DNA of 60,620 nucleotides, filler included. It is 6 parts of 6 records of this genome, joined end to end, with 100 filler letters (N's around TTAATTAATTAA, not from the genome) between each part and the next. Parts side by side here need not be neighbours in the genome. Positions count along the whole stretch, not along the records: positions 16,775 to 26,568 come from SRR2962707_5568; 5 more parts are not named here. The stretch is one strand, 5' to 3'. The notes beneath the pieces were generated by a model. The model was given only the letters and a program-made list of their open reading frames with translations. It did not search any database and was not told the origin of the DNA. Both the position numbers and the translations under genes were made by a program. Shown here piece after piece: positions 1 through 60,620 of the stretch (position 1 is its first letter; each line of letters opens with the position of its first letter).

Positions 1-569
<569 letters not shown>

Positions 570-571
<2 letters not shown>

Positions 572-1502
572 GAATACGCTTACCCTCAGACAGCTCAGGT
601 ATTTTGAGGCTTTGGCTAGGCACTGCCACTTTGGCCGCGCGGCCGAAGCATCAGCCATTTCGCAACCGGCGCTGTCGGTGCAGATCCGCGAACTGGAAAC
701 ATCGCTGGGCGTGGCCCTGTTTGAACGTGGCCCCCGGCAGGTGCGGCTGACCCCCTTTGGCACCGAATTCGCGGTCCGCGCCCGCGACATCCTGCGCAGA
801 GTTGATGAACTGGGCGATCTGGCGCGTCTATCCCAGGGCGGGCTGTCGGGGCGGTTGCGGATCGGCGTGATCCCGACGATTGCGCCCTACCTCGTGCCTT
901 TGGTCATCCGCAGCCTGACCCAGACCTGGCCTGAACTGGACATTCACATCAGGGAAACCACCACCCCCCGTCTTATTCAAGAGTTGGAAGAGGGCGGGTT
1001 GGATGCGGCCATCGTCGCGCTGCCGGTTTCAGAGCCTACCCTGACAGAGGTCGAGCTTTTTACCGAGAGTTTCGTTCTGGTCCGCCACAGGGACGAGGCC
1101 GCCCGCCCCATGCCGGACCGGGAGTCGCTCAGCGAAATGCGCCTGCTGCTATTGGAAGAGGGTCATTGTTTCCGCGATCAGGCGCTGTCCTTTTGCGATC
1201 GCGCCGGGGGGCGTGCCAAATACGGGTTGGATGCCTCCTCCCTTTCGACGCTGGTTCAGATGGTCGGCGCAGGGATCGGCGTAACGCTTTTGCCGGAAAT
1301 GGCCGTTGCGGTGGAAACCCGGTCGGCCCCGGTGGTGATCAACCGGTTTGAGGATCCACAACCGTCGCGCACCGTGGGCATGATCTGGCGCAAATCGACC
1401 CCGCTGGCGGACCAGCTTCTTACTCTGGCCCAGGAGCTGGCCGTCAGTCTAGACAACGACTCAACAATTTTCACCCCAACTACCAGTCTGCCTGCGTCCT
1501 GA
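570..1502 (+). CDS. oxyR: Hydrogen peroxide-inducible LysR regulator OxyR
   Basis: LysR HTH; LLLEEGHCFRDQALSFC redox Cys pair; divergent from katG. Confidence 0.95.
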
Positions 1503-1679
1503 TAAGCGGTAGTTTTTCAGTTCAAACACGCTGCTAAATCCCGATCGGATGTGCGATGTTCCCGCATTTCATACGCCCCACGCGCCACAGCTTGCAACTT
1601 TGGAACTTCCGTTTACCGTTTGGGAAAATCGTCGGCCTTGCCGCCCGACCCTGCTCACCCCAGCCACAGGAGACCCCTC

Positions 1680-4600
1680 ATGTCCGCAACTGCCAACGGC
1701 GACTTTGCCACCGACAACCCGTTTCGTCAGCAGGTGCGCGCGAATTACACGGCGGATGAGGCGACGATGGTCAACGATCTGATCGGGCGGATCAAGCTGA
1801 CAGAACAGGACCGGGCCGAGGTCGCCGCCACGGGTGCAAAATATGTGGACCGTGTGCGCAAGGAAACATCGCCATCTATGATGGAGGCGTTTCTGGCCGA
1901 ATACGGCCTTTCGACCGAAGAGGGCGTCGGCCTCATGTGCCTGGCTGAGGCATTGCTGCGGGTGCCCGATGCCGAAACCATCGACGATCTGATCGAGGAT
2001 AAGATCGCGCCAAGCAACTGGGGCGCGCATCTGGGGCATTCCACATCTTCGCTGGTCAATGCATCGACCTGGGCGCTGATGCTGACAGGTCGCGTGCTGG
2101 ACAATGACCCCCGCGCGCCGGCACGCGTGCTGCGCGGCCTCGTGAAACGCATGGGCGAACCGGTGGTGCGCACCGCCGTGGGCCAATCGATGAAAATTCT
2201 GGGCCGCCAGTTCGTGCTGGGCCAGACCATTGACGAAGGTATGAAAAACGCCCGCGATCTCGAGAAGAAGAGATATACCTATTCCTACGACATGCTGGGC
2301 GAAGCCGCGCGTACCGACGCTGACGCCGTGCGCTATCACGCAGCCTATTCATCGGCGATTGCGGCGATTGCCAAACAGGCCAAGGGCGATGTGCGATCAT
2401 CCCCCGGGATTTCGGTAAAACTGTCGGCACTGCATCCGCGCTATGAATACACCCACAAAGATACGGTTATGACCGAACTTCTGCCGCGCGCCCTGGACCT
2501 TGCCAGACAGGCGGCAAAGGCCGGTATCGGATTCAACATCGATGCCGAAGAACAGGACCGTCTGGACCTGTCACTGGACGTGATCGAAGCGATGTTGTCG
2601 GACGCATCGCTAAAGGGATGGGATGGTTTCGGCGTCGTGGTGCAGGCCTATGGCCGCCGCGCCGCCCCGGTGATCGAGACGCTGTATGACATGGCCGAAC
2701 GCTATAACCGCAGGATCATGGTCCGTCTGGTCAAGGGCGCCTATTGGGACACGGAAATCAAGCTGGCGCAGGAACTGGGTGTCGAACGCTTTCCCGTCTT
2801 TACCCGCAAGGTCAACACCGACACCAGCTATATGGCCTGCGCGCAGATGCTGATGGACCGGCGCGACCGGATCTATCCGCAATTCGCCACCCACAACGCC
2901 CACACCTGCGCCGCCGTGATCGCCATGGCAGGCAATGACAAGGCCAGTTTCGAATTCCAGCGCCTGCATGGCATGGGCGAATCCCTGCACGGCATCGTCA
3001 AGGATGCCGAGGGCACCCGCTGCCGCATCTATGCGCCCGTTGGCGCGCATCGCGACTTGCTGGCCTACCTAGTGCGGCGCCTGCTGGAAAACGGCGCGAA
3101 TTCGTCTTTTGTGAACCAGATCGTAGACACCTCGATCCCGTCCAGTGCCATTTCCACCGACCCGGTGACCGAGGTGCAGGCCCTGAACGGCGCTGTCGCC
3201 AACCCCACGATTTCGCTGCCCGGGGATCTGTTCATGCCGGAACGCCCCAATTCCAAAGGCTTCCGGATCAACGAACCCGCCTCGATCCTGCCGCTACTGG
3301 CCGCACGCGAAGGGTTCGCCGACGCCACCTGGACCGCCGGGCCGATGATTGTCGGCAATCCCGCGCCGCAGGGCCCGGCGCGCAAGGTGATGTCACCTGC
3401 CGACAGCACCCGCATCATCGGCACCGTGCATGACGCAACGCCAGCCGAGGTTGCAATCGCGCTTGACGCCGCGCAGGCGGGATTTGACGAATGGTCCGTC
3501 GTGCCGGTGGCCGAACGTGCCAATATCCTGCGCCGGGTTGCCGATCTATACGAGGCAAACACCGCCGAATTGACCGCGATCACCACGCGCGAGGCAGGTA
3601 AGACCGTTCCAGACGGCATCGCAGAGGTGCGCGAGGCGGTGGATTTCCTGCGCTACTACGCGAACGAGGCTGAGCGGCTTGAGGATGAAGATCCCGGCAA
3701 ACCGCGCGGCATCTTTGTCTGCATCAGCCCATGGAACTTTCCGCTGGCGATCTTTACCGGCCAGGTGGCGGCGGCGCTGGCCGTGGGCAATGCAGTGCTG
3801 GCCAAACCGGCAGAACAGACGCCAATCGTCGCGGCCCGCGCCGTGCAGCTGATGCGCGATGCCGGCCTGCCTGACGCGGCACTGCAGCTGCTGCCCGGCG
3901 ACGGGCCCACGGTCGGCGGCCCGCTGACCAGCGATCCTCGCATTGCCGGGGTCTGTTTCACCGGCTCGACAGAGGTGGCGCAGATTATTCACAAGGCTGT
4001 CGCCAAAAATGCCGGGCCGGATGCCACGTTGATCGCCGAAACCGGCGGTCTAAACGCAATGATCGTGGATTCCACCGCCCTGACGGAACAGGCGGTGCGC
4101 GATATCCTGATCTCGTCCTTTCAGTCCGCCGGTCAGCGCTGTTCTGCCCTGCGCATGCTCTATGTCCAGGACGAGGCGCGCGATCGCCTGCTTGAAATGC
4201 TCTACGGCGCGATGGAATCGCTGGTCATCGGCGATCCGTGGCGCACCGATGTGGATGTGTCCCCGGTCATCGACGCCGAGGCGCAGCAGAGCATCATGGA
4301 CTACGTCGCCCAACACAAGGCGGCCGGTACGCTGATGAAATCCCTGCCCGCCCCCGATGGCGGCACCTATGTCACCCCAGCGGTGGTCAGCGTGAACAGC
4401 ATCGCGGATATGGAGCGCGAGATTTTTGGCCCCGTGCTGCATGTGGCAGGGTTCCGGGCACGCGACATCGACAAGGTGGTCGATGCGCTCAATGCCCGCG
4501 AATACGGGCTGACATTTGGCCTGCACACCCGCATCGACGACCGAGTGCAGCAGATCGTCGATCGCATTCACGTCGGCAACACCTATGTGAATCGCAACCA

Positions 4601-5348
4601 GATCGGTGCCATCGTCGGCAGCCAGCCGTTCGGCGGTGAAGGGTTGTCCGGCACCGGGCCCAAGGCCGGTGGACCGCTGTACCTCAGCCGGTTCCGCCGC
4701 ACTGGCAAGGTCGAGGCGTTGGCCGCCCCGGTCGGCCCCGCCCCGGGCCGGGACGCGATTGAATTGGCCCTTGATCAGATCGATGCACGCAACTGGGCGG
4801 CACGCGCGGACAAGGTTTCCGTCCTGCGGGCCGCACTTAGCGGGCGCAGCGGAGTCGTGCGCCGGGCACTGGCGGAAACTGCGGCCTTTGACATGTCACC
4901 CCAAACGCTGCCCGGCCCAACGGGCGAAAGCAACCGCTTGCGCATGTTCCCGCGTGGTATGGCGCTTTGCCTTGGTCCGACTGTCGAAATTGCCGTGGCC
5001 CAGGCCATTCAGGCCACTGGCGCGGGCTGTGGTGCCCTGATCGTGGTGCCCGGCGCGGTGGCATCGATGGCCGTGGCGCTGTCTGCCGCCGGCGCGCCGG
5101 TGGTGGCGCTGGATGGCACGGTCGATCCCGAAACACTGGAAACCGTGCAGGGGTTATCGGTGATCGCGGCGGCGGGATCGTCAGACTGGACTCGATCGCT
5201 GCGCATCGCGCTGTCACGCCGCGACGGCCCGATCCTGCCGCTGGTGACAGAAGTGGTCGCGCCAGAGCGCTATGTCATCGAACGTCACCTGTGCATCGAC
5301 ACCACAGCGGCAGGCGGCAACGCGAGCCTTCTGGCGACGTCGTCATGA
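1680..5348 (+). CDS. putA: Bifunctional proline dehydrogenase / P5C dehydrogenase
   Basis: SYDMLGEAA, RLVKGAYWD, YLVRRLLENGANSSF, ETGG and SAGQRCSA motifs; AGGAG RBS before ATG 1680. Confidence 0.97.
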   Translation: MSATANGDFATDNPFRQQVRANYTADEATMVNDLIGRIKLTEQDRAEVAATGAKYVDRVRKETSPSMMEAFLAEYGLSTEEGVGLMCLAEALLRVPDAETIDDLIEDKIAPSNWGAHLGHSTSSLVNASTWALMLTGRVLDNDPRAPARVLRGLVKRMGEPVVRTAVGQSMKILGRQFVLGQTIDEGMKNARDLEKKRYTYSYDMLGEAARTDADAVRYHAAYSSAIAAIAKQAKGDVRSSPGISVKLSALHPRYEYTHKDTVMTELLPRALDLARQAAKAGIGFNIDAEEQDRLDLSLDVIEAMLSDASLKGWDGFGVVVQAYGRRAAPVIETLYDMAERYNRRIMVRLVKGAYWDTEIKLAQELGVERFPVFTRKVNTDTSYMACAQMLMDRRDRIYPQFATHNAHTCAAVIAMAGNDKASFEFQRLHGMGESLHGIVKDAEGTRCRIYAPVGAHRDLLAYLVRRLLENGANSSFVNQIVDTSIPSSAISTDPVTEVQALNGAVANPTISLPGDLFMPERPNSKGFRINEPASILPLLAAREGFADATWTAGPMIVGNPAPQGPARKVMSPADSTRIIGTVHDATPAEVAIALDAAQAGFDEWSVVPVAERANILRRVADLYEANTAELTAITTREAGKTVPDGIAEVREAVDFLRYYANEAERLEDEDPGKPRGIFVCISPWNFPLAIFTGQVAAALAVGNAVLAKPAEQTPIVAARAVQLMRDAGLPDAALQLLPGDGPTVGGPLTSDPRIAGVCFTGSTEVAQIIHKAVAKNAGPDATLIAETGGLNAMIVDSTALTEQAVRDILISSFQSAGQRCSALRMLYVQDEARDRLLEMLYGAMESLVIGDPWRTDVDVSPVIDAEAQQSIMDYVAQHKAAGTLMKSLPAPDGGTYVTPAVVSVNSIADMEREIFGPVLHVAGFRARDIDKVVDALNAREYGLTFGLHTRIDDRVQQIVDRIHVGNTYVNRNQIGAIVGSQPFGGEGLSGTGPKAGGPLYLSRFRRTGKVEALAAPVGPAPGRDAIELALDQIDARNWAARADKVSVLRAALSGRSGVVRRALAETAAFDMSPQTLPGPTGESNRLRMFPRGMALCLGPTVEIAVAQAIQATGAGCGALIVVPGAVASMAVALSAAGAPVVALDGTVDPETLETVQGLSVIAAAGSSDWTRSLRIALSRRDGPILPLVTEVVAPERYVIERHLCIDTTAAGGNASLLATSS

Positions 5349-5398
5349 CGGAGATACTGCCTGGAACGATTTAAATCGCTCTAGGCAGAGCGACCCGC

Positions 5399-6817
5399 CT
5401 AACCGGTCCGCGCCCAGAATGACGCCTTGCGATCATGCCGCAGGCGCAGAGTTTCGACATAGCGCAGGTGGCTTTGGAACGTTCCGTACTCCGCGATATC
5501 GCCGTCCGCAGCGGCACAATCCATCAGATGATCGGCGGCGTGGCCGTACCGGCTCGCCCGGCCCTTCTCCAGCGCAAAATCGATCATCGCCCGCCAGCAC
5601 AACACGGCGGCCAGCGGATGCCGGTCACGCAGCGTCTCTGCCGCCGGGGTCAGGATCTCGTAATAATCGCCATTCAGCTCGGACCAGCGGGTTTCGATCA
5701 ACCGCGCGGCAAGGGGCAGGTCCGGCCAATCCAGCAGGAACATCAGCGCGGTGTGCACCTCCGGGAACCGCAGCACATGCGCCTTGGCGCTATCCTCTGC
5801 CTCCATATCGTCGAAATCCGGCAGAACCTTCAGATAAGCGCGCAGAAACTCCGGGTCCAGCGTTTCACAGAACCGCGCCCAACGATGCTCTTGCGCCGCC
5901 TCCACCTGCCCCAGCGCCACAAGGCTGGCGATATAAACCTGATCCCAGACGGCATCCCCCTGCCCGTCCACTGGGCCCAGCAGGTCGATCGCATCCTGCG
6001 CCCGCCCGTCCGCCAGCAGGCGTTGCGCCGCGTCGGCGGCGATGCGCGGACGGGTCAGATCCTGATCGGAATACTGTGCAATATAGGCGTCGGTGTCGCC
6101 CTGCGCCTCGGCAATCTCTTGCCTTGTACTGCGGATCAGGCGGGCCTTGGCATCGGCCAGATAGCTGCCGCGCCCGCTGCGCAGATCACGCAAGAATTGC
6201 AGTGCCGCATGTGTTTCTGCGTCGTCTTCCAGGGGCGCATCCTCATAGGCGTCGACCAACAGACCAAGCTGCACCAAACCCGTACCCCCAAGGGCCGGCG
6301 CCAGCAGCGTGATGATCCCGTCAAATGCGCCATAGCCATTGTCCTGCACGGCGTCCCACACCTGACGGGCCAGCGCCTGGGGGTCGCGCTGCGCGCGCGG
6401 CGTAATATCAGCGAACTGGGCACGGGCGGCGCGGAACACATCACCCACCTCGCCCCGGCTGTCATCGACACGTTCGTACACCGCCGGGGCAAGCGATATG
6501 AAATCCCACAGCAGATCGAACGCCAGTACGGCATCCTCTGGCGCGATCCGGTCGGTGATCATTTCTGCCTGTGTCGCAAGATCGCGCACCAGGGCGGCGC
6601 GCTTGCGCCAGCTGACATGGCTGGTCGCCTTGCGCAGCGATACCAGCCGTTTGCGCACGTCCCGGGCCAATTCCTGCGGGCCGAGGTTGTGGCTGAGTTC
6701 CAAACGCAACCGCCGCTTGATCTCGGCGCTGCCCTGACTCACCTCGATCAGCAGCTCGGCAAGACGCTCGGCCCCAAGGGTGGTCAGATTGGCGGCATTC
6801 AGGGTTTTCTTTGACAT
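5399..6817 (-). CDS. Conserved helical protein (DUF6880-like)
   Basis: Begins MSKKTLNAANLTTLGAERLAELL; C-terminal RYGHAADHL...HDRKASFW. Confidence 0.7.
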   Translation of the reverse strand: MSKKTLNAANLTTLGAERLAELLIEVSQGSAEIKRRLRLELSHNLGPQELARDVRKRLVSLRKATSHVSWRKRAALVRDLATQAEMITDRIAPEDAVLAFDLLWDFISLAPAVYERVDDSRGEVGDVFRAARAQFADITPRAQRDPQALARQVWDAVQDNGYGAFDGIITLLAPALGGTGLVQLGLLVDAYEDAPLEDDAETHAALQFLRDLRSGRGSYLADAKARLIRSTRQEIAEAQGDTDAYIAQYSDQDLTRPRIAADAAQRLLADGRAQDAIDLLGPVDGQGDAVWDQVYIASLVALGQVEAAQEHRWARFCETLDPEFLRAYLKVLPDFDDMEAEDSAKAHVLRFPEVHTALMFLLDWPDLPLAARLIETRWSELNGDYYEILTPAAETLRDRHPLAAVLCWRAMIDFALEKGRASRYGHAADHLMDCAAADGDIAEYGTFQSHLRYVETLRLRHDRKASFWARTG

Positions 6818-6934
6818 GCACCCTGTCTGCCATCCCTGCGGCCGCAGGAAAAGTACGATCTGTGCCAATCCCGGCGTTGCACAGATCACCCCAACCGATC
6901 CGCGGGCCGACACAGCAATCCATGCGCCAGATAC

Positions 6935-6965
6935 AAAAAGGCCCCGCGCAGCGTTGCGCGGGGCC
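6935..6965 (-). terminator. Rho-independent terminator of the OmpA-family gene
   Basis: Minus strand GGCCCCGCGCA-acgc-TGCGCGGGGCC followed by TTTTT. Confidence 0.85.
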
Positions 6966-6990
6966 AATGGAACATCGTTTCCAACTGGGA

Positions 6991-8904
6991 TCAGGAGTTG
7001 CTGCCATCCAGCAACGGCGTGATCCGGCGCACGGCCGCGCGGCGGTTGGCGCGTTCGGCAACCGGAGTCTGCACGATCAGATCGCTTTCACCATAGCCCT
7101 GCACCACCAGGTTTTCTGGCGGCACGGCAAAGTATTCCGTCAACGCCAGCGCCACAGACTCCGCGCGCCGGTCGGACAGAGCCAGGTTATAACTGCCGGC
7201 ACCCACAGCATCGGTGTGGCCTTCGACCAGGAAAACCTCGGACGGGTTGCGCTGGATCATCCTGCGCATGGCATTGCCCAAGGCGGCCAGTTCCTCGGCC
7301 TCTTGCGGCTGGATCACAGCGGAGTTCGTTTCAAAGTTCACAGAATCCACGCTGATTTCCGGCACCAACTGGCGCACGGCGTTAATGTTGCGGATCTGGC
7401 TGAGTGAGAAGGTCCTGTTCACATTCGTGGCCTGCGCGGCCGTCAACTGCGCCTCAAGATCATCGGCGCCGATATCATTGAAATTCACCGCCCTGCGGGT
7501 GCTGATGCGGGGCAGCGTGCTGACCTCAACCGCTTGCGAACTTTGCGTGTCGTCAAACAGCAGCGCGGTCGATCCATCGGGCAGCGTGCGCGCCCGGCGC
7601 AGCACACGGCCATCGGCTGCGCGGATCGTCTCAACTTCGGTGCCATCCTCGCGGGTGACAACGGTGCGTGTCGATCCATCCGAATAGTTGTAGGTCTTGA
7701 TGTCGGACCCCGGCTGGCGCAGCAGGGCATCGTCATTCTTGATCACCCGGTACTGGCCATCGCGTTCGGCGATCACGCGGTCGCCCGTGTTGGCCGCCAC
7801 GGTTTCATTTTTGCGCAGTAGGCTACCGATGGCAACGGCACCAATGCCCAAAATGGCCGCCTTTTCAAAGGCTGTCAGACCCTTGTCGTCATCGTCGTCT
7901 TTCTTCTTTGCTTTGGCCTCCTTCTTTGCTTTGGCCTCGGTGCGCGTTTCGCCGGTAAGATCGGTGTCAAACTCCTCGTCCGAACTACGTGCGGTTTCCT
8001 CGGTCACGATCTCTTCGACCACATTGGCCTCAGCCTCAGCTGCAGCGCTGCCTTCAGCGTTGGATGCAGCCATGACGCCGGGCGCCTCGGCGTCGGCTTC
8101 CGCCTGAATTTCAGCCTGTTCTTCGGAATTCATCGGCGCAACATCTTCGGCCCTGGCCGCTGGCCGGGGTTCTGGTGTTGTGGCTTCTGGTGTCTGGGCC
8201 TCAGGCGCGGCAACGGCGGTTCCACCGGCATTGGTTTTCAGCTTTTCCGCCAGGGTTTCCGCTGTCTCATCTGCGGGAGCATCAGCAGGCATATCCGCTT
8301 CTGCAACTGGCTCAGTCGCGTCCTGCGCTGGCGCGGCGTCTGGCTCGATGGTCGCCGCCTCCTGTGATGCAGCCTCGGGTGCGGGGGCAACATCTGCGTC
8401 GGCCTGGGCCTCGGGTGCAGTCGCAGGCGTCTCAGCGGTTTGCCCGCTCGGCGCATCAGATACGGGCTCCGGGCTAGACTGCGCAGCCTCTGGGCCGGGC
8501 TCTGCGACGGGTGTAGGTTCGGCAGTTGCGGCCTGCGGCGCAGGTTCGGCTGGCGCTGTCAGCGGCGCGGGTGTGGCCTCGGGCGCAGGTGCCTCGGGCG
8601 CTCTCTCAGCGGCTTGCGGCGCAGCCTCGGGCATTTCGGTCACAATGTCCGCAGGCGCATCAATCGGCGCGTCCAGCGATTCATCGACAGGTGCATCAAC
8701 ATTGGCCCCGGCTTGCGCCTCGGCCTCGGCCTGGTTTTCAACCGCCTCTTCCAACTTCTGGCGCAGCAGTTCCGCCTGGACCTCTTCCTCGGTCTGGGCC
8801 GTGGTCTCGGCGCTTTCGGTTTGGGCAAAGCTCGGGATCGGGGCTGCGGCAAGGCTCGCCACCAGCAGCATGGCCGTCGAGGATTTCAGAAATCCGGGGT
8901 TCAT
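6991..8904 (-). CDS. OmpA-family peptidoglycan-binding protein with long Ala/Pro/Glu-rich N-terminal region
   Basis: Signal peptide; C-terminal VNFETNS...EGHTDAVG...NLALSDRRAESV...NRR. Confidence 0.9.
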   Translation of the reverse strand: MNPGFLKSSTAMLLVASLAAAPIPSFAQTESAETTAQTEEEVQAELLRQKLEEAVENQAEAEAQAGANVDAPVDESLDAPIDAPADIVTEMPEAAPQAAERAPEAPAPEATPAPLTAPAEPAPQAATAEPTPVAEPGPEAAQSSPEPVSDAPSGQTAETPATAPEAQADADVAPAPEAASQEAATIEPDAAPAQDATEPVAEADMPADAPADETAETLAEKLKTNAGGTAVAAPEAQTPEATTPEPRPAARAEDVAPMNSEEQAEIQAEADAEAPGVMAASNAEGSAAAEAEANVVEEIVTEETARSSDEEFDTDLTGETRTEAKAKKEAKAKKKDDDDDKGLTAFEKAAILGIGAVAIGSLLRKNETVAANTGDRVIAERDGQYRVIKNDDALLRQPGSDIKTYNYSDGSTRTVVTREDGTEVETIRAADGRVLRRARTLPDGSTALLFDDTQSSQAVEVSTLPRISTRRAVNFNDIGADDLEAQLTAAQATNVNRTFSLSQIRNINAVRQLVPEISVDSVNFETNSAVIQPQEAEELAALGNAMRRMIQRNPSEVFLVEGHTDAVGAGSYNLALSDRRAESVALALTEYFAVPPENLVVQGYGESDLIVQTPVAERANRRAAVRRITPLLDGSNS

Positions 8905-9041
8905 CGCGTTTCCTTTTCATAGTCCGCGTTGGCGGGATAAGTTGTAAACGCCCAGCGCGGCAGTCCCGGTTCCCAGACAGCTGAAAATATTCGGCGAATC
9001 CCCGCCGACGGCTGAAACATCCCATGCCCCACGATGCACGG

Positions 9042-9238
9042 TCAGTCGTTGATCATCGCCATCAACCGGGCCTTCTGACCCACGTCATCGGGACGCGATA
9101 TGGCATCGGCCAAATCCTGCAGCGACTGAACGGAATGACCGGCGCGGAACGAATCCACATGCGGCAACATCGCACGAATTCCGGCGGCCTTGGGCGCAAA
9201 GCCGTCCCAGCGCAGCAGCGGGTTCAGCCAGATCAGGC
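9042..9238 (-). CDS. CoxE-like VWA protein, C-terminal fragment
   Basis: LIWLNPLLRWDGFAPKAAGIRAMLPHVD...MAMIND*; truncated by gap. Confidence 0.85.
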
Positions 9239-9338
9239 NNNNNNNNNNNNNNNNNNNNNNNNNNNNNNNNNNNNNNNNNNNNTTAATTAATTAANNNNNN
9301 NNNNNNNNNNNNNNNNNNNNNNNNNNNNNNNNNNNNNN
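9239..9338. other. Artificial contig linker
   Basis: N-run, TTAATTAATTAA (stops in all frames), N-run. Confidence 0.99.
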
Positions 9339-9375
9339 AAGCTCCCTTGTCCAACACACCTGGACAAATAAACTG

Positions 9376-9407
9376 GCCCCGTACTTCGGTACGGGGCTCT
9401 TTTCTTT
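9376..9407 (+). terminator. Rho-independent terminator with UUCG tetraloop
   Basis: GCCCCGTAC-TTCG-GTACGGGGC-TCTTTTCTTT. Confidence 0.85.
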
Positions 9408-9428
9408 GCCGGGAACGGTCAGGGATGC

Positions 9429-9460
9429 AAAAAGGCGGGTCAGAAATGGCCCGCCTTTTT
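9429..9460. terminator. Bidirectional terminator
   Basis: AAAAAGGCGGG...CCCGCCTTTTT. Confidence 0.75.
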
Positions 9461-9490
9461 ATATGGTGCAGTGTAAAAGAAACCCGCGCT

Positions 9491-9721
9491 CTAAAGCAGG
9501 ATGTTGAGATATGTGCCGCGCCGGGCATTGTGGTCGATCTGATCGGTGGCGATCAGATTGCGCAGGCGCGCAAGCTGGGCGGCGATAAAGCTGTCAGGCG
9601 ATGGCTGATCGGGAAGTGATGGAATACGCCCACGGGCGCGCAACGCGCCATCCTGTCGGGTCGTGCGCGCATCCTGCAGGCCTGTTTGGGATGATCCAGT
9701 ACCAATTCTATTGGTGGGCAT
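9491..9721 (-). CDS. Small hypothetical protein (76 aa) ending RRGTYLNILL
   Basis: ORF track; terminator immediately downstream; C-terminal motif shared with the neighbouring small gene. Confidence 0.65.
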   Translation of the reverse strand: MPTNRIGTGSSQTGLQDARTTRQDGALRARGRIPSLPDQPSPDSFIAAQLARLRNLIATDQIDHNARRGTYLNILL

Positions 9722-9828
9722 CTTACCGCTGACAATGTGGTTCAGGTTTTAAACTGCCCGATCCTACCATGTGCGTAGTGGTTTGTCATGAACAGGACGC
9801 TTACGATGGCAGCTTGCCACGCAGACAG

Positions 9829-9853
9829 AAAAAAGGGTGGCGACTGCCACCCT
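9829..9853 (-). terminator. Rho-independent terminator
   Basis: Minus strand AGGGTGGC-agtc-GCCACCCT followed by a T-run. Confidence 0.8.
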
Positions 9854-9877
9854 GGAGGAAGCTAACGAGAGGGAAAA

Positions 9878-10089
9878 TCACGTTAGGATATTAACATTCG
9901 TACCGCGTGCGCCGCGTGTTTCGAGCGGCTGGTGTTCTGTCACAATAGAACCAATGGTTTTGGCAAGGCTGGTTGCCTTGTTAATCGCGCCTTCAGCGGC
10001 GGCAAACGGCAGTGACGGGCTTGCGCCATCGCCTCGTTAACAGCCTGTGCTGCGGCACTTAATCCTGAACCCTGAACTGAACCAACCAT
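9878..10089 (-). pseudogene. Small (~69 aa) gene with an apparent frameshift, MVGSVQGSGLSAAAQAVNEAMAQA...AAAEGAINKATSLAKTIGSIVTEHQPLETRGARGTNVNILT
   Basis: GAGGT RBS, ATG 10089, TGA 9878-9880, terminator after it; span is 212 nt (3n+2) and the two halves are in different frames. Confidence 0.6.
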
Positions 10090-10377
10090 TCTGACCTCAT
10101 TACATTACCGGGAGGGGACATTTACCCATCGCAGGAGGTGATTAAATCTCTAGCTCCTAGAGTATGGGTTCAGTATGTCAAAAAATGTGATGGCTGTCAC
10201 ACTTGGGCAAGCCCCGTGCAAATGGGGGTGTGTAACCACGTGCAATACAACGATTTCGCCCGGTCAAAATGGAAAGAATTTTTTAACCTTTTGCCAAGAT
10301 ATCGGCCCAAAAGGTGTGGAAAAGCCCCAAGACTCGACCCCAAAAATCATTGCAAGACCGGTTTCCGTCGATTTTCC

Positions 10378-12735
10378 TTAGCTGCTTTGGCGTTCCGCGC
10401 GAAGTGCCAGGGCATCGTGGATGGCTTTTTGAAGTTGTGCCGGGCGGAAGGGCTTTTTGATAAACACATAATTGCCCAGAAGCTTATCAAGCTCCTTGCG
10501 TGACCGTGCAGGGAAGCCGGACATGAAGACAACGGCGTATTGCGGGTTTTGGCGCAATGCTTCGATGATCAATTGCGGGCCACTGCGCCCTGACATGACA
10601 ACATCGGTCAGGATCACGTCGATCTTGTTGGTGTCATCGGTGGCCTTAAGGATTTCAAGCGCCTCTTCGGTGCTTTTGGCCGAAACGGCCTTAAATCCGG
10701 CATCCTCAAGGATGATGCCCGCAGTTGTGCGCAACGACTGTTCATCATCAACCACCAGAATGCGTTCGCCATTGCCCGGAATGCTATCGATGACGTCTTT
10801 TGACTGGGTTGCTTCCTCGGTGGCTTCGACGCGCGGTAGATAGACCGAGAAGGTTGTTCCTTCGCCTTCGACGGTTTCTACATTGATAAATCCATGGGCT
10901 TCTTCAACCCAGCTATGAACAATCGAAAGTCCAAGCCCCGTGCCTTTGCCCGGTTCCTTGGTGGAAAAGAACGGTTCGAAAATGTTTTCCAGAATATCAT
11001 CAGGGATACCCATGCCGGTATCCTGCACCGTGATGACAACAAACTTTCCAGAAGCATTATCGGGATGGGTTTCTTCGTCATCATCGCCGGTGCGTTGTAC
11101 CAACGGCGCAATCTCAACACTGCGCGAAGAAATTTGCAGTGTGCCACCGTCAGGCATGGCATCGCGGGCATTGATCGCAAGGTTCAACAGGCAGGCTGAA
11201 AGCTGTGTCGGGTCAACGCGGGTGTGAAGCTCCGGCTCGTTCGACCAGATCTGAAGTTCAATCCGGTGTTCAAGCAACGTGATCAGCAGCTTTTCCATCT
11301 CGGAAAAAACGCTGTACACACGGACATTGGTTGGCTGATCAATGCGACGGCGCGAGAACATCAAAAGCTGATCGGCAACACTGGTGGCGCGTTCACCCAG
11401 TGAAATCACGTGATCAAGGTATTCTTTTACGCGATCCGGGTTGTCGATCTTGGCACGTGCAACTTCGGCAAAACTCAAAATACCCGCAAGGCAGTTGTTA
11501 AATTCATGCGCAACCCCACCGGCCATTTGCCCAACAGCCTCAAGCTTCTGCGACGTTGCCAATTGGCGTTGCAACGCTTGCTGTTCCTCGGTTGCCCGGC
11601 GTTGTGACGTAATGTCACTGCCCGTGCCGCGATACCCTTTGAACGTGCCATCAAGTTCAAAGACGGGAACACCATTGATGCGTCCAAAGTGCTTCTCACC
11701 TTGGCGCGATGTCCATGAAAATTCGATGTTCTGGAACGCCATATGGGCCGACAAACGTGAATTAAGATACCGCCATCCATCCTGATCTTCGGAATGAAGT
11801 CCCAGTTTGTCAAAAGACTGGCCCTGCGGCGATCCGTTGATTTCTTCGATCAGCTGATAGAATTTATAGGACGCGAAAGCGATTTTAAGGTCCGCCCCCA
11901 TTTCCCAGTACCAGTCGGCCGATGACAGGGTGAAATCGCGAAACCGTTCTTCGCTGTCACGTAAGGCATCCTGTGCGATCTGATGCTGGAGGGTGCGCCG
12001 CTCAAGGCTTTCGGCCATGGCATTAAGGCCACGTTCCAACGTGCCGATTTCGTCCCGTCCCATCGGCGTCAGCCGCGAACTTAGCTTGCCAATCTGGATG
12101 TTATTAACAAACTGGGCGGCCGTAATCAGGCGCTTAAGCACGGTTTGCTGGGTAAACAGAAAAATCAGTGCCGATGTCAGCAAGATGCACATGGCAGAAC
12201 CAATCAGCAAAACCGATTGCATCTGTCGTTGGCTTGCTTCAAGGCCTTGGGTCGATACCTTGAAATAGGCATACATAAACGGCTGATTGGCATTGAGCGT
12301 AAACAGCGGGGTGATACTGACCATGTTGCGGCCACTGCTGTCATCGCTGGTAAACAGGACCTCCTCGGTCATGTCGGCGCGCAATTCATCCTTGGGGAAA
12401 TCGGGCAGCTCCTTGACCGAACGGCCGATCATCATAGGATCCATCGTGTGATAGATGGTCCCATCAAAACCGATCGCCATTGCCTCCTGCACATGGGGGC
12501 CCAGCAGAAGTTCCATCTGATCTGGATCGCTGATGACCGAGATTTTAAGCTGTTCGTCCTGAATTAATCGACCGGGTGCGCTGATTTGTTCGGCAATGCG
12601 TCGATCAATTTCCGCGCCAAAATACTGAACATAATACCCGCCAAAAAGCCCGAGCAGAATGGTCTCAACGATCACAATCGAAAGTGCGATCTTGAAAACC
12701 AGACTGCCGATCATCCGGTCCAACAGCTTCTTCAC
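10378..12735 (-). CDS. Hybrid sensor histidine kinase (TM-periplasmic-TM-HAMP-PAS-HisKA-HATPase-REC)
   Basis: [10 protein letters not shown]-box, NARDAM, DTGMG, GTGLGLS, C-terminal receiver (VVDDE, DVVM, KKPF). Confidence 0.95.
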
Positions 12736-12786
12736 GCGGTTATTTTCCCCCTGTCCTCACTCCGCAGAGTGACACATCTTATCTTC

Positions 12787-14700
12787 CTAATCTATGTAGT
12801 ACTGACTAGGATTTGTAGGTGCCGGCGTTGCATAGCTCCAGGCAGCAGGCATGATCTTTGGAACGTTATGAAAGTTCTTGGCAACCACGCCTTTGCGATT
12901 AAGCGGAAGCGCAATTCCCATAACGTAAAACTGATCGACGCTGATGTCGAGAATGTCGCGCATGAGTTGCGCTTGTTTTTCTGCATTTGCCGTGGCCTTT
13001 AGCTGATCATAAAGGGCAAGTTGCTTCTGAACGGCTTCTGGCGGGGTGATTGCACTGGGGCTTTCTGGGTTGGCATGCCAATTGGACCAGCCGGTTGCGA
13101 ACCATGAAGATTCCGCAGACACCGGAAGGTAGTTGATCGGGATCACCATGGCATCAAGGCCGCCATCACCGCCCCATGCACTGGCGTGATGATTGTTGTT
13201 TTGACGGTTTGCGACAAAAACATCGCGGGCAAGATTGCGTGCAGTGACATCAATGCCAATATCGCGCCAGTATTGGATAACGGCATTGAGCATGTCAAAG
13301 CGGTCGGACCCTTCTGTATCAATCATAAACGACAGACGCTTGCCATCGGGGCGCAGAAGGAAACCTTCGTCGTCCTTTTGCGTCAGGTTTGCCTTTGCCA
13401 GATAGTCTGTCGCCAGCTCGGGATCATGATTGATAAATTGCCGGGCAAGAACCGTATGATACAGCGGGCTTTCGGGGCGCGGTGCTGCCTGATGCGGGAG
13501 GGCGCCGGGGGTAAAGCGCCTGATAATGGCTTCGCGATCGATGGCATGGGACAAGGCAATGCGGAAGTTCTTGTTCTGGAAAATCTTGCGCAGAACAGCG
13601 TCCTTGTCATTGAGGTTCAAAGACAAGGTCAAGGCATTCATGTCGCTTTCAATCAGGGTGAACGGCAGCAAGTCATCATTGGCTGCCAGAACTTCGTCTG
13701 CACGTGTGCTGACGTGACGCTCTTGCATATTGACCTGTCCGGCAATTGCCGCATCACCTGCAGCACTTTTTGACGACACCAACGTGAATGAGACCTGATC
13801 AATATAGGGCAGTTGACGTCCTGTCGGGTCGATTTTCCAGTAATACGGATTGCGTTTGGCAATCAGTGGATCATCTTCGCCGTAGATACCGGTCAAAACC
13901 CATGCATTCAGTGTTGGAACGTCCGGATTTTGCCAGCGGCTCGGGTCGTCAATCGTTCCGGGGGTGCCAAAAACAGCGATAAAACGTTCTTTCCAACCTG
14001 CAAAGCCTTGCGCGCGTGCTTCTTCATCCGCGTTGGCATTATATTTTGGCAACAACGGTTTTAGAAAATGGGCGGGATAACTTACCGGCTCAACCCCTTC
14101 GGGGCGGGCAAGGGCGGTCGGGAAAAGGCCATAAGGGGTACTAAACCGGAATGCGACAGTCGTTTCATCGATTTTGTCGACTGTTACTGGATTGCCATCG
14201 GAATTAAGCCATTCGGGCACGTTTTCGGCAAAGGCCGGGTTGTTCAGGATGTCTTCGTACCAGAAAATAATGTCATCAACGCCAAACGGCGCGCCGTCAG
14301 ACCACCGCATGCCCGGACGCATGCGAAAGAAAAACTCCGTCGCATCGCTGCTGGGTTGAAAGGACAACGCGACATTGGGCACTGTGGTCGTCCATTGGGG
14401 TGTCCAGCGCAGAAGCGGTTCATAGCCAATGTTGCGGATCAGAAGTGCATGGTCGCGCTGGTCGCGCTGGGCCATCTTCCATGTGCCGCCGTAAACGCCA
14501 ACTTTGTCATTCGGGGTCACGATCATCGGTGTTGTCGGAAGACGCTGATCAACCGGCGGCAACGTGCCGTCCTTGACTTGGGTCTCAAGCATCGGGGCTT
14601 CGCCGAAATCAGCAGCATCTGACTTTGGCAGGTCAATCAGCATGACCGCCAAAACGCCAAACAAGATGCCAAACAAGATGTATGTGTAGTGTCTGACCAA
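12787..14700 (-). CDS. ABC transporter substrate-binding protein, family 5
   Basis: N-terminal signal; EAPML...LPPVDQRLP, GVYGG, RWSDGAPF, RNPYYWKID, PAPTNPSQYY. Confidence 0.9.
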   Translation of the reverse strand: MVRHYTYILFGILFGVLAVMLIDLPKSDAADFGEAPMLETQVKDGTLPPVDQRLPTTPMIVTPNDKVGVYGGTWKMAQRDQRDHALLIRNIGYEPLLRWTPQWTTTVPNVALSFQPSSDATEFFFRMRPGMRWSDGAPFGVDDIIFWYEDILNNPAFAENVPEWLNSDGNPVTVDKIDETTVAFRFSTPYGLFPTALARPEGVEPVSYPAHFLKPLLPKYNANADEEARAQGFAGWKERFIAVFGTPGTIDDPSRWQNPDVPTLNAWVLTGIYGEDDPLIAKRNPYYWKIDPTGRQLPYIDQVSFTLVSSKSAAGDAAIAGQVNMQERHVSTRADEVLAANDDLLPFTLIESDMNALTLSLNLNDKDAVLRKIFQNKNFRIALSHAIDREAIIRRFTPGALPHQAAPRPESPLYHTVLARQFINHDPELATDYLAKANLTQKDDEGFLLRPDGKRLSFMIDTEGSDRFDMLNAVIQYWRDIGIDVTARNLARDVFVANRQNNNHHASAWGGDGGLDAMVIPINYLPVSAESSWFATGWSNWHANPESPSAITPPEAVQKQLALYDQLKATANAEKQAQLMRDILDISVDQFYVMGIALPLNRKGVVAKNFHNVPKIMPAAWSYATPAPTNPSQYYID

Positions 14701-15171
14701 TTCCCGTTACCCCTATCGTCGTACTTTCTGTCCGAACGTATCTATTACGCTATCCAAAGGTGGTGGATACTGCGTGGGAGCTAAAAGGTAAATAGAGCAG
14801 TCGGTGAATTAAACCCTAAAATGACTCTGGTAGGATTCTTTCGCACAAAAATCGTTCGGAAAATCTGCAGTATAACTGCGCTGCACATAGTTTTCTTCGG
14901 CGGTGGCTTCACGCAACAGGCTGTTAAAGCCACAGAAACTGGTGGTGACGGGGCACCTTAAAAGATGCGCTAAAGCTGGAGGAGTTTATTTGCAACTTTT
15001 CGCTGCGCTCATGTGGCGCTGCGCCATAAATAGGATGTTAAACTAAAGTTTAATGACGCCTAAATTAGTAAATTTGCGGGTAAACGGCAAGTAACATGTA
15101 TTGGATCCGTCAAGCAGGAAACGAGTCGCATAGTGTGCTATTGTGCAAGCTCAACGGAGAATATCAGGTTC

Positions 15172-15477
15172 ATGGCACCGTCGAAAGAGCAGGAAAATAA
15201 TACTTCAACAGGTTCATTTATGGATGGGCCAAAACCTGCTGCGCCGATCCCAAAATATGAACCCGGTACAGACCCGGTCTTAAAGAACCGGTTGCGCAAT
15301 ACGTCATCGGTGACTCCGGTACAGTCGGTGCCATCGACCGTCGAAGACGATGGTTTTACCGTCGCCGGGGTTGAAGGACGTATTGATCGCAGGAAAGCCA
15401 ATGTTGCTGGAAAACTGGTGGATACAGATCCTGATCAGGCGCTTCGTGTGATCCGAAACTGGCTGATGCAGGAATAG
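15172..15477 (+). CDS. Small soluble protein whose C-terminus resembles the FliF cytoplasmic tail
   Basis: GGAGA RBS; ends VAGVEGRIDRRKANVAGKLVDTDPDQALRVIRNWLMQE. Confidence 0.7.
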   Translation: MAPSKEQENNTSTGSFMDGPKPAAPIPKYEPGTDPVLKNRLRNTSSVTPVQSVPSTVEDDGFTVAGVEGRIDRRKANVAGKLVDTDPDQALRVIRNWLMQE

Positions 15478-15648
15478 CAGGAATAAAAGCCTGCCGGTGT
15501 TTGGCCTTAACGGTCTGATACAGCGTGTTTGTTTCGATAATTCTTGGGATTTATCAACGGCTTTGACATTCTGATCCCTTGCCAACCGTGATGCCCTGTC
15601 CGTTTATGTGATGGATGTGCATCGTGCGACGGTGCCAAGGGGGAATGA

Positions 15649-16674
15649 ATGACCAACTTCGAACAACTTATTTCAGATCAGTTTTGCGCGTTTGATGCCA
15701 ACTATCTGTCGCAACAGGCGACATTTGAAGCACAGCTCGCACCGCTTCAGGAAAAGCTGATTGCGATCCAGAAAACCGGAAACAGCATGGCCGCATCCGA
15801 TCAGCAAATGATCGAATGCAAATGGTTGCTGTCCTATACCGCCGACTGGAAAACGCTAGCGGTCAAACTGGCGGCATTTGAAAAATCCCTTGATAACCGT
15901 GATCAGGATTGGGCCAGTCAGCAGGTCGCAATCGATGGTTCCTGGGGGCCTTGCTATGATCAATGGTTCCTCAAGGTTGATGCGATGATTGATGCGGTCA
16001 ATACGTTGGCCGATCAGGGGCAAGCACCGCAATATCCGTTTCTGTTCCTGGCCCCGATTGCGACACCGCAAAAGATGGTCGCGTGGCTGGAAAGCCAGAA
16101 AACGTCACACATCTTTGCCGATGGGTTGGATCGTCGCGATGCCTTGGGGGCAGTCACCGCGACCTTGTCGCAGATGTGTTTTAAAAGTGAAATCCGCGAC
16201 TATTTCCAAACCTATGTGAAGGGTTTTGACCTGAGTGATGACTATATCGCAGCCTACAAGAAATGGCTCGATGACTGGCAGGATGGGCAAAGTGGCTATT
16301 GGGGTGGATGGTTTGCAACCGCGTCGGATGGTGTGTTGAAAAGCCCTGACCTCAGCCTGACGTTCCATAATATTTCCTATCAGCACGGCAAGGTCGATTT
16401 ATGGGTGGAGATTTTTGCAACCACGCTTGCGATCCGCGATCAGGCTTATCCTTTTGGCTGGAAGCACAACGATGATTTCAACAATCACAACAATTACGAT
16501 GTGACGAAGATCTTTGACCTTGGCTGGTCTCAGGTCGATGACGCATCGCAAAAGGCGGCATCAGATGACATCAGTCTGGTTCTTGACTGGTGTTTGACCA
16601 AATCCATGACGCCAGATGGCGGTTTCATTGATGATCCGACCTTCTATAATTCCGTCGGGGCGGCCTATTATTAC
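15649..16674 (+). CDS. Hypothetical protein with QW-like (prenyltransferase/cyclase-type) repeats, 3'-truncated
   Basis: AAGGGGG RBS; QQVAIDGSWG, WLDDWQDGQSGYWG, WCLTKSMTPDGGF. Confidence 0.7.
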
Positions 16675-16774
16675 NNNNNNNNNNNNNNNNNNNNNNNNNN
16701 NNNNNNNNNNNNNNNNNNTTAATTAATTAANNNNNNNNNNNNNNNNNNNNNNNNNNNNNNNNNNNNNNNNNNNN
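16675..16774. other. Artificial contig linker
   Basis: N-run, TTAATTAATTAA, N-run. Confidence 0.99.
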
Positions 16775-17601
16775 CAGCAGCAGTAGTAGTAGCAGCAGCA
16801 GCAAAAACAACAAAAACAACAGCGACGACGCCGACGGCAATGACGACAACATCAATGTCGTCCATATTTTGGCTCGATTGAAGCGGGCTGCACCCTCTAT
16901 ATGCCCGAATAAAGGCTTCTGGAAACAACTTGTGGAGCTGGATGCTCAGCTTGGAGCACGACACGAGATGCTTCCCGAAAGCCAATGGCCTCGAATATAT
17001 CGCTTGCAAAAAGCATTGGAAATGCACAGTCGTGGAGCGTCCCCCATAAATTGGATTGGACTGAATTCGCTAACGCAGACCTGTCTTAGTCGGGACACGG
17101 TGCATCGGTTGGTAGTGCAGCGGTCTGCGGATTTTTGCAATGTGGTTTGTCATTTTTTGCTGCTCGCCGCTTAGTGTGTTACTTTACCATTTGATGCGAA
17201 ACAGGTATTCAATTTGTGAGCAATATCTTGCAAGCGCAGCACGTTCGCGGCTTCCTAACCCAATAACTGAGGCGCAACTTATCTCGCAATGGGGATCATG
17301 CACAGCTAAGGCACCATGCGTCCGGGATCAAGTTGGCTCGTTGTCTGCCAACCCAGCTCCAGATGGTCTACTTAGCGATGACACAGTCCGCGTGCCAACT
17401 GCATGTATTCTGGCGACCATTGTTGCAAATGCGTTGTGGGAAGACTTAGCGTACCGCCGGAATGTGCCCAGGCTTCTTTTCCAACTCGCACATCAACAGG
17501 AAGCAATTGATGTCATAGATGTTCGCGAGTGTCTCCACCTAGTGCAGCACAACGTGGACTTTGATGACTTGATTTTGGATGTGCCTCACGCAAGAAAGTA
17601 A
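16775..17601 (+). CDS. Eukaryotic dual-specificity phosphatase-like gene, 3' part (possible intron 17108-17204)
   Basis: LARLKRAAPSICPNKGFWKQLVEL resembles the DSP C-terminal I-x-PN-x-GF-x2-QL motif; the catalytic motif is not in the window; exon structure uncertain. Confidence 0.5.
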
Positions 17602-17763
17602 GTTTTGATATCTTGGGCGCTAGACTTCACAACTAAGGTCCCCGCCTTAGCAATCGTGTTTTTACGTTCAAATGGTGGCCGGTCAAGGTATGCTCGTGAA
17701 ATTGTCACTTCAACGAACCGGCTGTTAGACCGTGGTACTTTGCGCGATACGCACGCTGTCGAC

Positions 17764-19571
17764 ATGGCAACGGCCACTGCTTTCCGGCGCAGTTGTGCTG
17801 CAGTTGACCTTGCTGTTTCGCTGGCTTTGGACCCTACACGAGGCGCTTTGGGCACCCAAGTGCCAGGCTGCGCGGTAGCACTTGTGCGAGAAGGTTGGTG
17901 CATGCGGCATGTTGTTTCTAGCAGTCCGCAGTTGCTGCCGAAATTGAGTTGTGTCATTGATGCACTTTCAGGACAAGTTGTTCATCGATCCTGTGGTGGA
18001 TACTGCCGTCTGGACCGCAACGGGCTTAGTGGTGAAGGCCACGTCGGGTGTGACACCGTTTTTCTCACCGCATCCATTTCAAAAACCGTGTGCGCTTTAG
18101 TGTGCTTGCGCGCGGTTGAGCGCGGAGTTATATCAAGCTTAGACGCTGACTTGCGGGAGCTGGTGGGACTTGGCAGCAGCGATTGCAAGGGTTTCGCTGG
18201 CGACGGCGAGGCTCCCTATTCGGCCGCCGCGGTCATTGCGCTTGCCCGTAACCCACATTTTCCTGGTATGCCGGTGACGTTACGACATCTGCTAACGCAC
18301 TCCTCGGGTCTTTGCGACAATGAAGCAGCTCTGGAAGCTGGCTCCGCATGGCGCGTTGAGGAACGAGACTTCGAAGGATCGCTGATCAAGTGCGGGAACC
18401 ATTGTGGCGCGCGTGCTATTTGCGACCGACCTTGTGCAATTTGCTATAGATTGTCAGCTGTAGATTGTGCTTGCCCTTGTCGCTAATGGTTTCTGGTACT
18501 GTTCTCGGCAAGGTATGTGGAGCAGCGCCTTTTGACAACTGGTTCTTCGTCGTCAAATGCTCGCATATGGAGCTCAAAGGCCCCTCCTGGGCGTGCGAAA
18601 TACCATTACTCCAACGCTGGATTTACACTTTTGGGAGCCGTCCTGGAAGTGGTGTCAGGGCGATCATTGCATACTCTCGCAGAAGAATGGGTATTCAGGC
18701 CATGTGGAATGAGTGCGTACGATGAGAAGCATGCATTTGTTCTTGCACGCTCTGCTTTTTTTCGGCATCTTGCACTCCTCGCGTCGTGTTGAGCTGATGG
18801 TTGTCGCACGGCTCAATTGGGACAACATCTCGTGTGCAACAAATAGCTCGATCGTCGTTTTCGTGTAAGATTGTGGAGACTGGAATGCCGGACGTTGCTT
18901 TTCCGCACCGAAGGGGCCGCTCAATATCCCATTTTGGCGTAGCTGAATGGCCGGCCGCTCAGTTGCGGTCCACTGCAAACGACCTTGCTTCGATGCTCTG
19001 TGCTTTGACGTCGGAGATGAGCCCCGGGTCGCACTCGCTTGAGAAGTTAGCATCGACAGGACCAACCCCAGCACCCGCTAGCATTATTTCACAATCGTCT
19101 CGGGCACAAATGCTCCCGCCAGGTCCGTCACCCGATGCGTGAACGATTGTCATCTCTCCTGCTTTAGCAATGATTTTGAGAATTTAGCATTCACATGCCA
19201 TTCGTTGTGAACTTGCTTGTGGTTCTTCATAAACAGGCGGAAAATGTGGCTTGGCGTGGTGGGGAACAGATGCCATATACTCCGTGAAAAAAAAAGGTAA
19301 TGACCGCGTCGTCACGACACGACCGCTGAGATTCCATGGCAAGGAGCGTGATTGTGGTCAAAAACGTTTGTTTTTTATTTTATTAAACTTCGATTGGTGC
19401 AACAACGCATGGCCAGGTATCTTCGAGCATGGCGGTTTCATGGACGGAACACGAACACATATTTGGCTAGCTCCAGGTGCGCGCCGAGGAGCTGTTTTCC
19501 TCTCAAATGGAGACGGTGACTACAGTGATATCTCTGAGGCGGTCCACGGTTTTTTGCTGGGCAGCATGTGA
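17764..19571 (+). CDS. Eukaryotic serine hydrolase of the beta-lactamase/AmpC family, 6 exons (17764-17893, 17972-18389, 18513-18712, 18847-19122, 19237-19296, 19417-19571)
   Basis: SISK (SxxK), LLTHSSGL, YSN (YxN), HGG motifs; GT-AG splicing gives 1239 nt in frame. Confidence 0.8.
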
Positions 19572-19725
19572 CGTGTCGCTCACCTTCAAGGCGCTCACGA
19601 GTCCTTGCTACCCTCCAAAAACTTGCTTTTTCAACGCACGAGGGTTCATACTGTCATCGGCCAACGTGTAAGAAATTACAGTGTACAAGCAGTACTGTTG
19701 GCATTTTAATAAAACCGAAGCCTCG

Positions 19726-22700
19726 TCAGTTTTTGGCAACAACGCTTTCGTCGCTTCTTGGGGATGTTGCAGCCGATTCACTTCGGCTTGCAGAATCTGG
19801 ACTTTGTGCAGAACTGGCCGAAGCTGCAGTTGCCGCACGCTTCTTCTCGAGCCAAGCAACCAGCCTTTTAGTGCGCTTGACGTGAGTCATAAGTTCCGCA
19901 AGCCTCCAGCCGTCAGTATCAATGTTTATCCACTCGTCATATTTACTGTCCCATTTCAAGTAGTGAATCAATACTTCGCTGTTCCTTCGATCCACCACTT
20001 TTCCAGCAAACCACATGTTTAAAGGGTCCTGCACGTCAATGTAATCTCCGATCTCAACGTCGTCGGGGACAAAAGTAGCGCCCTGTATTTTCAGAAATGA
20101 ATGTGAGTAAACCAGCAGTGATCGCCGCTCCTACTCTGCGCACACTCAAATGTAACAAAATGGGCAGCACTGACCTCAACAACATAGTTACCGCCCTGCT
20201 CCCACTGTTCCTCTGGTGCCTCGCACGTTTGTCGTGTGGCGTCCCATTTGTTATCTGTGCAGAAAAAATCTGTGTCGGGATTCCATTTGATGGGCAAGGA
20301 CCGCCACTTTTTGCATGCCTCGCACTGTGCCCAGAACATTGCCACTGTTGGTGCTTGACTTTCGGCGTCGCTCTCATCTTGTTTGTTTCGTTTTTTCGCT
20401 TTGCCGCGACCACTGCTGGATTTTCTGTCTTTATTCTTTCTTTTTGTGGAACTGCCTGTCTTGTCGCTGTGCTTGTCAATTGTCTCAGCTTCGTCTGCTG
20501 CTCGGCGCCTGTATCTACAAAAAATGAACAACAGGCCCGCAACAAGAATAAAGTAAGTAATATTTCGGCAGTTCATTCATGCGGAGAGTCACTGTGGTCC
20601 ACAGCGATTGCGAGCTCACAAGTTCGAGTATCTTACACTTCGCGGGTTGCTGCGTCCAGCGCTTTCCATCCATTATTGATCTGAGCGAGAACGGGTCCTT
20701 TCTCGAGGTCAAAACCCCCTTTCGCTTTTGCTTCGGCACGCCGCTCACGGCAATACAAGCGGTGCGCTGCCTGGAACGAGACTTTGCGTTTGATACCCGA
20801 GGCTGGTTTCCCACCAGCACGGCGGTGGTACGTGACAAGTGTGGACTTGGTTTGACGTTGTGCTTGCAAAGCTTCACGCTGCTTTTTGAATTCTTGCCGC
20901 TGCTTCGCTTTCGCTGCCCATATTTTTGCCGAAGTGCCTGCTGATTCCCGGAGGAGAGCAAGAACCTCGGCGTACGACGCGCCACATGCAGCAGACGGAA
21001 AATGCCTTGCTGAGTCACGGCCCTTCGTTTTTCGCCTCCGGCAGCCACCCGACGGCACAATAGGAACGGTTCCCCCTTGAGTTACCTCATATTCGGATTC
21101 AGCAGCCTTTTGCTGTGCGGTTTCGAACTCAACAACAACATCAAGGATTGGGCTACCGAATACGAGCTTCTCAATCGGAACAGGTATGTTTGAATTGCAC
21201 GACACGGACTTGTTTTGGGGTTTGCTTGGCCCATCACCTGTACCGCTCAAGGAATTTCCATGGGCATCAGCTGCCACGGCTGGAAAACCAAGTGCCCGCG
21301 CGAGCTTGGACGACACTGTGTCGAATGGAGCTGTGCGCAAATGCGGGATGAAGTGGCGGTTGCTCCAATCGTGGGATGCAACGATGCCACCAGCGCCTTG
21401 TCCAAGGAGCCGACGAGTCAAATCACCGGGAGAAAGTGAAGCAATCTCGCTAGATTCAGCTGTTTGTGTTTGACTGGTACCAGAACCTCCGGCCGCTGCC
21501 GCTGGCGCAGAAGCGGCAGATTTCGCACAACAATCAAAGCTATTCATGGCGTACACTGGGGGTAAATATCCTCCAAGGCGTACCGCCTGTACGAAGTCGA
21601 CCAAGTCAAGACTTTGCTGGTCGAACCATTGGAACGCATGCTGCAGCAACGCCACTGCTCCCGATCCGTCCCCGTTGGCACTGGTGACCTTCTCGTTGAT
21701 GGTATAAAAATTGCGTGTGTTTGCGTAAAGCCGCAAAATATGAACACCCCGCCCGGCAGCAGCCCGAACTTGGTCGAGGCGACGGCTTTCTAAGGTTTTT
21801 GCATACGCATCAACACCATCCGCGATTGTGGCCATCTGTGACATTGAAGTGGGTTTTGGCGTACGTTTTCTCGACGATTTTTTCTCAGCACTTGGCGCAG
21901 AAACGTTGCTGCACGAAGACTGCATCGCCACGACGCTTTCGTTTCGCTCCGTTTGAGCGATGCCGGTGAGCTTGCCACCGACAGTTGCAGTCGAGCTCGA
22001 GCTGATCTCCGCTGGCATTGGGTCGTTCGACTCGGAAGCAAACGAAAGAATCGTGTTTGCCCATTGCCGGAGAACGTCACTTGCTTCAAGCAAACTCACA
22101 GAAACCTGGTCAACTTCATCATCGACAATGCCAGTGCATCCACTATCGGCAGTGTTGTTTGACAGCCCACTTGACGACTCAGGATTCGGAACAGGTTGCG
22201 CACTTGCACTCGGAGATTGGTGTTTTTTGCCTTTTAGATTGAGCAACGCACTTAGCTCTGCTTCAACGCGATTCCACGATGCAAGTACTTTTTCATTCGT
22301 TTGTTGCAAACGGTTCCATACGCTCGCAACCGCCTGCTCCGAATCCGAGGTTGGATTTGAGAGAGCCAACCGAACAGCTGAATCAGGCGTGTTTCGCAAA
22401 ATTGCCCGAATGGCGGTGTCCGTGTGTCGGAGCGTTTGGCGCAACACGCTCTTCTCAGAATAAACCAAAAACTCTGCAGTATCAGTCCCGTTCAATTTCC
22501 GAAATGGGGCTGACACTGCATCTGCTGCATCTGCCTTTGAAAATGCTTCAGAAGCTGTGGTGGGCGTTGCTTCACTTGAGACGAAATGCCGAATGATGTC
22601 AAGAGCTGTCACCAAGTTTGAAGTACGTTGTTCAAATCTGTGGGACACGTTTGCACAAACATCCACAATTACACTGGCACAAGCAGCAGACGCAAAAGAA

Positions 22701-25700
22701 AAAAAAACATGTCTCCTGTGAACATACACTGAGGCAGCAAGGCGAATGTTCTCCACGGCTCCAATTGTTGCACCGGTTGCCTTCATAATTTTCTGCATTT
22801 CCTCAAGTTCTTGCGGCAGAAATTTTCGCTCATTGTTCATAAAGCGCAAAACAGCAGCACACCAGCGCAAACTCCAACTTGGCTGATCAGCCAAAGCACT
22901 GGTGCCAAGACAGCTTATCGAAGAAATCTGGTCCACAAGACGCTTTTTTGAAAAAGGTGGGTCTTTTGCTGCCGGCGCAGACGAGACGTCGGTGCCGGCG
23001 GAATGACTTGCGTTGATGCCTGCCTTAACCGAGTTGTCTTTGCTGGCGAAGTCAGTGCCATGGCACGCTGTGCACAACATCCCAAGGCGCTGCAATTGTG
23101 TGTGATGTTGCTTCAGGAGCAAAGATGCCATTGTTGCCCCGGTAAAATTGAGAAAAGAGCCACGGCACGTGACTCCGCCACACAGGCACACGGCCGCTCG
23201 GAACTCTTCTTCAGATTCGGTGACACAGTTGTAGTCCTGCGTGCACCGTCAACAAATGAGAGCAAATCAACTTTGAAAACGTCGCAGCGGCGAGAAAAAC
23301 GAACAATTCGAAAGAGTCATTCAAGTGCAGCGCATAGAATTCGGGAGCAACAAACCTGGGTAAGTTCCTCACCAGGCCGAATCGGCCGCAGTGTTCGTAC
23401 GGCAATGACGTATTGCCCGTTCAGAACAGTCCCTTCCAGTGCGCAGTTAGGTGCACACGAGTGGGACATGCGCGACGAAAACGCGGCGTGGTCTTTAGCG
23501 TCGACATAGAGGAGGTCATATCCTTCAGGGTCCGACCGGTTGCGCTCAAGTCTGATGTTGTAAAACTCCGGGACCTGGCCAATAACAAGCAAATTTACCA
23601 GCACATCGGCAGCGGGACGAGGTGATGATTTGGCCCTTCCATCGCAGCGCCACACTCCGGTGGTAAAAACAACGACGCCACCCACCTGGAATACAACCTT
23701 ATCGTCCTCGTCGTGAAGATTTTGTTGCAAAGACTTGCCCTTTCCAGCAGTTGTCTGTCGAGCCTTCGCCCTCTCCAAGAATAAGCGTTGTTGCTGCGCA
23801 CGCTCAAGCTTCCGCTGCTCCTCTTCTTCCCTGTCCTTTTGTGCCCATTTCCAAGCCGGGTAAACGGACCCAAGATATTCAGTAACAAATCGATTGGCGG
23901 GAATTGTCTTGTCGGTGGCGCAAATGACACCACAGCCTTTCGGGTGGATTGCAAAATGTAGCAGTCCCACGTCTTGGCATACGGCGGCAATTTTCCGCAC
24001 ACCAGCCGCAATTTGCTCGCGACGAGGCGCTCGCGGGTCTGCGAGTGATGGGATCCACGTCCGCTCTCCGTCCGATCTTACAACGAACCGGGCTGGAGCC
24101 TGCTCCATCATCCGTTCTGCATCCTCGTCCGCCTTCTTTTGGTTTGCACTGTGTTTGCTTGCGCTGTCCGCTCCACAGCCGTGACCGCCACAACAAGGAC
24201 CAACGAAATCACCATCGGGAACTTTTTGTAGTGGTGGATCGAGACATGACATGTGAAACTCCTTGTCGCACCCAGGCCCATCACAAAGTAGCGCCTCTTC
24301 TGGGCGCTCAGACGACCCGCATATTGCACAAACAGTGTCCTCTCCGATTGGGGCTACAATGTACTCGCGCTTTTGGTCAGCGCCAGCACGCTCATCGGTT
24401 GGCAGTGGCGGGCCAGTTTCGTCAAGCGTCCCATGCGGGGCCGGGCCAGAGTACCTGCAAACAAAAACACGTTGTGTGACATTGACACACCGTGTTGCAG
24501 GCCTCGACCTCGTGTGTGCAAAGTGTAGGTCTAGCAAAACTCACCAATCCAAGAGCAACTTGATGGTATTTTGAATATCGTGCGCAAGCGTTGGGTCCTC
24601 GACAGCATTGACCGCGGGGAGAAACACATTCTCGATGAAGAAAGTTGCTTGCGACCGCGTCATGGTGAGCGGCGCAGGCACCAGCCCCAGAGCAAGCTCG
24701 ATATTTTTCCGCGTGTAGCAGTCGATACCCCAAGTGTCTCGCTCGATGATGTCTCCGCTGGACAGCTGGAGTCTCTGCCATTTCACCGTGCGGCGTTCCT
24801 GCGCTGCCACTTCGAGTGCCAAGTGGTCTGCTGACTGCGGTTCAGACTTGGCATTGGCTTGGTGGTCAGCGTCCACCGAGAGTTTGCCATCTGACGAGCC
24901 TGCAACTGAAGCAGCCACCGCCTTTTGACCGCTCCCATCTGCCGTTGCAGGGGCACTGGTTGACGCGTTGGCCTCACGTGTCGCGCTTTTTTTTCGAAGT
25001 TTAAGGCGGCGATTGCGATTGGCTTCAATCGCGTCTGCAATTGCCCTTTTTTTAGCTGCAGCTGCGTCAACAAGACGCTGCAACTCCCAGTCTTCCTTCT
25101 CCACGGCAGCGACAAAATCTTCGCGGGTCATGGACGTCTTGAGTTTCCGCATCACTCGTTCGGCTTCGTGTGGACGGAGGCATTCCGATGGTTCATACGC
25201 AGTAATAGCACGGTACCTAACGTGGTTAACATTTTTGCGCAACGCGGAATTTGACAACCGCGCGCGACCCGTTTACACAAGCCGAACCAACACCGCGCAA
25301 TGCAACAAGGTTGAGTGAGATGTAAAGGCAGCATGCGTAGCCAACGAAAATGATGCAAACCGACTCAACTCACTCTCGCTTCGAGTACGGCATCTTGTGC
25401 CATTTTCCTTGCACACAAGGCTGTCGGTTCTTTTCACGTATCATTTCAAGCAGGTCTTTGCGCCGCTGTGCCGAAAGAGTCTGTGTTACTCGCTTCTGGA
25501 ACGAGGAAATTACTTGCTTGCATTGTGCCAGCATCCAGCCAGCCTCGAAGTGTGCTGTGCCCGCGTCATCGCTGGGCGGAAAAAATGCTCGCGCATTTTC
25601 TGCAATCTGGGTTACATCACGGAGCAAGCGATCATATTGTATTTCAGCAATTCCAGTGCCACTGCCATCTCCAGCAAGCACTAGAGCCATGTACAATCCT

Positions 25701-26568
25701 TCGTCGCAGCTGTTGGCGCCCGTGGGTGAAGACGATGGCGACGAAAACACCCTCTTCGATGCACGGTACCGTTGGTCCATGACTTTGAAGTCGATGTACG
25801 GATGCGGAATCGAGGATTCAAATGTTGGGTTCGTCCTTCGCAGGTCATCGTCTTGGAAAAATGCGTAGCGGTCTTTCTGCTTCAGTTTTTTCATAATTTT
25901 GGCAAGGTGTTCGTAATTTCGTTTCGATTGCTTTTGCCGTCGTTTCAGCCGTGCTGCGGCGTTATCCTCTACTTTAGTCACATTGTAATGTGTGATGACC
26001 TCCTTCACAAGTGCTTCTTTTTTGCGGTCGAGGCCTTTGAAGATGGCCGTTTGCTGTGCCTTTGACAGTCCAGTTCCAGCAACATGCCCACTCGCTGAAC
26101 GGCTTCGTCGCTCTTTCCGTTCCCGCAGCAATGTCTCAACGCCGTCCCGCACGTGGCTGAGTTTGCGCCCATTGTACTTCAACGACTCCCAGCCAGAATC
26201 AGACACAACGTCGGCCTTCACCTGCCGTTTCATTGCCAGACTAAACGAGGACGGGTTCACGTATTCAGTTCCGTCACCGCCGTGGTGCGTGATCGTCCCA
26301 TCTGGGCGGACGTCAGCCCACCACTCGTACTGCTTGTACTTCATGTGCAGCACTTTTTCGCCGAATGGGATCAAGCCAGACTCGCCCAGCGACTTCAAGG
26401 GCCGCTCGCGATCGATTACAAGCAGCGTTGGGGGCAAAGGGTCAACGTAGTTGTCGTTGGCGGCTGCTTCCTGTGAGGCAGCAGGTGCCGAACTGCTGGT
26501 CCCGACAGCGGAAAAATGGACAGTCGACGGAGAATCAGCGACGCTGCTGCTGCTGCTGCTGCTGCTGC
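19726..26568 (-). CDS. Eukaryotic multidomain ATXR3/SDG2-type histone lysine methyltransferase, 5'-truncated; exons 26568-25374, 25216-24545, 24454-23686, 23574-23356, 23236-22728, 22637-20637, 20514-20175, 20082-19726
   Basis: Manual GT-AG splicing gives one frame of about 2019 aa; SET motifs HPKGCGVIC, EYLGSVYPAWKW, PEFYNIRLER, RMSHSCAPNC, ELTQDY, post-SET CLCGGVTCRG; also RAMA, bromo-like, PHD, HMG, CW and Tudor-like segments. Confidence 0.85.
26543..26568. repeat. (CTG/CAG)n microsatellite at contig end, poly-Ser in the minus-strand frame
   Basis: gctgctgctg... run; contig 3 also starts in CAG/TAG repeats. Confidence 0.9.
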
Positions 26569-26668
26569 NNNNNNNNNNNNNNNNNNNNNNNNNNNNNNNN
26601 NNNNNNNNNNNNTTAATTAATTAANNNNNNNNNNNNNNNNNNNNNNNNNNNNNNNNNNNNNNNNNNNN
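26569..26668. other. Artificial contig linker
   Basis: N-run, TTAATTAATTAA, N-run. Confidence 0.99.
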
Positions 26669-26696
26669 AGGGGTTCGACTCCCCTAGGGCGTACCA
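26669..26696 (+). tRNA. tRNA 3' fragment (T-arm, acceptor strand, CCA), probably tRNA-Glu
   Basis: AGGGG-TTCGACT-CCCCT-AGGGCGT-A-CCA; anticodon not visible, isotype inferred from the acceptor sequence. Confidence 0.8.
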
Positions 26697-26730
26697 CTTT
26701 TCCGTTTCATTCGAGAAGCGCGGGCTTTGC

Positions 26731-27519
26731 CTAGTTGGGTGGAGTGTCCTTGGTGACATCGCGGAACCAGGCGATGGCACCGACGATGCCGCCCTTGCCG
26801 TTGCGCACGGGCGCTGCCGAAGCCGAGACCTTGAGGCTGCGGCCGGTGATCTCATTACGGACAACCATCTTTTGATCGACGATCGTGTAGCCGGCGAGGG
26901 CGCGGGGCACGATGCGGTAGGCTCCGTCGAGAGGCGTGACGCCGTCCAGGCGGTAGAAACCGGCGGCCTTGGGCCATTCGCTCATCGGCACGCCCTTGAG
27001 GAGGTCGCCGATATGACGCTTCGTGTAGTCGTTCATGAAGCGGATGCCGCCGCTCAGGTCGACCAAGACAATGCTTCCCTCGATGCCGTTTATGGCCGTC
27101 AGCAGGATGTCGCGGTGCTGCTCCAGCTGCTTGAGCTTGTAGTCCCGGCTGAGTTCCTGCGTGATCGGTCGCAGGGCGAGAATCCAGGCGTTTTCGCCGC
27201 GGCGAAGCGACAGATGAAAGACTTCGTCCTCGATCGAGATGTCCCGGCCGCTGGAGGGCAGGCGGCTGCGGATCGTTTCGGTAGCGAGTTCAATGAGATA
27301 GGCGCGTGCCGGGCCGCAATATTCGGCAAGTGCAGATGGGCGGCCAGCGGGCACGGCGGGGCGAAAAAGACGATCTGCCGCATTGTTTGAGTGAATCACA
27401 TTCGCTTCGTCATCAAGCACAAGAACCGGACCGGGCATGCTCTCCAGAACGTCTTTGAGAAGAGATTCATCCATGAGCGGATTGATTTCGATCTTTTTAG
27501 CGATTACTTGTGTTGACAA
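26731..27519 (-). CDS. Stand-alone tandem PAS-domain protein (start may be 27474)
   Basis: VLESMPGPVLVLD...HSNNAA and AINGIEGSIVLVD...FMN; ends SAAPVRNGKGGIVGAIAWFRDVT. Confidence 0.8.
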   Translation of the reverse strand: MSTQVIAKKIEINPLMDESLLKDVLESMPGPVLVLDDEANVIHSNNAADRLFRPAVPAGRPSALAEYCGPARAYLIELATETIRSRLPSSGRDISIEDEVFHLSLRRGENAWILALRPITQELSRDYKLKQLEQHRDILLTAINGIEGSIVLVDLSGGIRFMNDYTKRHIGDLLKGVPMSEWPKAAGFYRLDGVTPLDGAYRIVPRALAGYTIVDQKMVVRNEITGRSLKVSASAAPVRNGKGGIVGAIAWFRDVTKDTPPN

Positions 27520-27689
27520 AAAAATACCCCCGCTGTCTTGAGTACTTCGACCGTAATGAAGCTGTACATCTTGGGCGCAGAGAGAAGTAGTATGGGAAAC
27601 GGGTTAATAATCGCCTATTTCCGCAGGGTAAAAGTGGCTTTCCCTCGCAGAAATACTGAAGGCGCGTCACGCGTGCCGAAACGGAGCGG

Positions 27690-28055
27690 TCAGTCGGAGC
27701 CGAAGCTCCAGCGGCCGGCGGGCTGCTCGTAAGGTATTCCGCCCTCGTTGCAGGCCATGTAGCCGAAATTGACCGGGCTTTCCTTGTCCTCGGAGATGGC
27801 GGTTTTGCAGTCCGTGGCGCCAAGGCCGGGATCGCGATCCTCGTAACGGCCCCAGCGGGAGGAAGGCAGGTTTTTTTCGGCTTCGCGGTCGCGCAACTGG
27901 ACATAGGGCTCGTATCGCGGGTCCAGCTCGTTGCCAACGCCGGGGCGAAAGCCGTTCAGGCCGGGATGCATCGCATCGACATCGCTCGCCGAAGCGAGGG
28001 AGGCGGAGATCAAGCCGAGGCCCAGAATGGCCGTGTGAACCAACATTCTAACCAT
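27690..28055 (-). CDS. Small secreted hypothetical protein
   Basis: Signal peptide ending ASA; two Cys. Confidence 0.65.
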   Translation of the reverse strand: MVRMLVHTAILGLGLISASLASASDVDAMHPGLNGFRPGVGNELDPRYEPYVQLRDREAEKNLPSSRWGRYEDRDPGLGATDCKTAISEDKESPVNFGYMACNEGGIPYEQPAGRWSFGSD

Positions 28056-28077
28056 GGTTCGAGGATAGCACGGCGGC

Positions 28078-28497
28078 TTACCAGTGTCCCGTGTTCGGCA
28101 TGGAGACCCAGGGTTCGCGGGGTTCGAGCGGTTTTCCCGCCTGCAGCAGCTCTATCGAGATGTTGTCGGGGGAGCGGACGAAGGCCATGCGGCCGTCGCG
28201 GGGCGGGCGGTTGATCACCACGCCGGCCTCAGCCAGGCGATGGCAGGTTTCGTAGATGTCGTCCACCTGATAGGCGAGATGGCCGAAATTGCGGCCTTCA
28301 TCCAGCTCTTCGGCGTCCCAGTTCCAGGTCAGTTCAACCTGTGCGTCTTTCTGGCCGGGGGCGGCGAGGAAGACCAGGCTGAAACGGCCTTCCTCAATGT
28401 CGAAGCGGCCGAGATTTTCGAGGCCGAGCTTTGTGCAATAGAAATCGAGCGCCTTGTCGATATCGCCGACGCGGACCATGGTGTGGAGATATTTCAT
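28078..28497 (-). CDS. gloA: Lactoylglutathione lyase (glyoxalase I, VOC family)
   Basis: [35 protein letters not shown]. Confidence 0.88.
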
Positions 28498-28574
28498 GGG
28501 ATGCCTTGATGTGTTTCACAATTGCCGCATGATTCAACAGGACGGCCACAAGGTCAAAGCCTGACGGGGAGCGG

Positions 28575-29315
28575 ATGTCGAAAGAACTGAAACGGGCGAT
28601 AGAGGATGCTCATCGTGTGGTGGTTTTCACCGGCGCGGGGATCAGCACGGAAAGCGGCATTCCCGACTTCCGCAGTCCCGGCGGGCTGTGGACCAAGATG
28701 GCGCCTATCGATTTTCAGGAGTATCTGCGCGACGCGGAAATTCGCGCGGAAGCCTGGCGGCGGAAGTTCGAGATCGACAAGACCATCGTGAAGGCCGAGC
28801 CGAACAAGGGGCATATGGCGATTGCGAAGCTGGTGGACGAGGGCAAGGCGAGCCATGTCATCACGCAGAACATCGACAATCTGCATCAGCTTTCGGGCGT
28901 GCCGGTGGAGAAGGTGATCGAGCTGCACGGCAACGGGACTTACGCGAAGTGCCTCGATTGTGCCACGCGCTATGAACTCGGCTGGGTGCGCCAGCAATAT
29001 GACGCGTCGCAGGCGGCACCGGATTGTCCCGGCTGTGGCGGCATCGTGAAGTCGGCGACGATTTCCTTCGGGCAGGCGATGCCGGAAGAGGAGATGAACA
29101 GGGCACATGAGGCGACGCTCGGCTGCGATCTCTTCATCGCCATCGGCTCGTCGTTACAGGTTTATCCAGCGGCGGGGTTTCCGATCCTTGCGAAGCGGAA
29201 CGGGGCGATGCTCGCGATCCTCAATCGCGAGCCGACGGAGCTCGACCACATCGCCGACCTCGTGATCCATGACGAGATCGGGGCGACGCTTGCGCCGATA
29301 GCGATGCTCAATTAG
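28575..29315 (+). CDS. Sir2-family NAD-dependent deacylase
   Basis: GAGISTESGIPDFR, TQNIDNLH, HG, CxxC...CxxC, GSSLQVYPAA. Confidence 0.95.
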   Translation: MSKELKRAIEDAHRVVVFTGAGISTESGIPDFRSPGGLWTKMAPIDFQEYLRDAEIRAEAWRRKFEIDKTIVKAEPNKGHMAIAKLVDEGKASHVITQNIDNLHQLSGVPVEKVIELHGNGTYAKCLDCATRYELGWVRQQYDASQAAPDCPGCGGIVKSATISFGQAMPEEEMNRAHEATLGCDLFIAIGSSLQVYPAAGFPILAKRNGAMLAILNREPTELDHIADLVIHDEIGATLAPIAMLN

Positions 29316-30046
29316 CGCGCTGTCGCCCAGCCGCCCGAGACGGGGATCAACTGGCCGGTGATGAAATCGGATGTCGGCCCCGCCAGGAAGGCGACGATGG
29401 CGGCGGCTTCCTCCGGCTTGCCGAGGCGGCGCAGCGGAATGTTGCCGAGGATCTTGTCGCGTGACTTCGGATCGTCGAGCAGCGAGGCGGGGAAGTAGTC
29501 CGGGCTTTCGATGAAGTTGAAGCCGAGCGCGTTCACCTGAATGTTGTGAGCGGCGAGTTCCTTTGCCAGCGTGAGAGCGAGCGAGTTGGCGGCGCCACGC
29601 GCGGCGGCGTAGATGCTGTAGTTCGGGATACCGTTCATCGGCGCGGCGGAGGAGAGGAAGAGGATCTTGCCCGCCTGCTGCTTCTTCATTTGCGGCACGG
29701 CGGCGCGCGTCATGGCGAAGGATTTGAAGACGAGGGCCTCGAAGGTTTCGTGCATGTCCTTGTCGGTCGCTTCGTCCACGGGACCGCGTACGGCAGGCCA
29801 GGCGTCGTTGTTGATAAGGACGTCAAGGCGGCTTTCGGCCTTCATGACGGCGGCTACCGCTTCCTCCGGCGTTTGTACGTCGAGGGTTTTCACGCCGGGG
29901 GCTTTTTCCTCGAAGGCCGTGCGAGCGGCGGCATCGGTGAAGCTCGCATCGACGCCATAGACGGAGGCGCCTTCCGCAAGGAGCGCGCGGGCCGAGGGGC
30001 CGCCGACGAAATGGGCTATGTCCGTTATCAGAATGCTGCGCGCCAT
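29312..30046 (-). CDS. Halohydrin dehalogenase (SDR fold, HheA-like)
   Basis: T-x4-F-x-G (TDIAHFVG) replaces TGxxxGxG; S-x12-Y-x3-R triad (SAAPMNGIPNYSIYAAAR). Confidence 0.85.
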   Translation of the reverse strand: MARSILITDIAHFVGGPSARALLAEGASVYGVDASFTDAAARTAFEEKAPGVKTLDVQTPEEAVAAVMKAESRLDVLINNDAWPAVRGPVDEATDKDMHETFEALVFKSFAMTRAAVPQMKKQQAGKILFLSSAAPMNGIPNYSIYAAARGAANSLALTLAKELAAHNIQVNALGFNFIESPDYFPASLLDDPKSRDKILGNIPLRRLGKPEEAAAIVAFLAGPTSDFITGQLIPVSGGWATAR

Positions 30047-30140
30047 GTTTCCCCCGTCAAATCAGGATTGTCAGTTCTTGTGTGGCCGTGAGACTGTGTT
30101 GCCTCAAGAAGAAGGTCAAGACCAAGCAGGGGATGCGGAA

Positions 30141-31748
30141 TTGAGCGGCGGGAAGAACGAGTGGTGGAAGGGTGCGGTCGTCTATCAGATTTACCCGCGC
30201 AGTTTCCGCGATACGAATGGCGACGGGATTGGCGATCTGAAGGGGATCGAGGAGAAGCTCGACCATGTTGCGGGGCTGGGCGCGGATGCGATCTGGCTGT
30301 CGCCGTTCTATCCCTCGCCGAACAAGGATTTCGGCTATGACGTGTCGGACTATTGCGCCATTGCGCCCGAGATGGGGACGATGGCGGATTTCGACCGGCT
30401 GGTTGCGGCGACGCATGAACGGGGCATGAAGCTCATCGTGGACCAGGTGCTGGCGCATACGTCCGAGCAGCACCAATGGTTTCAGGAGAGCCAGCTCTCG
30501 GCGGATAATGCGAAGTCGGACTGGTATGTCTGGGCGGATGCGCGGGACGACGGGACGGTGCCGAACAACTGGCTGTCCGCGTTTGGCGGGCCGGGCTGGT
30601 CGTGGAACCCGATAAGGCGGCAGTATTACCATCACAAGTTTCTGAAGAGCCAGCCGAAGCTCAACTTCCACAATGAGGAGGTGGTGGAGGCGTGCATGGA
30701 TGTGCTGCGCTTCTGGCTCGACAAGGGTGTGGACGGGTTCCGGCTCGACGTGGCCAACGCCTATCTGCATGACGCGAAGCTCACGGACAATCCGCCGCTG
30801 CCGATGGAGAAGCGGACCTTCATGGACTGGGCGCACGCGCCGCGATTGCAACAGCATATTCATGACGCGAACACAGCCGAAAACGAGTGGGCGATGAAGC
30901 GCGTTCGCGCGGTGATGGAGGAGTATGACGAGAAGCTCGCTTTCGGCGAGTTCTCGGAGCGGCCGGAAATGTTCGGACTTTATGCCGGCGGGCTGGAGCG
31001 GCTGCATACGGGGTACACATTCGATTTTCTGGAAGACTGGAGCTTCGAGCCGCCGGTCTTCCGCGCCTATTACGAGAAGCTGCTCGCGCCGCTCAATGAC
31101 CTGTTTCCCTGCGTGACGTTTTCGAACCACGACATTGTGCGGCCGGTGACGCGCTGGGGCGGCGGGCAGGGCGACGACGCGCTGGCGAAGCTCGCGTTGA
31201 CGCTGCTCGTCGCGCTCAAGGGCACGGTGCTGATGTATCAGGGGGAGGAACTGGGGTTGCCGGAGGTGGATCTCGACCGGCAATACATCAAGGACCCGGT
31301 GGGCGACCTCTATTTTCCGTGGGTGAAAGGGCGCGACGGCTGCCGCACGCCGATGCCGTGGAAGAGCGGGCTGGAAGGTGCAGGCTTCACGACGGGGACG
31401 CCCTGGCTGCCGATACCGGATTATCACAAAGTGCGGGCGGCGGATGTTCAGGCGGGGGACGGGAATTCCGTGCTGATCCACGCGAAGGAAGTTGTGGCGC
31501 TCCGGAAGGCGCACCCGGCGCTCAAGCTCGGCGATATCAGGTTTCTCGACACCGAAGGGAAGGTGCTCGCCTTCACACGCGAGACGGAGGGCGAGACGCT
31601 TCTCTGCGTGTTTAACCTCGGCGCGGAGACTGCGAGCTATGCGTTGCCGGCCGGCGCGGGCGACGCGGTGTTCGAGGTTGGCGAGGTGAGACGGGAGGGG
31701 AGTGCGTTGTTACTTGGCGCGCGGAGTGCAACGATATGGCCATCCTGA
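30141..31748 (+). CDS. Alpha-glucosidase, GH13
   Basis: WWKGAVVYQIYPRSF, GVDGFRLDV, NHD, YQGEELG, GRDGCRTPMPW; TTG start after AGGGGA. Confidence 0.93.
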   Translation: MSGGKNEWWKGAVVYQIYPRSFRDTNGDGIGDLKGIEEKLDHVAGLGADAIWLSPFYPSPNKDFGYDVSDYCAIAPEMGTMADFDRLVAATHERGMKLIVDQVLAHTSEQHQWFQESQLSADNAKSDWYVWADARDDGTVPNNWLSAFGGPGWSWNPIRRQYYHHKFLKSQPKLNFHNEEVVEACMDVLRFWLDKGVDGFRLDVANAYLHDAKLTDNPPLPMEKRTFMDWAHAPRLQQHIHDANTAENEWAMKRVRAVMEEYDEKLAFGEFSERPEMFGLYAGGLERLHTGYTFDFLEDWSFEPPVFRAYYEKLLAPLNDLFPCVTFSNHDIVRPVTRWGGGQGDDALAKLALTLLVALKGTVLMYQGEELGLPEVDLDRQYIKDPVGDLYFPWVKGRDGCRTPMPWKSGLEGAGFTTGTPWLPIPDYHKVRAADVQAGDGNSVLIHAKEVVALRKAHPALKLGDIRFLDTEGKVLAFTRETEGETLLCVFNLGAETASYALPAGAGDAVFEVGEVRREGSALLLGARSATIWPS

Positions 31749-31754
31749 AGAATT

Positions 31755-33662
31755 TCAGTTCAGTTTTGTCATCCGCCGATTGATTTCCTCGACCAACTGA
31801 AAATAGGACTCCTCAATCAATGCGGGTGTAAGGGTATCAAATATGGCATCTTTCATCGTGCGTAGAATATCTCTTGCCACATCACTTTCTATTCCATTCT
31901 TCCTAAGCCAGTTTTCAAGAAATTTTAGTTTTCCACCCTCGTCAGGTAAGTCTGCAGAAGAGATTTTCGGTAGTGCGAAGCCCTCGATTGCTGTTTTGAA
32001 ATGACTAACAATGTGATTGTTTTTTATGAAATCTTCTCCCGTGATTGCGCTTAGAGATGGAAGCATATCTTGGTACGTGTTCCACTCCCCGAAGCCTTTT
32101 GTACTTTGAAAGAGTTTCTTTTGCTCTTTTGCGGGGGCATCGGAGTCGCTGACAATCATGCAACGTCTGTCGGCAATCTCCATCATTGGTGTGATGGTTC
32201 TGATATGCTTTGCGCCATTGGCATGACACATGCCAACGTCCTTGAATGTTGATTTAACGTTCGCTGAAGCTTTTTGGAGTGCGACCTTGAATAATGCTTT
32301 ATCTTTCCAGCCTTCGAAAATCAGATTTTTGGATTTGAGTGCCGAGAAGATTGAATGCCCAAGCGCGTTGTAGAGTACTTCTTCGTCGGCGATGTTGGAA
32401 TCTTTTGCGGATTCGATTGAGGAGACTTCATTCTTTTTCGTGACGATATAGTGGCGGTTTATATCTTCGACATCGATCATAAAAATTGAATGCGTGCTGA
32501 AGACCACATAGTTGTTTTGAGCGATACGGATAAGTTCTTCTTTAAGGTATCTTGCTCCGGACGGGTGTAATCCGATCTCTGGCTCGTCGATAAGGAGTAG
32601 TGCGTTCTCCAGAGACTTGCTTTTGACATCAGCGGAAATCATCAGAAGGAATGTGATAAAACGCTTGAAACCGTCACTTCGCTTGGAAAAATCGAAGCTG
32701 TTCTTTTCTTTTATCCCCGGAATTACCTTTTCACCGTCAAGCCTGAGTTGAAATTCGATCCCCTTTAGCTCCGGCCAAATTGAGCGGAAATGCGACGTCG
32801 CTCGTTTTGCAATCCGGTCAAAAAAATTCTGTTGTCGATTTTGGCTTTGAAGTTTTAAAGCTTCTAACTCTTTGCGTATCTCGCTTACGCCGGATAAGAG
32901 AAACAAATTCCACAATGGTGTGCAGTCTGAGGGTTTCGCCGCAAATTCTTCAATCAAAACCTCTGATGGGAGCAGGTTCTTTTCGTCGTACTCCCAAAAA
33001 ATACATGGCACCAGATTTAATCGAGCGACATTTACTGCTGCCATTCCAATCGCATTTCGAACAGAAATGGAGGACGCGGGGTCAATGTACGCCTTAGGTA
33101 TCTCAGGAAAATCTTGAAGGTTAACTAGCTCGAAATGCGACAGTGGTTTGTCCTGCCCGTTAACAGAAATATTAAAGTCCGCCGGACAGTTTTTGTTGGG
33201 CACCCCCCACGATCCGACAACGTCGAAAGCGGTTGATATAGGCGGGTAGTAAAACGTTTTGTTTTCTCTCTTTAGATTTACCTCATAGGTGATTTCGTTA
33301 ATCCGCTCACAAAGTTGGTGTAGTCTTTCTTCCGTACCCGCTCGGGAGGCGACGACAGGGTTTGGGTTCTTGCTCAGAATTTTTGTGTTTGCCCTTTTTA
33401 TGATTTCGCTTGTTTCTGATTTGTCGAAATGGAAGTTGAACTGAATACGCGCGATTGTTGGTTCAGGTTCGCTGGGGAGAGCTTCGCGGACATCGTCTTT
33501 CGCGCTGGGCTCTCTGTCGTCGTCCAAGAATGAAAGCGCTTTTAGGATATTCGATTTTCCAGACTCGTTTATCCCGACCAAGACTCGACACTTTGGATCG
33601 AGCAGAACTTTTACATCTCGAATTGACCGATAGTTTTTAATTTCAACGAATTTCAGTTGCAT
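31755..33662 (-). CDS. OLD-family ATP-dependent nuclease (ABC ATPase plus TOPRIM)
   Basis: Walker A GINESGKS, SDGFK signature, Walker B LLIDEPE, STHS, TOPRIM EGWKD and DSD; AT-rich relative to flanks. Confidence 0.85.
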   Translation of the reverse strand: MQLKFVEIKNYRSIRDVKVLLDPKCRVLVGINESGKSNILKALSFLDDDREPSAKDDVREALPSEPEPTIARIQFNFHFDKSETSEIIKRANTKILSKNPNPVVASRAGTEERLHQLCERINEITYEVNLKRENKTFYYPPISTAFDVVGSWGVPNKNCPADFNISVNGQDKPLSHFELVNLQDFPEIPKAYIDPASSISVRNAIGMAAVNVARLNLVPCIFWEYDEKNLLPSEVLIEEFAAKPSDCTPLWNLFLLSGVSEIRKELEALKLQSQNRQQNFFDRIAKRATSHFRSIWPELKGIEFQLRLDGEKVIPGIKEKNSFDFSKRSDGFKRFITFLLMISADVKSKSLENALLLIDEPEIGLHPSGARYLKEELIRIAQNNYVVFSTHSIFMIDVEDINRHYIVTKKNEVSSIESAKDSNIADEEVLYNALGHSIFSALKSKNLIFEGWKDKALFKVALQKASANVKSTFKDVGMCHANGAKHIRTITPMMEIADRRCMIVSDSDAPAKEQKKLFQSTKGFGEWNTYQDMLPSLSAITGEDFIKNNHIVSHFKTAIEGFALPKISSADLPDEGGKLKFLENWLRKNGIESDVARDILRTMKDAIFDTLTPALIEESYFQLVEEINRRMTKLN

Positions 33663-33827
33663 GATTTTCTCGCGTGAGCCGATGCGGGCGAATCAATAGT
33701 ACCAGTCTATTGATTCCGACAAATAGTCTTGGATCGATTATTTCGAATCCGAAACATCTTTATTGAGAAGGTAAGACGAGGAGGGGGCGTTGAACTTCTC
33801 TGTCGCTGCAGCCGGAAGATGTACGAG

Positions 33828-33853
33828 TGGGCCCCGGCTTTCGCCGGGGTGAC
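33828..33853 (-). repeat. REP-like palindrome
   Basis: Minus strand GTCACCCCGGC-GAAA-GCCGGGGCCCA, the GTCA-headed alphaproteobacterial type; single copy in the window. Confidence 0.65.
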
Positions 33854-33856
33854 ACT

Positions 33857-35484
<1,628 letters not shown>

Positions 35485-35488
<4 letters not shown>

Positions 35489-36162
35489 TTGCGGAGTGTC
35501 TCCGTTATTTCGGCCATGATGGAGATGGCGATTTCGGCGGGGCTCTTTGCACCGATGGCGAGGCCGACGGGGCCGTGAATGCGGGCAATCTCATCCTCGG
35601 AGAAATCGGCTTCCGTCAGGCGGGTGACGCGGGCGGCATGGGTCTTTTTCGAGCCGAGCGAGCCGATATAGAAGGCGGAGCTGCGCAGCGCCACCTGCAG
35701 GGCGGGGTCGTCGAGCTTCGGGTCGTGGGTGAGGGTGACGATGGCGGTGCGCGCATCGGGCGCGAGGGCGGACATGGCTTCGTCCGGCCAGTCTGCCACG
35801 AGGTGGATATCCGGGAAGCGCTCCTCCGAGGCAAAGGATGTGCGCGGGTCGATGACCGTCACGTCGTAGCCCGAGAGTGCGCCCATGCGGGCAAGGGGCT
35901 GGGCAATGTGAACCGCGCCGACAAGAACGAGGCGGAGCGGCGGGTTGAAGGGGTTGAGGAACCACTCACCATCAGGGCCCTCCAGAATGCGCCCCTTGTC
36001 GCCGGCAAGCACTTCAGATGCCGCTTCAATTAACCAAGATTTTTCTTGTTTATCAGATGGATATACCAGTTTCTGGATTCCATCCGTTAACCTCGTCGCG
36101 AGTACGACGGCGCGCTTTTCGGCACGATCGCGGACAAGCTGGTTGAGGATCGGGGCGTCCAT
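35485..36162 (-). CDS. XdhC/CoxF family protein, C-terminal Rossmann part
   Basis: MDAPILNQ start; VGAVHIAQ, THDPKLDD, YIGSLGS, GPVGLAIGAKSPAEIA. Confidence 0.88.
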
Positions 36163-36163
36163 C

Positions 36164-36499
36164 TCAGCCCTTGACCGGCTCGACCATGACGCGGATGCGG
36201 CCGCCGCAGGCAAGGCCAACTTCCCAGGCCATGGCGTCGGAGACGCCGTATTCGAGGACTTCCGGCCTGCCAGTTTCGAGCGTGTCGAGGGCGCGGGTGA
36301 CGACGTCACCCTCGATGCAGCCTCCGGAGACGGAACCGACAAAGGTGGCGTCGTCGCGGATCGCGAGCTGGCTGCCGACGGGGCGCGGGGCGGAGCCCCA
36401 GGTCTCGATGACTGTGGCAAGCGCGACCTTGCGGCCCTCGGCCTGCCAGCGGGCGGCTTCTTCCAGCACGTTGTCGTGGCTTGCTGCGCGATCGCTCAT
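36164..36499 (-). CDS. XdhC/CoxI family protein, N-terminal domain
   Basis: TWGSAPRPVGS, GSVSGGCIE, VGLACGG. Confidence 0.9.
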   Translation of the reverse strand: MSDRAASHDNVLEEAARWQAEGRKVALATVIETWGSAPRPVGSQLAIRDDATFVGSVSGGCIEGDVVTRALDTLETGRPEVLEYGVSDAMAWEVGLACGGRIRVMVEPVKG

Positions 36500-36692
36500 G
36501 CGGCTTCCTTCCTTGCCGGCTTTTCCGGCTTCCTTCCGATATGGGCATCGGAAAGGGCTTCGACCAGAGAGGCGAGGGAGGCGATGTTGTGGACCGGGCG
36601 GAACTCGTCCACATGCGGCAGGAGCGCCTTGACGCCCAGCGCCTTCGGCTCGAAGCGGTCGTAGCGCAGCAGCGGGTTCAGCCAGATCAGGC
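36496..36692 (-). CDS. CoxE-like VWA protein, C-terminal fragment
   Basis: LIWLNPLLRYDRFEPKALGVKALLPHVDEFRPVHN...EAA*; ATGA overlap with next gene. Confidence 0.85.
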
Positions 36693-36792
36693 NNNNNNNN
36701 NNNNNNNNNNNNNNNNNNNNNNNNNNNNNNNNNNNNTTAATTAATTAANNNNNNNNNNNNNNNNNNNNNNNNNNNNNNNNNNNNNNNNNNNN
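36693..36792. other. Artificial contig linker
   Basis: N-run, TTAATTAATTAA, N-run. Confidence 0.99.
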
Positions 36793-36868
36793 CACCTATG
36801 AGGGCACCCATGATGTCCACGCCCTGATCCTGGGTCGCGCCCAGACAGGCCTGCAGGCCTTTTTCTAG
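36793..36868 (+). CDS. Glutaryl-CoA-type acyl-CoA dehydrogenase, C-terminal fragment
   Basis: TYEGTHDVHALILGRAQTGLQAFF*. Confidence 0.85.
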
Positions 36869-36890
36869 GCGCCTATCAATATCTGACGTC

Positions 36891-38078
36891 GTGGAGATGC
36901 CCGTGAGCGCCCCTGATCAACTTCCCCCTCTGGCCGGCCTGCGTGTCGTGGAACTGGCGCGCATTCTGGCCGGCCCCTGGCTGGGCCAGACACTGGCTGA
37001 TCTGGGTGCCGAGGTGATCAAGATCGAAAGCCCGGAGGGCGACGACACCCGGAGTTGGGGCCCGCCGTTCATGGACCGTGATGACGGCAAGGGCGGCACC
37101 GAACGCGTGGCGGCCTATTTTCAGGCGGCCAATCGCGGCAAGACTTCGGTGGTGTGCGACCTGACCAAGGCTGGCGATCTCGCGCGGCTCAAGGCGCTGA
37201 TCGCTGAAGCCGATGTGGTGATCGAGAACTTCAAGGTTGGCGGCCTGGCCAAGTATGGCCTCGATTACGAGAGCGTGTCGCAGAGCAATCCGCGGCTGGT
37301 CTATGCCTCGATCACCGGCTTTGGCCAGAATGGCCCCCGCGCCGCCCAGCCCGGCTATGATTTTCTGATCCAGGGCATGTCGGGCATCATGGATCTGACC
37401 GGCGAGCCGGACGGCGAACCGCAAAAGGTCGGGGTGGCCTGGGTCGATATCTTCACCGGGCTTTATGGCGTGATCGGTGTGCAGGCAGCGCTGGCCGAGC
37501 GTGCACGCTCGGGCAAGGGGCAGCATATCGATCTGGCGCTGCTCGATACCGCCGTTGCGGTGCTGGCCAATCAGGCCATGAACTACATGATCGGGGGCGA
37601 GGTGCCGCATCGGCTGGGCAATGCGCATCCCAATATCGTGCCCTATCAGGTGTTCCCCGCTTCGGACGGCCATCTGATCATCGCCTGCGGCAATGACCGA
37701 CAGTTTGTCGGCCTGTGCGGCGCGCTTGGCGTGGCCGAACTGAGCCAGGACGCCGAGTATGCCACCAATCCGGCGCGCGTCGCCAACCGCGTCGCGCTGA
37801 CGGCCCTGCTCGAAGCCCGCACCAGACAACGCAGCCGCGCCGACCTGATTGCCGCGCTGGGTGTTGCCGGTGTGCCGTGCGGGCCAATCAATACCGTGGC
37901 AGATGCGCTGGACGACCCGCAATTGCAGGCGCGCGAGCTGGCCATTGCGCCACAGGGCGTACCCGGCCTGCGCAGCCCGCTGCAATTCTCGCGCAGCCCG
38001 CTGGCACTGGAGCATTCTGCCCCAACGCTGGGCGCCAGCGACATGCCGGTGTGGTCAAAGCGTGATGATCCGGCCTGA
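36891..38078 (+). CDS. CaiB/BaiF family III CoA transferase
   Basis: LARILAGP, GDDTRSWGPP, NRGKTS, PGYD, GNAHPNIVPYQ. Confidence 0.93.
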   Translation: MEMPVSAPDQLPPLAGLRVVELARILAGPWLGQTLADLGAEVIKIESPEGDDTRSWGPPFMDRDDGKGGTERVAAYFQAANRGKTSVVCDLTKAGDLARLKALIAEADVVIENFKVGGLAKYGLDYESVSQSNPRLVYASITGFGQNGPRAAQPGYDFLIQGMSGIMDLTGEPDGEPQKVGVAWVDIFTGLYGVIGVQAALAERARSGKGQHIDLALLDTAVAVLANQAMNYMIGGEVPHRLGNAHPNIVPYQVFPASDGHLIIACGNDRQFVGLCGALGVAELSQDAEYATNPARVANRVALTALLEARTRQRSRADLIAALGVAGVPCGPINTVADALDDPQLQARELAIAPQGVPGLRSPLQFSRSPLALEHSAPTLGASDMPVWSKRDDPA

Positions 38079-38229
38079 GCCATCGCGGCGAATGTGATCA
38101 CGTGCGGGTTTGACGCGCGCGAGAGCTTCGATCAAAGATGGCCGCCTTTGAGGCAGATCAGTTGGATTCCCGTCATGCCCGGGTCTCTTGAACCGCATCT
38201 TGCTGGACGGTTCAGGGATCGGGATTGCG

Positions 38230-39435
38230 TTGACCAGAGTAAAGATCGAGCGCGGCTCCCCTGACTATTGGCGCGCCTCTGCTGCGCTGTTTCTGGCCGC
38301 TTTTTCCGTCTTTGCCGCCGTCTATTCGGTGCAGCCGCTGCTACCGGTCTTTGCCGTGGAATTTGGCCTCGATGCCGCGACAAGTTCGGTCTCGCTGTCG
38401 GCGACGACGGCCACGCTGGCGCTCTCACTGGTGCTGATCGGCTGGCTGGGCAATCGGTTCAACCGCAAGCGATTGATGTTGACCACCATGCTGGCGACGG
38501 CTGTGCTGGTGCTGGCAGTGCCCGCCAGCGTGGACTGGACCAGCCTGGTCACGGCACGCGCGCTGCTGGGTATTGCGGTTTGCGGGGTGCCAGCCATCGC
38601 CATGGTCTATCTGGCCGAAGAAATGTCCAATTCGGCGCTGGGGCTGGGCATGGGGCTGTTCGTCGGTGGTTCGGCCCTGGGTGGCATGAGCGGGCGGCTG
38701 ATGGTGGGATATCTCTCGGAGATGATCGGATGGCGCGCCGCGCTGACGGCGCTGGGCGTGCTGATCCTGATCAATGCGCTGGTCTTCCTGCTGCTATTGC
38801 CCGCGCCCAAAACCCCGCGCGCGACAACGCTGAGCGTGCGCCAATTGGGCGCCAATTTCGCCAGTGTGTTGTCCGACAAGGCACTGCCCCTGTTGTTTTT
38901 GTGCTCGTTCCTGATGATGGGTGGCTTTGTCGCCATCTATAACTATGTCGGCTTCCGCCTGCTCGCCCCACCCTACAATCTTGATCATGGCCAGATCGCA
39001 CTGGTGTTTGTTGTCTATCTGGTGGGCACGTTGGGCTCGGCCTGGATGGGCTCGCTGGCCGGACGACTGGGGCGGCGCAAAGTGTTCTGGCCGCTGATTG
39101 TGGTGATGCTGACGGGATTGGCGATCACCCTGATGAGTTCGCTCTGGGCCATTGTGGCCGGCATGGCGATCATGACCTTCTCGTTTTTTGGCGCACATTC
39201 GATCGCCAGCGCCTGGGTGGCGCGCCGGTCCCAGGATGCGCGGGCGCAGGGCAGCGCCATCTATCTTCTGGCCTATTATGCCGGCTCAAGCGTCATCGGC
39301 ACGCTGGGCGGCTATGGCTGGAGCCATTGGGGCTGGCCAGGCGTGGTGGGCTTTTCGGCCATCACCTTTACTATCGCCCTGCTGCTGGCCTGGCGGCTCT
39401 ACATCCTGCCGCCGCTCAACCTGCCCGTGGATTGA
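38230..39435 (+). CDS. MFS transporter (YnfM-like); start approximate
   Basis: About 12 TM helices; YSVQPLLP, AMVYLAEE, FFGAHSIASAWV. Confidence 0.88.
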   Translation: MTRVKIERGSPDYWRASAALFLAAFSVFAAVYSVQPLLPVFAVEFGLDAATSSVSLSATTATLALSLVLIGWLGNRFNRKRLMLTTMLATAVLVLAVPASVDWTSLVTARALLGIAVCGVPAIAMVYLAEEMSNSALGLGMGLFVGGSALGGMSGRLMVGYLSEMIGWRAALTALGVLILINALVFLLLLPAPKTPRATTLSVRQLGANFASVLSDKALPLLFLCSFLMMGGFVAIYNYVGFRLLAPPYNLDHGQIALVFVVYLVGTLGSAWMGSLAGRLGRRKVFWPLIVVMLTGLAITLMSSLWAIVAGMAIMTFSFFGAHSIASAWVARRSQDARAQGSAIYLLAYYAGSSVIGTLGGYGWSHWGWPGVVGFSAITFTIALLLAWRLYILPPLNLPVD

Positions 39436-39559
39436 AGCAGCAAAAAATTGCATGACGGGTGCCCGCCCGCGATGCGATAACGGACCACACCTGCAAACTG
39501 TCCGGAACCGCAATGCTGCCTGAAACCCGATCCAAGCGCCCGGACGCGCCCTGCCTGTT

Positions 39560-41314
39560 GTGGCCATGATCAACGGTGCAGCCGTCTCACGACGCTATAT
39601 CCGGCTGAGCACGCTCAATGCGCTGATCGGGCTGAGCCTGTGTGGCGCGGCGGCCTATTTCGGTGGTCGCACGGCGTCTGATCTGCAGGCGAGCCAACTG
39701 GGCGCAGCGGCGCAGCAAATTCTCAATGTGCAGGCCGAGGCGCTGAACGGTGCGCTCGACAAGTACCGCATGCTGCCAGTGATGCTGGGACACCGTCCGG
39801 ACACAGCAGCGCTGTTCGAACCGGGGGCGGACACGGCAGCGACGCGGCGCATTGCCGTGCAGGCAGCGGGTATTTCAGGCGCACTGGACGTGGTGTTTGT
39901 GCGCCCCACAGGCGCAGTTCTGGCGCGGGCCTCGGCCTCGGTGGCGGATGTTATTGCCCCTGATTCAGATCTGATGCGTGCCGCCCTGCAGGGGCGGCTG
40001 GGCCGCGACGAACGGGTGCTGGCAGATGGCCGGCGCACTTATGTGTTCAGTTCGGCAATGTGGCAGGGCACCACCGTGATCGGCGCAGTGGCGGTCTATG
40101 TCGACCTTGAAACCATCGAGGACAACTGGTCGCTGATCAACAATCCCATTCTGGCGTCTGACGCCTCAGGCATGGTGATCATTTCCAACCGCCCTGCCTG
40201 GCGGATGGCACCGCGGCCCGATTTCCGCAATACGGTGGAGGGTGGTGGCGCCAATCCAATGCTCGAAGAACCGACCCGCTATCTGGCCCGTTCGCGCTAT
40301 CTGGCGCCGCTGAACTGGACGCTGACCGTCTTGTTGCAGGCCGCACCGATGCGGCTGGCGGCAGCCCTGTGGGGCGGGCTGGCGGCGGCGCTGATGCTGG
40401 GTCTGACGCTGGCCGTGCAGATGCTGATCAACCGCAACTTTGCCATTGTGCGCCGCACCAGGGCACAGCGTGCCAATGCCCTGCGGCTGGAACGGATCGT
40501 GCGCGACAGAACCCGCGAACTGCTCGATACCAATACCTCGCTGGCCTATGAGGTTGGGGAACGCAAGGCGGCGGTCGAGATGTTGCGCAAGACCCAGGCC
40601 GAACTGGTACAGACCGGCAAGATGGCCGCGCTGGGCCAGATGTCGACGGCGCTGTCACACGAGATCAATCAGCCGCTTTCGGCGGTCAAAACCTATGCGC
40701 AGAATGCGCTGACCTATCTGCAACGGGGCCGGCAATCCGAGGCGATGGAGAATATCGGCCGCATTTCGGAGCTGACCGACCGGATGGCAGCAATCTCCAA
40801 GCATTTGCGCAACTTTGCGCGCAAGCCCAACCCGACATTCGGCTCGACCACCATTGCCAAGGTCATCGAAGACGCGCTGCTCGTGGTATCGGCCCGCTTG
40901 CGTGAGCAGAGCGTGACGGTGACCACCGATCTGCACGATGCGGGCTTGCTGGTGCGGGGCGGACCGGTGCGGCTGCAGCAGGTGATGGTCAATCTGATCC
41001 TGAACGCACTCGACGCCATGAAGGGCCAAGCCGACCCGACAATTGCGATCAGCGTTGCGCAGGTCGAGAACACTGTGCAGGTCTCGGTCCGCGACAATGG
41101 ACCGGGCATTGAAACTCAAGACCTCGACCAGATCTTTGATCCGTTCTTTACCACCAAGGAGGTCGGTCAGGGCCTGGGTCTGGGCTTGTCGATCTCCTAC
41201 AACATCATCAAGGATTTCGGCGGCACCTTGTCGGCTCACAATAGTGAGGATGGTGGCGCCTGCTTTGTGGTCAGTCTGGATCAGGGCGAAGGTGAACAGG
41301 TGGCTGCGCAATGA
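39560..41314 (+). CDS. DctB-like sensor histidine kinase
   Basis: LGQMSTALSHEINQPL, NALDAM, DNGPG, FFTTK, GLGLGLS. Confidence 0.9.
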   Translation: MAMINGAAVSRRYIRLSTLNALIGLSLCGAAAYFGGRTASDLQASQLGAAAQQILNVQAEALNGALDKYRMLPVMLGHRPDTAALFEPGADTAATRRIAVQAAGISGALDVVFVRPTGAVLARASASVADVIAPDSDLMRAALQGRLGRDERVLADGRRTYVFSSAMWQGTTVIGAVAVYVDLETIEDNWSLINNPILASDASGMVIISNRPAWRMAPRPDFRNTVEGGGANPMLEEPTRYLARSRYLAPLNWTLTVLLQAAPMRLAAALWGGLAAALMLGLTLAVQMLINRNFAIVRRTRAQRANALRLERIVRDRTRELLDTNTSLAYEVGERKAAVEMLRKTQAELVQTGKMAALGQMSTALSHEINQPLSAVKTYAQNALTYLQRGRQSEAMENIGRISELTDRMAAISKHLRNFARKPNPTFGSTTIAKVIEDALLVVSARLREQSVTVTTDLHDAGLLVRGGPVRLQQVMVNLILNALDAMKGQADPTIAISVAQVENTVQVSVRDNGPGIETQDLDQIFDPFFTTKEVGQGLGLGLSISYNIIKDFGGTLSAHNSEDGGACFVVSLDQGEGEQVAAQ

Positions 41315-42654
41315 GTTTGCCCATCGAAGTGCTGCTGGTTGATGATGAAGAAGATCTGCGCCGGGCGACCAGCCAGACATTGGATCTGGTCGGGTTTCCG
41401 GTGCGCACGACCGCCTCGGCGGAAGAAGCGCTCGCCTCGGTCTCGCGCGGCTGGCACGGCATTCTTGTGACCGATATCCGCATGCCCGGCATGGACGGCA
41501 TGACCCTGTTGCGCAAGGCGGTCGCCATTGATCCCGACCTGCCGGTGCTGCTGCTGACCGGGCATGGCGACGTCAATCTGGCGGTCGATGCGATGCGCGA
41601 TGGCGCCTATGATTTCATCGAGAAACCCTTTTCGGTCGAACGCCTGCTCGATTCCATTACCCGCGCGATGGAAAAGCGCCAGCTGACACTGGAAAACCGC
41701 GCCCTGCGCTCCAGCGTTGCCAATCGTTCCGATGATCTGGAGACCCGTCTGGTGGGACGGACGCCGGTCATGGTGGCCGTGCGTAAGCAGATCCGCGCCG
41801 TTGCGCCCACCCGGGCCGATGTGCTGATCGTAGGCGACACCGGGACCGGCAAGGAGTTGGCCGCGCGCGCCATCCACGATCTGTCGTCAGAGGAAGACCG
41901 GCCCTTTGTCGCCATCAATTGCGCGGCCATCCCCGCAGAGATGATGGAGGCCGAATTGTTCGGCTATGAGGTTGGGGCCTTTGCCGGCGCGATGCGGGCC
42001 CGGGTGGGCAAGTTCGAACATGCCCGCAATGGCACGATCTTCCTGGACGATATCGAGAACATGCCGCTCTATCTGCAGGCCAAGCTGTTGCGCGTGGTAC
42101 AGGAGCGGGCCGTGACGCGGTTGGGGTCGCACGAGCCGATCGCGCTCAATGCGCGCTTCATCGCAACTTCCAGCGTTGATCTGGAGCGGGCCGCCAATGA
42201 GGAGAGCTTTCGCAAGGATCTGCTCTATCGGCTCAACATCGCCACGTTGCGCCTGCCGCCACTGGCCGACCGGGCCGAGGACATCCCTGCCCTGTTTGCC
42301 CATCTGGTTCAGATCGTTGCCACGCAGTTGCGTGTGGCGGCGCCAAGCCTGTCCACCAGCTATCTGTCCAGCCTGAGCCTTCGCCCCTGGCCGGGCAATG
42401 TTCGCGAATTGCGCAATGCCGCCGAACGCTATGTTCTGGGCATTGATGGCGTTGAAGAGGCTCGTGCCGCCACCAGTGCAACGACGCTGCGCGAGCGGGT
42501 CCAGGCCTTTGAACGCCAGGCCATCGCCGACGAACTCCGCGCCCAGAATGGCAGCCTGAAGGCCGTCTACGAGGTTCTCGGCCTATCGCGGAAATCGCTA
42601 TACGAAAAAATGGTCAAGCTGGGGCTGGACCGCAAGGACTTCCGGGAGGACTGA
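41311..42654 (+). CDS. DctD-like response regulator (REC-AAA+-HTH)
   Basis: Receiver domain, GDTGTGKE, GAFAGA, WPGNVRELRN, Fis-type HTH. Confidence 0.9.
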   Translation: MSLPIEVLLVDDEEDLRRATSQTLDLVGFPVRTTASAEEALASVSRGWHGILVTDIRMPGMDGMTLLRKAVAIDPDLPVLLLTGHGDVNLAVDAMRDGAYDFIEKPFSVERLLDSITRAMEKRQLTLENRALRSSVANRSDDLETRLVGRTPVMVAVRKQIRAVAPTRADVLIVGDTGTGKELAARAIHDLSSEEDRPFVAINCAAIPAEMMEAELFGYEVGAFAGAMRARVGKFEHARNGTIFLDDIENMPLYLQAKLLRVVQERAVTRLGSHEPIALNARFIATSSVDLERAANEESFRKDLLYRLNIATLRLPPLADRAEDIPALFAHLVQIVATQLRVAAPSLSTSYLSSLSLRPWPGNVRELRNAAERYVLGIDGVEEARAATSATTLRERVQAFERQAIADELRAQNGSLKAVYEVLGLSRKSLYEKMVKLGLDRKDFRED

Positions 42655-42661
42655 AGCCCGA

Positions 42662-43081
42662 TCAGCGCCGGGTCAGTTCAACCACCGGAATGGTGCGTGT
42701 GGTCTTTTGCGCATAGTCGGCGAACTGGGGGAACAGGCTCGCCTGTCTGGCATAGGTCGCATCGCGCTCTGCTCCCTCAAGGATGCGCGCCCGAACCGGG
42801 AGCCGCTCAATTGTGGTGCCATCACCAACGGAAATATCGAATTCCGGCTGAGCGACGATATTGTGAAACCAGGATGGGTCCTTGGGACCGCCGGCATAGG
42901 ACGCAAAGACGAACCAGCGGTTGTCGTCCTGTGGCAGGAACATCAGGGGCTGGGTGCGCTCGACGCCTGACTTGGCCCCAATGGCATGCAGCAGCAGCAC
43001 AGGGGCATCTTTGAAATAGCCACCCGGCTTGCCGCCATTGGCATTGAAGTCTGCAATCACCTGATCGTTGAAGTCGCTCAT
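42662..43081 (-). CDS. Deazaflavin(F420)-dependent nitroreductase family protein
   Basis: DFNDQVIADFNANGG, GAKSG, ASYAGGPKDPSWFHN, YAQKTTRTIPVVEL. Confidence 0.85.
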   Translation of the reverse strand: MSDFNDQVIADFNANGGKPGGYFKDAPVLLLHAIGAKSGVERTQPLMFLPQDDNRWFVFASYAGGPKDPSWFHNIVAQPEFDISVGDGTTIERLPVRARILEGAERDATYARQASLFPQFADYAQKTTRTIPVVELTRR

Positions 43082-43175
43082 GGTCCCTGCCCTTGCCTAT
43101 GTATGTCGTCCAGACCCCAAAGGTGGGGTACCGGGTCCGACGGCACAAGGGGGCAGCACCATTCTTGCTGAGCCA

Positions 43176-44603
43176 TCAGTCCTTTGGCGTGAAGCCGGTA
43201 CGGGTCATTTCGCCCCAGTCATTTTCTGAGCGGATGTATTGCCAATAGCCCTTGATGCGCCAGAAATTATTGAGCTGGCGATAGCCAAAATTCTCCAGAA
43301 CTGCTGCGGCTGTCAGCACCGCCAGGTCGCGCGCCCTAGGAAAACGTCGAATTTCGACTTCTTCCAGTACCAGCGACGCCACACTGACGAACACGCCGAA
43401 CACAAAGACAAGGGCGGTGTAGGCCAGCAGGAAATCGGTATCGAGCACGCCGAGCAGCCACAGGAGTGGCACCAGAAAATAGCCGATGACCTCAGCGATG
43501 GGACCGAGGACATCGACGATCAGCATTTGGCCGAAGCCCAGTATGCCGACGCGACCATAGCGCGGGTTCAGCGCCATGTGGCGATAGCGGAAGAATGCCT
43601 CAAGCGCCCCGCGCTGCCAACGCGCACGCTGGCGGCTCAGAACTGCCAGGCTTTCGGGCGCCTCGGTCCAGCAAACAGGTTCGGGGATAAAGACGATGCG
43701 ATAGCGGCGCTTGTTGTCGATCATGTAGCGATGCAGCTTGATGACGATATCGAGGTCTTCACCGGCCGACCCCTTGGTATAGCCACCCACGGCAACCGCC
43801 TCGCGACGGCGGAACATGCCAAAGGCACCCGACACCAGCATCAGGGTATTGATGTGGCTCCAGGCCAGCCGCGCCATGAGAAAGGCGCGCAGATACTCAA
43901 CCACCTGAAACAGCGGCAGGATCTTGTTGGGTAGCCTGATCTGGGTCACCCGCCCGTTGTCGACCACGGAGTTGTTGACGATACGGATCGTGCCGCCCAC
44001 GGCCACGGTCCGGATGGGATCTTCGATGTAGGGCTGGGCGGCGCGGATCAGCGCGTCAGCTTCGAGAACGGAGTCCCCGTCGATGATGCAGAACAGCGGC
44101 GCGCGCGAGACGTTGATGCCCGCATTTTGCGCATCGGCCTTGCCGCCATTGAACTTGTCGACAACGATCAGCCGGTCAGACGACGGCGCGCTGTAGATCC
44201 CGCGAATTTCCTCGTGCTCAAGCTTTGCTTCATAAGCGCGTTCAACCGGCTGGAGCCCAAAGGCATCGATCAGGCATTGCAGCGTGTCGTCCCTGGAGCC
44301 GTCATTGACGACGAGCACTTCGTAGTTCGGGTATTCCAGCGCCATCAGCGAGCGCACGCTTTCGACCACATTGGCCTGCTCGTTAAACGCCGGCACGATC
44401 AGCGCAATAGGCGGCGCGACCTCACTATAGCGGTGCCAGAGTACTGCGGAACGGGCCACGGGCGGACGGCTGGCCAGGGCAATGGCAGCGGCAATCAGCT
44501 GGAACACGTAGATGGCAGACTGCGCCAGCGCGACGAACACGATCACCCAGGCGGCGCCACGCCCGATGGTGATGGCCAATGCGATGAAATCGACTTCGTT
44601 CAT
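43176..44603 (-). CDS. Processive GT2 glycosyltransferase (polysaccharide synthase-like)
   Basis: NDGSRD, GGKADA, DGDS, GEDL, QRARW; N- and C-terminal TM helices. Confidence 0.92.
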   Translation of the reverse strand: MNEVDFIALAITIGRGAAWVIVFVALAQSAIYVFQLIAAAIALASRPPVARSAVLWHRYSEVAPPIALIVPAFNEQANVVESVRSLMALEYPNYEVLVVNDGSRDDTLQCLIDAFGLQPVERAYEAKLEHEEIRGIYSAPSSDRLIVVDKFNGGKADAQNAGINVSRAPLFCIIDGDSVLEADALIRAAQPYIEDPIRTVAVGGTIRIVNNSVVDNGRVTQIRLPNKILPLFQVVEYLRAFLMARLAWSHINTLMLVSGAFGMFRRREAVAVGGYTKGSAGEDLDIVIKLHRYMIDNKRRYRIVFIPEPVCWTEAPESLAVLSRQRARWQRGALEAFFRYRHMALNPRYGRVGILGFGQMLIVDVLGPIAEVIGYFLVPLLWLLGVLDTDFLLAYTALVFVFGVFVSVASLVLEEVEIRRFPRARDLAVLTAAAVLENFGYRQLNNFWRIKGYWQYIRSENDWGEMTRTGFTPKD

Positions 44604-45637
44604 GCGCGGTTCTCCTCAGCCAGCAGCACCGCGGCACTTCTCTGTGTTCTTGAAGACGGACCCTGCGACAGCGCGACAAGAGTTTGCTGCCCCTCATCAC
44701 CAAGAGCGCTGAGCGACTTGGCCGCGGTATAGCGGACGATCCATTCGTCATCATTGAGCAGTCGCGCCAAACCACCATTGGCAGCGCTCAGCCCAAGCCG
44801 TCCAGCAGCAGAAGCGGCTTCAAGGCGCACTTCCCAGGAGGGATTGTCCAACGCGGCGAGCAGGGTATCGGCGGAGCGTGGATGCCCGATCAGACCCAGG
44901 GCGCGAATGACGGCGGCCTGTACTTCGGTGTGGGGGTCGGCGAGCAAAGCTTCAATTTCAGCAATATAGCCGAACTGACCGGTGTGCCCCAGCGCATCGA
45001 CGGCCGCAGCACGGACAAAATCAGGGAGATCACGATTGGTCGCCAGCGCAATCAGCTCGTCACTGCGATCAGTGGGGACCGAGCGAAACAGTTCGATCAG
45101 GCGGCGCGAACGCTGGCCACGGACGCCGATCCTGTCAATGGTTTCGGCGAGCGGCGGCAGGGCATCAAGGCGTGCCAGGGCGATGCTGGCGGCAATACGG
45201 ACCTCGCGTTTGCGGTCGTTCAGGGCGGCCAGCAACGCCTTGCGGGTATCCTGATAGGGAAAGGATGTCAGCCGCTCGATGGCACTGAGCTTCTGGGCCT
45301 CCTGCCCGTTGAGCAATTGGCGCCGGATCTCGTCAGGATAACCGGCGGCGGCCAGTACGCGCACAATCTGCTCGCGATCATCGCCACGCAGCACTTCGAC
45401 AAACTGGAAGCAGACTTCAATCACCAGCGGCGCGGGAAACTGCGACAGCGCCTCGCTCAGCGCGTCTTCGTCGTGCGCGGCGGTGAATTCCATCAGGCTC
45501 TGGCGCAGCTGCTTCTGCAAGACAGCATCATTGGCCTTGCCCGCATCGATAAACCAGCGGCGCACCATCAGCGCGATCATCACCCCTATCGAGATGAGTG
45601 CCAGGATTGCCGTACCGATCCAGATCGACTGCAACAT
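44600..45637 (-). CDS. Membrane-anchored HEAT-repeat protein
   Basis: N-terminal TM; repeated D-x3-(E/F/I)V(R/Q)xAA-x2-L motifs; ATGA overlap with the GT2 gene. Confidence 0.88.
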   Translation of the reverse strand: MLQSIWIGTAILALISIGVMIALMVRRWFIDAGKANDAVLQKQLRQSLMEFTAAHDEDALSEALSQFPAPLVIEVCFQFVEVLRGDDREQIVRVLAAAGYPDEIRRQLLNGQEAQKLSAIERLTSFPYQDTRKALLAALNDRKREVRIAASIALARLDALPPLAETIDRIGVRGQRSRRLIELFRSVPTDRSDELIALATNRDLPDFVRAAAVDALGHTGQFGYIAEIEALLADPHTEVQAAVIRALGLIGHPRSADTLLAALDNPSWEVRLEAASAAGRLGLSAANGGLARLLNDDEWIVRYTAAKSLSALGDEGQQTLVALSQGPSSRTQRSAAVLLAEENRA

Positions 45638-45639
45638 GG

Positions 45640-46758
45640 CTAGAACCTCACGCTGGCGCCAAGCCCGATGCTGGTGCGCTGGTAGGCTGCCCGGAACTCG
45701 TTGGCGGCATTGGCCCGCAGGGTCACAGCATCGCTCAGTGCCACGGTGACACCGCCAAATACCGACTGCACGTCGAGCAACGTGGTTCCCGAAATTTCGG
45801 GCGCATTGGCGTAGCCGAGAAACAGCGTGCCGGTGTCGGTAACGGCCATATCGGCGCGCAGGACGAAGCCGTCGCTTTGAACGCCACTATCTTCAAGCGT
45901 ATGAACCCATTGCGGAGTCAGCGTCAGGCGGCCGTCAAACAGGCTGATGGCAGCACGCACCGCCAATGTAGTGGAGCGGTTCGCATCATAGATGGCGTGA
46001 CGGATATCGGCACCGATGGTCACCCCCACCGCCTCGCCTGTCAGCACTCGCCAATCGCCGCCAGCATCAACTGACAGATGGGGCAGGAAGCTGGCATTGG
46101 CGGCTAGTGCGAGACCACCATAGAGCCCGATGCCGGGCTGGACCTGCGTAGCAATGCGCAAGGTTGCCTGCTGATCGCTGACGCCATTGCGGCTGGCGTT
46201 GCGCAATTGCAGCGCCAGGCTGGTCTGCTCGCTGGCGCGATAGGACAGCCCGACCAGAGCATCGATCCAGTTGCCCCGGCCAGCGCTGAGTTCGCTGTAT
46301 TCGGTGCTGACATCGACCCGCCACGGACGATCATCGGCCACCGCCTGGTCGATGATCACCAGCAGGTCCGCCGCGTCCCGATAGTCAGGCTGGCGCTCCA
46401 CCACGCGCTGGGCCAGCGTCCGGGCGCCAGCCCGATCGCCCTGGCGAAAACGGGCCTGGGCCAGGCCGAAGCGGGCGTCTTCATAGCCATCGGCCAGCAT
46501 CAGTACACGTTCGAACACGGGTTCTGCCAAAGCGGGCTGGCCCGCACCGAGATAGGCAAAGCCCAGTTGTACCAGCGCGTCGGTGTTGTCTGGTTGCTGC
46601 GCCACAGCCCGCTCCAGCAGGCTGATCGCTGTATCAAAGCGTTGCTCGAGACGCGCCTGCGTCCCCTGCTCGTAGAGCGTGGCGGCGCTTTGCGCGGCCG
46701 CCGGGGCCGATGCGCAGAGCAGAACAATCGGGGCAGCCAGCAGAGCGACGCGGATCAT
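45640..46758 (-). CDS. TPR plus YaiO-like outer-membrane beta-barrel protein
   Basis: Signal peptide, TPR helices, alternating beta-strand C-half ending IGLGASVRF. Confidence 0.82.
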   Translation of the reverse strand: MIRVALLAAPIVLLCASAPAAAQSAATLYEQGTQARLEQRFDTAISLLERAVAQQPDNTDALVQLGFAYLGAGQPALAEPVFERVLMLADGYEDARFGLAQARFRQGDRAGARTLAQRVVERQPDYRDAADLLVIIDQAVADDRPWRVDVSTEYSELSAGRGNWIDALVGLSYRASEQTSLALQLRNASRNGVSDQQATLRIATQVQPGIGLYGGLALAANASFLPHLSVDAGGDWRVLTGEAVGVTIGADIRHAIYDANRSTTLAVRAAISLFDGRLTLTPQWVHTLEDSGVQSDGFVLRADMAVTDTGTLFLGYANAPEISGTTLLDVQSVFGGVTVALSDAVTLRANAANEFRAAYQRTSIGLGASVRF

Positions 46759-46771
46759 GGGTTGGGTCTCG

Positions 46772-46835
46772 TCAGGTCAGGTATTTCTGGATTCGAGCCA
46801 ATAGCTCATCGGGAATGAACGGCTTGACCAGATAG
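46772..46835 (-). CDS. Response-regulator receiver domain, C-terminal fragment
   Basis: YLVKPFIPDELLARIQKYLT*. Confidence 0.75.
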
Positions 46836-46935
46836 NNNNNNNNNNNNNNNNNNNNNNNNNNNNNNNNNNNNNNNNNNNNTTAATTAATTAANNNNNNNNN
46901 NNNNNNNNNNNNNNNNNNNNNNNNNNNNNNNNNNN
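46836..46935. other. Artificial contig linker
   Basis: N-run, TTAATTAATTAA, N-run. Confidence 0.99.
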
Positions 46936-47335
46936 TGTAGACCAGGAAGATCGACGACAGCGAAAGACCCATCAGTCCGGCAAACACCCAGAACGTGGTC
47001 TGCGCGGCGGAAACGCTCATCTTTTCAATGCGGGCGCTCAGGAAGAACACCATCCCGAGCGGCGCCAGCATGACCACCCACTTGAGCGGCGAACCATAGA
47101 GCGCAGTGCCGAGACTGGTCAGCATCTTGCCATTGCCCAGCGTTGCCACTGCAGCGGCCGGATCATTGGTGGTTGCAAGCATTGCGGTTGCGTAGGCAGC
47201 AAGGCCGGTGATGCCCAGTCCCAGTGCCATCAGGTTGTAAACGCGCAGCATGTAGGCGCGAAGGCCTGCATCAATGTCGGCGCCAGCGTGGGCGCCCGGT
47301 GCTACGCGGACATTCGAATTGCGAAAGTCAGCCAT
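46936..47335 (-). CDS. Bax inhibitor-1/YccA family membrane protein, 3'-truncated
   Basis: IDAGLRAYMLRVYNLMALGL, SPLKWVVMLAPL; GAGGA RBS. Confidence 0.9.
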
Positions 47336-47528
47336 GTTTTCCTCTTTATAAGCCCCGGTAAGGTTTACGGTGTCGGGCTCAAAACCCAGGCGCCGCTGCG
47401 GGGCTCCAGCATGCCTGCGTACAATATGAGGATGAACTGAGGCCACGACAAGACCCTCCATCGTAGAAGATGGACGGAAACCTCTGCATTTGCTTAATAA
47501 ATGCGTCGAACCGGGCCGCTTCAGACGT

Positions 47529-50102
47529 CTACAGCTCGCGCAGGACCGGTGCGGCCTTCTGCCCCAGCACGCGCCATGTTCCGGCCAGGCCGATGCCAAC
47601 GGTCAGAACCAGCGCACCCGAAAGGGTCATGAGCGCGATATCGGGCATGAATTCCGACGGCAGCGTCATGATGCGGGTGACCACGAACCAGGACGCCACG
47701 CCGCCAAAGGCCAGCGCGAACACCGCCGTGGCCAGGCCCAGCAAGCCATACTCATAGACATAGGCGCGGATAAGCGTCGCCCGTGTGGCGCCAAGGGTTT
47801 TCAGCACGACCGCATCGTGAGTGCGTGAGCGGTTGCCGGCCGCCAGCGCACCGGCCAGCACCAGCACCGAGGCCACCAGCGCGACAAGGGCTGCAGCACG
47901 AATGGCGATGCCGATCTGGCCGACCAGACGGTTGGCAAGCTCCAGCGCATCCTTGACGCGCACGCTGGTGATCGTCGGATAGGCCTGAGTGACGGCACGC
48001 AGCACCTCGCCCTCGACCGCCGCATCGGCATTCGAATCGGACAAGGTGGCCATCCACGAGTGCGGCGCACCGGCAAATGTGTTGGGCGAAAACACCATGA
48101 CGAAATTGATCGATAGCGATTCCCATTCCACTTCACGCAGATTGGCAATCCGTGCGGTGATTGACCGGCCGAGTACGGAGACCGTGATCGTGTCACCGAG
48201 GTTCAAACCGATTTCACGCGCTTCCTGGGCGGAAAACGACACCAGCGGCTCGCCTTCATAATCAGCCGGCCACCATTCACCTTCCGCAAGCCGCGAATTT
48301 TCAGGTTGGTTTTTGGCGTATGTGACGCCGCGATCACCCCTGAGCACCCATTGCGCCTCTGACGGCACATTCTCCGCGTTGACCTCTTCACCCTTGAGTT
48401 GGGTGATGCGCCCGCGCAGCATTGGCACCTTGATGACTTTGCCTTCCGGCGCAAGTCCCAGGACCACCTTCTCGAAACCCTCGATTTCGTCCGACTGAAT
48501 GTCGACAAAGAAGAAATTCGGCGCCCGCTCCGGCAGATTGCCCGAAAGTTCACGCCGCAGGTTGGTATCGATCAGCGCCAGCGTCACCAGCAATGCCAGT
48601 CCAAGACCCAGCGACAGCACCACCGACGGCGTCAGCGCACCCGGCCGGTGAATGTTGCCGATCGCCAGCCGCAGAGGCGTCGAGCGCACCGCAGGCCAGC
48701 GCTTTGCAATCAGCTGCACCGCATGGCCGACCAGCCTGAGCACGGCAAAGGCCACGATCACCGCAGCGACGAAGACCATGGCAATGCGGCGATCATCGGC
48801 AAACCAGATGGCTGCCGCACACAAGGCGGCCAATGTTACCCCGGCAGTCAGCAGATAGGGCCAGCGCGGCAGTGAACTGGCCTCAAAGCCTTGCTGCCGG
48901 AACAGCGCGGTCGCAGGCACTTCACCGGCCCGGCCAAGCGGCAACACGGCAAACGCAAACGCCGTCATCAGTCCGAACCCGGCGGCAATTGCCAATGAGG
49001 CCGGGTAGAACGAGGCGCTGACGGCTATGGGAATGATGCCGGTGAGCGCGCCTGCCGCAAGAAACGGCGTTGCTGCCCCGATAGCCAGCCCCAGCACGAC
49101 CCCGAAGGCCGCAATCAGCATCACCTGGATCAGGTAGATCGCCACCACCAGCTTGGACGGAGCGCCGACGCATTTGAGCGTGGCGATGACGCCTCGCTTG
49201 CCTTCCAGCCAGGCGCGCACCGAGTTGGCGATGCCGACGCCGCCAACGATCAGCGCTGTCAGTCCGACAAGCGTGAGAAACTGCGAAAACCGTTCGATAT
49301 TGCGGGTCAGCGAAGGCGCTGCATTCTGGCTTGTGCGGATCGACCAGCCGGCATCGGGAAAGCGAGCCGTGGCTTGCTCGCGCAAGGCTGCCAGATCTTT
49401 GGCGCTGGCTCCGCCATCAAGCCGAACCCGGTAGCTGTATTCTACCAGACTGCCCGGCCGGATCAGCCCCGCCGCATCAAGGGCTGAACGTGACATCATC
49501 AGCCTTGGCGCGAAACCAAACCCTTCCGACAGCGAATCGGGTTCTGCGGCAATAACGCCGCGAATTTCCAGATTTGCCTCGCCAACCAGAACCGTGTCGC
49601 CGACGCTCAATCCCAGCCGGTCCAGAAAGATCTGGGCCACGGCGGCACCATAGACGCCATCGGTTTCGGCAAACAGCGCGTCGATCGGCATCGCCGGAAC
49701 CGTCTCGAAGCCACCATAAAGCGGATAGACATCGTCCACCGCCCGCAACTCGACAAGCGACTGATCCGAGCCGTCCGGCTTGCGCGCCATGGTGCGCATG
49801 TTGACGCCTGACGACACCGTGCCAAGCCCCTCGACATAGGTCCGTTCAGCCTCGCCGATATCCAGATTGTCGCTCTCGAAGCGGATATCGCCGCCCAGGA
49901 TTGTCTGGCCTTCAGAGGCAATCGAGCCCGTCATCATCTGCGAGACCGAGTTCACCCCGGCAATCGCGCCGGTGCCAAGCGCCACACAGGCGAGAAAGAT
50001 GTAGAACCCGGACAGTCCGCCGCGCAACTCGCGAAACGCCAACCGCGCCGCCAACCCAAGCCGCAGGCCGTTCGCCCCGGCATTCGTCGCCGCCGACGCC
50101 AT
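47529..50102 (-). CDS. FtsX-like ABC permease (YbbP-like)
   Basis: Two FtsX repeats; YPLYG, APNFFFVDIQ, LKTLGA. Confidence 0.92.
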   Translation of the reverse strand: MASAATNAGANGLRLGLAARLAFRELRGGLSGFYIFLACVALGTGAIAGVNSVSQMMTGSIASEGQTILGGDIRFESDNLDIGEAERTYVEGLGTVSSGVNMRTMARKPDGSDQSLVELRAVDDVYPLYGGFETVPAMPIDALFAETDGVYGAAVAQIFLDRLGLSVGDTVLVGEANLEIRGVIAAEPDSLSEGFGFAPRLMMSRSALDAAGLIRPGSLVEYSYRVRLDGGASAKDLAALREQATARFPDAGWSIRTSQNAAPSLTRNIERFSQFLTLVGLTALIVGGVGIANSVRAWLEGKRGVIATLKCVGAPSKLVVAIYLIQVMLIAAFGVVLGLAIGAATPFLAAGALTGIIPIAVSASFYPASLAIAAGFGLMTAFAFAVLPLGRAGEVPATALFRQQGFEASSLPRWPYLLTAGVTLAALCAAAIWFADDRRIAMVFVAAVIVAFAVLRLVGHAVQLIAKRWPAVRSTPLRLAIGNIHRPGALTPSVVLSLGLGLALLVTLALIDTNLRRELSGNLPERAPNFFFVDIQSDEIEGFEKVVLGLAPEGKVIKVPMLRGRITQLKGEEVNAENVPSEAQWVLRGDRGVTYAKNQPENSRLAEGEWWPADYEGEPLVSFSAQEAREIGLNLGDTITVSVLGRSITARIANLREVEWESLSINFVMVFSPNTFAGAPHSWMATLSDSNADAAVEGEVLRAVTQAYPTITSVRVKDALELANRLVGQIGIAIRAAALVALVASVLVLAGALAAGNRSRTHDAVVLKTLGATRATLIRAYVYEYGLLGLATAVFALAFGGVASWFVVTRIMTLPSEFMPDIALMTLSGALVLTVGIGLAGTWRVLGQKAAPVLREL

Positions 50103-50818
50103 CAGGCGATTGCCTTGGCGGCAACGTGATCTTCGCCGGTCACAATCCGGCCCGATCGCACAGAGATCTGCCGCTGGCAGCGTTCCGCCAGCACCGGGTC
50201 GTGGGTGACCAGCAGCAACGTGGTGCCGCGCTCAGCCTGCTTGGCAAACAGCAGATCCGCAATCTGCCGCCCGGTCTCACCGTCGAGATTACCCGTCGGC
50301 TCGTCCGCCACGATCAGCACCGGATCCGGCGCCAGCGCCCGGGCAATGGCCACGCGCTGTTGCTCGCCGCCCGACAATTGACCCGGATAATGGGTCAGAC
50401 GCTCGCCAAGCCCGACCGCGATCAGTTCCTCGCGCGCCCGCTCGAAGGCATTTGCCTTGCCGGCCAGCTCAAGCGGCACAGCGACATTTTCGAGCGCCGT
50501 CATGTTGGGAATGAGGTGAAAGGACTGGAACACGATGCCGATGGAACGGCCACGCACCGCAGCCACAGCGTCTTCGCTCAGTGCATGCAGGGCCTGTTGG
50601 GCCACATGAACTTCGCCCGAATCAAGCCGCTCAAGCCCGGCAATCACCATCAGAAGCGTTGATTTGCCCGATCCCGACGGTCCGACAATGCCGACCGATT
50701 CGCCCTGATTGATGTCAATATCGATGCCTTTGAGCACATGGACCGAGGATGCCCCGTTCCCCAAAGTCAGATTGGCCTGCCGCAATGTGACAATGGATTT
50801 GGCAATGGATTGAGACAC
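50102..50818 (-). CDS. ABC ATP-binding protein (YbbA-like)
   Basis: GPSGSGKST, LSGGEQQR, DEPTGNLD, VTHD. Confidence 0.95.
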   Translation of the reverse strand: MSQSIAKSIVTLRQANLTLGNGASSVHVLKGIDIDINQGESVGIVGPSGSGKSTLLMVIAGLERLDSGEVHVAQQALHALSEDAVAAVRGRSIGIVFQSFHLIPNMTALENVAVPLELAGKANAFERAREELIAVGLGERLTHYPGQLSGGEQQRVAIARALAPDPVLIVADEPTGNLDGETGRQIADLLFAKQAERGTTLLLVTHDPVLAERCQRQISVRSGRIVTGEDHVAAKAIA

Positions 50819-50914
50819 GGGCTGAACATCCTATATGGAAAAGAAGTTGTCGGGCGTGAACCGGCTTATCTCGAGCACTTAGGATCCACCCTATGCGTTT
50901 TAAAGGTTTACCCC

Positions 50915-51556
50915 ATGCGTTTTAAGGCCCTGATCACCGCATTGTGTCTCGTTCTGGGTTTCGCAGCCACACCCATGCAGGCCGGCGCCGCCGAGGAAAT
51001 CAAGCTGGTCGGCTTTGGCGACAGCCTGATGGCCGCCTATAATCTTCAGGCAAGCGAGGGATTTCCGGCCCGGCTTGAAGCGGCGTTGCGCGAGCGCGGG
51101 CATAGCGTCACCATCACCGATGCCGGGGTATCCGGCGACACCACATCCGGCGGTTTGGCACGGCTCGACTGGTCGATTCCTGAGGGGACAGACGGTGTGA
51201 TTCTCGAACTTGGCGCCAACGATGCCTTGCGCGGCCTGCCGCCCGAGAAAACCCGCGAGAACCTGGAAGCGATGATCGAACGGCTCAAGGAGCGCGGCAT
51301 TGCAGTGCTGCTGGCAGGCATGCTGGCACCGCCAAACATGGGTGGCGACTATGAAACCAATTTCAATGCAATCTATCCCGACCTCGCCGCCAAGTATGAA
51401 GTGACGCTGTATCCGTTTTTTCTCGACGGGGTGACCGGCAATCCAGACCTGGTGCTGAGCGACGGAATGCACCCCAACCCCAATGGAATCAACAAGATGG
51501 TGGAGAACATCCTGCCGGTCACAGAGCAGTTCCTGTCAGAAATCGGGGCCGAATAA
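50915..51556 (+). CDS. tesA: Arylesterase / acyl-CoA thioesterase I (SGNH)
   Basis: GDSL, GVSGDTT, LGAND, DGMHPN; divergent from ybbAP. Confidence 0.88.
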   Translation: MRFKALITALCLVLGFAATPMQAGAAEEIKLVGFGDSLMAAYNLQASEGFPARLEAALRERGHSVTITDAGVSGDTTSGGLARLDWSIPEGTDGVILELGANDALRGLPPEKTRENLEAMIERLKERGIAVLLAGMLAPPNMGGDYETNFNAIYPDLAAKYEVTLYPFFLDGVTGNPDLVLSDGMHPNPNGINKMVENILPVTEQFLSEIGAE

Positions 51557-51650
51557 AGCCCACGTCTGTCCGAAACCCGAAATCTCGGTGCTTGCCCTCG
51601 TGCCCGTGAAGTGGTTCGCTTGGATCACACGGTGATTCGGGGGACCAGCA

Positions 51651-52241
51651 ATGCCCAGACTTTTTACCGCACTCGAAATTCCCCGGGAGGCGGCCTTGTC
51701 CCTCTCCCTCCTGCGCGGCGGATTGCCCGGCGCGCGCTGGATGCGGGGTGAGAACTACCACATCACCCTGCGCTTTATCGGCGACATCGATTGCCACACC
51801 GCTGACGAGCTGATCGCAGCCTTTGACCGGATCGACCGGCCTTCCTTTTCCCTCACCCTCTCCGGCATGGGATCCTTCGGATCGAAAAAACCGCATTCCC
51901 TGTGGGCCGGCGTCTCGCCCTCACCCGAACTGATGGCGCTGCAGGCCGAGATCGAGCGGATCTGCCAGCGACACGGACTGCCCCCTGATCCGCGCCGCTT
52001 CTCGCCCCATGTAACGCTTGCGCGGCTGCGCAATGCGCGGGTCGGTGATGTGGTCAAGTATCTCGGCGGACGCGGCGATTTCTCCACCCTGCCGTTTGAT
52101 GTCGGACGTTTTGTTGTGATGTCGTCGCGTGATTCTGTCGGCGGCGGACCTTATCTTGTCGAAGAGGCCTATGCGCTGGGCTGGCGCAATTCCTTCTCGA
52201 GCCTGGAGACCAGCTCGCTGCAGCCCTCGCGCAACAGCTGA
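51651..52241 (+). CDS. thpR: RNA 2',3'-cyclic phosphodiesterase (2H family)
   Basis: HITLRF and HVTLAR HxT motifs. Confidence 0.92.
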   Translation: MPRLFTALEIPREAALSLSLLRGGLPGARWMRGENYHITLRFIGDIDCHTADELIAAFDRIDRPSFSLTLSGMGSFGSKKPHSLWAGVSPSPELMALQAEIERICQRHGLPPDPRRFSPHVTLARLRNARVGDVVKYLGGRGDFSTLPFDVGRFVVMSSRDSVGGGPYLVEEAYALGWRNSFSSLETSSLQPSRNS

Positions 52242-52693
52242 TAGACATCCTCGAACCCGTCCCCGCCGCCGTAATAGGGATCAGGGACATCGGCACGGCT
52301 GCCAAGCGTATCGTCAAGAAACAGAAGGATCTTGTCGTGCCGCGAGGACGGCGCCCGTGCCCGCATCGTCGCCTCATTGGAGCGGTCCATCGCGAAGATC
52401 AGGTCGAAGCGGTCGAAATCGTCCTCCGTCACCTGCCGTGCCCGCTGGCCGGAAATGTCGATCCCATGCCGCAAGGCCGTCTCCACCGAACGGGGATCCG
52501 GGCCGTGGCCCTGATGCCAATTGCCGGTTCCCGCCGAATCAACCGTGACCAGATCCGACAAACCCGCGTCTGCGAGACCCTGACGGAAAATGCCCTCTGC
52601 CAGAGGCGACCGGCAGATATTGCCCATACAGACAAAAAGCACTGAAATTTGCGCCTTTTCTCCGTCGCCTGATACGCTAGGTGTCATTGTCAT
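52169..52693 (-). CDS. Low-molecular-weight protein-tyrosine phosphatase
   Basis: VCMGNICRS, DPYY. Confidence 0.92.
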   Translation of the reverse strand: MTMTPSVSGDGEKAQISVLFVCMGNICRSPLAEGIFRQGLADAGLSDLVTVDSAGTGNWHQGHGPDPRSVETALRHGIDISGQRARQVTEDDFDRFDLIFAMDRSNEATMRARAPSSRHDKILLFLDDTLGSRADVPDPYYGGGDGFEDVYQLLREGCSELVSRLEKELRQPSA

Positions 52694-52732
52694 ACTGCCG
52701 TTTTCATCAAGAACTTGAACCTGGAGGACGTC

Positions 52733-53050
52733 ATGCCACGCCAGAAACTCGATAGCACAGCCATTTCGGAAAAGCTTGTCGCTGTGTCCCTTTGGGACAT
52801 CGACGCCGGTGAGATTGCTCTCAGCCGGACTTTCAAATTTGCCGATTTCAGTGAAGCGTTCGGCTTCATGGCCCGTGCAGCCCTGGTTGCGGAAAAACTC
52901 GATCATCATCCGGAATGGAAAAACACCTACCGCACAGTCGAGGTCCGGTTGACCACTCACGATGCCGGAGGATTGACCGGACTGGACTTCGATCTGGCGG
53001 TCGCCATGGACAGGATCGCAGCCGGAACCGGCGCCAAAACTGACGGCTGA
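52733..53050 (+). CDS. Pterin-4a-carbinolamine dehydratase
   Basis: DHHPEW...LTTHDAGGLT; GGAGG RBS. Confidence 0.92.
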   Translation: MPRQKLDSTAISEKLVAVSLWDIDAGEIALSRTFKFADFSEAFGFMARAALVAEKLDHHPEWKNTYRTVEVRLTTHDAGGLTGLDFDLAVAMDRIAAGTGAKTDG

Positions 53051-53125
53051 CATTGAAGCTGATCAGGACAACAACCATATCATGCAGGTAACTTTAGCGA
53101 AAACACGGGCACGGGAGGCCTGCAA

Positions 53126-53515
53126 ATGACCGGCCTTGATGGCGAAATTCTTGAACCGGACCACCTGTCCGGCGAAAAGACCAAGGGTGCGGATGAAAAC
53201 TCTGTCCGCGCCGGGTTCTGGCGCACCTTTGCCAAGGCCGCCAAACAGATCCCCTTCACCGAAGATGTCGTCGCCGCCTATTATTGCGCGCTCGATCCAA
53301 ACACCCCCGGCAAGGCCAAGGCCGTGCTTCTGGGTGCGCTGGCCTATTTCATCATACCGATGGATGCTGTGCCGGACTTTCTGGCGCTCGTCGGTTTTTC
53401 CGATGACATTGCGGTTCTGACCCTGGCGATTGCCACGGTTCGGAGCAATCTCACCGAGGCGCACCGCATCGCCGCGCGCAAATCGATCGCTAATCTGGCC
53501 GCGGACAAGGCCTGA
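53126..53515 (+). CDS. YkvA/DUF1232 family protein
   Basis: ALAYFIIPMDAVPDFLALVGFSDD. Confidence 0.88.
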   Translation: MTGLDGEILEPDHLSGEKTKGADENSVRAGFWRTFAKAAKQIPFTEDVVAAYYCALDPNTPGKAKAVLLGALAYFIIPMDAVPDFLALVGFSDDIAVLTLAIATVRSNLTEAHRIAARKSIANLAADKA

Positions 53516-53573
53516 AGTCTTCATGCAGGTGTTCAGCCCAGGCGGCGCCGAGCTTGTCTGGTCAGTGCGTGCG

Positions 53574-54149
53574 TCAATGCATCGTCATTTCGCCGCCATC
53601 TTCCTCGAGGCTGCGCCGCAACCGCGAGAATGCCAGGCGTATGCGGGATTTGACGGTGCCCAGCGGCAAACCGGTATCCTCGGCAATCTGACTGTGCGAC
53701 CGCCCCAGGAAAAATGCCTGCTTGACCAGCAGCGCCTGTTCCTCGGGAAGATCGAGCATCGCCTTGCGAACCCGCTCGTCACGTTCTTCGGCCTCGATAA
53801 TGTCGTCTGCCGATTCGGGCTGCGAAGGCTGCAAGGCCGGATCATCCGCATCAAGCAGCGCCGACTTATCGCGGCGGAACGCATCGATCCGCCGATTGCG
53901 TGCGATTCTGAACAGCCAGGTCGACAGGGAGGATTTAACCGGATCAAACAAATCCGCCTTGTGCCAGAGCACGATCATGACCTCCTGGGTCAATTCTTCC
54001 GCCTGTCCGGCCTCCATGCCGAGCCGCAGCAGATAGGATTTGATTCGCGGTGCGAAATAATCGAACAATTCCGCAAATGCCGTCTGATCCCGCCTTTTGG
54101 CGACCGCCGAGGCGAGCCGGGCAAGCCGCTCTTTCATCTCATTCGACAT
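53574..54149 (-). CDS. ECF sigma factor (Rhodobacter RpoE-like)
   Basis: AFAELFDYFAPRIK, TWLFRIARNRRID, PLGTVKSRIRLA. Confidence 0.9.
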   Translation of the reverse strand: MSNEMKERLARLASAVAKRRDQTAFAELFDYFAPRIKSYLLRLGMEAGQAEELTQEVMIVLWHKADLFDPVKSSLSTWLFRIARNRRIDAFRRDKSALLDADDPALQPSQPESADDIIEAEERDERVRKAMLDLPEEQALLVKQAFFLGRSHSQIAEDTGLPLGTVKSRIRLAFSRLRRSLEEDGGEMTMH

Positions 54150-54441
54150 TAACTGCGCGCAACCCCGTGAACTCCCTGCGATCAGCCGCCGCCATGCAGC
54201 CAATATATCAACACGTACAACGGAATCCATAAAGGTCAAACTGTTGCCGGATTCACGTTGTTACAAAAGGTGAGTAAGGGACGTGCCGCCCCGCAGCGGG
54301 ACATGTTAAGTGGCTTTCTGCGGGATTTATTGACGGTTTGGTAACCAGGATTAAGTCAAAATGAATCAATCACCTCGCAATCAGCGGGAAATGTCACCGC
54401 CCACAGCGCGTGACACAGGACCACGAACCGGTAGGAAAGCC

Positions 54442-54945
54442 ATGTTTGGGAAGACAATCGCAACCGCAGTGACGGCGCTATTCGCATTGACCGCCGCCGC
54501 GGCGGCGCAATCGCCCACCAGGATCCAGCAGTTTGATGCCTGGGGGGCTTACTCGTACAATTCAGCGGGGGGCAAGGTCTGCTATGTCCTTTCGGTGCCG
54601 ACCAGTTCTGCGCCGGCCAATGTCGATCACGGCGACATCTTTTTTCTCATCTCGCAACGGCCTGGCCAGAATGTCAGCTATGAGCCGCAGGCGATGATGG
54701 GGTATCCGCTGCAGGAATCCTCAAAGATCCAGGTCAACATCGATGGCCGCGATTTCACCCTGTTTACCCGGGGCAACTCGGCATGGGTGGAAAATGCAGC
54801 CCAGGAACCGCAACTGGTCGCAGCCATGAAAGCGGGCACTGCAATGTCGGTCAAGGCAACCTCACGCCGCGGCACGGCAACCTCCTACAGCTACTCGCTC
54901 AAGGGCGTGACAGCTGCACTGAATCAGATCTCCAGCTGCAATTGA
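54442..54945 (+). CDS. Invasion-associated locus B family periplasmic protein
   Basis: Signal peptide; FDAWGAY...CY; AMKAG...YSLKGVTAAL...C. Confidence 0.82.
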   Translation: MFGKTIATAVTALFALTAAAAAQSPTRIQQFDAWGAYSYNSAGGKVCYVLSVPTSSAPANVDHGDIFFLISQRPGQNVSYEPQAMMGYPLQESSKIQVNIDGRDFTLFTRGNSAWVENAAQEPQLVAAMKAGTAMSVKATSRRGTATSYSYSLKGVTAALNQISSCN

Positions 54946-54969
54946 TGAACTTTGGCAGTAAACAAGCAT

Positions 54970-54996
54970 GAAGAGACCGGGGACCCCGGTCTCTTC
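54970..54996. terminator. Perfect 13-bp inverted repeat, probable terminator
   Basis: GAAGAGACCGGGG-A-CCCCGGTCTCTTC. Confidence 0.7.
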
Positions 54997-55034
54997 TCTG
55001 TGCATGATAGCGCATCTATCGATTGATCAACTCA

Positions 55035-55047
55035 ATACCCTGGGTAT
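55035..55047. promoter_or_regulatory. Probable TetR autoregulatory operator
   Basis: ATACCC-T-GGGTAT, 8 nt before the TetR ATG. Confidence 0.55.
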
Positions 55048-55055
55048 GTTGCGCC

Positions 55056-55667
55056 ATGAGCACGAAACAGACACTTACGCCTGAAGACTGGATAAACGCC
55101 GCATTCAAGCTGCTGACCAGCTCCGGACCCAAATCAATCCGCGTCGATTTTCTCTGTCGCGAACTGAGCGTGACCAAGGGCTCGTTCTACTGGCATTTCG
55201 CCGATCTGGCAGGCTTGCAGGCAGCAATGGTCGAGCACTGGCGCCGGGTTGCGACAAGCGACGTGATCGCCTCGATGGTTTCGCCGGAACTGACGCCGCG
55301 CGATCTGTTCATCAGGTTCATTGAAAACATCCTGCACGTTTCACCGGGTGAATTTGGCGGGCCGATGACCGAGGTCGCGATCCGCCACTGGGCGGCCGGC
55401 GATGAGACTGTCCAGTCCGTGGTGCGCGACGCCGACAACGAACGGCTGACATTTCTGACCCTGCAGATGCGGGGCGCCGGACTGACGGGACCTGAAGCCC
55501 GGTCCCGCGCAACGCTGATTTACGCGACCCTCGTCGGCCTCAAGCAATTGACCGGCGAACCGGCACTGCCGCGCATGGACATCCCGGGGTTCGTCGACGC
55601 AATGCTGAGCCCGGCGACCCTTGCCGCGCCTGCACCAGTGATAGAACCGCAACTGGAAACCGTGTAA
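55056..55667 (+). CDS. TetR/AcrR family regulator
   Basis: LCRELSVTKGSFYWHF HTH. Confidence 0.9.
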   Translation: MSTKQTLTPEDWINAAFKLLTSSGPKSIRVDFLCRELSVTKGSFYWHFADLAGLQAAMVEHWRRVATSDVIASMVSPELTPRDLFIRFIENILHVSPGEFGGPMTEVAIRHWAAGDETVQSVVRDADNERLTFLTLQMRGAGLTGPEARSRATLIYATLVGLKQLTGEPALPRMDIPGFVDAMLSPATLAAPAPVIEPQLETV

Positions 55668-55668
55668 G

Positions 55669-56373
55669 TCACATTGGGTGTGCGATGGCTGGCTGGTTCG
55701 CCTCCCAGCGGTTCAGATCCGGCCAGATCTCCCTCAGCGCATCACCCTTGCCGACAAAATCCTGATCCAGCGGACGGCATCCATAAATCCGGTCAGTTCG
55801 GAAGTGCCTGAAACCGGCCCTTAACTCGCACCAGCACGCCAGCATCACGCATTCCAGGTGATAGACCAGCGCCAGCGGCCGCACCGTTCTGACCGTGCGG
55901 CAACTCTGTTCGTCATGATAGGTGAGTTCGAGCTTGCGCTCGTTGCGGATCGCATCGCGCAGTGTTGAGAACTGCACACACCCCTTCGCCGGATCATCCA
56001 GCTTGGCGCCCCAGGGCGCCACCTGCAGCCAGTCCGCCGGACCATGCAACGCGTCGATCTTTTCATGGATCCGCCGGGCGGCCCGCAGCAAGGCACTGTC
56101 ACCGGTACGCGACAGCAGCGCCAAGCCCACCCTGAGTGCCTCGATTTCCTCAAGGTCGAAATTGAGCGGTGGCAGATTGTAACCCTTGCGCATCACATAG
56201 CCGATGCCCGGCTCGCCCTCGATTGGCGTGCTCATCATCTGCAACGCGGCAATATCGCGGTAGATCGTCCGCGTCGAAACTTCCATCTGCTTTGCCAGCG
56301 CATCTGCCGTCATCGGCCGGATGGCAGCACGCAGGATCTGGATGATTTCGAACAGGCGGTTTGATCGGCGCAT
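55669..56373 (-). CDS. YafY-like wHTH-WYL transcriptional regulator
   Basis: MRRSNRLFEIIQ, VSTRTIYRDI, RTVRPLAL, WCELRAGFRHFRTDRI. Confidence 0.92.
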   Translation of the reverse strand: MRRSNRLFEIIQILRAAIRPMTADALAKQMEVSTRTIYRDIAALQMMSTPIEGEPGIGYVMRKGYNLPPLNFDLEEIEALRVGLALLSRTGDSALLRAARRIHEKIDALHGPADWLQVAPWGAKLDDPAKGCVQFSTLRDAIRNERKLELTYHDEQSCRTVRTVRPLALVYHLECVMLACWCELRAGFRHFRTDRIYGCRPLDQDFVGKGDALREIWPDLNRWEANQPAIAHPM

Positions 56374-56417
56374 TGGCAAAGGTCCCTGAAGCACTGCTGA
56401 CACTCTACCACCATCTC

Positions 56418-56435
56418 CTGACAACAGGGTGTCAG
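56418..56435. promoter_or_regulatory. Palindromic operator, probable WYL-regulator site
   Basis: CTGACA-N6-TGTCAG; extra half-site CTGCTGACA at 56394-56402. Confidence 0.65.
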
Positions 56436-56473
56436 CAGACTCGTGGCTTGATGGTCCCAGAGAGGACCAGACC

Positions 56474-56716
56474 ATGAGCTATTACGATCACGCAACAATG
56501 ATGGCCCACAAGCTTGGGCCATGGGCAGATGACAGGATCGAGCAAGCGGAAATGAGAGCCCGGCTGACCAGAGTTGAGGGCGCTGCAGTCTTGCCTTCGA
56601 TCAGGACCATGCTCAGCAAGTTTCGCTCCACCCTGTCTGCGCGGAAGGCCAAGGCGGAGTCCGCCGATCAAGTAACCGTGCTGTGCGCAGATGGTGACGC
56701 GCTGCGGAAAACCTGA
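56474..56716 (+). CDS. Small hypothetical protein (80 aa)
   Basis: AGAGGA RBS; MSYYDHATMMAHKLGPW...; divergent from the WYL gene. Confidence 0.7.
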   Translation: MSYYDHATMMAHKLGPWADDRIEQAEMRARLTRVEGAAVLPSIRTMLSKFRSTLSARKAKAESADQVTVLCADGDALRKT

Positions 56717-56859
56717 TAAAGCGCATGCTTACCGCATCGGCACGACCTCGGAAATCGCTTTTCTGTGAGCGCCATGCGCAGTTTTTCAAGATTTAGAGCA
56801 CCCCTTGTGCGCCCGGTTGGGTGCAGTAGTGCCCTAACAAAAAAGAGCTCCGGTTTCTG

Positions 56860-58131
56860 ATGCCTGCCACAATCGACCTGACAGACCCTTCCGCACGTCC
56901 CGCGCCTTCAGCCAAAGCGGCGCCAACGCCCGCAAATGCAACGGCGCTCGACGGCAAGCCGACGCTCATCGGCATGAGCCGTGAAGAGATGGTAGCCGCC
57001 ATGGCCGACGCCGGCGTGCCTGAAAAACAGCGCAAGATGCGGGTCAACCAGATCTGGCATTGGCTTTACGTGCGCGGATCTTCCGATTTCGCCGACATGC
57101 ACACGATCTCGCGCGAGCTGCGCGAAAATCTCGCTTCGCGCTACACCATCGCCCGCCCCGAGATCGTCGAAGAGCAGATTTCCAATGACGGCACCCGCAA
57201 ATGGCTGATGCGCTTTCCACCGCGCGGAGCCGGCCGGCCGGTCGAGGTCGAGACCGTCTACATTCCCGAAGAAGGTCGCGGCACGCTGTGCATTTCCAGC
57301 CAGGTCGGCTGCACATTGACCTGCACCTTCTGCCACACTGGAACCCAGAAGCTGGTGCGCAACCTGACCGCCGAAGAGATCCTGTCGCAGTTGCTCGTCG
57401 CCCGCGACCGGCTGGGCGATTTCCCGCACAGGGACACGCCGCAAGGCGCCATCGTGCCGTCGGAAGGCCGCAAGGTCACCAACATTGTCATGATGGGTAT
57501 GGGCGAGCCGCTTTACAATTTCGATCACGTCAAACAAGCGCTGTTGATTGCCTCGGATGGCGACGGCTTGGCCCTGTCGCGTCGCCGCATCACGCTCTCG
57601 ACCTCTGGTGTGGTGCCGGGCATCGTCCGCACCGGCGAGGAAATCGGCGTCATGCTGGCGATTTCACTGCACGCCGTGCGCGATGAATTACGTGATGAGC
57701 TGGTGCCGATCAACAAGAAGTACCCGCTCAAGGAACTGCTCGAGGCCTGCCGCACCTATCCCGGCGTCTCCAATGCGCGTCGCATCACGTTTGAATATGT
57801 GATGCTCAAGGGCGTCAATGACAGCCTTTCCGACGCCAAGGAACTGGTGCGCCTGCTCAAAGGCATCCCGGCCAAGATAAATCTTATTCCGTTCAACCCC
57901 TGGCCCGGTTCGGCCTACGAGTGCTCGGATTGGGAGACGATTGAAACCTTCGCCGATTTCGTCAACGCCAATGGCTATGCCTCACCGATCCGCACACCGC
58001 GCGGACGCGACATTCTCGCCGCCTGCGGCCAGCTCAAGAGCGAATCCGAACGCATGCGCAAGAAGGATCGCGACGAGCTGGAGAACATGGCCCTGCAGGC
58101 GATAATGATCTCCGGCCACGGCGCAGACTGA
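56860..58131 (+). CDS. rlmN: Dual-specificity rRNA/tRNA methyltransferase RlmN
   Basis: [37 protein letters not shown]. Confidence 0.97.
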
Positions 58132-58139
58132 CACCTCCA

Positions 58140-58631
58140 ATGAGCGATATTCTCCGCCTGCTCGTCCGGATGTTTGCCATTACCTTCGGCTTTTTCATCG
58201 GCTGCCTTGCGGCAGGATTGGCCTATGCCTTTCTCGCCCGGCTGATCCGGCCCGAGGATTTCGGCCGTTTCAGCGAGCTTGAACTCACCGTGACATTGGT
58301 GGTCGGCGTTCTCGGCGTAGCAAGCCTGTTTGCCCGGGCGGCGCTTGTGCCGGCCTTCATCATCATCGCGATCTTCGAGTTCTGGCGGCGGCGCGACTGG
58401 CTGAGCCATGCGCTGGCCGGTGGCGCGATTGCATTGGCCGCTGCAAGCCTGCCGCTGGCCATAGGCACGGATCCCGCAACACCTATCGAGCCCGCCCAAC
58501 TGATCGCCATCCACGTTGCCTGCGGCATCATCGGCGCCAGCATCTATTGGCTCTTCGCCGGACGCAATGCCGGTCGCTGGCTGCCAAGCGAGCGTGCGAG
58601 ACCCTCGGATAGTGCCGATATCGACAGCTGA
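58140..58631 (+). CDS. Hypothetical membrane protein
   Basis: 4-5 TM helices; ends YWLFAGRNAG. Confidence 0.75.
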   Translation: MSDILRLLVRMFAITFGFFIGCLAAGLAYAFLARLIRPEDFGRFSELELTVTLVVGVLGVASLFARAALVPAFIIIAIFEFWRRRDWLSHALAGGAIALAAASLPLAIGTDPATPIEPAQLIAIHVACGIIGASIYWLFAGRNAGRWLPSERARPSDSADIDS

Positions 58632-59273
58632 TCAGCGGCTCTGGGCCAGCAGGATCTTGAGAGCGAAAATCGAGAACACCGAGGCAAAGACATAATCGAC
58701 AATCCGCATCACCTGCGGCTTGCGCTTGAGCCAGCCTGCAAGTCCGTGCGCACCCAGCACGATGCCGATGACGATAGGCGTCGAAACCACCACGAAGAAC
58801 ATGCCGAGAAAGATCAGCTTGCCGGTGATGTGCGGATCCGAAGCGGAAACAAATTGCGGCAGGAAGGTCATGAAAAACAGGATGATCTTCGGGTTGAGCA
58901 GATTGACCCCGAGCCCCTGCGCCCAATTCGCCATGACTCCGCGTCCGGACGGACCCGAGACCGGCAGTGTCAGGCTCGATCCCTTGCGGATCGCCTGGAT
59001 CGCCAGCCACAACAGATAAGCAGCCCCCACCGCCTTGAGCGCGAAAAACGCTGTGGGCGACGCCACCACCAGCGCCGACAGCCCCAGCGCCACCATCAGC
59101 GTGTGCACCGTGATCCCGCTCATCGCACCGGCGACACAGGCAAACCCCGCCGCACGCCCGTCAGACAATGCGCGCGAGACAAACAGCGTCATGTCCGGCC
59201 CGGGCGTGATCGCCAGCACGATCGATGCCGCGAAAAAGGCAAGCAGGGTGGCAACGTCTGGGATGAAGGTCAT
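58632..59273 (-). CDS. LysE/RhtB family exporter
   Basis: ITPGPDM, GAAYLLWL, NLLNPK. Confidence 0.9.
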   Translation of the reverse strand: MTFIPDVATLLAFFAASIVLAITPGPDMTLFVSRALSDGRAAGFACVAGAMSGITVHTLMVALGLSALVVASPTAFFALKAVGAAYLLWLAIQAIRKGSSLTLPVSGPSGRGVMANWAQGLGVNLLNPKIILFFMTFLPQFVSASDPHITGKLIFLGMFFVVVSTPIVIGIVLGAHGLAGWLKRKPQVMRIVDYVFASVFSIFALKILLAQSR

Positions 59274-59410
59274 GAACAGCTCTGTGGCTCGGAACAGCGA
59301 TGCGGGATTTGTAGGCTGGTTTGGCCGGGCTGCCAATCATTTCATGGGATCGGCAGCCCCTTGTTCATCCGTTGGCGACGCCCGACAGTTCCCGGCGCTT
59401 GCCTATTGCT

Positions 59411-60274
59411 TCACATACGCCGGAATTTCTCCGCCCACTCCGGATGCCAGCGCGACAGTGGCGGACGGTTTTCGGTGATGTCACCGGCCGCCCAGGCGAT
59501 GCGCTTTTCGTCCGTGGCGCGGTCGACATCATTGTCCGGGCACAGAATGTAGAAATCGCCCTTCTCCAGGCTCTCCATCATGAAGTCGACCGTCTGTTCC
59601 GGCGTCCAGGCTGCCTCAGGCTTGTCGGGTCGGCCCCTGGCCGTCAGCGGCGTGTAGACAAAGCCCGGAATCAGCAGATGCGCGCTGACTTTGCAGCCCT
59701 CGGTGTTGCGCAGCTCGTGTTCAAGCGCTTCGGTAAAAGCCTTCACCCCGGCCTTGGCGACATTGTAGGCCGGATCGCCCGGCGGCGTGGTGATACCCTG
59801 CTTCGATCCGGTGTTGATGATCATCGCAGGCTCGCCATGCGCGATCATCTTTGGCCCGAACAAGCGGGTTCCATGAATGATACCCATGAGATTAACGGTG
59901 AGCACACTGTCCCAGTTTGCCCGCGGTCCGAACAGGCTGCTGCCGGGCTGGATACCGGCATTGTTCATCAGCAGGTGGACATGGCCACATTGCTCAACGA
60001 CAGACCTTTCCAGAGCGGTTACGGCATCAAGGTCGCTGACATCGGTCTTGATCGAAACAATATCGGTGGCAGGATTTGCCGCATTTGCCGCATCTGCCGC
60101 CTCTGCCGCCACAGCCTTTTCGGCTTGAGCAAGCTTGTCCCCGTCATTGTCGACCAGAACGACGCGCATGCCGCGCCCGGCAAAGGTTTTCGCCGCGGCC
60201 AGGCCGATGCCGGAGGCCGCCCCGGTGACAACAGCGACCTTGCCTTTGGCCATTACCGATTGCAGATCAGCCAT
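59411..60274 (-). CDS. SDR-family oxidoreductase
   Basis: TGAASGIG, NNAG, YNVAK. Confidence 0.9.
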   Translation of the reverse strand: MADLQSVMAKGKVAVVTGAASGIGLAAAKTFAGRGMRVVLVDNDGDKLAQAEKAVAAEAADAANAANPATDIVSIKTDVSDLDAVTALERSVVEQCGHVHLLMNNAGIQPGSSLFGPRANWDSVLTVNLMGIIHGTRLFGPKMIAHGEPAMIINTGSKQGITTPPGDPAYNVAKAGVKAFTEALEHELRNTEGCKVSAHLLIPGFVYTPLTARGRPDKPEAAWTPEQTVDFMMESLEKGDFYILCPDNDVDRATDEKRIAWAAGDITENRPPLSRWHPEWAEKFRRM

Positions 60275-60482
60275 ACACGTCTCCTCCCGTGGCATTCAAA
60301 CCCACTCAAAGCGATAGAGCGTGAAACAACACTCCGTCAAACAAAATGCCCGCCTGCGCGCCTCTCCCGAAAGGGCTAACCCTTGCATGGCGCTGCAAAC
60401 CGGCTAAAAGTGCCGCAAAATTCGTGGCCCCCGAAATTCAAAACCCTCTGGGGCAAGGCTTCAAGATAGAAAGACTACAATC

Positions 60483-60620
60483 ATGGCATCGCACAAGGAC
60501 GTCAAGAAAGTCGTTCTCGCCTATTCCGGCGGTCTGGACACTTCGATCATTCTCAAATGGCTGCAGACCGAGTTCGGCGCCGAAGTTGTCACCTTCACCG
60601 CCGATCTCGGCCAGGGCGAA
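60483..60620 (+). CDS. argG: Argininosuccinate synthase, N-terminal part
   Basis: [28 protein letters not shown]...ADLGQGE. Confidence 0.95.

Follow-up and report, generated by a model that had tools for sequence, protein, structure and literature searches.

An ATXR3/SDG2-type methyltransferase gene of a marine protist with putative chromatin-targeting modules around its SET core

The window analysed here, a stretch of 60,620 nucleotides, is composed of six unrelated contigs whose joints are N44-TTAATTAATTAA-N44 spacers. An ATXR3-type methyltransferase gene lies on the contig at positions 16775-26568, the only eukaryote-like one among the contigs examined. Its partial coding sequence (19726-26568) is on the minus strand, as are all features described below, and comprises eight exons coding for 2019 amino acids. 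The stop codon is at 19726-19728. The spliced frame has no start codon because the contig ends in a repeat of Ser codons; the upper limit of 26568 is the end of the contig and not the start of the gene.

The gene structure was derived from contigs of a public sequencing run, X2. These aligned to 16775-26568 with seven minus-strand gaps, all of which are GT..AG introns after allowing for the ambiguity of the cut, and removal of the seven introns indeed leaves a single open frame of 2019 amino acids. The RNA label of X2 is only a guess; we treated the run as RNA on the sole ground that 14 GT..AG introns, consistent in strand, are missing from its contigs but retained in the DNA run X1. None of the X1 contigs contained any of the seven joints. 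The initial annotation had joined scattered open reading frames across seven introns into one frame of more than 2000 amino acids, and this is borne out by the X2 joints, the splice sites and the length of the spliced frame.

Exon 1 (25374-26568) encodes a RAMA domain and a bromodomain-like region and is followed by intron 1 (25217-25373, 157 nt). Exon 2 (24545-25216) contains a linker and the ATXR3-type pre-SET block and is separated by intron 2 (24455-24544, 90 nt) from exon 3 (23686-24454), which encodes the PHD finger and the N-terminal part of the SET domain. Intron 3 (23575-23685, 111 nt) is located within the SET domain and is in frame and free of stop codons; it is absent from the ortholog protein P0001. 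The C-terminal part of SET is encoded by exon 4 (23356-23574), and intron 4 (23237-23355, 119 nt) separates it from exon 5 (22728-23236) with the post-SET motif and the start of SDG2_C. Then follow intron 5 (22638-22727, 90 nt), also in frame, and exon 6 (20637-22637), which encodes the ATXR3-type C-terminal region and most of an HMG-like segment. This segment is split by intron 6 (20515-20636, 122 nt) and ends in exon 7 (20175-20514), which continues with a basic linker and the CW finger. Intron 7 (20083-20174, 92 nt) precedes exon 8 (19726-20082) with the Tudor barrel, the tail and the stop codon. All exons are given by the X2 joints and the spliced frame and all introns have GT..AG ends.

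Could the frame be an artefact, either of separate neighbouring genes or of a misjoined, chimeric contig? The whole gene is found in no single RNA contig: X2 covers it with two contigs that overlap by only 20 nt (21343-21362), and the contigs of the DNA run break at 22697-22700. However, the overlap lies within an uninterrupted exon and is bridged by a continuous open reading frame in the window as well as by a single 1314-aa open reading frame in an ortholog, L002, and the DNA contigs break at a run of A within intron 5, across which an RNA contig is spliced. With every junction bridged by an RNA contig, the window frame or the ortholog frame, such an artefact is barely credible. We read it as a single nuclear gene of a marine protist, transcribed and spliced, whose product is at least 2019 amino acids long. 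RAMA domains also occur in giant viruses (PMC4738411; papers are cited by PMC number throughout), but a giant-virus origin was ruled out since the gene and its neighbour, which likewise has seven introns, both carry introns of the spliceosomal type. Relatives were present in none of 56 pattern matches in viral contigs and in none of 58 in contigs of prokaryotic genomes.

The ortholog L002 comes from a seawater metagenome and is colinear with amino acids 3-2011 of the window protein. A model of L002 with three introns gives 2020 amino acids with 54% identity; intron 7 is the only intron position that the two genes have in common, and the uninterrupted 1314-aa frame of L002 covers five of the intron positions of the window gene. 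Identity is highest in the pre-SET block (82%), PHD (81%), RAMA (78%) and SET (78%); it falls to 43% in both SDG2_C and CW, 36% in Tudor and 29% in the HMG segment. The bromodomain and the HMG box of L002 both score above the Pfam cut-off. Orthologs also have an N-terminal ubiquitin-interacting motif, which might be an additional link to histone ubiquitination.

The catalytic core starts with the ATXR3-type pre-SET block (WGIDCYT ... FIENVFL; 24545-24729). The motif [WF]GID.[YF]T is present in all six aligned sequences, that is, in the window protein and P0001-P0005, and a WGIDCYT-type block is taken here, by no curated rule, as a mark of the ATXR3/SDG2 family. SET and post-SET (23135-23916) are interrupted by introns 3 and 4. 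Pfam SET matches at 23359-23916 (2.7e-11, 44.2 bits, cut-off 22.4), the post-SET cysteine cluster CLCG...C.GS[FY] is found downstream, and the motifs HSC.P.C, GEELT.[DN]Y and CLCG...C.GS[FY] are kept in six of six aligned family members. The C-terminal region of ATXR3/SDG2 type (20840-23197), which contains intron 5, matches Pfam SDG2_C (PF19633; 5.2e-16, 59.1 bits, cut-off 27) in two stretches, the better of which covers profile positions 1-64 of 420. The top match in the Atlas was an SDG2_C cluster (0.90, 179 shared features); the matches of another Atlas query were dominated by PHD-SET clusters. Judged by its sequence, the window protein is a SET-domain lysine methyltransferase of the ATXR3/SDG2 family with an intact core, and the family assignment made initially is thus upheld by SET, SDG2_C and a pre-SET block shared with all five relatives aligned.

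PTHR46655 is the PANTHER name used for the ATXR3/SDG2 family in PMC12744764, where ATXR3/SDG2 is reported to methylate H3K4 in vitro. Mono-, di- and trimethylation of H3K4 is established for plant members alone and implied in the same paper for the enzyme of Nannochloropsis, in which a knockout of an ATXR3-family gene was used for testing H3K4me2. ATXR3 is the primary H3K4me3 writer of plants, has genes in protists too, and is described as an ancient enzyme that was lost from animals and fungi (PMC13084085). This points to H3K4 as the probable substrate of the window protein. Alternatively, the enzyme may act on another lysine, histone or non-histone, and its readers would then specify a different chromatin context. 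Specificity is deduced from membership in a distant family: the SET domain is 32-34% identical to that of SDG2_C proteins with a bromodomain or CW finger and about 32-38% identical across the SDG2_C proteins compared. Moreover, in sequence comparisons with solved SET domains KMT2A (1.2e-4) and SETD2 (1.4e-4) come out nearly level as the closest, and the SET-I region has a long, charged, lineage-specific insert. However, SDG2_C and the pre-SET block are both specific to the family, and characterised plant members and, according to PMC12744764, a stramenopile member act on H3K4, which makes a different target lysine quite unlikely. Methylation of H3K4 remains the preferred reading.

The RAMA domain comprises amino acids 50-146 (26129-26419). 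Pfam RAMA (PF18755) matches amino acids 56-141 (26144-26401) with 2.1e-14 and 53.8 bits (cut-off 35.2), and the AlphaFold2 (AF2) model has a pLDDT of 93-98. Its fold is nearly superimposable on the RAMA domain of MPND (7ydw_A; Foldseek E 3.1e-7, TMt 0.88; VIA Z 14.3, rmsd 1.5 over 91 residues), which was also found by phmmer (7.3e-5). Two of three DNA-contact residues of MPND are identical (S115, W135); S113 is aligned to Asn.

The PHD finger (24190-24330; Pfam PF00628, 5.3e-8, 33.2 bits, cut-off 24) is most similar to solved PHD fingers of KMT2D (the nearest), Lid/KDM5A/B, UHRF1 and ATXR5. Its last pair of zinc ligands is unusual (..GPCCGGHGC..) and kept in the ortholog. Since these closest solved PHD fingers are mostly readers of unmethylated H3K4, their kinship would fit better with capture of the substrate than with reading of the product. 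The CW-type zinc finger (20205-20336; Pfam zf-CW, PF07496, 1e-11, 45.1 bits, cut-off 27.5) has the CW fingers of MORC3 (1.5e-5) and ZCWPW1 (0.019) as closest solved relatives; compared to MORC3, W..C..C.KWR and the later Cys pair are kept. The last module is a Tudor barrel of the Royal family (19894-20058), modelled by AF2 with a pLDDT of about 90 over residues 11-60. It matches Tudor1 of PHF20L1 by sequence (phmmer 3.5e-6) and by structure (6l0x_A; Foldseek E 6.7e-4, TMt 0.69, rmsd 1.7 over 57 residues), while Pfam MBT (0.0037) and Tudor-knot stayed under their cut-offs. H[FY]..W...YDEW is common to both proteins, and the Tyr of 'DYLQKWY' in PHF20L1 is aligned to Pro. RAMA, PHD, CW and Tudor are therefore present in the order given by the initial annotation, as seen from Pfam, Foldseek, VIA and phmmer matches, and the domain borders proposed there were within a few codons of the Pfam matches on the exon translations.

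The two other modules are degenerate. The bromodomain-like region (amino acids 205-385; 25412-25954) is divergent and carries a low-complexity insert. Pfam Bromodomain (PF00439) gave 0.022 and 15.1 bits for the window protein, under the cut-off of 21.7, and 1.2e-8 and 35.3 bits for L002. A profile of the lineage searched against the PDB returned bromodomain chains in 41 of 43 matches, with BRD1 as the best (6.4e-4), and homology of the region to bromodomains, as first proposed, is supported. The AF2 model contains the helices but no compact bundle; Foldseek found bromodomain chains only at E of about 2, and none was among the best 50 VIA matches, counted with one best chain per entry. The conserved Asn of bromodomains anchors acetyl-lysine. 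At the Asn position of BRD1 'KYN', in an aligned segment that scores low, the window protein and L002 have Phe, whereas P0018 and P0029 have Asn. Because of the score under the cut-off, the non-compact fold and the Phe at the Asn position, binding of acetyl-lysine by the window bromodomain is doubtful.

The HMG-box-like segment (amino acids 1735-1805; 20463-20797) was identified by colinearity with the HMG box of L002, which passes Pfam HMG_box (PF00505; 7.5e-6, 26.7 bits, cut-off 25.4) and matches HMGB2/HMGB1 (4.7e-4). Both segments align without gaps over 46 amino acids with 30% identity. The unspliced exon-6 part of the window copy had no Pfam or PDB phmmer match at E <= 10. The HMG box postulated initially across a splice junction, here intron 6, is thus recognisable in the window copy only by way of the ortholog, the exon-6 part being undetectable as such. 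The decay of bromodomain and HMG box in the window copy is clear, and one may ask whether the protein as a whole has lost catalysis and serves only as a scaffold of readers; with intact SET and post-SET motifs and a SET domain 78% identical to that of the ortholog, this is very improbable. The count of 'six reader modules' has to be modified: four are solid histone or DNA modules, two are degenerate, and RAMA and HMG are DNA binders rather than histone readers.

Taken together, the protein is probably a multivalent, self-targeting H3K4 methyltransferase that carries its own chromatin-targeting modules around the catalytic core. Two modules, the N-terminal RAMA domain and the degenerate HMG-like box, would bind DNA; four, the divergent bromodomain, the PHD finger just before SET and the C-terminal CW finger and Tudor barrel, would bind histone tails. 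RAMA, perhaps together with the HMG-like box, may tether the enzyme to DNA of the nucleosome or the linker, and the PHD finger may hold the N-terminus of H3 beside the active site. Since CW and Tudor are proposed to bind lysines that are already methylated, the enzyme could be recruited to its own H3K4 methylation and reinforce or spread it. Both the ligands named and the feedback between reading and writing are predictions. How ATXR3 is directed to chromatin is a subject of current work, and a protist ATXR3 with targeting modules in cis would offer a natural dissection of the chromatin features that an ATXR3-type enzyme needs.

It is tempting to speculate on a direct coupling of two marks: if RAMA reads N6-methyladenine (6mA), it would place the H3K4 methyltransferase on 6mA DNA that lies downstream of transcription start sites. 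The definition of RAMA came from its fusions with adenine methylases and with restriction enzymes, and discrimination of m6A was predicted; eukaryotic RAMA domains have SET, PHD, Chromo, Tudor and Bromo as partner domains and are present in stramenopiles (Iyer, Zhang, Aravind 2015, PMC4738411). A further structural match of the RAMA domain is the C-terminal DNA-binding domain of CcrM, an adenine methyltransferase (VIA Z 9.8), and few parts of the protein are as conserved as RAMA. A combination of RAMA with an ATXR3-type SET domain was seen only in the lineage of the window protein; SET was absent from all 12 further long RAMA proteins that were scanned, and database architectures were FYRN-RAMA-Bromodomain-WSD, RAMA-PHD and Myb-RAMA. 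In eukaryotes that encode AMT1, a stramenopile included, 6mA colocalises with H3K4me3 nucleosomes, and the readers are stated to be unknown (PMC12695648). However, binding of dsDNA by the RAMA domain of MPND, the only solved one, is indifferent to 6mA and involves contacts to the backbone only (PMC9963953), and reading of 6mA presupposes 6mA or an AMT1-type writer in the host organism. We therefore regard it as rather unlikely, and the same applies to the idea that RAMA-ATXR3 enzymes of this lineage are 6mA-guided H3K4 methyltransferases and represent the missing 'intermediate protein' behind the colocalisation of 6mA and H3K4me3 downstream of transcription start sites. Still, the fusion of RAMA to an H3K4 writer is a concrete candidate for the link raised in PMC12695648. 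Should RAMA do no more than clamp DNA unspecifically, as in MPND, the protein would be a well-documented but hardly surprising example of how chromatin proteins of protists accrete domains.

The initial annotation considered the architecture unrecognised, but protist ATXR3-like proteins with bromodomain, PHD, CW and Tudor-like modules exist, and RAMA with SET, PHD, Tudor and Bromo is mentioned in PMC4738411. As novelty, the claim is only partly right: the parts are already known in other protists, and no searchable text describes the complete array around an ATXR3 core. For RAMA on an ATXR3-type enzyme, the searched literature gave only one general sentence of PMC4738411, whose Figure 4 or Supporting Information may depict it. 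Among 13 database relatives, seven have zf-CW and two a bromodomain next to SET and SDG2_C, and none has RAMA, as taken from precomputed Pfam lists; many of the relatives are fragments. HMG boxes were not found in protist ATXR3-like relatives at E <= 0.1. A word-index search with the Tudor exon gave no match among 441 candidates, and a search with exon 6 in proteins of 1169-3335 amino acids retrieved only P0001 (one of 7999 scored). Neither search thus brought up a full-length entry with the complete array, which is weak evidence.

The protist ATXR3-like proteins compared were P0006; P0004 and P0009-P0013; and P0002 and P0005. P0006 (EukProt) has the order SET-SDG2_C-PHDx2-CW followed by a Tudor-like segment and aligns with CW-Tudor of the window protein (32.5%, 6.8e-12), P0012 is SET-SDG2_C-CW-MBT-like, and in P0002 and P0005 SET-SDG2_C is preceded by a bromodomain. 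The PHD fingers of this set are placed elsewhere than in the window protein, whose PHD is inserted between pre-SET and SET; the insertion is absent from the four more distant relatives P0002-P0005. Descriptions of plant ATXR3 generally include no reader domains. With the Arabidopsis ATXR3/SDG2 family, compared by way of profiles and protist relatives, the window protein has in common the SET/post-SET motifs, the WGIDCYT block, SDG2_C after post-SET (a partial match) and the very large size; it adds RAMA, PHD, the HMG-like box, CW and Tudor. MPND has a RAMA domain of almost the same fold, but its effector is an MPN/JAB deubiquitinase-like peptidase, whereas here it is an ATXR3-type SET domain. 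Fusions of RAMA with chromatin modules have been outlined as a class in PMC4738411, and the window protein is of this kind. Set1/MLL (KMT2) enzymes likewise combine an H3K4 writer with PHD and bromodomain modules but differ in the catalytic clade, ATXR3 being an outgroup to Set1/Trx/Trr (PMC13084085). In Tetrahymena, finally, the bromodomain is supplied in trans by Ibd1, which co-purifies with an 'Atxr3/SET1-like' enzyme (PMC5844071).

Six long open reading frames lie head to tail on the minus strand between positions 19726 and 26568, and the initial annotation had joined them by seven introns into one frame of more than 2000 amino acids that encodes an ATXR3/SDG2-type methyltransferase. The sampled words of the contig that carries the gene (16775-26568) were present to 98% in the public DNA run X1 and to 80% in a second public run, X2. 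X2 contigs aligned to this contig skip 14 stretches and X1 contigs skip none. Seven of the 14 fall within 16837-19415 and are bounded by GT..AG on the plus strand; the other seven have CT..AC ends, that is GT..AG on the minus strand, and are located inside the gene. The RNA label of X2 was a guess, and the run was taken as spliced RNA because canonical introns that are kept in DNA are removed strand-consistently. With the ambiguity of the cuts resolved, the seven minus-strand introns are 25217-25373, 24455-24544, 23575-23685, 23237-23355, 22638-22727, 20515-20636 and 20083-20174, and their removal leaves a single open frame of 2019 amino acids with the stop codon at 19726-19728. The X2 contigs and the resolved splice sites thus bear out the introns, the length and the end coordinates as annotated, the upper limit (26568) being the contig end within a Ser-codon repeat and not the gene start. 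The N terminus is missing; judged from the alignment to the ortholog L002, it lacks about 60 residues.

One X2 contig of 4659 nt spans 26532 to 21343 and crosses five introns; a second of 1459 nt runs from 21362 over the remaining two introns and is long enough to reach past the stop codon. The two share just 20 nt, within exon 6. Relative to the window, X1 contigs lack one base in each of five homopolymer stretches of T7-8 or A9-10 (positions 18756, 19287, 22699, 24987 and 25047), and some lack two at 22699. The deletion is in no X2 contig at four of these sites, including 24987 and 25047 in exon 2; the fifth, 22699, is intronic and has no X2 cover. The differences look like homopolymer-length errors in X1.

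The window of 60,620 bases is not a single genomic stretch: its ten N runs form five N44-TTAATTAATTAA-N44 spacers (9239-9338, 16675-16774, 26569-26668, 36693-36792 and 46836-46935) that separate six contigs. Contig 16775-26568 has a G+C content of about 51%, the remaining contigs have 58-68% except for one 2-kb bin at 46%, and among the parts examined the eukaryotic look is confined to 16775-26568. The adjoining contig 9339-16674 has long unbroken ORFs of bacterial type, among them a hybrid sensor-kinase-like ORF (792 aa, 10378-12756) and a solute-binding-like ORF (639 aa, 12787-14706), both assigned by eye. At both ends of the eukaryotic contig, Ser-codon trinucleotide repeats are located inside coding frames (16775-16810 and 26540-26568), and it is probably these repeats that broke the assembly. 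In the convergent neighbour gene on the plus strand (16775-19571), seven GT..AG introns have RNA support, and the frame of 679 aa is cut at the contig start. The C-terminal half of its product resembles, by eye, a serine hydrolase of the beta-lactamase/transpeptidase type, and its stop codon is 154 bp away from that of the methyltransferase gene.

A scan of metagenome contigs revealed two loci, one of them (L002) from a seawater metagenome; with 99.7% identity between them, they were counted as one organism. The spliced protein of the window is colinear with L002 over residues 3-2011. A single 1314-aa ORF in L002 corresponds to the end of exon 1 through exon 6, which independently validates five of the splice junctions, and the same joins are found in the database protein P0001; the stretch of L002 compared with introns 1-5 is 2619-6563. 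The L002 model, with three introns picked by frame and similarity without RNA support, has 2020 amino acids and is 54% identical overall to the window protein. Identity is 78% in RAMA, 62% in the bromodomain-like region, 82% in the pre-SET block, 81% in PHD and 78% in SET/post-SET; it is 43% in the SDG2_C region, 29% in HMG, 43% in CW and 36% in Tudor. Intron content is far apart (seven versus three modelled), and the only intron position in common is that between CW and Tudor. The flanking genes of L002 (8672-10900, plus strand; 12074-13072, minus strand) differ from the neighbour in the window, and no synteny with that neighbour was seen at these flanks; the downstream one is sulfatase-like by eye. 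The N termini of two orthologs (L002 1513-1600; P0015) have DLQLALAMSLS in common. It resembles a ubiquitin-interacting motif, with a Pfam UIM E-value of 0.49, well below the cut-off, and its counterpart in the window falls beyond the contig end. A search of exon 1 against 1.84 billion representatives gave 78 matches at E ≤ 0.001, of which 17 reached ≤ 1e-10 and 3 reached ≤ 1e-30; these include fragments of several further relatives.

Pre-SET block, SET, post-SET and SDG2_C are all present, with motifs common to all five relatives aligned. In this alignment a PHD finger (Pfam 5.3e-8) inserted between pre-SET block and SET is seen only in the lineage of the window. Its nearest solved relatives are the PHD fingers of KMT2D, Lid/KDM5A/B, UHRF1 and ATXR5, most of which target unmethylated H3K4. 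The CW domain (Pfam 1e-11) is closest to the solved CW domain of MORC3 (1.5e-5). The Tudor domain is below the Pfam cut-off (MBT 0.0037); phmmer matched it to Tudor1 of PHF20L1 and PHF20 (3.5e-6), and its AF2 barrel (pLDDT ~90) matches PHF20L1 Tudor1 (E 6.7e-4, TMt 0.69, rmsd 1.7). The PHD, SET/post-SET, CW and Tudor modules proposed at first are supported.

RAMA scores 53.8 bits in Pfam (2.1e-14; cut-off 35.2), and its pLDDT is 93-98 in an AF2 model of exon 1 that drew on 32 aligned sequences. By Foldseek (E 3.1e-7, TMt 0.88) and VIA (Z 14.3, rmsd 1.5 over 91 residues), this part of the model resembles RAMA of mouse MPND (7ydw_A); the adenine methyltransferase CcrM follows as the second-best VIA match among those listed, through its C-terminal domain (Z 9.8). 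Of the MPND residues S113, S115 and W135, reported in PMC9963953 to contact DNA, two are identical in the window and S113 aligns with Asn. For the annotated HMG box, the unspliced exon-6 part has no Pfam or PDB match. The colinear L002 segment exceeds the Pfam HMG_box cut-off (26.7 versus 25.4 bits), matches the boxes of HMGB2 and HMGB1 (4.7e-4) and aligns gap-free with the window over 46 residues (30% identity). The segment in the window is, by this alignment, a positional homolog that appears degenerate. An intron splits the box at one position in this gene and at another in L002.

The bromodomain, too, stood in part. The window copy reaches only 15.1 bits in Pfam (0.022; cut-off 21.7), its AF2 model has helices without a compact bundle, and no bromodomain is among the VIA matches listed. 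The ortholog scores 35.3 bits (1.2e-8), and a five-row lineage profile retrieved 43 PDB sequences at E ≤ 1, 41 of them from bromodomain proteins, with BRD1 as the best (6.4e-4). Opposite the Asn of BRD1 'KYN', in a low-scoring second segment, the window and L002 have Phe, and P0018 and P0029 have Asn. We read the window copy as a true but decaying bromodomain, and acetyl-lysine binding has probably been lost in this species.

An intact ATXR3-type core is flanked by a DNA-binding RAMA domain, a PHD finger and a CW-Tudor pair, and this arrangement is kept in two species. By analogy to characterised ATXR3 members, which methylate H3K4 according to PMC12744764 and PMC13084085, the enzyme would methylate H3K4. 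RAMA and, weakly, the HMG-like box would anchor the enzyme on DNA, and the PHD finger would present or sense the H3 tail. CW and Tudor would bind the methyl-lysines that the enzyme makes, so that reading and writing reinforce each other in a positive loop. The expected ligands are K4me0 for PHD, K4me2/3 for CW and mono- or dimethyl-lysine for Tudor. In a bolder version, RAMA would sense 6mA. This is in line with the prediction in PMC4738411, and PMC12695648 describes colocalisation of 6mA and H3K4me3 across many protists, with readers as yet unknown. Against it, the only structurally studied RAMA bound DNA irrespective of 6mA (PMC9963953). The finding is of value chiefly as a candidate, open to testing, for what may connect 6mA to H3K4 methylation.

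How new is the architecture, which was not recognised at first? A word-index search with the PHD-SET region found 13 relatives; precomputed domain lists give SDG2_C in 11, zf-CW in seven, bromodomain in two and RAMA in none of them, and the domain rescan covered seven. P0006 (EukProt) has SET-SDG2_C-PHDx2-CW followed by a Tudor-like segment alignable to that of the window, P0012 has SET-SDG2_C-CW-MBT-like, and in P0002 and P0005 a bromodomain precedes SET; public data therefore already contain ATXR3-type enzymes with Bromo, PHD, CW and Tudor modules. RAMA is another matter: among the 12 long proteins scanned from the 78 exon-1 matches, RAMA is accompanied by bromodomain, PHD, Myb, FYRN or WSD, and by SET in none. 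Architectures seen in P0043, P0035, P0030, P0045 and P0027 of the representative library include FYRN-RAMA-Bromodomain-WSD (2094 aa), RAMA-Bromodomain, RAMA-PHD and Myb-RAMA; P0021, P0024, P0025 and P0036 have two RAMA stretches each. PMC4738411 (BioEssays, 2015) nevertheless reports RAMA from stramenopiles and states that in some eukaryotes it is found joined to SET, PHD, Chromo, Tudor and Bromo domains. The RAMA-ATXR3 array was in no other literature searched, and Figure 4 and the supplements of that paper may show the same family. Since the Bromo, PHD, CW and Tudor modules are public on ATXR3-type enzymes and PMC4738411 puts RAMA together with SET, we regard the well verified protein as a variation on a known theme, and the claim of an unknown architecture as only partly borne out.

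Follow-up and report, generated by a model that had tools for sequence, protein, structure and literature searches.

RAMA domains have been described from stramenopiles, chlorophytes, rhodophytes, animals and giant viruses, and their rarer architectures add SET, PHD, Chromo, Tudor and Bromo domains (Iyer, Zhang and Aravind 2016, PMC4738411). The idea considered here, RAMA, SET and histone readers in one polypeptide and a recognition of methyladenine in chromatin, is already contained in that study, the text of which gives neither a SET class nor a species for the RAMA-SET combination (PMC4738411). The lines listed in its supplement include no RAMA+SET, RAMA+PHD, RAMA+BROMO, PHD+SET, SET+HMG, HMG+ZFCW or UIM+RAMA entry; at least 125 'RAMA+' strings occur there, 123 of them RAMA+JAB and two RAMA+N6. 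The same supplement gives Bathy04g03050 of Bathycoccus prasinos as RAMA+N6-MTase+ZFCW. As in the protein described below, RAMA and CW are thus placed on a chromatin-modifying enzyme of a marine protist, but on the evidence of that supplement line the enzyme is a DNA adenine methylase and not a histone methyltransferase. Among the papers listed by a literature search none joined 'RAMA domain' and ATXR3, RAMA together with 'SET domain' occurred only in Iyer 2016, and the word RAMA is absent from the Nat Genet 2025 survey of 6mA and H3K4me3 (PMC12695648). The RAMA-SET architecture type has been known since 2016; new is an expressed, well-documented example of the ATXR3 type.

The described systems used for comparison are MPND of mouse and human (7ydt, 7ydw) and ATXR3, also named SDG2, the major H3K4me3 methyltransferase of Arabidopsis (PMC13084085, PMC3585709). 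ATXR3 is phylogenetically divergent, has a weak or no association with COMPASS and is present in protists too (PMC13084085); H3K4 trimethylation has been shown for the Arabidopsis enzyme only and for no protist ATXR3 (PMC13084085, PMC3585709). With MPND, the protein described here shares the fold and sequence family of RAMA, the equivalents of S115 and W135, and the N-terminal position of RAMA on a chromatin enzyme. In MPND, however, RAMA is attached to a JAB/MPN deubiquitinase, whereas here it is attached to a SET methyltransferase without JAB, and S113 is replaced by Asn. With a land-plant ATXR3 (P0089) the protein has in common the SET core, the post-SET region with the start of SDG2_C, and the Pfam family SDG2_C. 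The plant enzyme carries GYF domains and lacks RAMA, bromodomain, PHD, zf-CW and chromo-barrel, whereas the protein described here gave no GYF hit. Three protist proteins (P0080, P0082 and P0083) exhibit the same backbone architecture and the same linker motifs, but they are devoid of RAMA (E up to 0.05-0.1) and of a Pfam PHD, and the protein described here is without a detectable HMG box.

The window, that is the whole stretch of DNA that was analysed (60,620 nucleotides), comprises six contigs split by five N44-TTAATTAATTAA-N44 spacers. The RAMA gene is located on the contig at 16775-26568, which is 9.8 kb long, eukaryotic and has a GC content of about 0.52. Downstream of the RAMA exon, raw minus-strand ORFs code for PHD and SET (23320-24540), SDG2_C (20636-23248) and zf-CW (20094-20576). 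Stops or changes of frame keep these ORFs apart, and GT..AG introns can be read at the breaks. A database protein of 1275 residues (P0001) is continuous over the corresponding junctions KRE/Y, W/YSGPAP, FQ/VPEFYN and LTQ/DYNCV. Contigs of three public runs were aligned to 19700-26560. Run X1 is the likely source run of the window, and run X2 carries the same organism code but belongs to a different study. Seven segments (92, 122, 90, 119, 111, 90 and 157 nt) are skipped in the X2 contigs, whereas the X1 contigs retain all of them, and a script placed all seven skips as GT..AG on the minus strand. Since the seven skips are exact GT..AG segments, the X2 contigs most probably derive from spliced RNA, which would mean that the gene is expressed. 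The longer of two X2 contigs (4659 nt) extends over 21343-26560 with five skips, so that the RAMA and SET exons are linked in one sequence; the other (1459 nt) extends over 19700-21362 with two skips. The two contigs overlap by 20 nt only (21343-21362) and are separate, not joined. After removal of the seven introns the other two frames are open for at most 282 codons. RAMA and SET are parts of one polypeptide, and the fusion is real.

The RAMA-SET gene has eight exons on the minus strand; once spliced, they can be read without interruption for 2019 codons, beginning at the contig end and continuing up to the stop at 19726-19728. The N-terminus of the protein is lost, as the contig stops inside a (GCT)n run, and the product has a length of at least 2019 residues. 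Exon 1 (25374-26568), cut at its 5' end within that run, encodes RAMA and a divergent bromodomain; its 3' boundary was taken from the joint 25214/25372 of the X2 contig together with a GTGAGT donor. It is followed by intron 1 (25217-25373; 157 nt, GTGAGT..TTAG), skipped in the X2 contig and retained in the X1 contig, and by exon 2 (24545-25216), a linker region without Pfam family that is collinear with a marine metagenome locus, L001. Intron 2 (24455-24544; 90 nt, GTGAGT..TTGCAG) contains an in-frame TGA at 24541-24543. An alternative genetic code for this triplet was rejected because it sits within the intron. Intron 3 (23575-23685; 111 nt) interrupts the SET domain, and intron 4 (23237-23355; 119 nt) lies between ELTQ and DYNCV, a junction at which the frame of L001 and P0001 is uninterrupted. 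Exon 5 (22728-23236) codes for the post-SET CxCxxxxC and the first part of SDG2_C. The next intron, intron 5 (22638-22727; 90 nt, GTATGT..CACAG), is skipped in X2 and absent from P0001; as it keeps the frame and contains no stop, a plain ORF translation gains 30 false residues. Exon 6 (20637-22637) encodes the long rest of the SDG2-type C-terminal region and is collinear with L001 3117-6338. Introns 6 (20515-20636; 122 nt) and 7 (20083-20174; 92 nt), both skipped in X2, flank exon 7 (20175-20514) with the zf-CW. Exon 8 (19729-20082) encodes the C-terminus, with a chromo-barrel/Tudor-like domain at about 19915-20040, and ends at the stop named above. All these features lie on the minus strand.

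The original prediction had placed an MPND-like RAMA domain at 26140-26400 on the basis of the peptides LGESGLIPFG, ADVRPDGTI, YVNPSSFS and DSGWESLKYNGRKLSHVR, and all four were found in the minus-strand frame 25370-26620. A Pfam search located RAMA (PF18755) at 26144-26401 on the minus strand, corresponding to residues 43-128 of window:25373-26527:-, at E 2e-14, its 53.9 bits exceeding the cut-off of 35.2. Three orthologs (P0002, P0003 and P0004) likewise scored above the PF18755 cut-off. In a phmmer search against all PDB sequences the sole match was the RAMA domain of mouse MPND (7ydt, E 7.9e-5). An AlphaFold2 model of residues 25-145, computed from 41 RAMA sequences, reached a mean pLDDT of 88. 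Its top three Foldseek matches were the MPND chains 7ydw_A, 7ydw_B and 7ydt_A (E 1.4e-7 to 4.2e-7), on which it superposes with target TM values of 0.85-0.87 and an rmsd of 1.2-1.7 A (7ydw: TM 0.87, 1.2 A). Two chains of CcrM (6pbd) followed with E 6.6e-3, and besides the MPND and CcrM chains no chain was retrieved at E < 0.5. Given these concordant HMM, sequence and fold matches, the RAMA match is not due to chance, and its position agrees with the predicted one.

In MPND, the residues S113, S115 and W135 form hydrogen bonds with the DNA backbone, and each alanine mutant nearly loses DNA binding (PMC9963953). According to the phmmer alignment, in which the PDB chain index equals the MPND residue number + 1, S115 corresponds to S93, W135 to W113 and S113 to N91 of the 385-residue exon-1 translation. 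Two of the three DNA-contact residues are thus identical to those of MPND and the third is a polar replacement; S93, G112 and W113 are near-invariant among the 41 aligned RAMA sequences. As a homolog of the MPND and CcrM domains, the RAMA domain of the window protein may be expected to bind DNA.

The SET enzyme was assigned to a class by pairwise comparison. Exon 4 shares 53% identity with P0089 over 72 residues (E 2e-24), and exon 5, with the post-SET region and the start of SDG2_C, shares 31% identity over 144 columns (E 1e-18). P0089 is a land-plant protein of 2451 residues; its Pfam matches, GYF_ATXR3 and an SDG2_C of full length (819.9 bits), identify it as an ATXR3 ortholog. Solved SET chains of KMT2A, KMT2B and SETD2 reached only E-values of about 1e-4. 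By pairwise identity and E-values, plant ATXR3 is the nearest of the SET classes compared. The motifs SHSCAPNC, ELTQDYN and CLCGGVTC were read in the window. We take SHSC, the Tyr of ELTxDY and the post-SET CxCxxxxC to be intact versions of the catalytic motifs xHSC, ELTxDY and CxCxxxxC. The canonical NHSC reads SHSC in the window and CHSC in plant ATXR3, a trait of the family. GYF is missing also from the scanned algal, ciliate and other protist members of the SDG2 type, so that this domain marks the plant subgroup only. A search started from the protist protein P0080 recovered the family in volvocine algae, land plants and Tetrahymena. With a SET core 53% identical to land-plant ATXR3, the assignment to the SDG2/ATXR3 class, and with it the function of a putative H3K4 writer, can be soundly deduced by homology. 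Two further elements of the original prediction have therefore held up: RAMA is fused to a SET enzyme, as seen from the seven introns skipped in X2 and the one frame of 2019 codons, and by homology to P0089 this enzyme is probably an H3K4 methyltransferase.

The complete order of domains is RAMA, divergent bromodomain, PHD, SET, post-SET/SDG2_C, zf-CW and a chromo-barrel-like domain, with a long low-complexity region between SDG2_C and zf-CW. The bromodomain (25571-25903, minus strand) contains an insertion and remained below the Pfam cut-off (15.3 bits, E 0.02, cut-off 21.7). The aligned stretch of P0002/L001 scored 35.3 bits for Bromodomain and matched BRD1/BRPF1 chains. The PHD finger (24190-24330, minus strand; E 5.3e-8, 33.2 bits, cut-off 24) found its best PDB matches in the PHD fingers of KMT2D, KDM5 and UHRF1. 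SET (23359-23916, minus strand; E 2.7e-11, 44.2 bits, cut-off 22.4) carries a charged insertion, and SDG2_C (E 5.2e-16, 59.1 bits, cut-off 27) covers only part of the 420-position model. The CW-type zinc finger lies at 20205-20336 on the minus strand (Pfam zf-CW E 3.8e-11, 43.3 bits, cut-off 27.5). For the domain in exon 8 all Pfam hits were sub-threshold (MBT E 0.0037, Agenet and Tudor-knot); the aligned region of P0082 and P0083 passed Tudor-knot with 26 and 28.6 bits (cut-off 20.8). No HMG box was detected by Pfam at the end of exon 6 at E up to 10, and L001 has one. Neither a JAB/MPN domain nor GYF was found by Pfam in any exon; without JAB, the window protein is not an MPND ortholog. Orthologs start 50-70 residues further upstream and contain a UIM-like DDLQLALAMSLSE motif, which lies 40-70 residues upstream of RAMA in P0003, P0004 and L001. 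This motif stays below the cut-off (Pfam UIM E 0.0036-0.04), and the region is lost from the window.

A HMMER search against 1.84 billion representatives yielded 78 proteins at E up to 1e-3. The nearest were exon-sized fragments with 55-73% identity; seven proteins (P0002-P0005, P0010, P0011 and P0016) cover the RAMA part, and other fragments cover the bromodomain or the end of the exon. Within the 37 of the 78 proteins included in the Pfam scan, the closest and the longer ones, RAMA was present in 34, together with JAB in 12 (MPND-like), bromodomain in three, PHD in two and Myb in two, and SET in none. A metagenome scan with three query sequences revealed two loci, L001 and L002, which are 99.7% identical to each other and were therefore counted as one relative. 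The marine relative L001 shares 59% identity and the same order of domains. Its ORF 1507-2742 encodes RAMA and bromodomain and is followed by a single GTACGT..CAG intron, the removal of which restores the frame. The uninterrupted frame 2619-6563 encodes PHD, SET and SDG2_C, and the ORF 6479-6997 an HMG box and zf-CW. This one intron differs from the introns of the window, and the introns of each genome are bridged by the open frame of the other. By tblastn, residues 40-1977 of the spliced window protein match L001 collinearly. Gene callers had divided this locus into two halves, P0001 and P0002. The RAMA-SET fusion was thereby verified in two organisms.

Outside these two, RAMA was found in none of ten other SDG2_C proteins (P0079-P0084, P0086, P0088, P0089 and P0092) at E up to 0.05-0.1, and PF18755 was not listed for any of the 15 matches of the P0080 search or for the 4 matches of another search. 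What the RAMA-bearing family does share with the protist proteins P0080, P0082 and P0083 is the backbone: bromodomain, SET, SDG2_C, HMG box, zf-CW and Tudor-knot. As none of the ten carries RAMA, the domain is, judged by this distribution, a lineage-specific addition to an ATXR3-type enzyme. No further relatives were obtained among 111 pattern matches in genome contigs and 226 in viral contigs. In the ESM Atlas, exon 1 had no usable match, and P0001 retrieved only generic SET clusters below 0.9.

Taken together, the locus probably encodes one expressed methyltransferase of the SDG2/ATXR3 class, which would be targeted by its own RAMA domain, through DNA, and by its own histone readers, and which would most likely act on H3K4. 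RAMA would serve as a DNA-contacting module that grips the backbone of double-stranded, probably linker, DNA beside the nucleosome. The bromodomain, the PHD and CW fingers and the chromo-barrel-like domain may dock on modified histone tails, and RAMA and these readers could jointly keep the enzyme on the nucleosomes of transcribed genes, where the catalytic SET domain would most likely write H3K4 methylation. Little-studied protist members of the non-COMPASS ATXR3 class may thus be targeted by built-in DNA-binding and histone-reading modules, whereas the plant enzyme has GYF domains. A natural, expressed fusion of the main predicted 6mA-sensing domain with an H3K4 methyltransferase is furthermore a candidate for addressing whether 6mA instructs H3K4 methylation. 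This value is tempered by the listing of the architecture type in 2016 and by the dispute on the methyl preference of RAMA.

The original prediction had gone further and proposed a direct coupling of adenine methylation to histone methylation. In such a model RAMA would selectively read 6mA, such as methylated ApT in the linkers that follow transcription starts, and thereby recruit the H3K4 methyltransferase, so that DNA adenine methylation would directly instruct H3K4 methylation. This model appears rather unlikely. The domain owes its name to fusions with N6-adenine methylases and restriction nucleases, from which a discrimination of methyladenine was predicted (PMC4738411), and the RAMA domain of MPND selectively pulled down a 6mA duplex (Kweon 2019, PMC6591016). 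In the same report, however, the RAMA domain of MYSM1 showed no selectivity for 6mA, and in EMSA and MST the DNA binding of MPND was unaffected by 6mA, its crystal contacts being restricted to the backbone (Yang 2023, PMC9963953); backbone-only contacts are likewise reported for CcrM RAMA (PMC9963953). Across AMT1-encoding eukaryotes, 6mA and H3K4me3 overlap downstream of transcription starts and match in both intensity and width; the survey leaves the hierarchy of the two marks unresolved and calls readers key (PMC12695648). RAMA and zf-CW occur together on an adenine methylase too, in the Bathycoccus RAMA+N6-MTase+ZFCW protein of the supplement (PMC4738411). Against a general coupling stands the lack of RAMA in all ten other SDG2-type proteins, including that of Tetrahymena, whose AMT1-dependent 6mA is characterised (PMC7145601). 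A coupling of 6mA and H3K4, if real, would therefore be specific to the lineage. With the methyl preference of the RAMA family disputed, the RAMA domain of the window protein is a reasonable candidate for a 6mA reader.

A bolder version confines the proposal to this marine-protist lineage, in which RAMA would truly read linker 6mA and directly recruit the H3K4 methyltransferase, with both marks reinforcing each other. The CW finger of the enzyme itself could then read H3K4 methylation, and PHD subunits of the adenine methylase complex may read H3K4me3 in some lineages. We hold this to be improbable. If true, it would provide the missing eukaryotic 6mA reader and give the relation of 6mA to H3K4me3 a causal direction.

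RAMA might also be mainly a histone- or ubiquitin-linked chromatin module rather than a DNA reader, binding H3/H4 perhaps together with the UIM-like motif. The isolated RAMA domain of MPND did pull down histones (PMC9963953), the motif precedes RAMA by 40-70 residues in P0003, P0004 and L001 at sub-threshold scores, and in eukaryotes RAMA is mostly found fused to a JAB deubiquitinase (12 of the 37 proteins scanned). Yet the DNA-contact Ser and Trp are conserved in the RAMA domain of the window protein, the UIM hits stay below threshold with the corresponding region missing from the window, and histone binding and DNA binding are mutually compatible, all of which makes this explanation quite doubtful. 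That two adjacent genes, one with RAMA and one with SET, or a chimeric contig merely simulate a fusion protein is hardly credible: gene callers do divide the locus of the relative into P0002 (RAMA and bromodomain) and P0001 (PHD, SET and SDG2_C), and SET is missing from all 37 database proteins scanned from the RAMA search, but the split in L001 is one short GTACGT..CAG intron whose excision restores the frame, the open frame of the window is continuous at that position, the X2 contigs connect all exons through exact GT..AG skips into a frame free of stops over 2019 codons, and the same order of domains recurs in X1 and the window, both of them DNA assemblies, and in the metagenome contigs L001 and L002.

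The other five contigs of the window are bacterial. Large ORFs on them code for LysR, PutA, OmpA and histidine kinases, and further ones for a family-5 solute-binding protein, a CoA-transferase, FtsX and RlmN.

Spacers of the form N44-TTAATTAATTAA-N44 at positions 9239-9338, 16675-16774, 26569-26668, 36693-36792 and 46836-46935 split the window into six contigs. Five of the six are bacterial, with a GC content of about 0.6, and encode PutA, LysR, histidine kinases and RlmN, among other proteins. Only the contig at 16775-26568, which carries the RAMA-SET methyltransferase gene, is eukaryotic, and the assembly is therefore a mixture of protist and bacterial sequences.

In exon 2 of the methyltransferase gene, the Logan contig of the public sequencing run X1, from which the DNA may originate, is one base short at each of two A-runs, 24987 and 25047, which lie 60 nt apart. 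The window agrees with the contig of a second public run, X2, at both positions, and both leave the frame of exon 2 open. These single-base differences are probably homopolymer errors of one assembly. The intron at 22638-22727 (-) is 90 nt long, in frame and free of stops, and is therefore included in stop-to-stop ORF lists. Read-through of this intron makes the 871-residue ORF 30 spurious residues too long.

The asparagine that anchors acetyl-lysine in bromodomains is usually found in the 'YN' of an NAxxYN motif. At the place of this residue, as positioned by the motif, the divergent bromodomain of the gene has ENARAFF (25571-25660, -) and the ortholog ENAQAYF. These residues suggest that the usual mode of acetyl-lysine binding may be absent from this bromodomain.

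In the orthologs, a UIM-like motif (DDLQLALAMSLSE) lies 40-70 residues N-terminal of RAMA (1507-1830 of the metagenome locus L001; N-termini of the RAMA-part orthologs P0003 and P0004). The Pfam UIM model matched it with E-values of 0.0036-0.04, under the cut-off. A similar consensus, LxLALxxSLA, occurs at the N-terminus of the RAMA-less relatives P0080-P0086. The counterpart of this region in the window gene falls past the contig end.

On the same eukaryotic contig, a putative Beta-lactamase-family gene at 17602-19571 (+) is convergent to the methyltransferase gene. Three ORFs in different frames match consecutive stretches of the Pfam Beta-lactamase model, one stretch each (E-values 2e-12, 9e-9 and 3.5e-4). 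Judged from these matches, the region looks like one serine-hydrolase or penicillin-binding-type gene split by introns.

On a bacterial contig, the ORF at 31758-33692 (-) matches the ATPase domains AAA_15 and AAA_21, of the OLD/AbiEii-like type. It may represent a defence gene within an acquired island; its GC content is 0.46, compared with about 0.6 for the surrounding contig.
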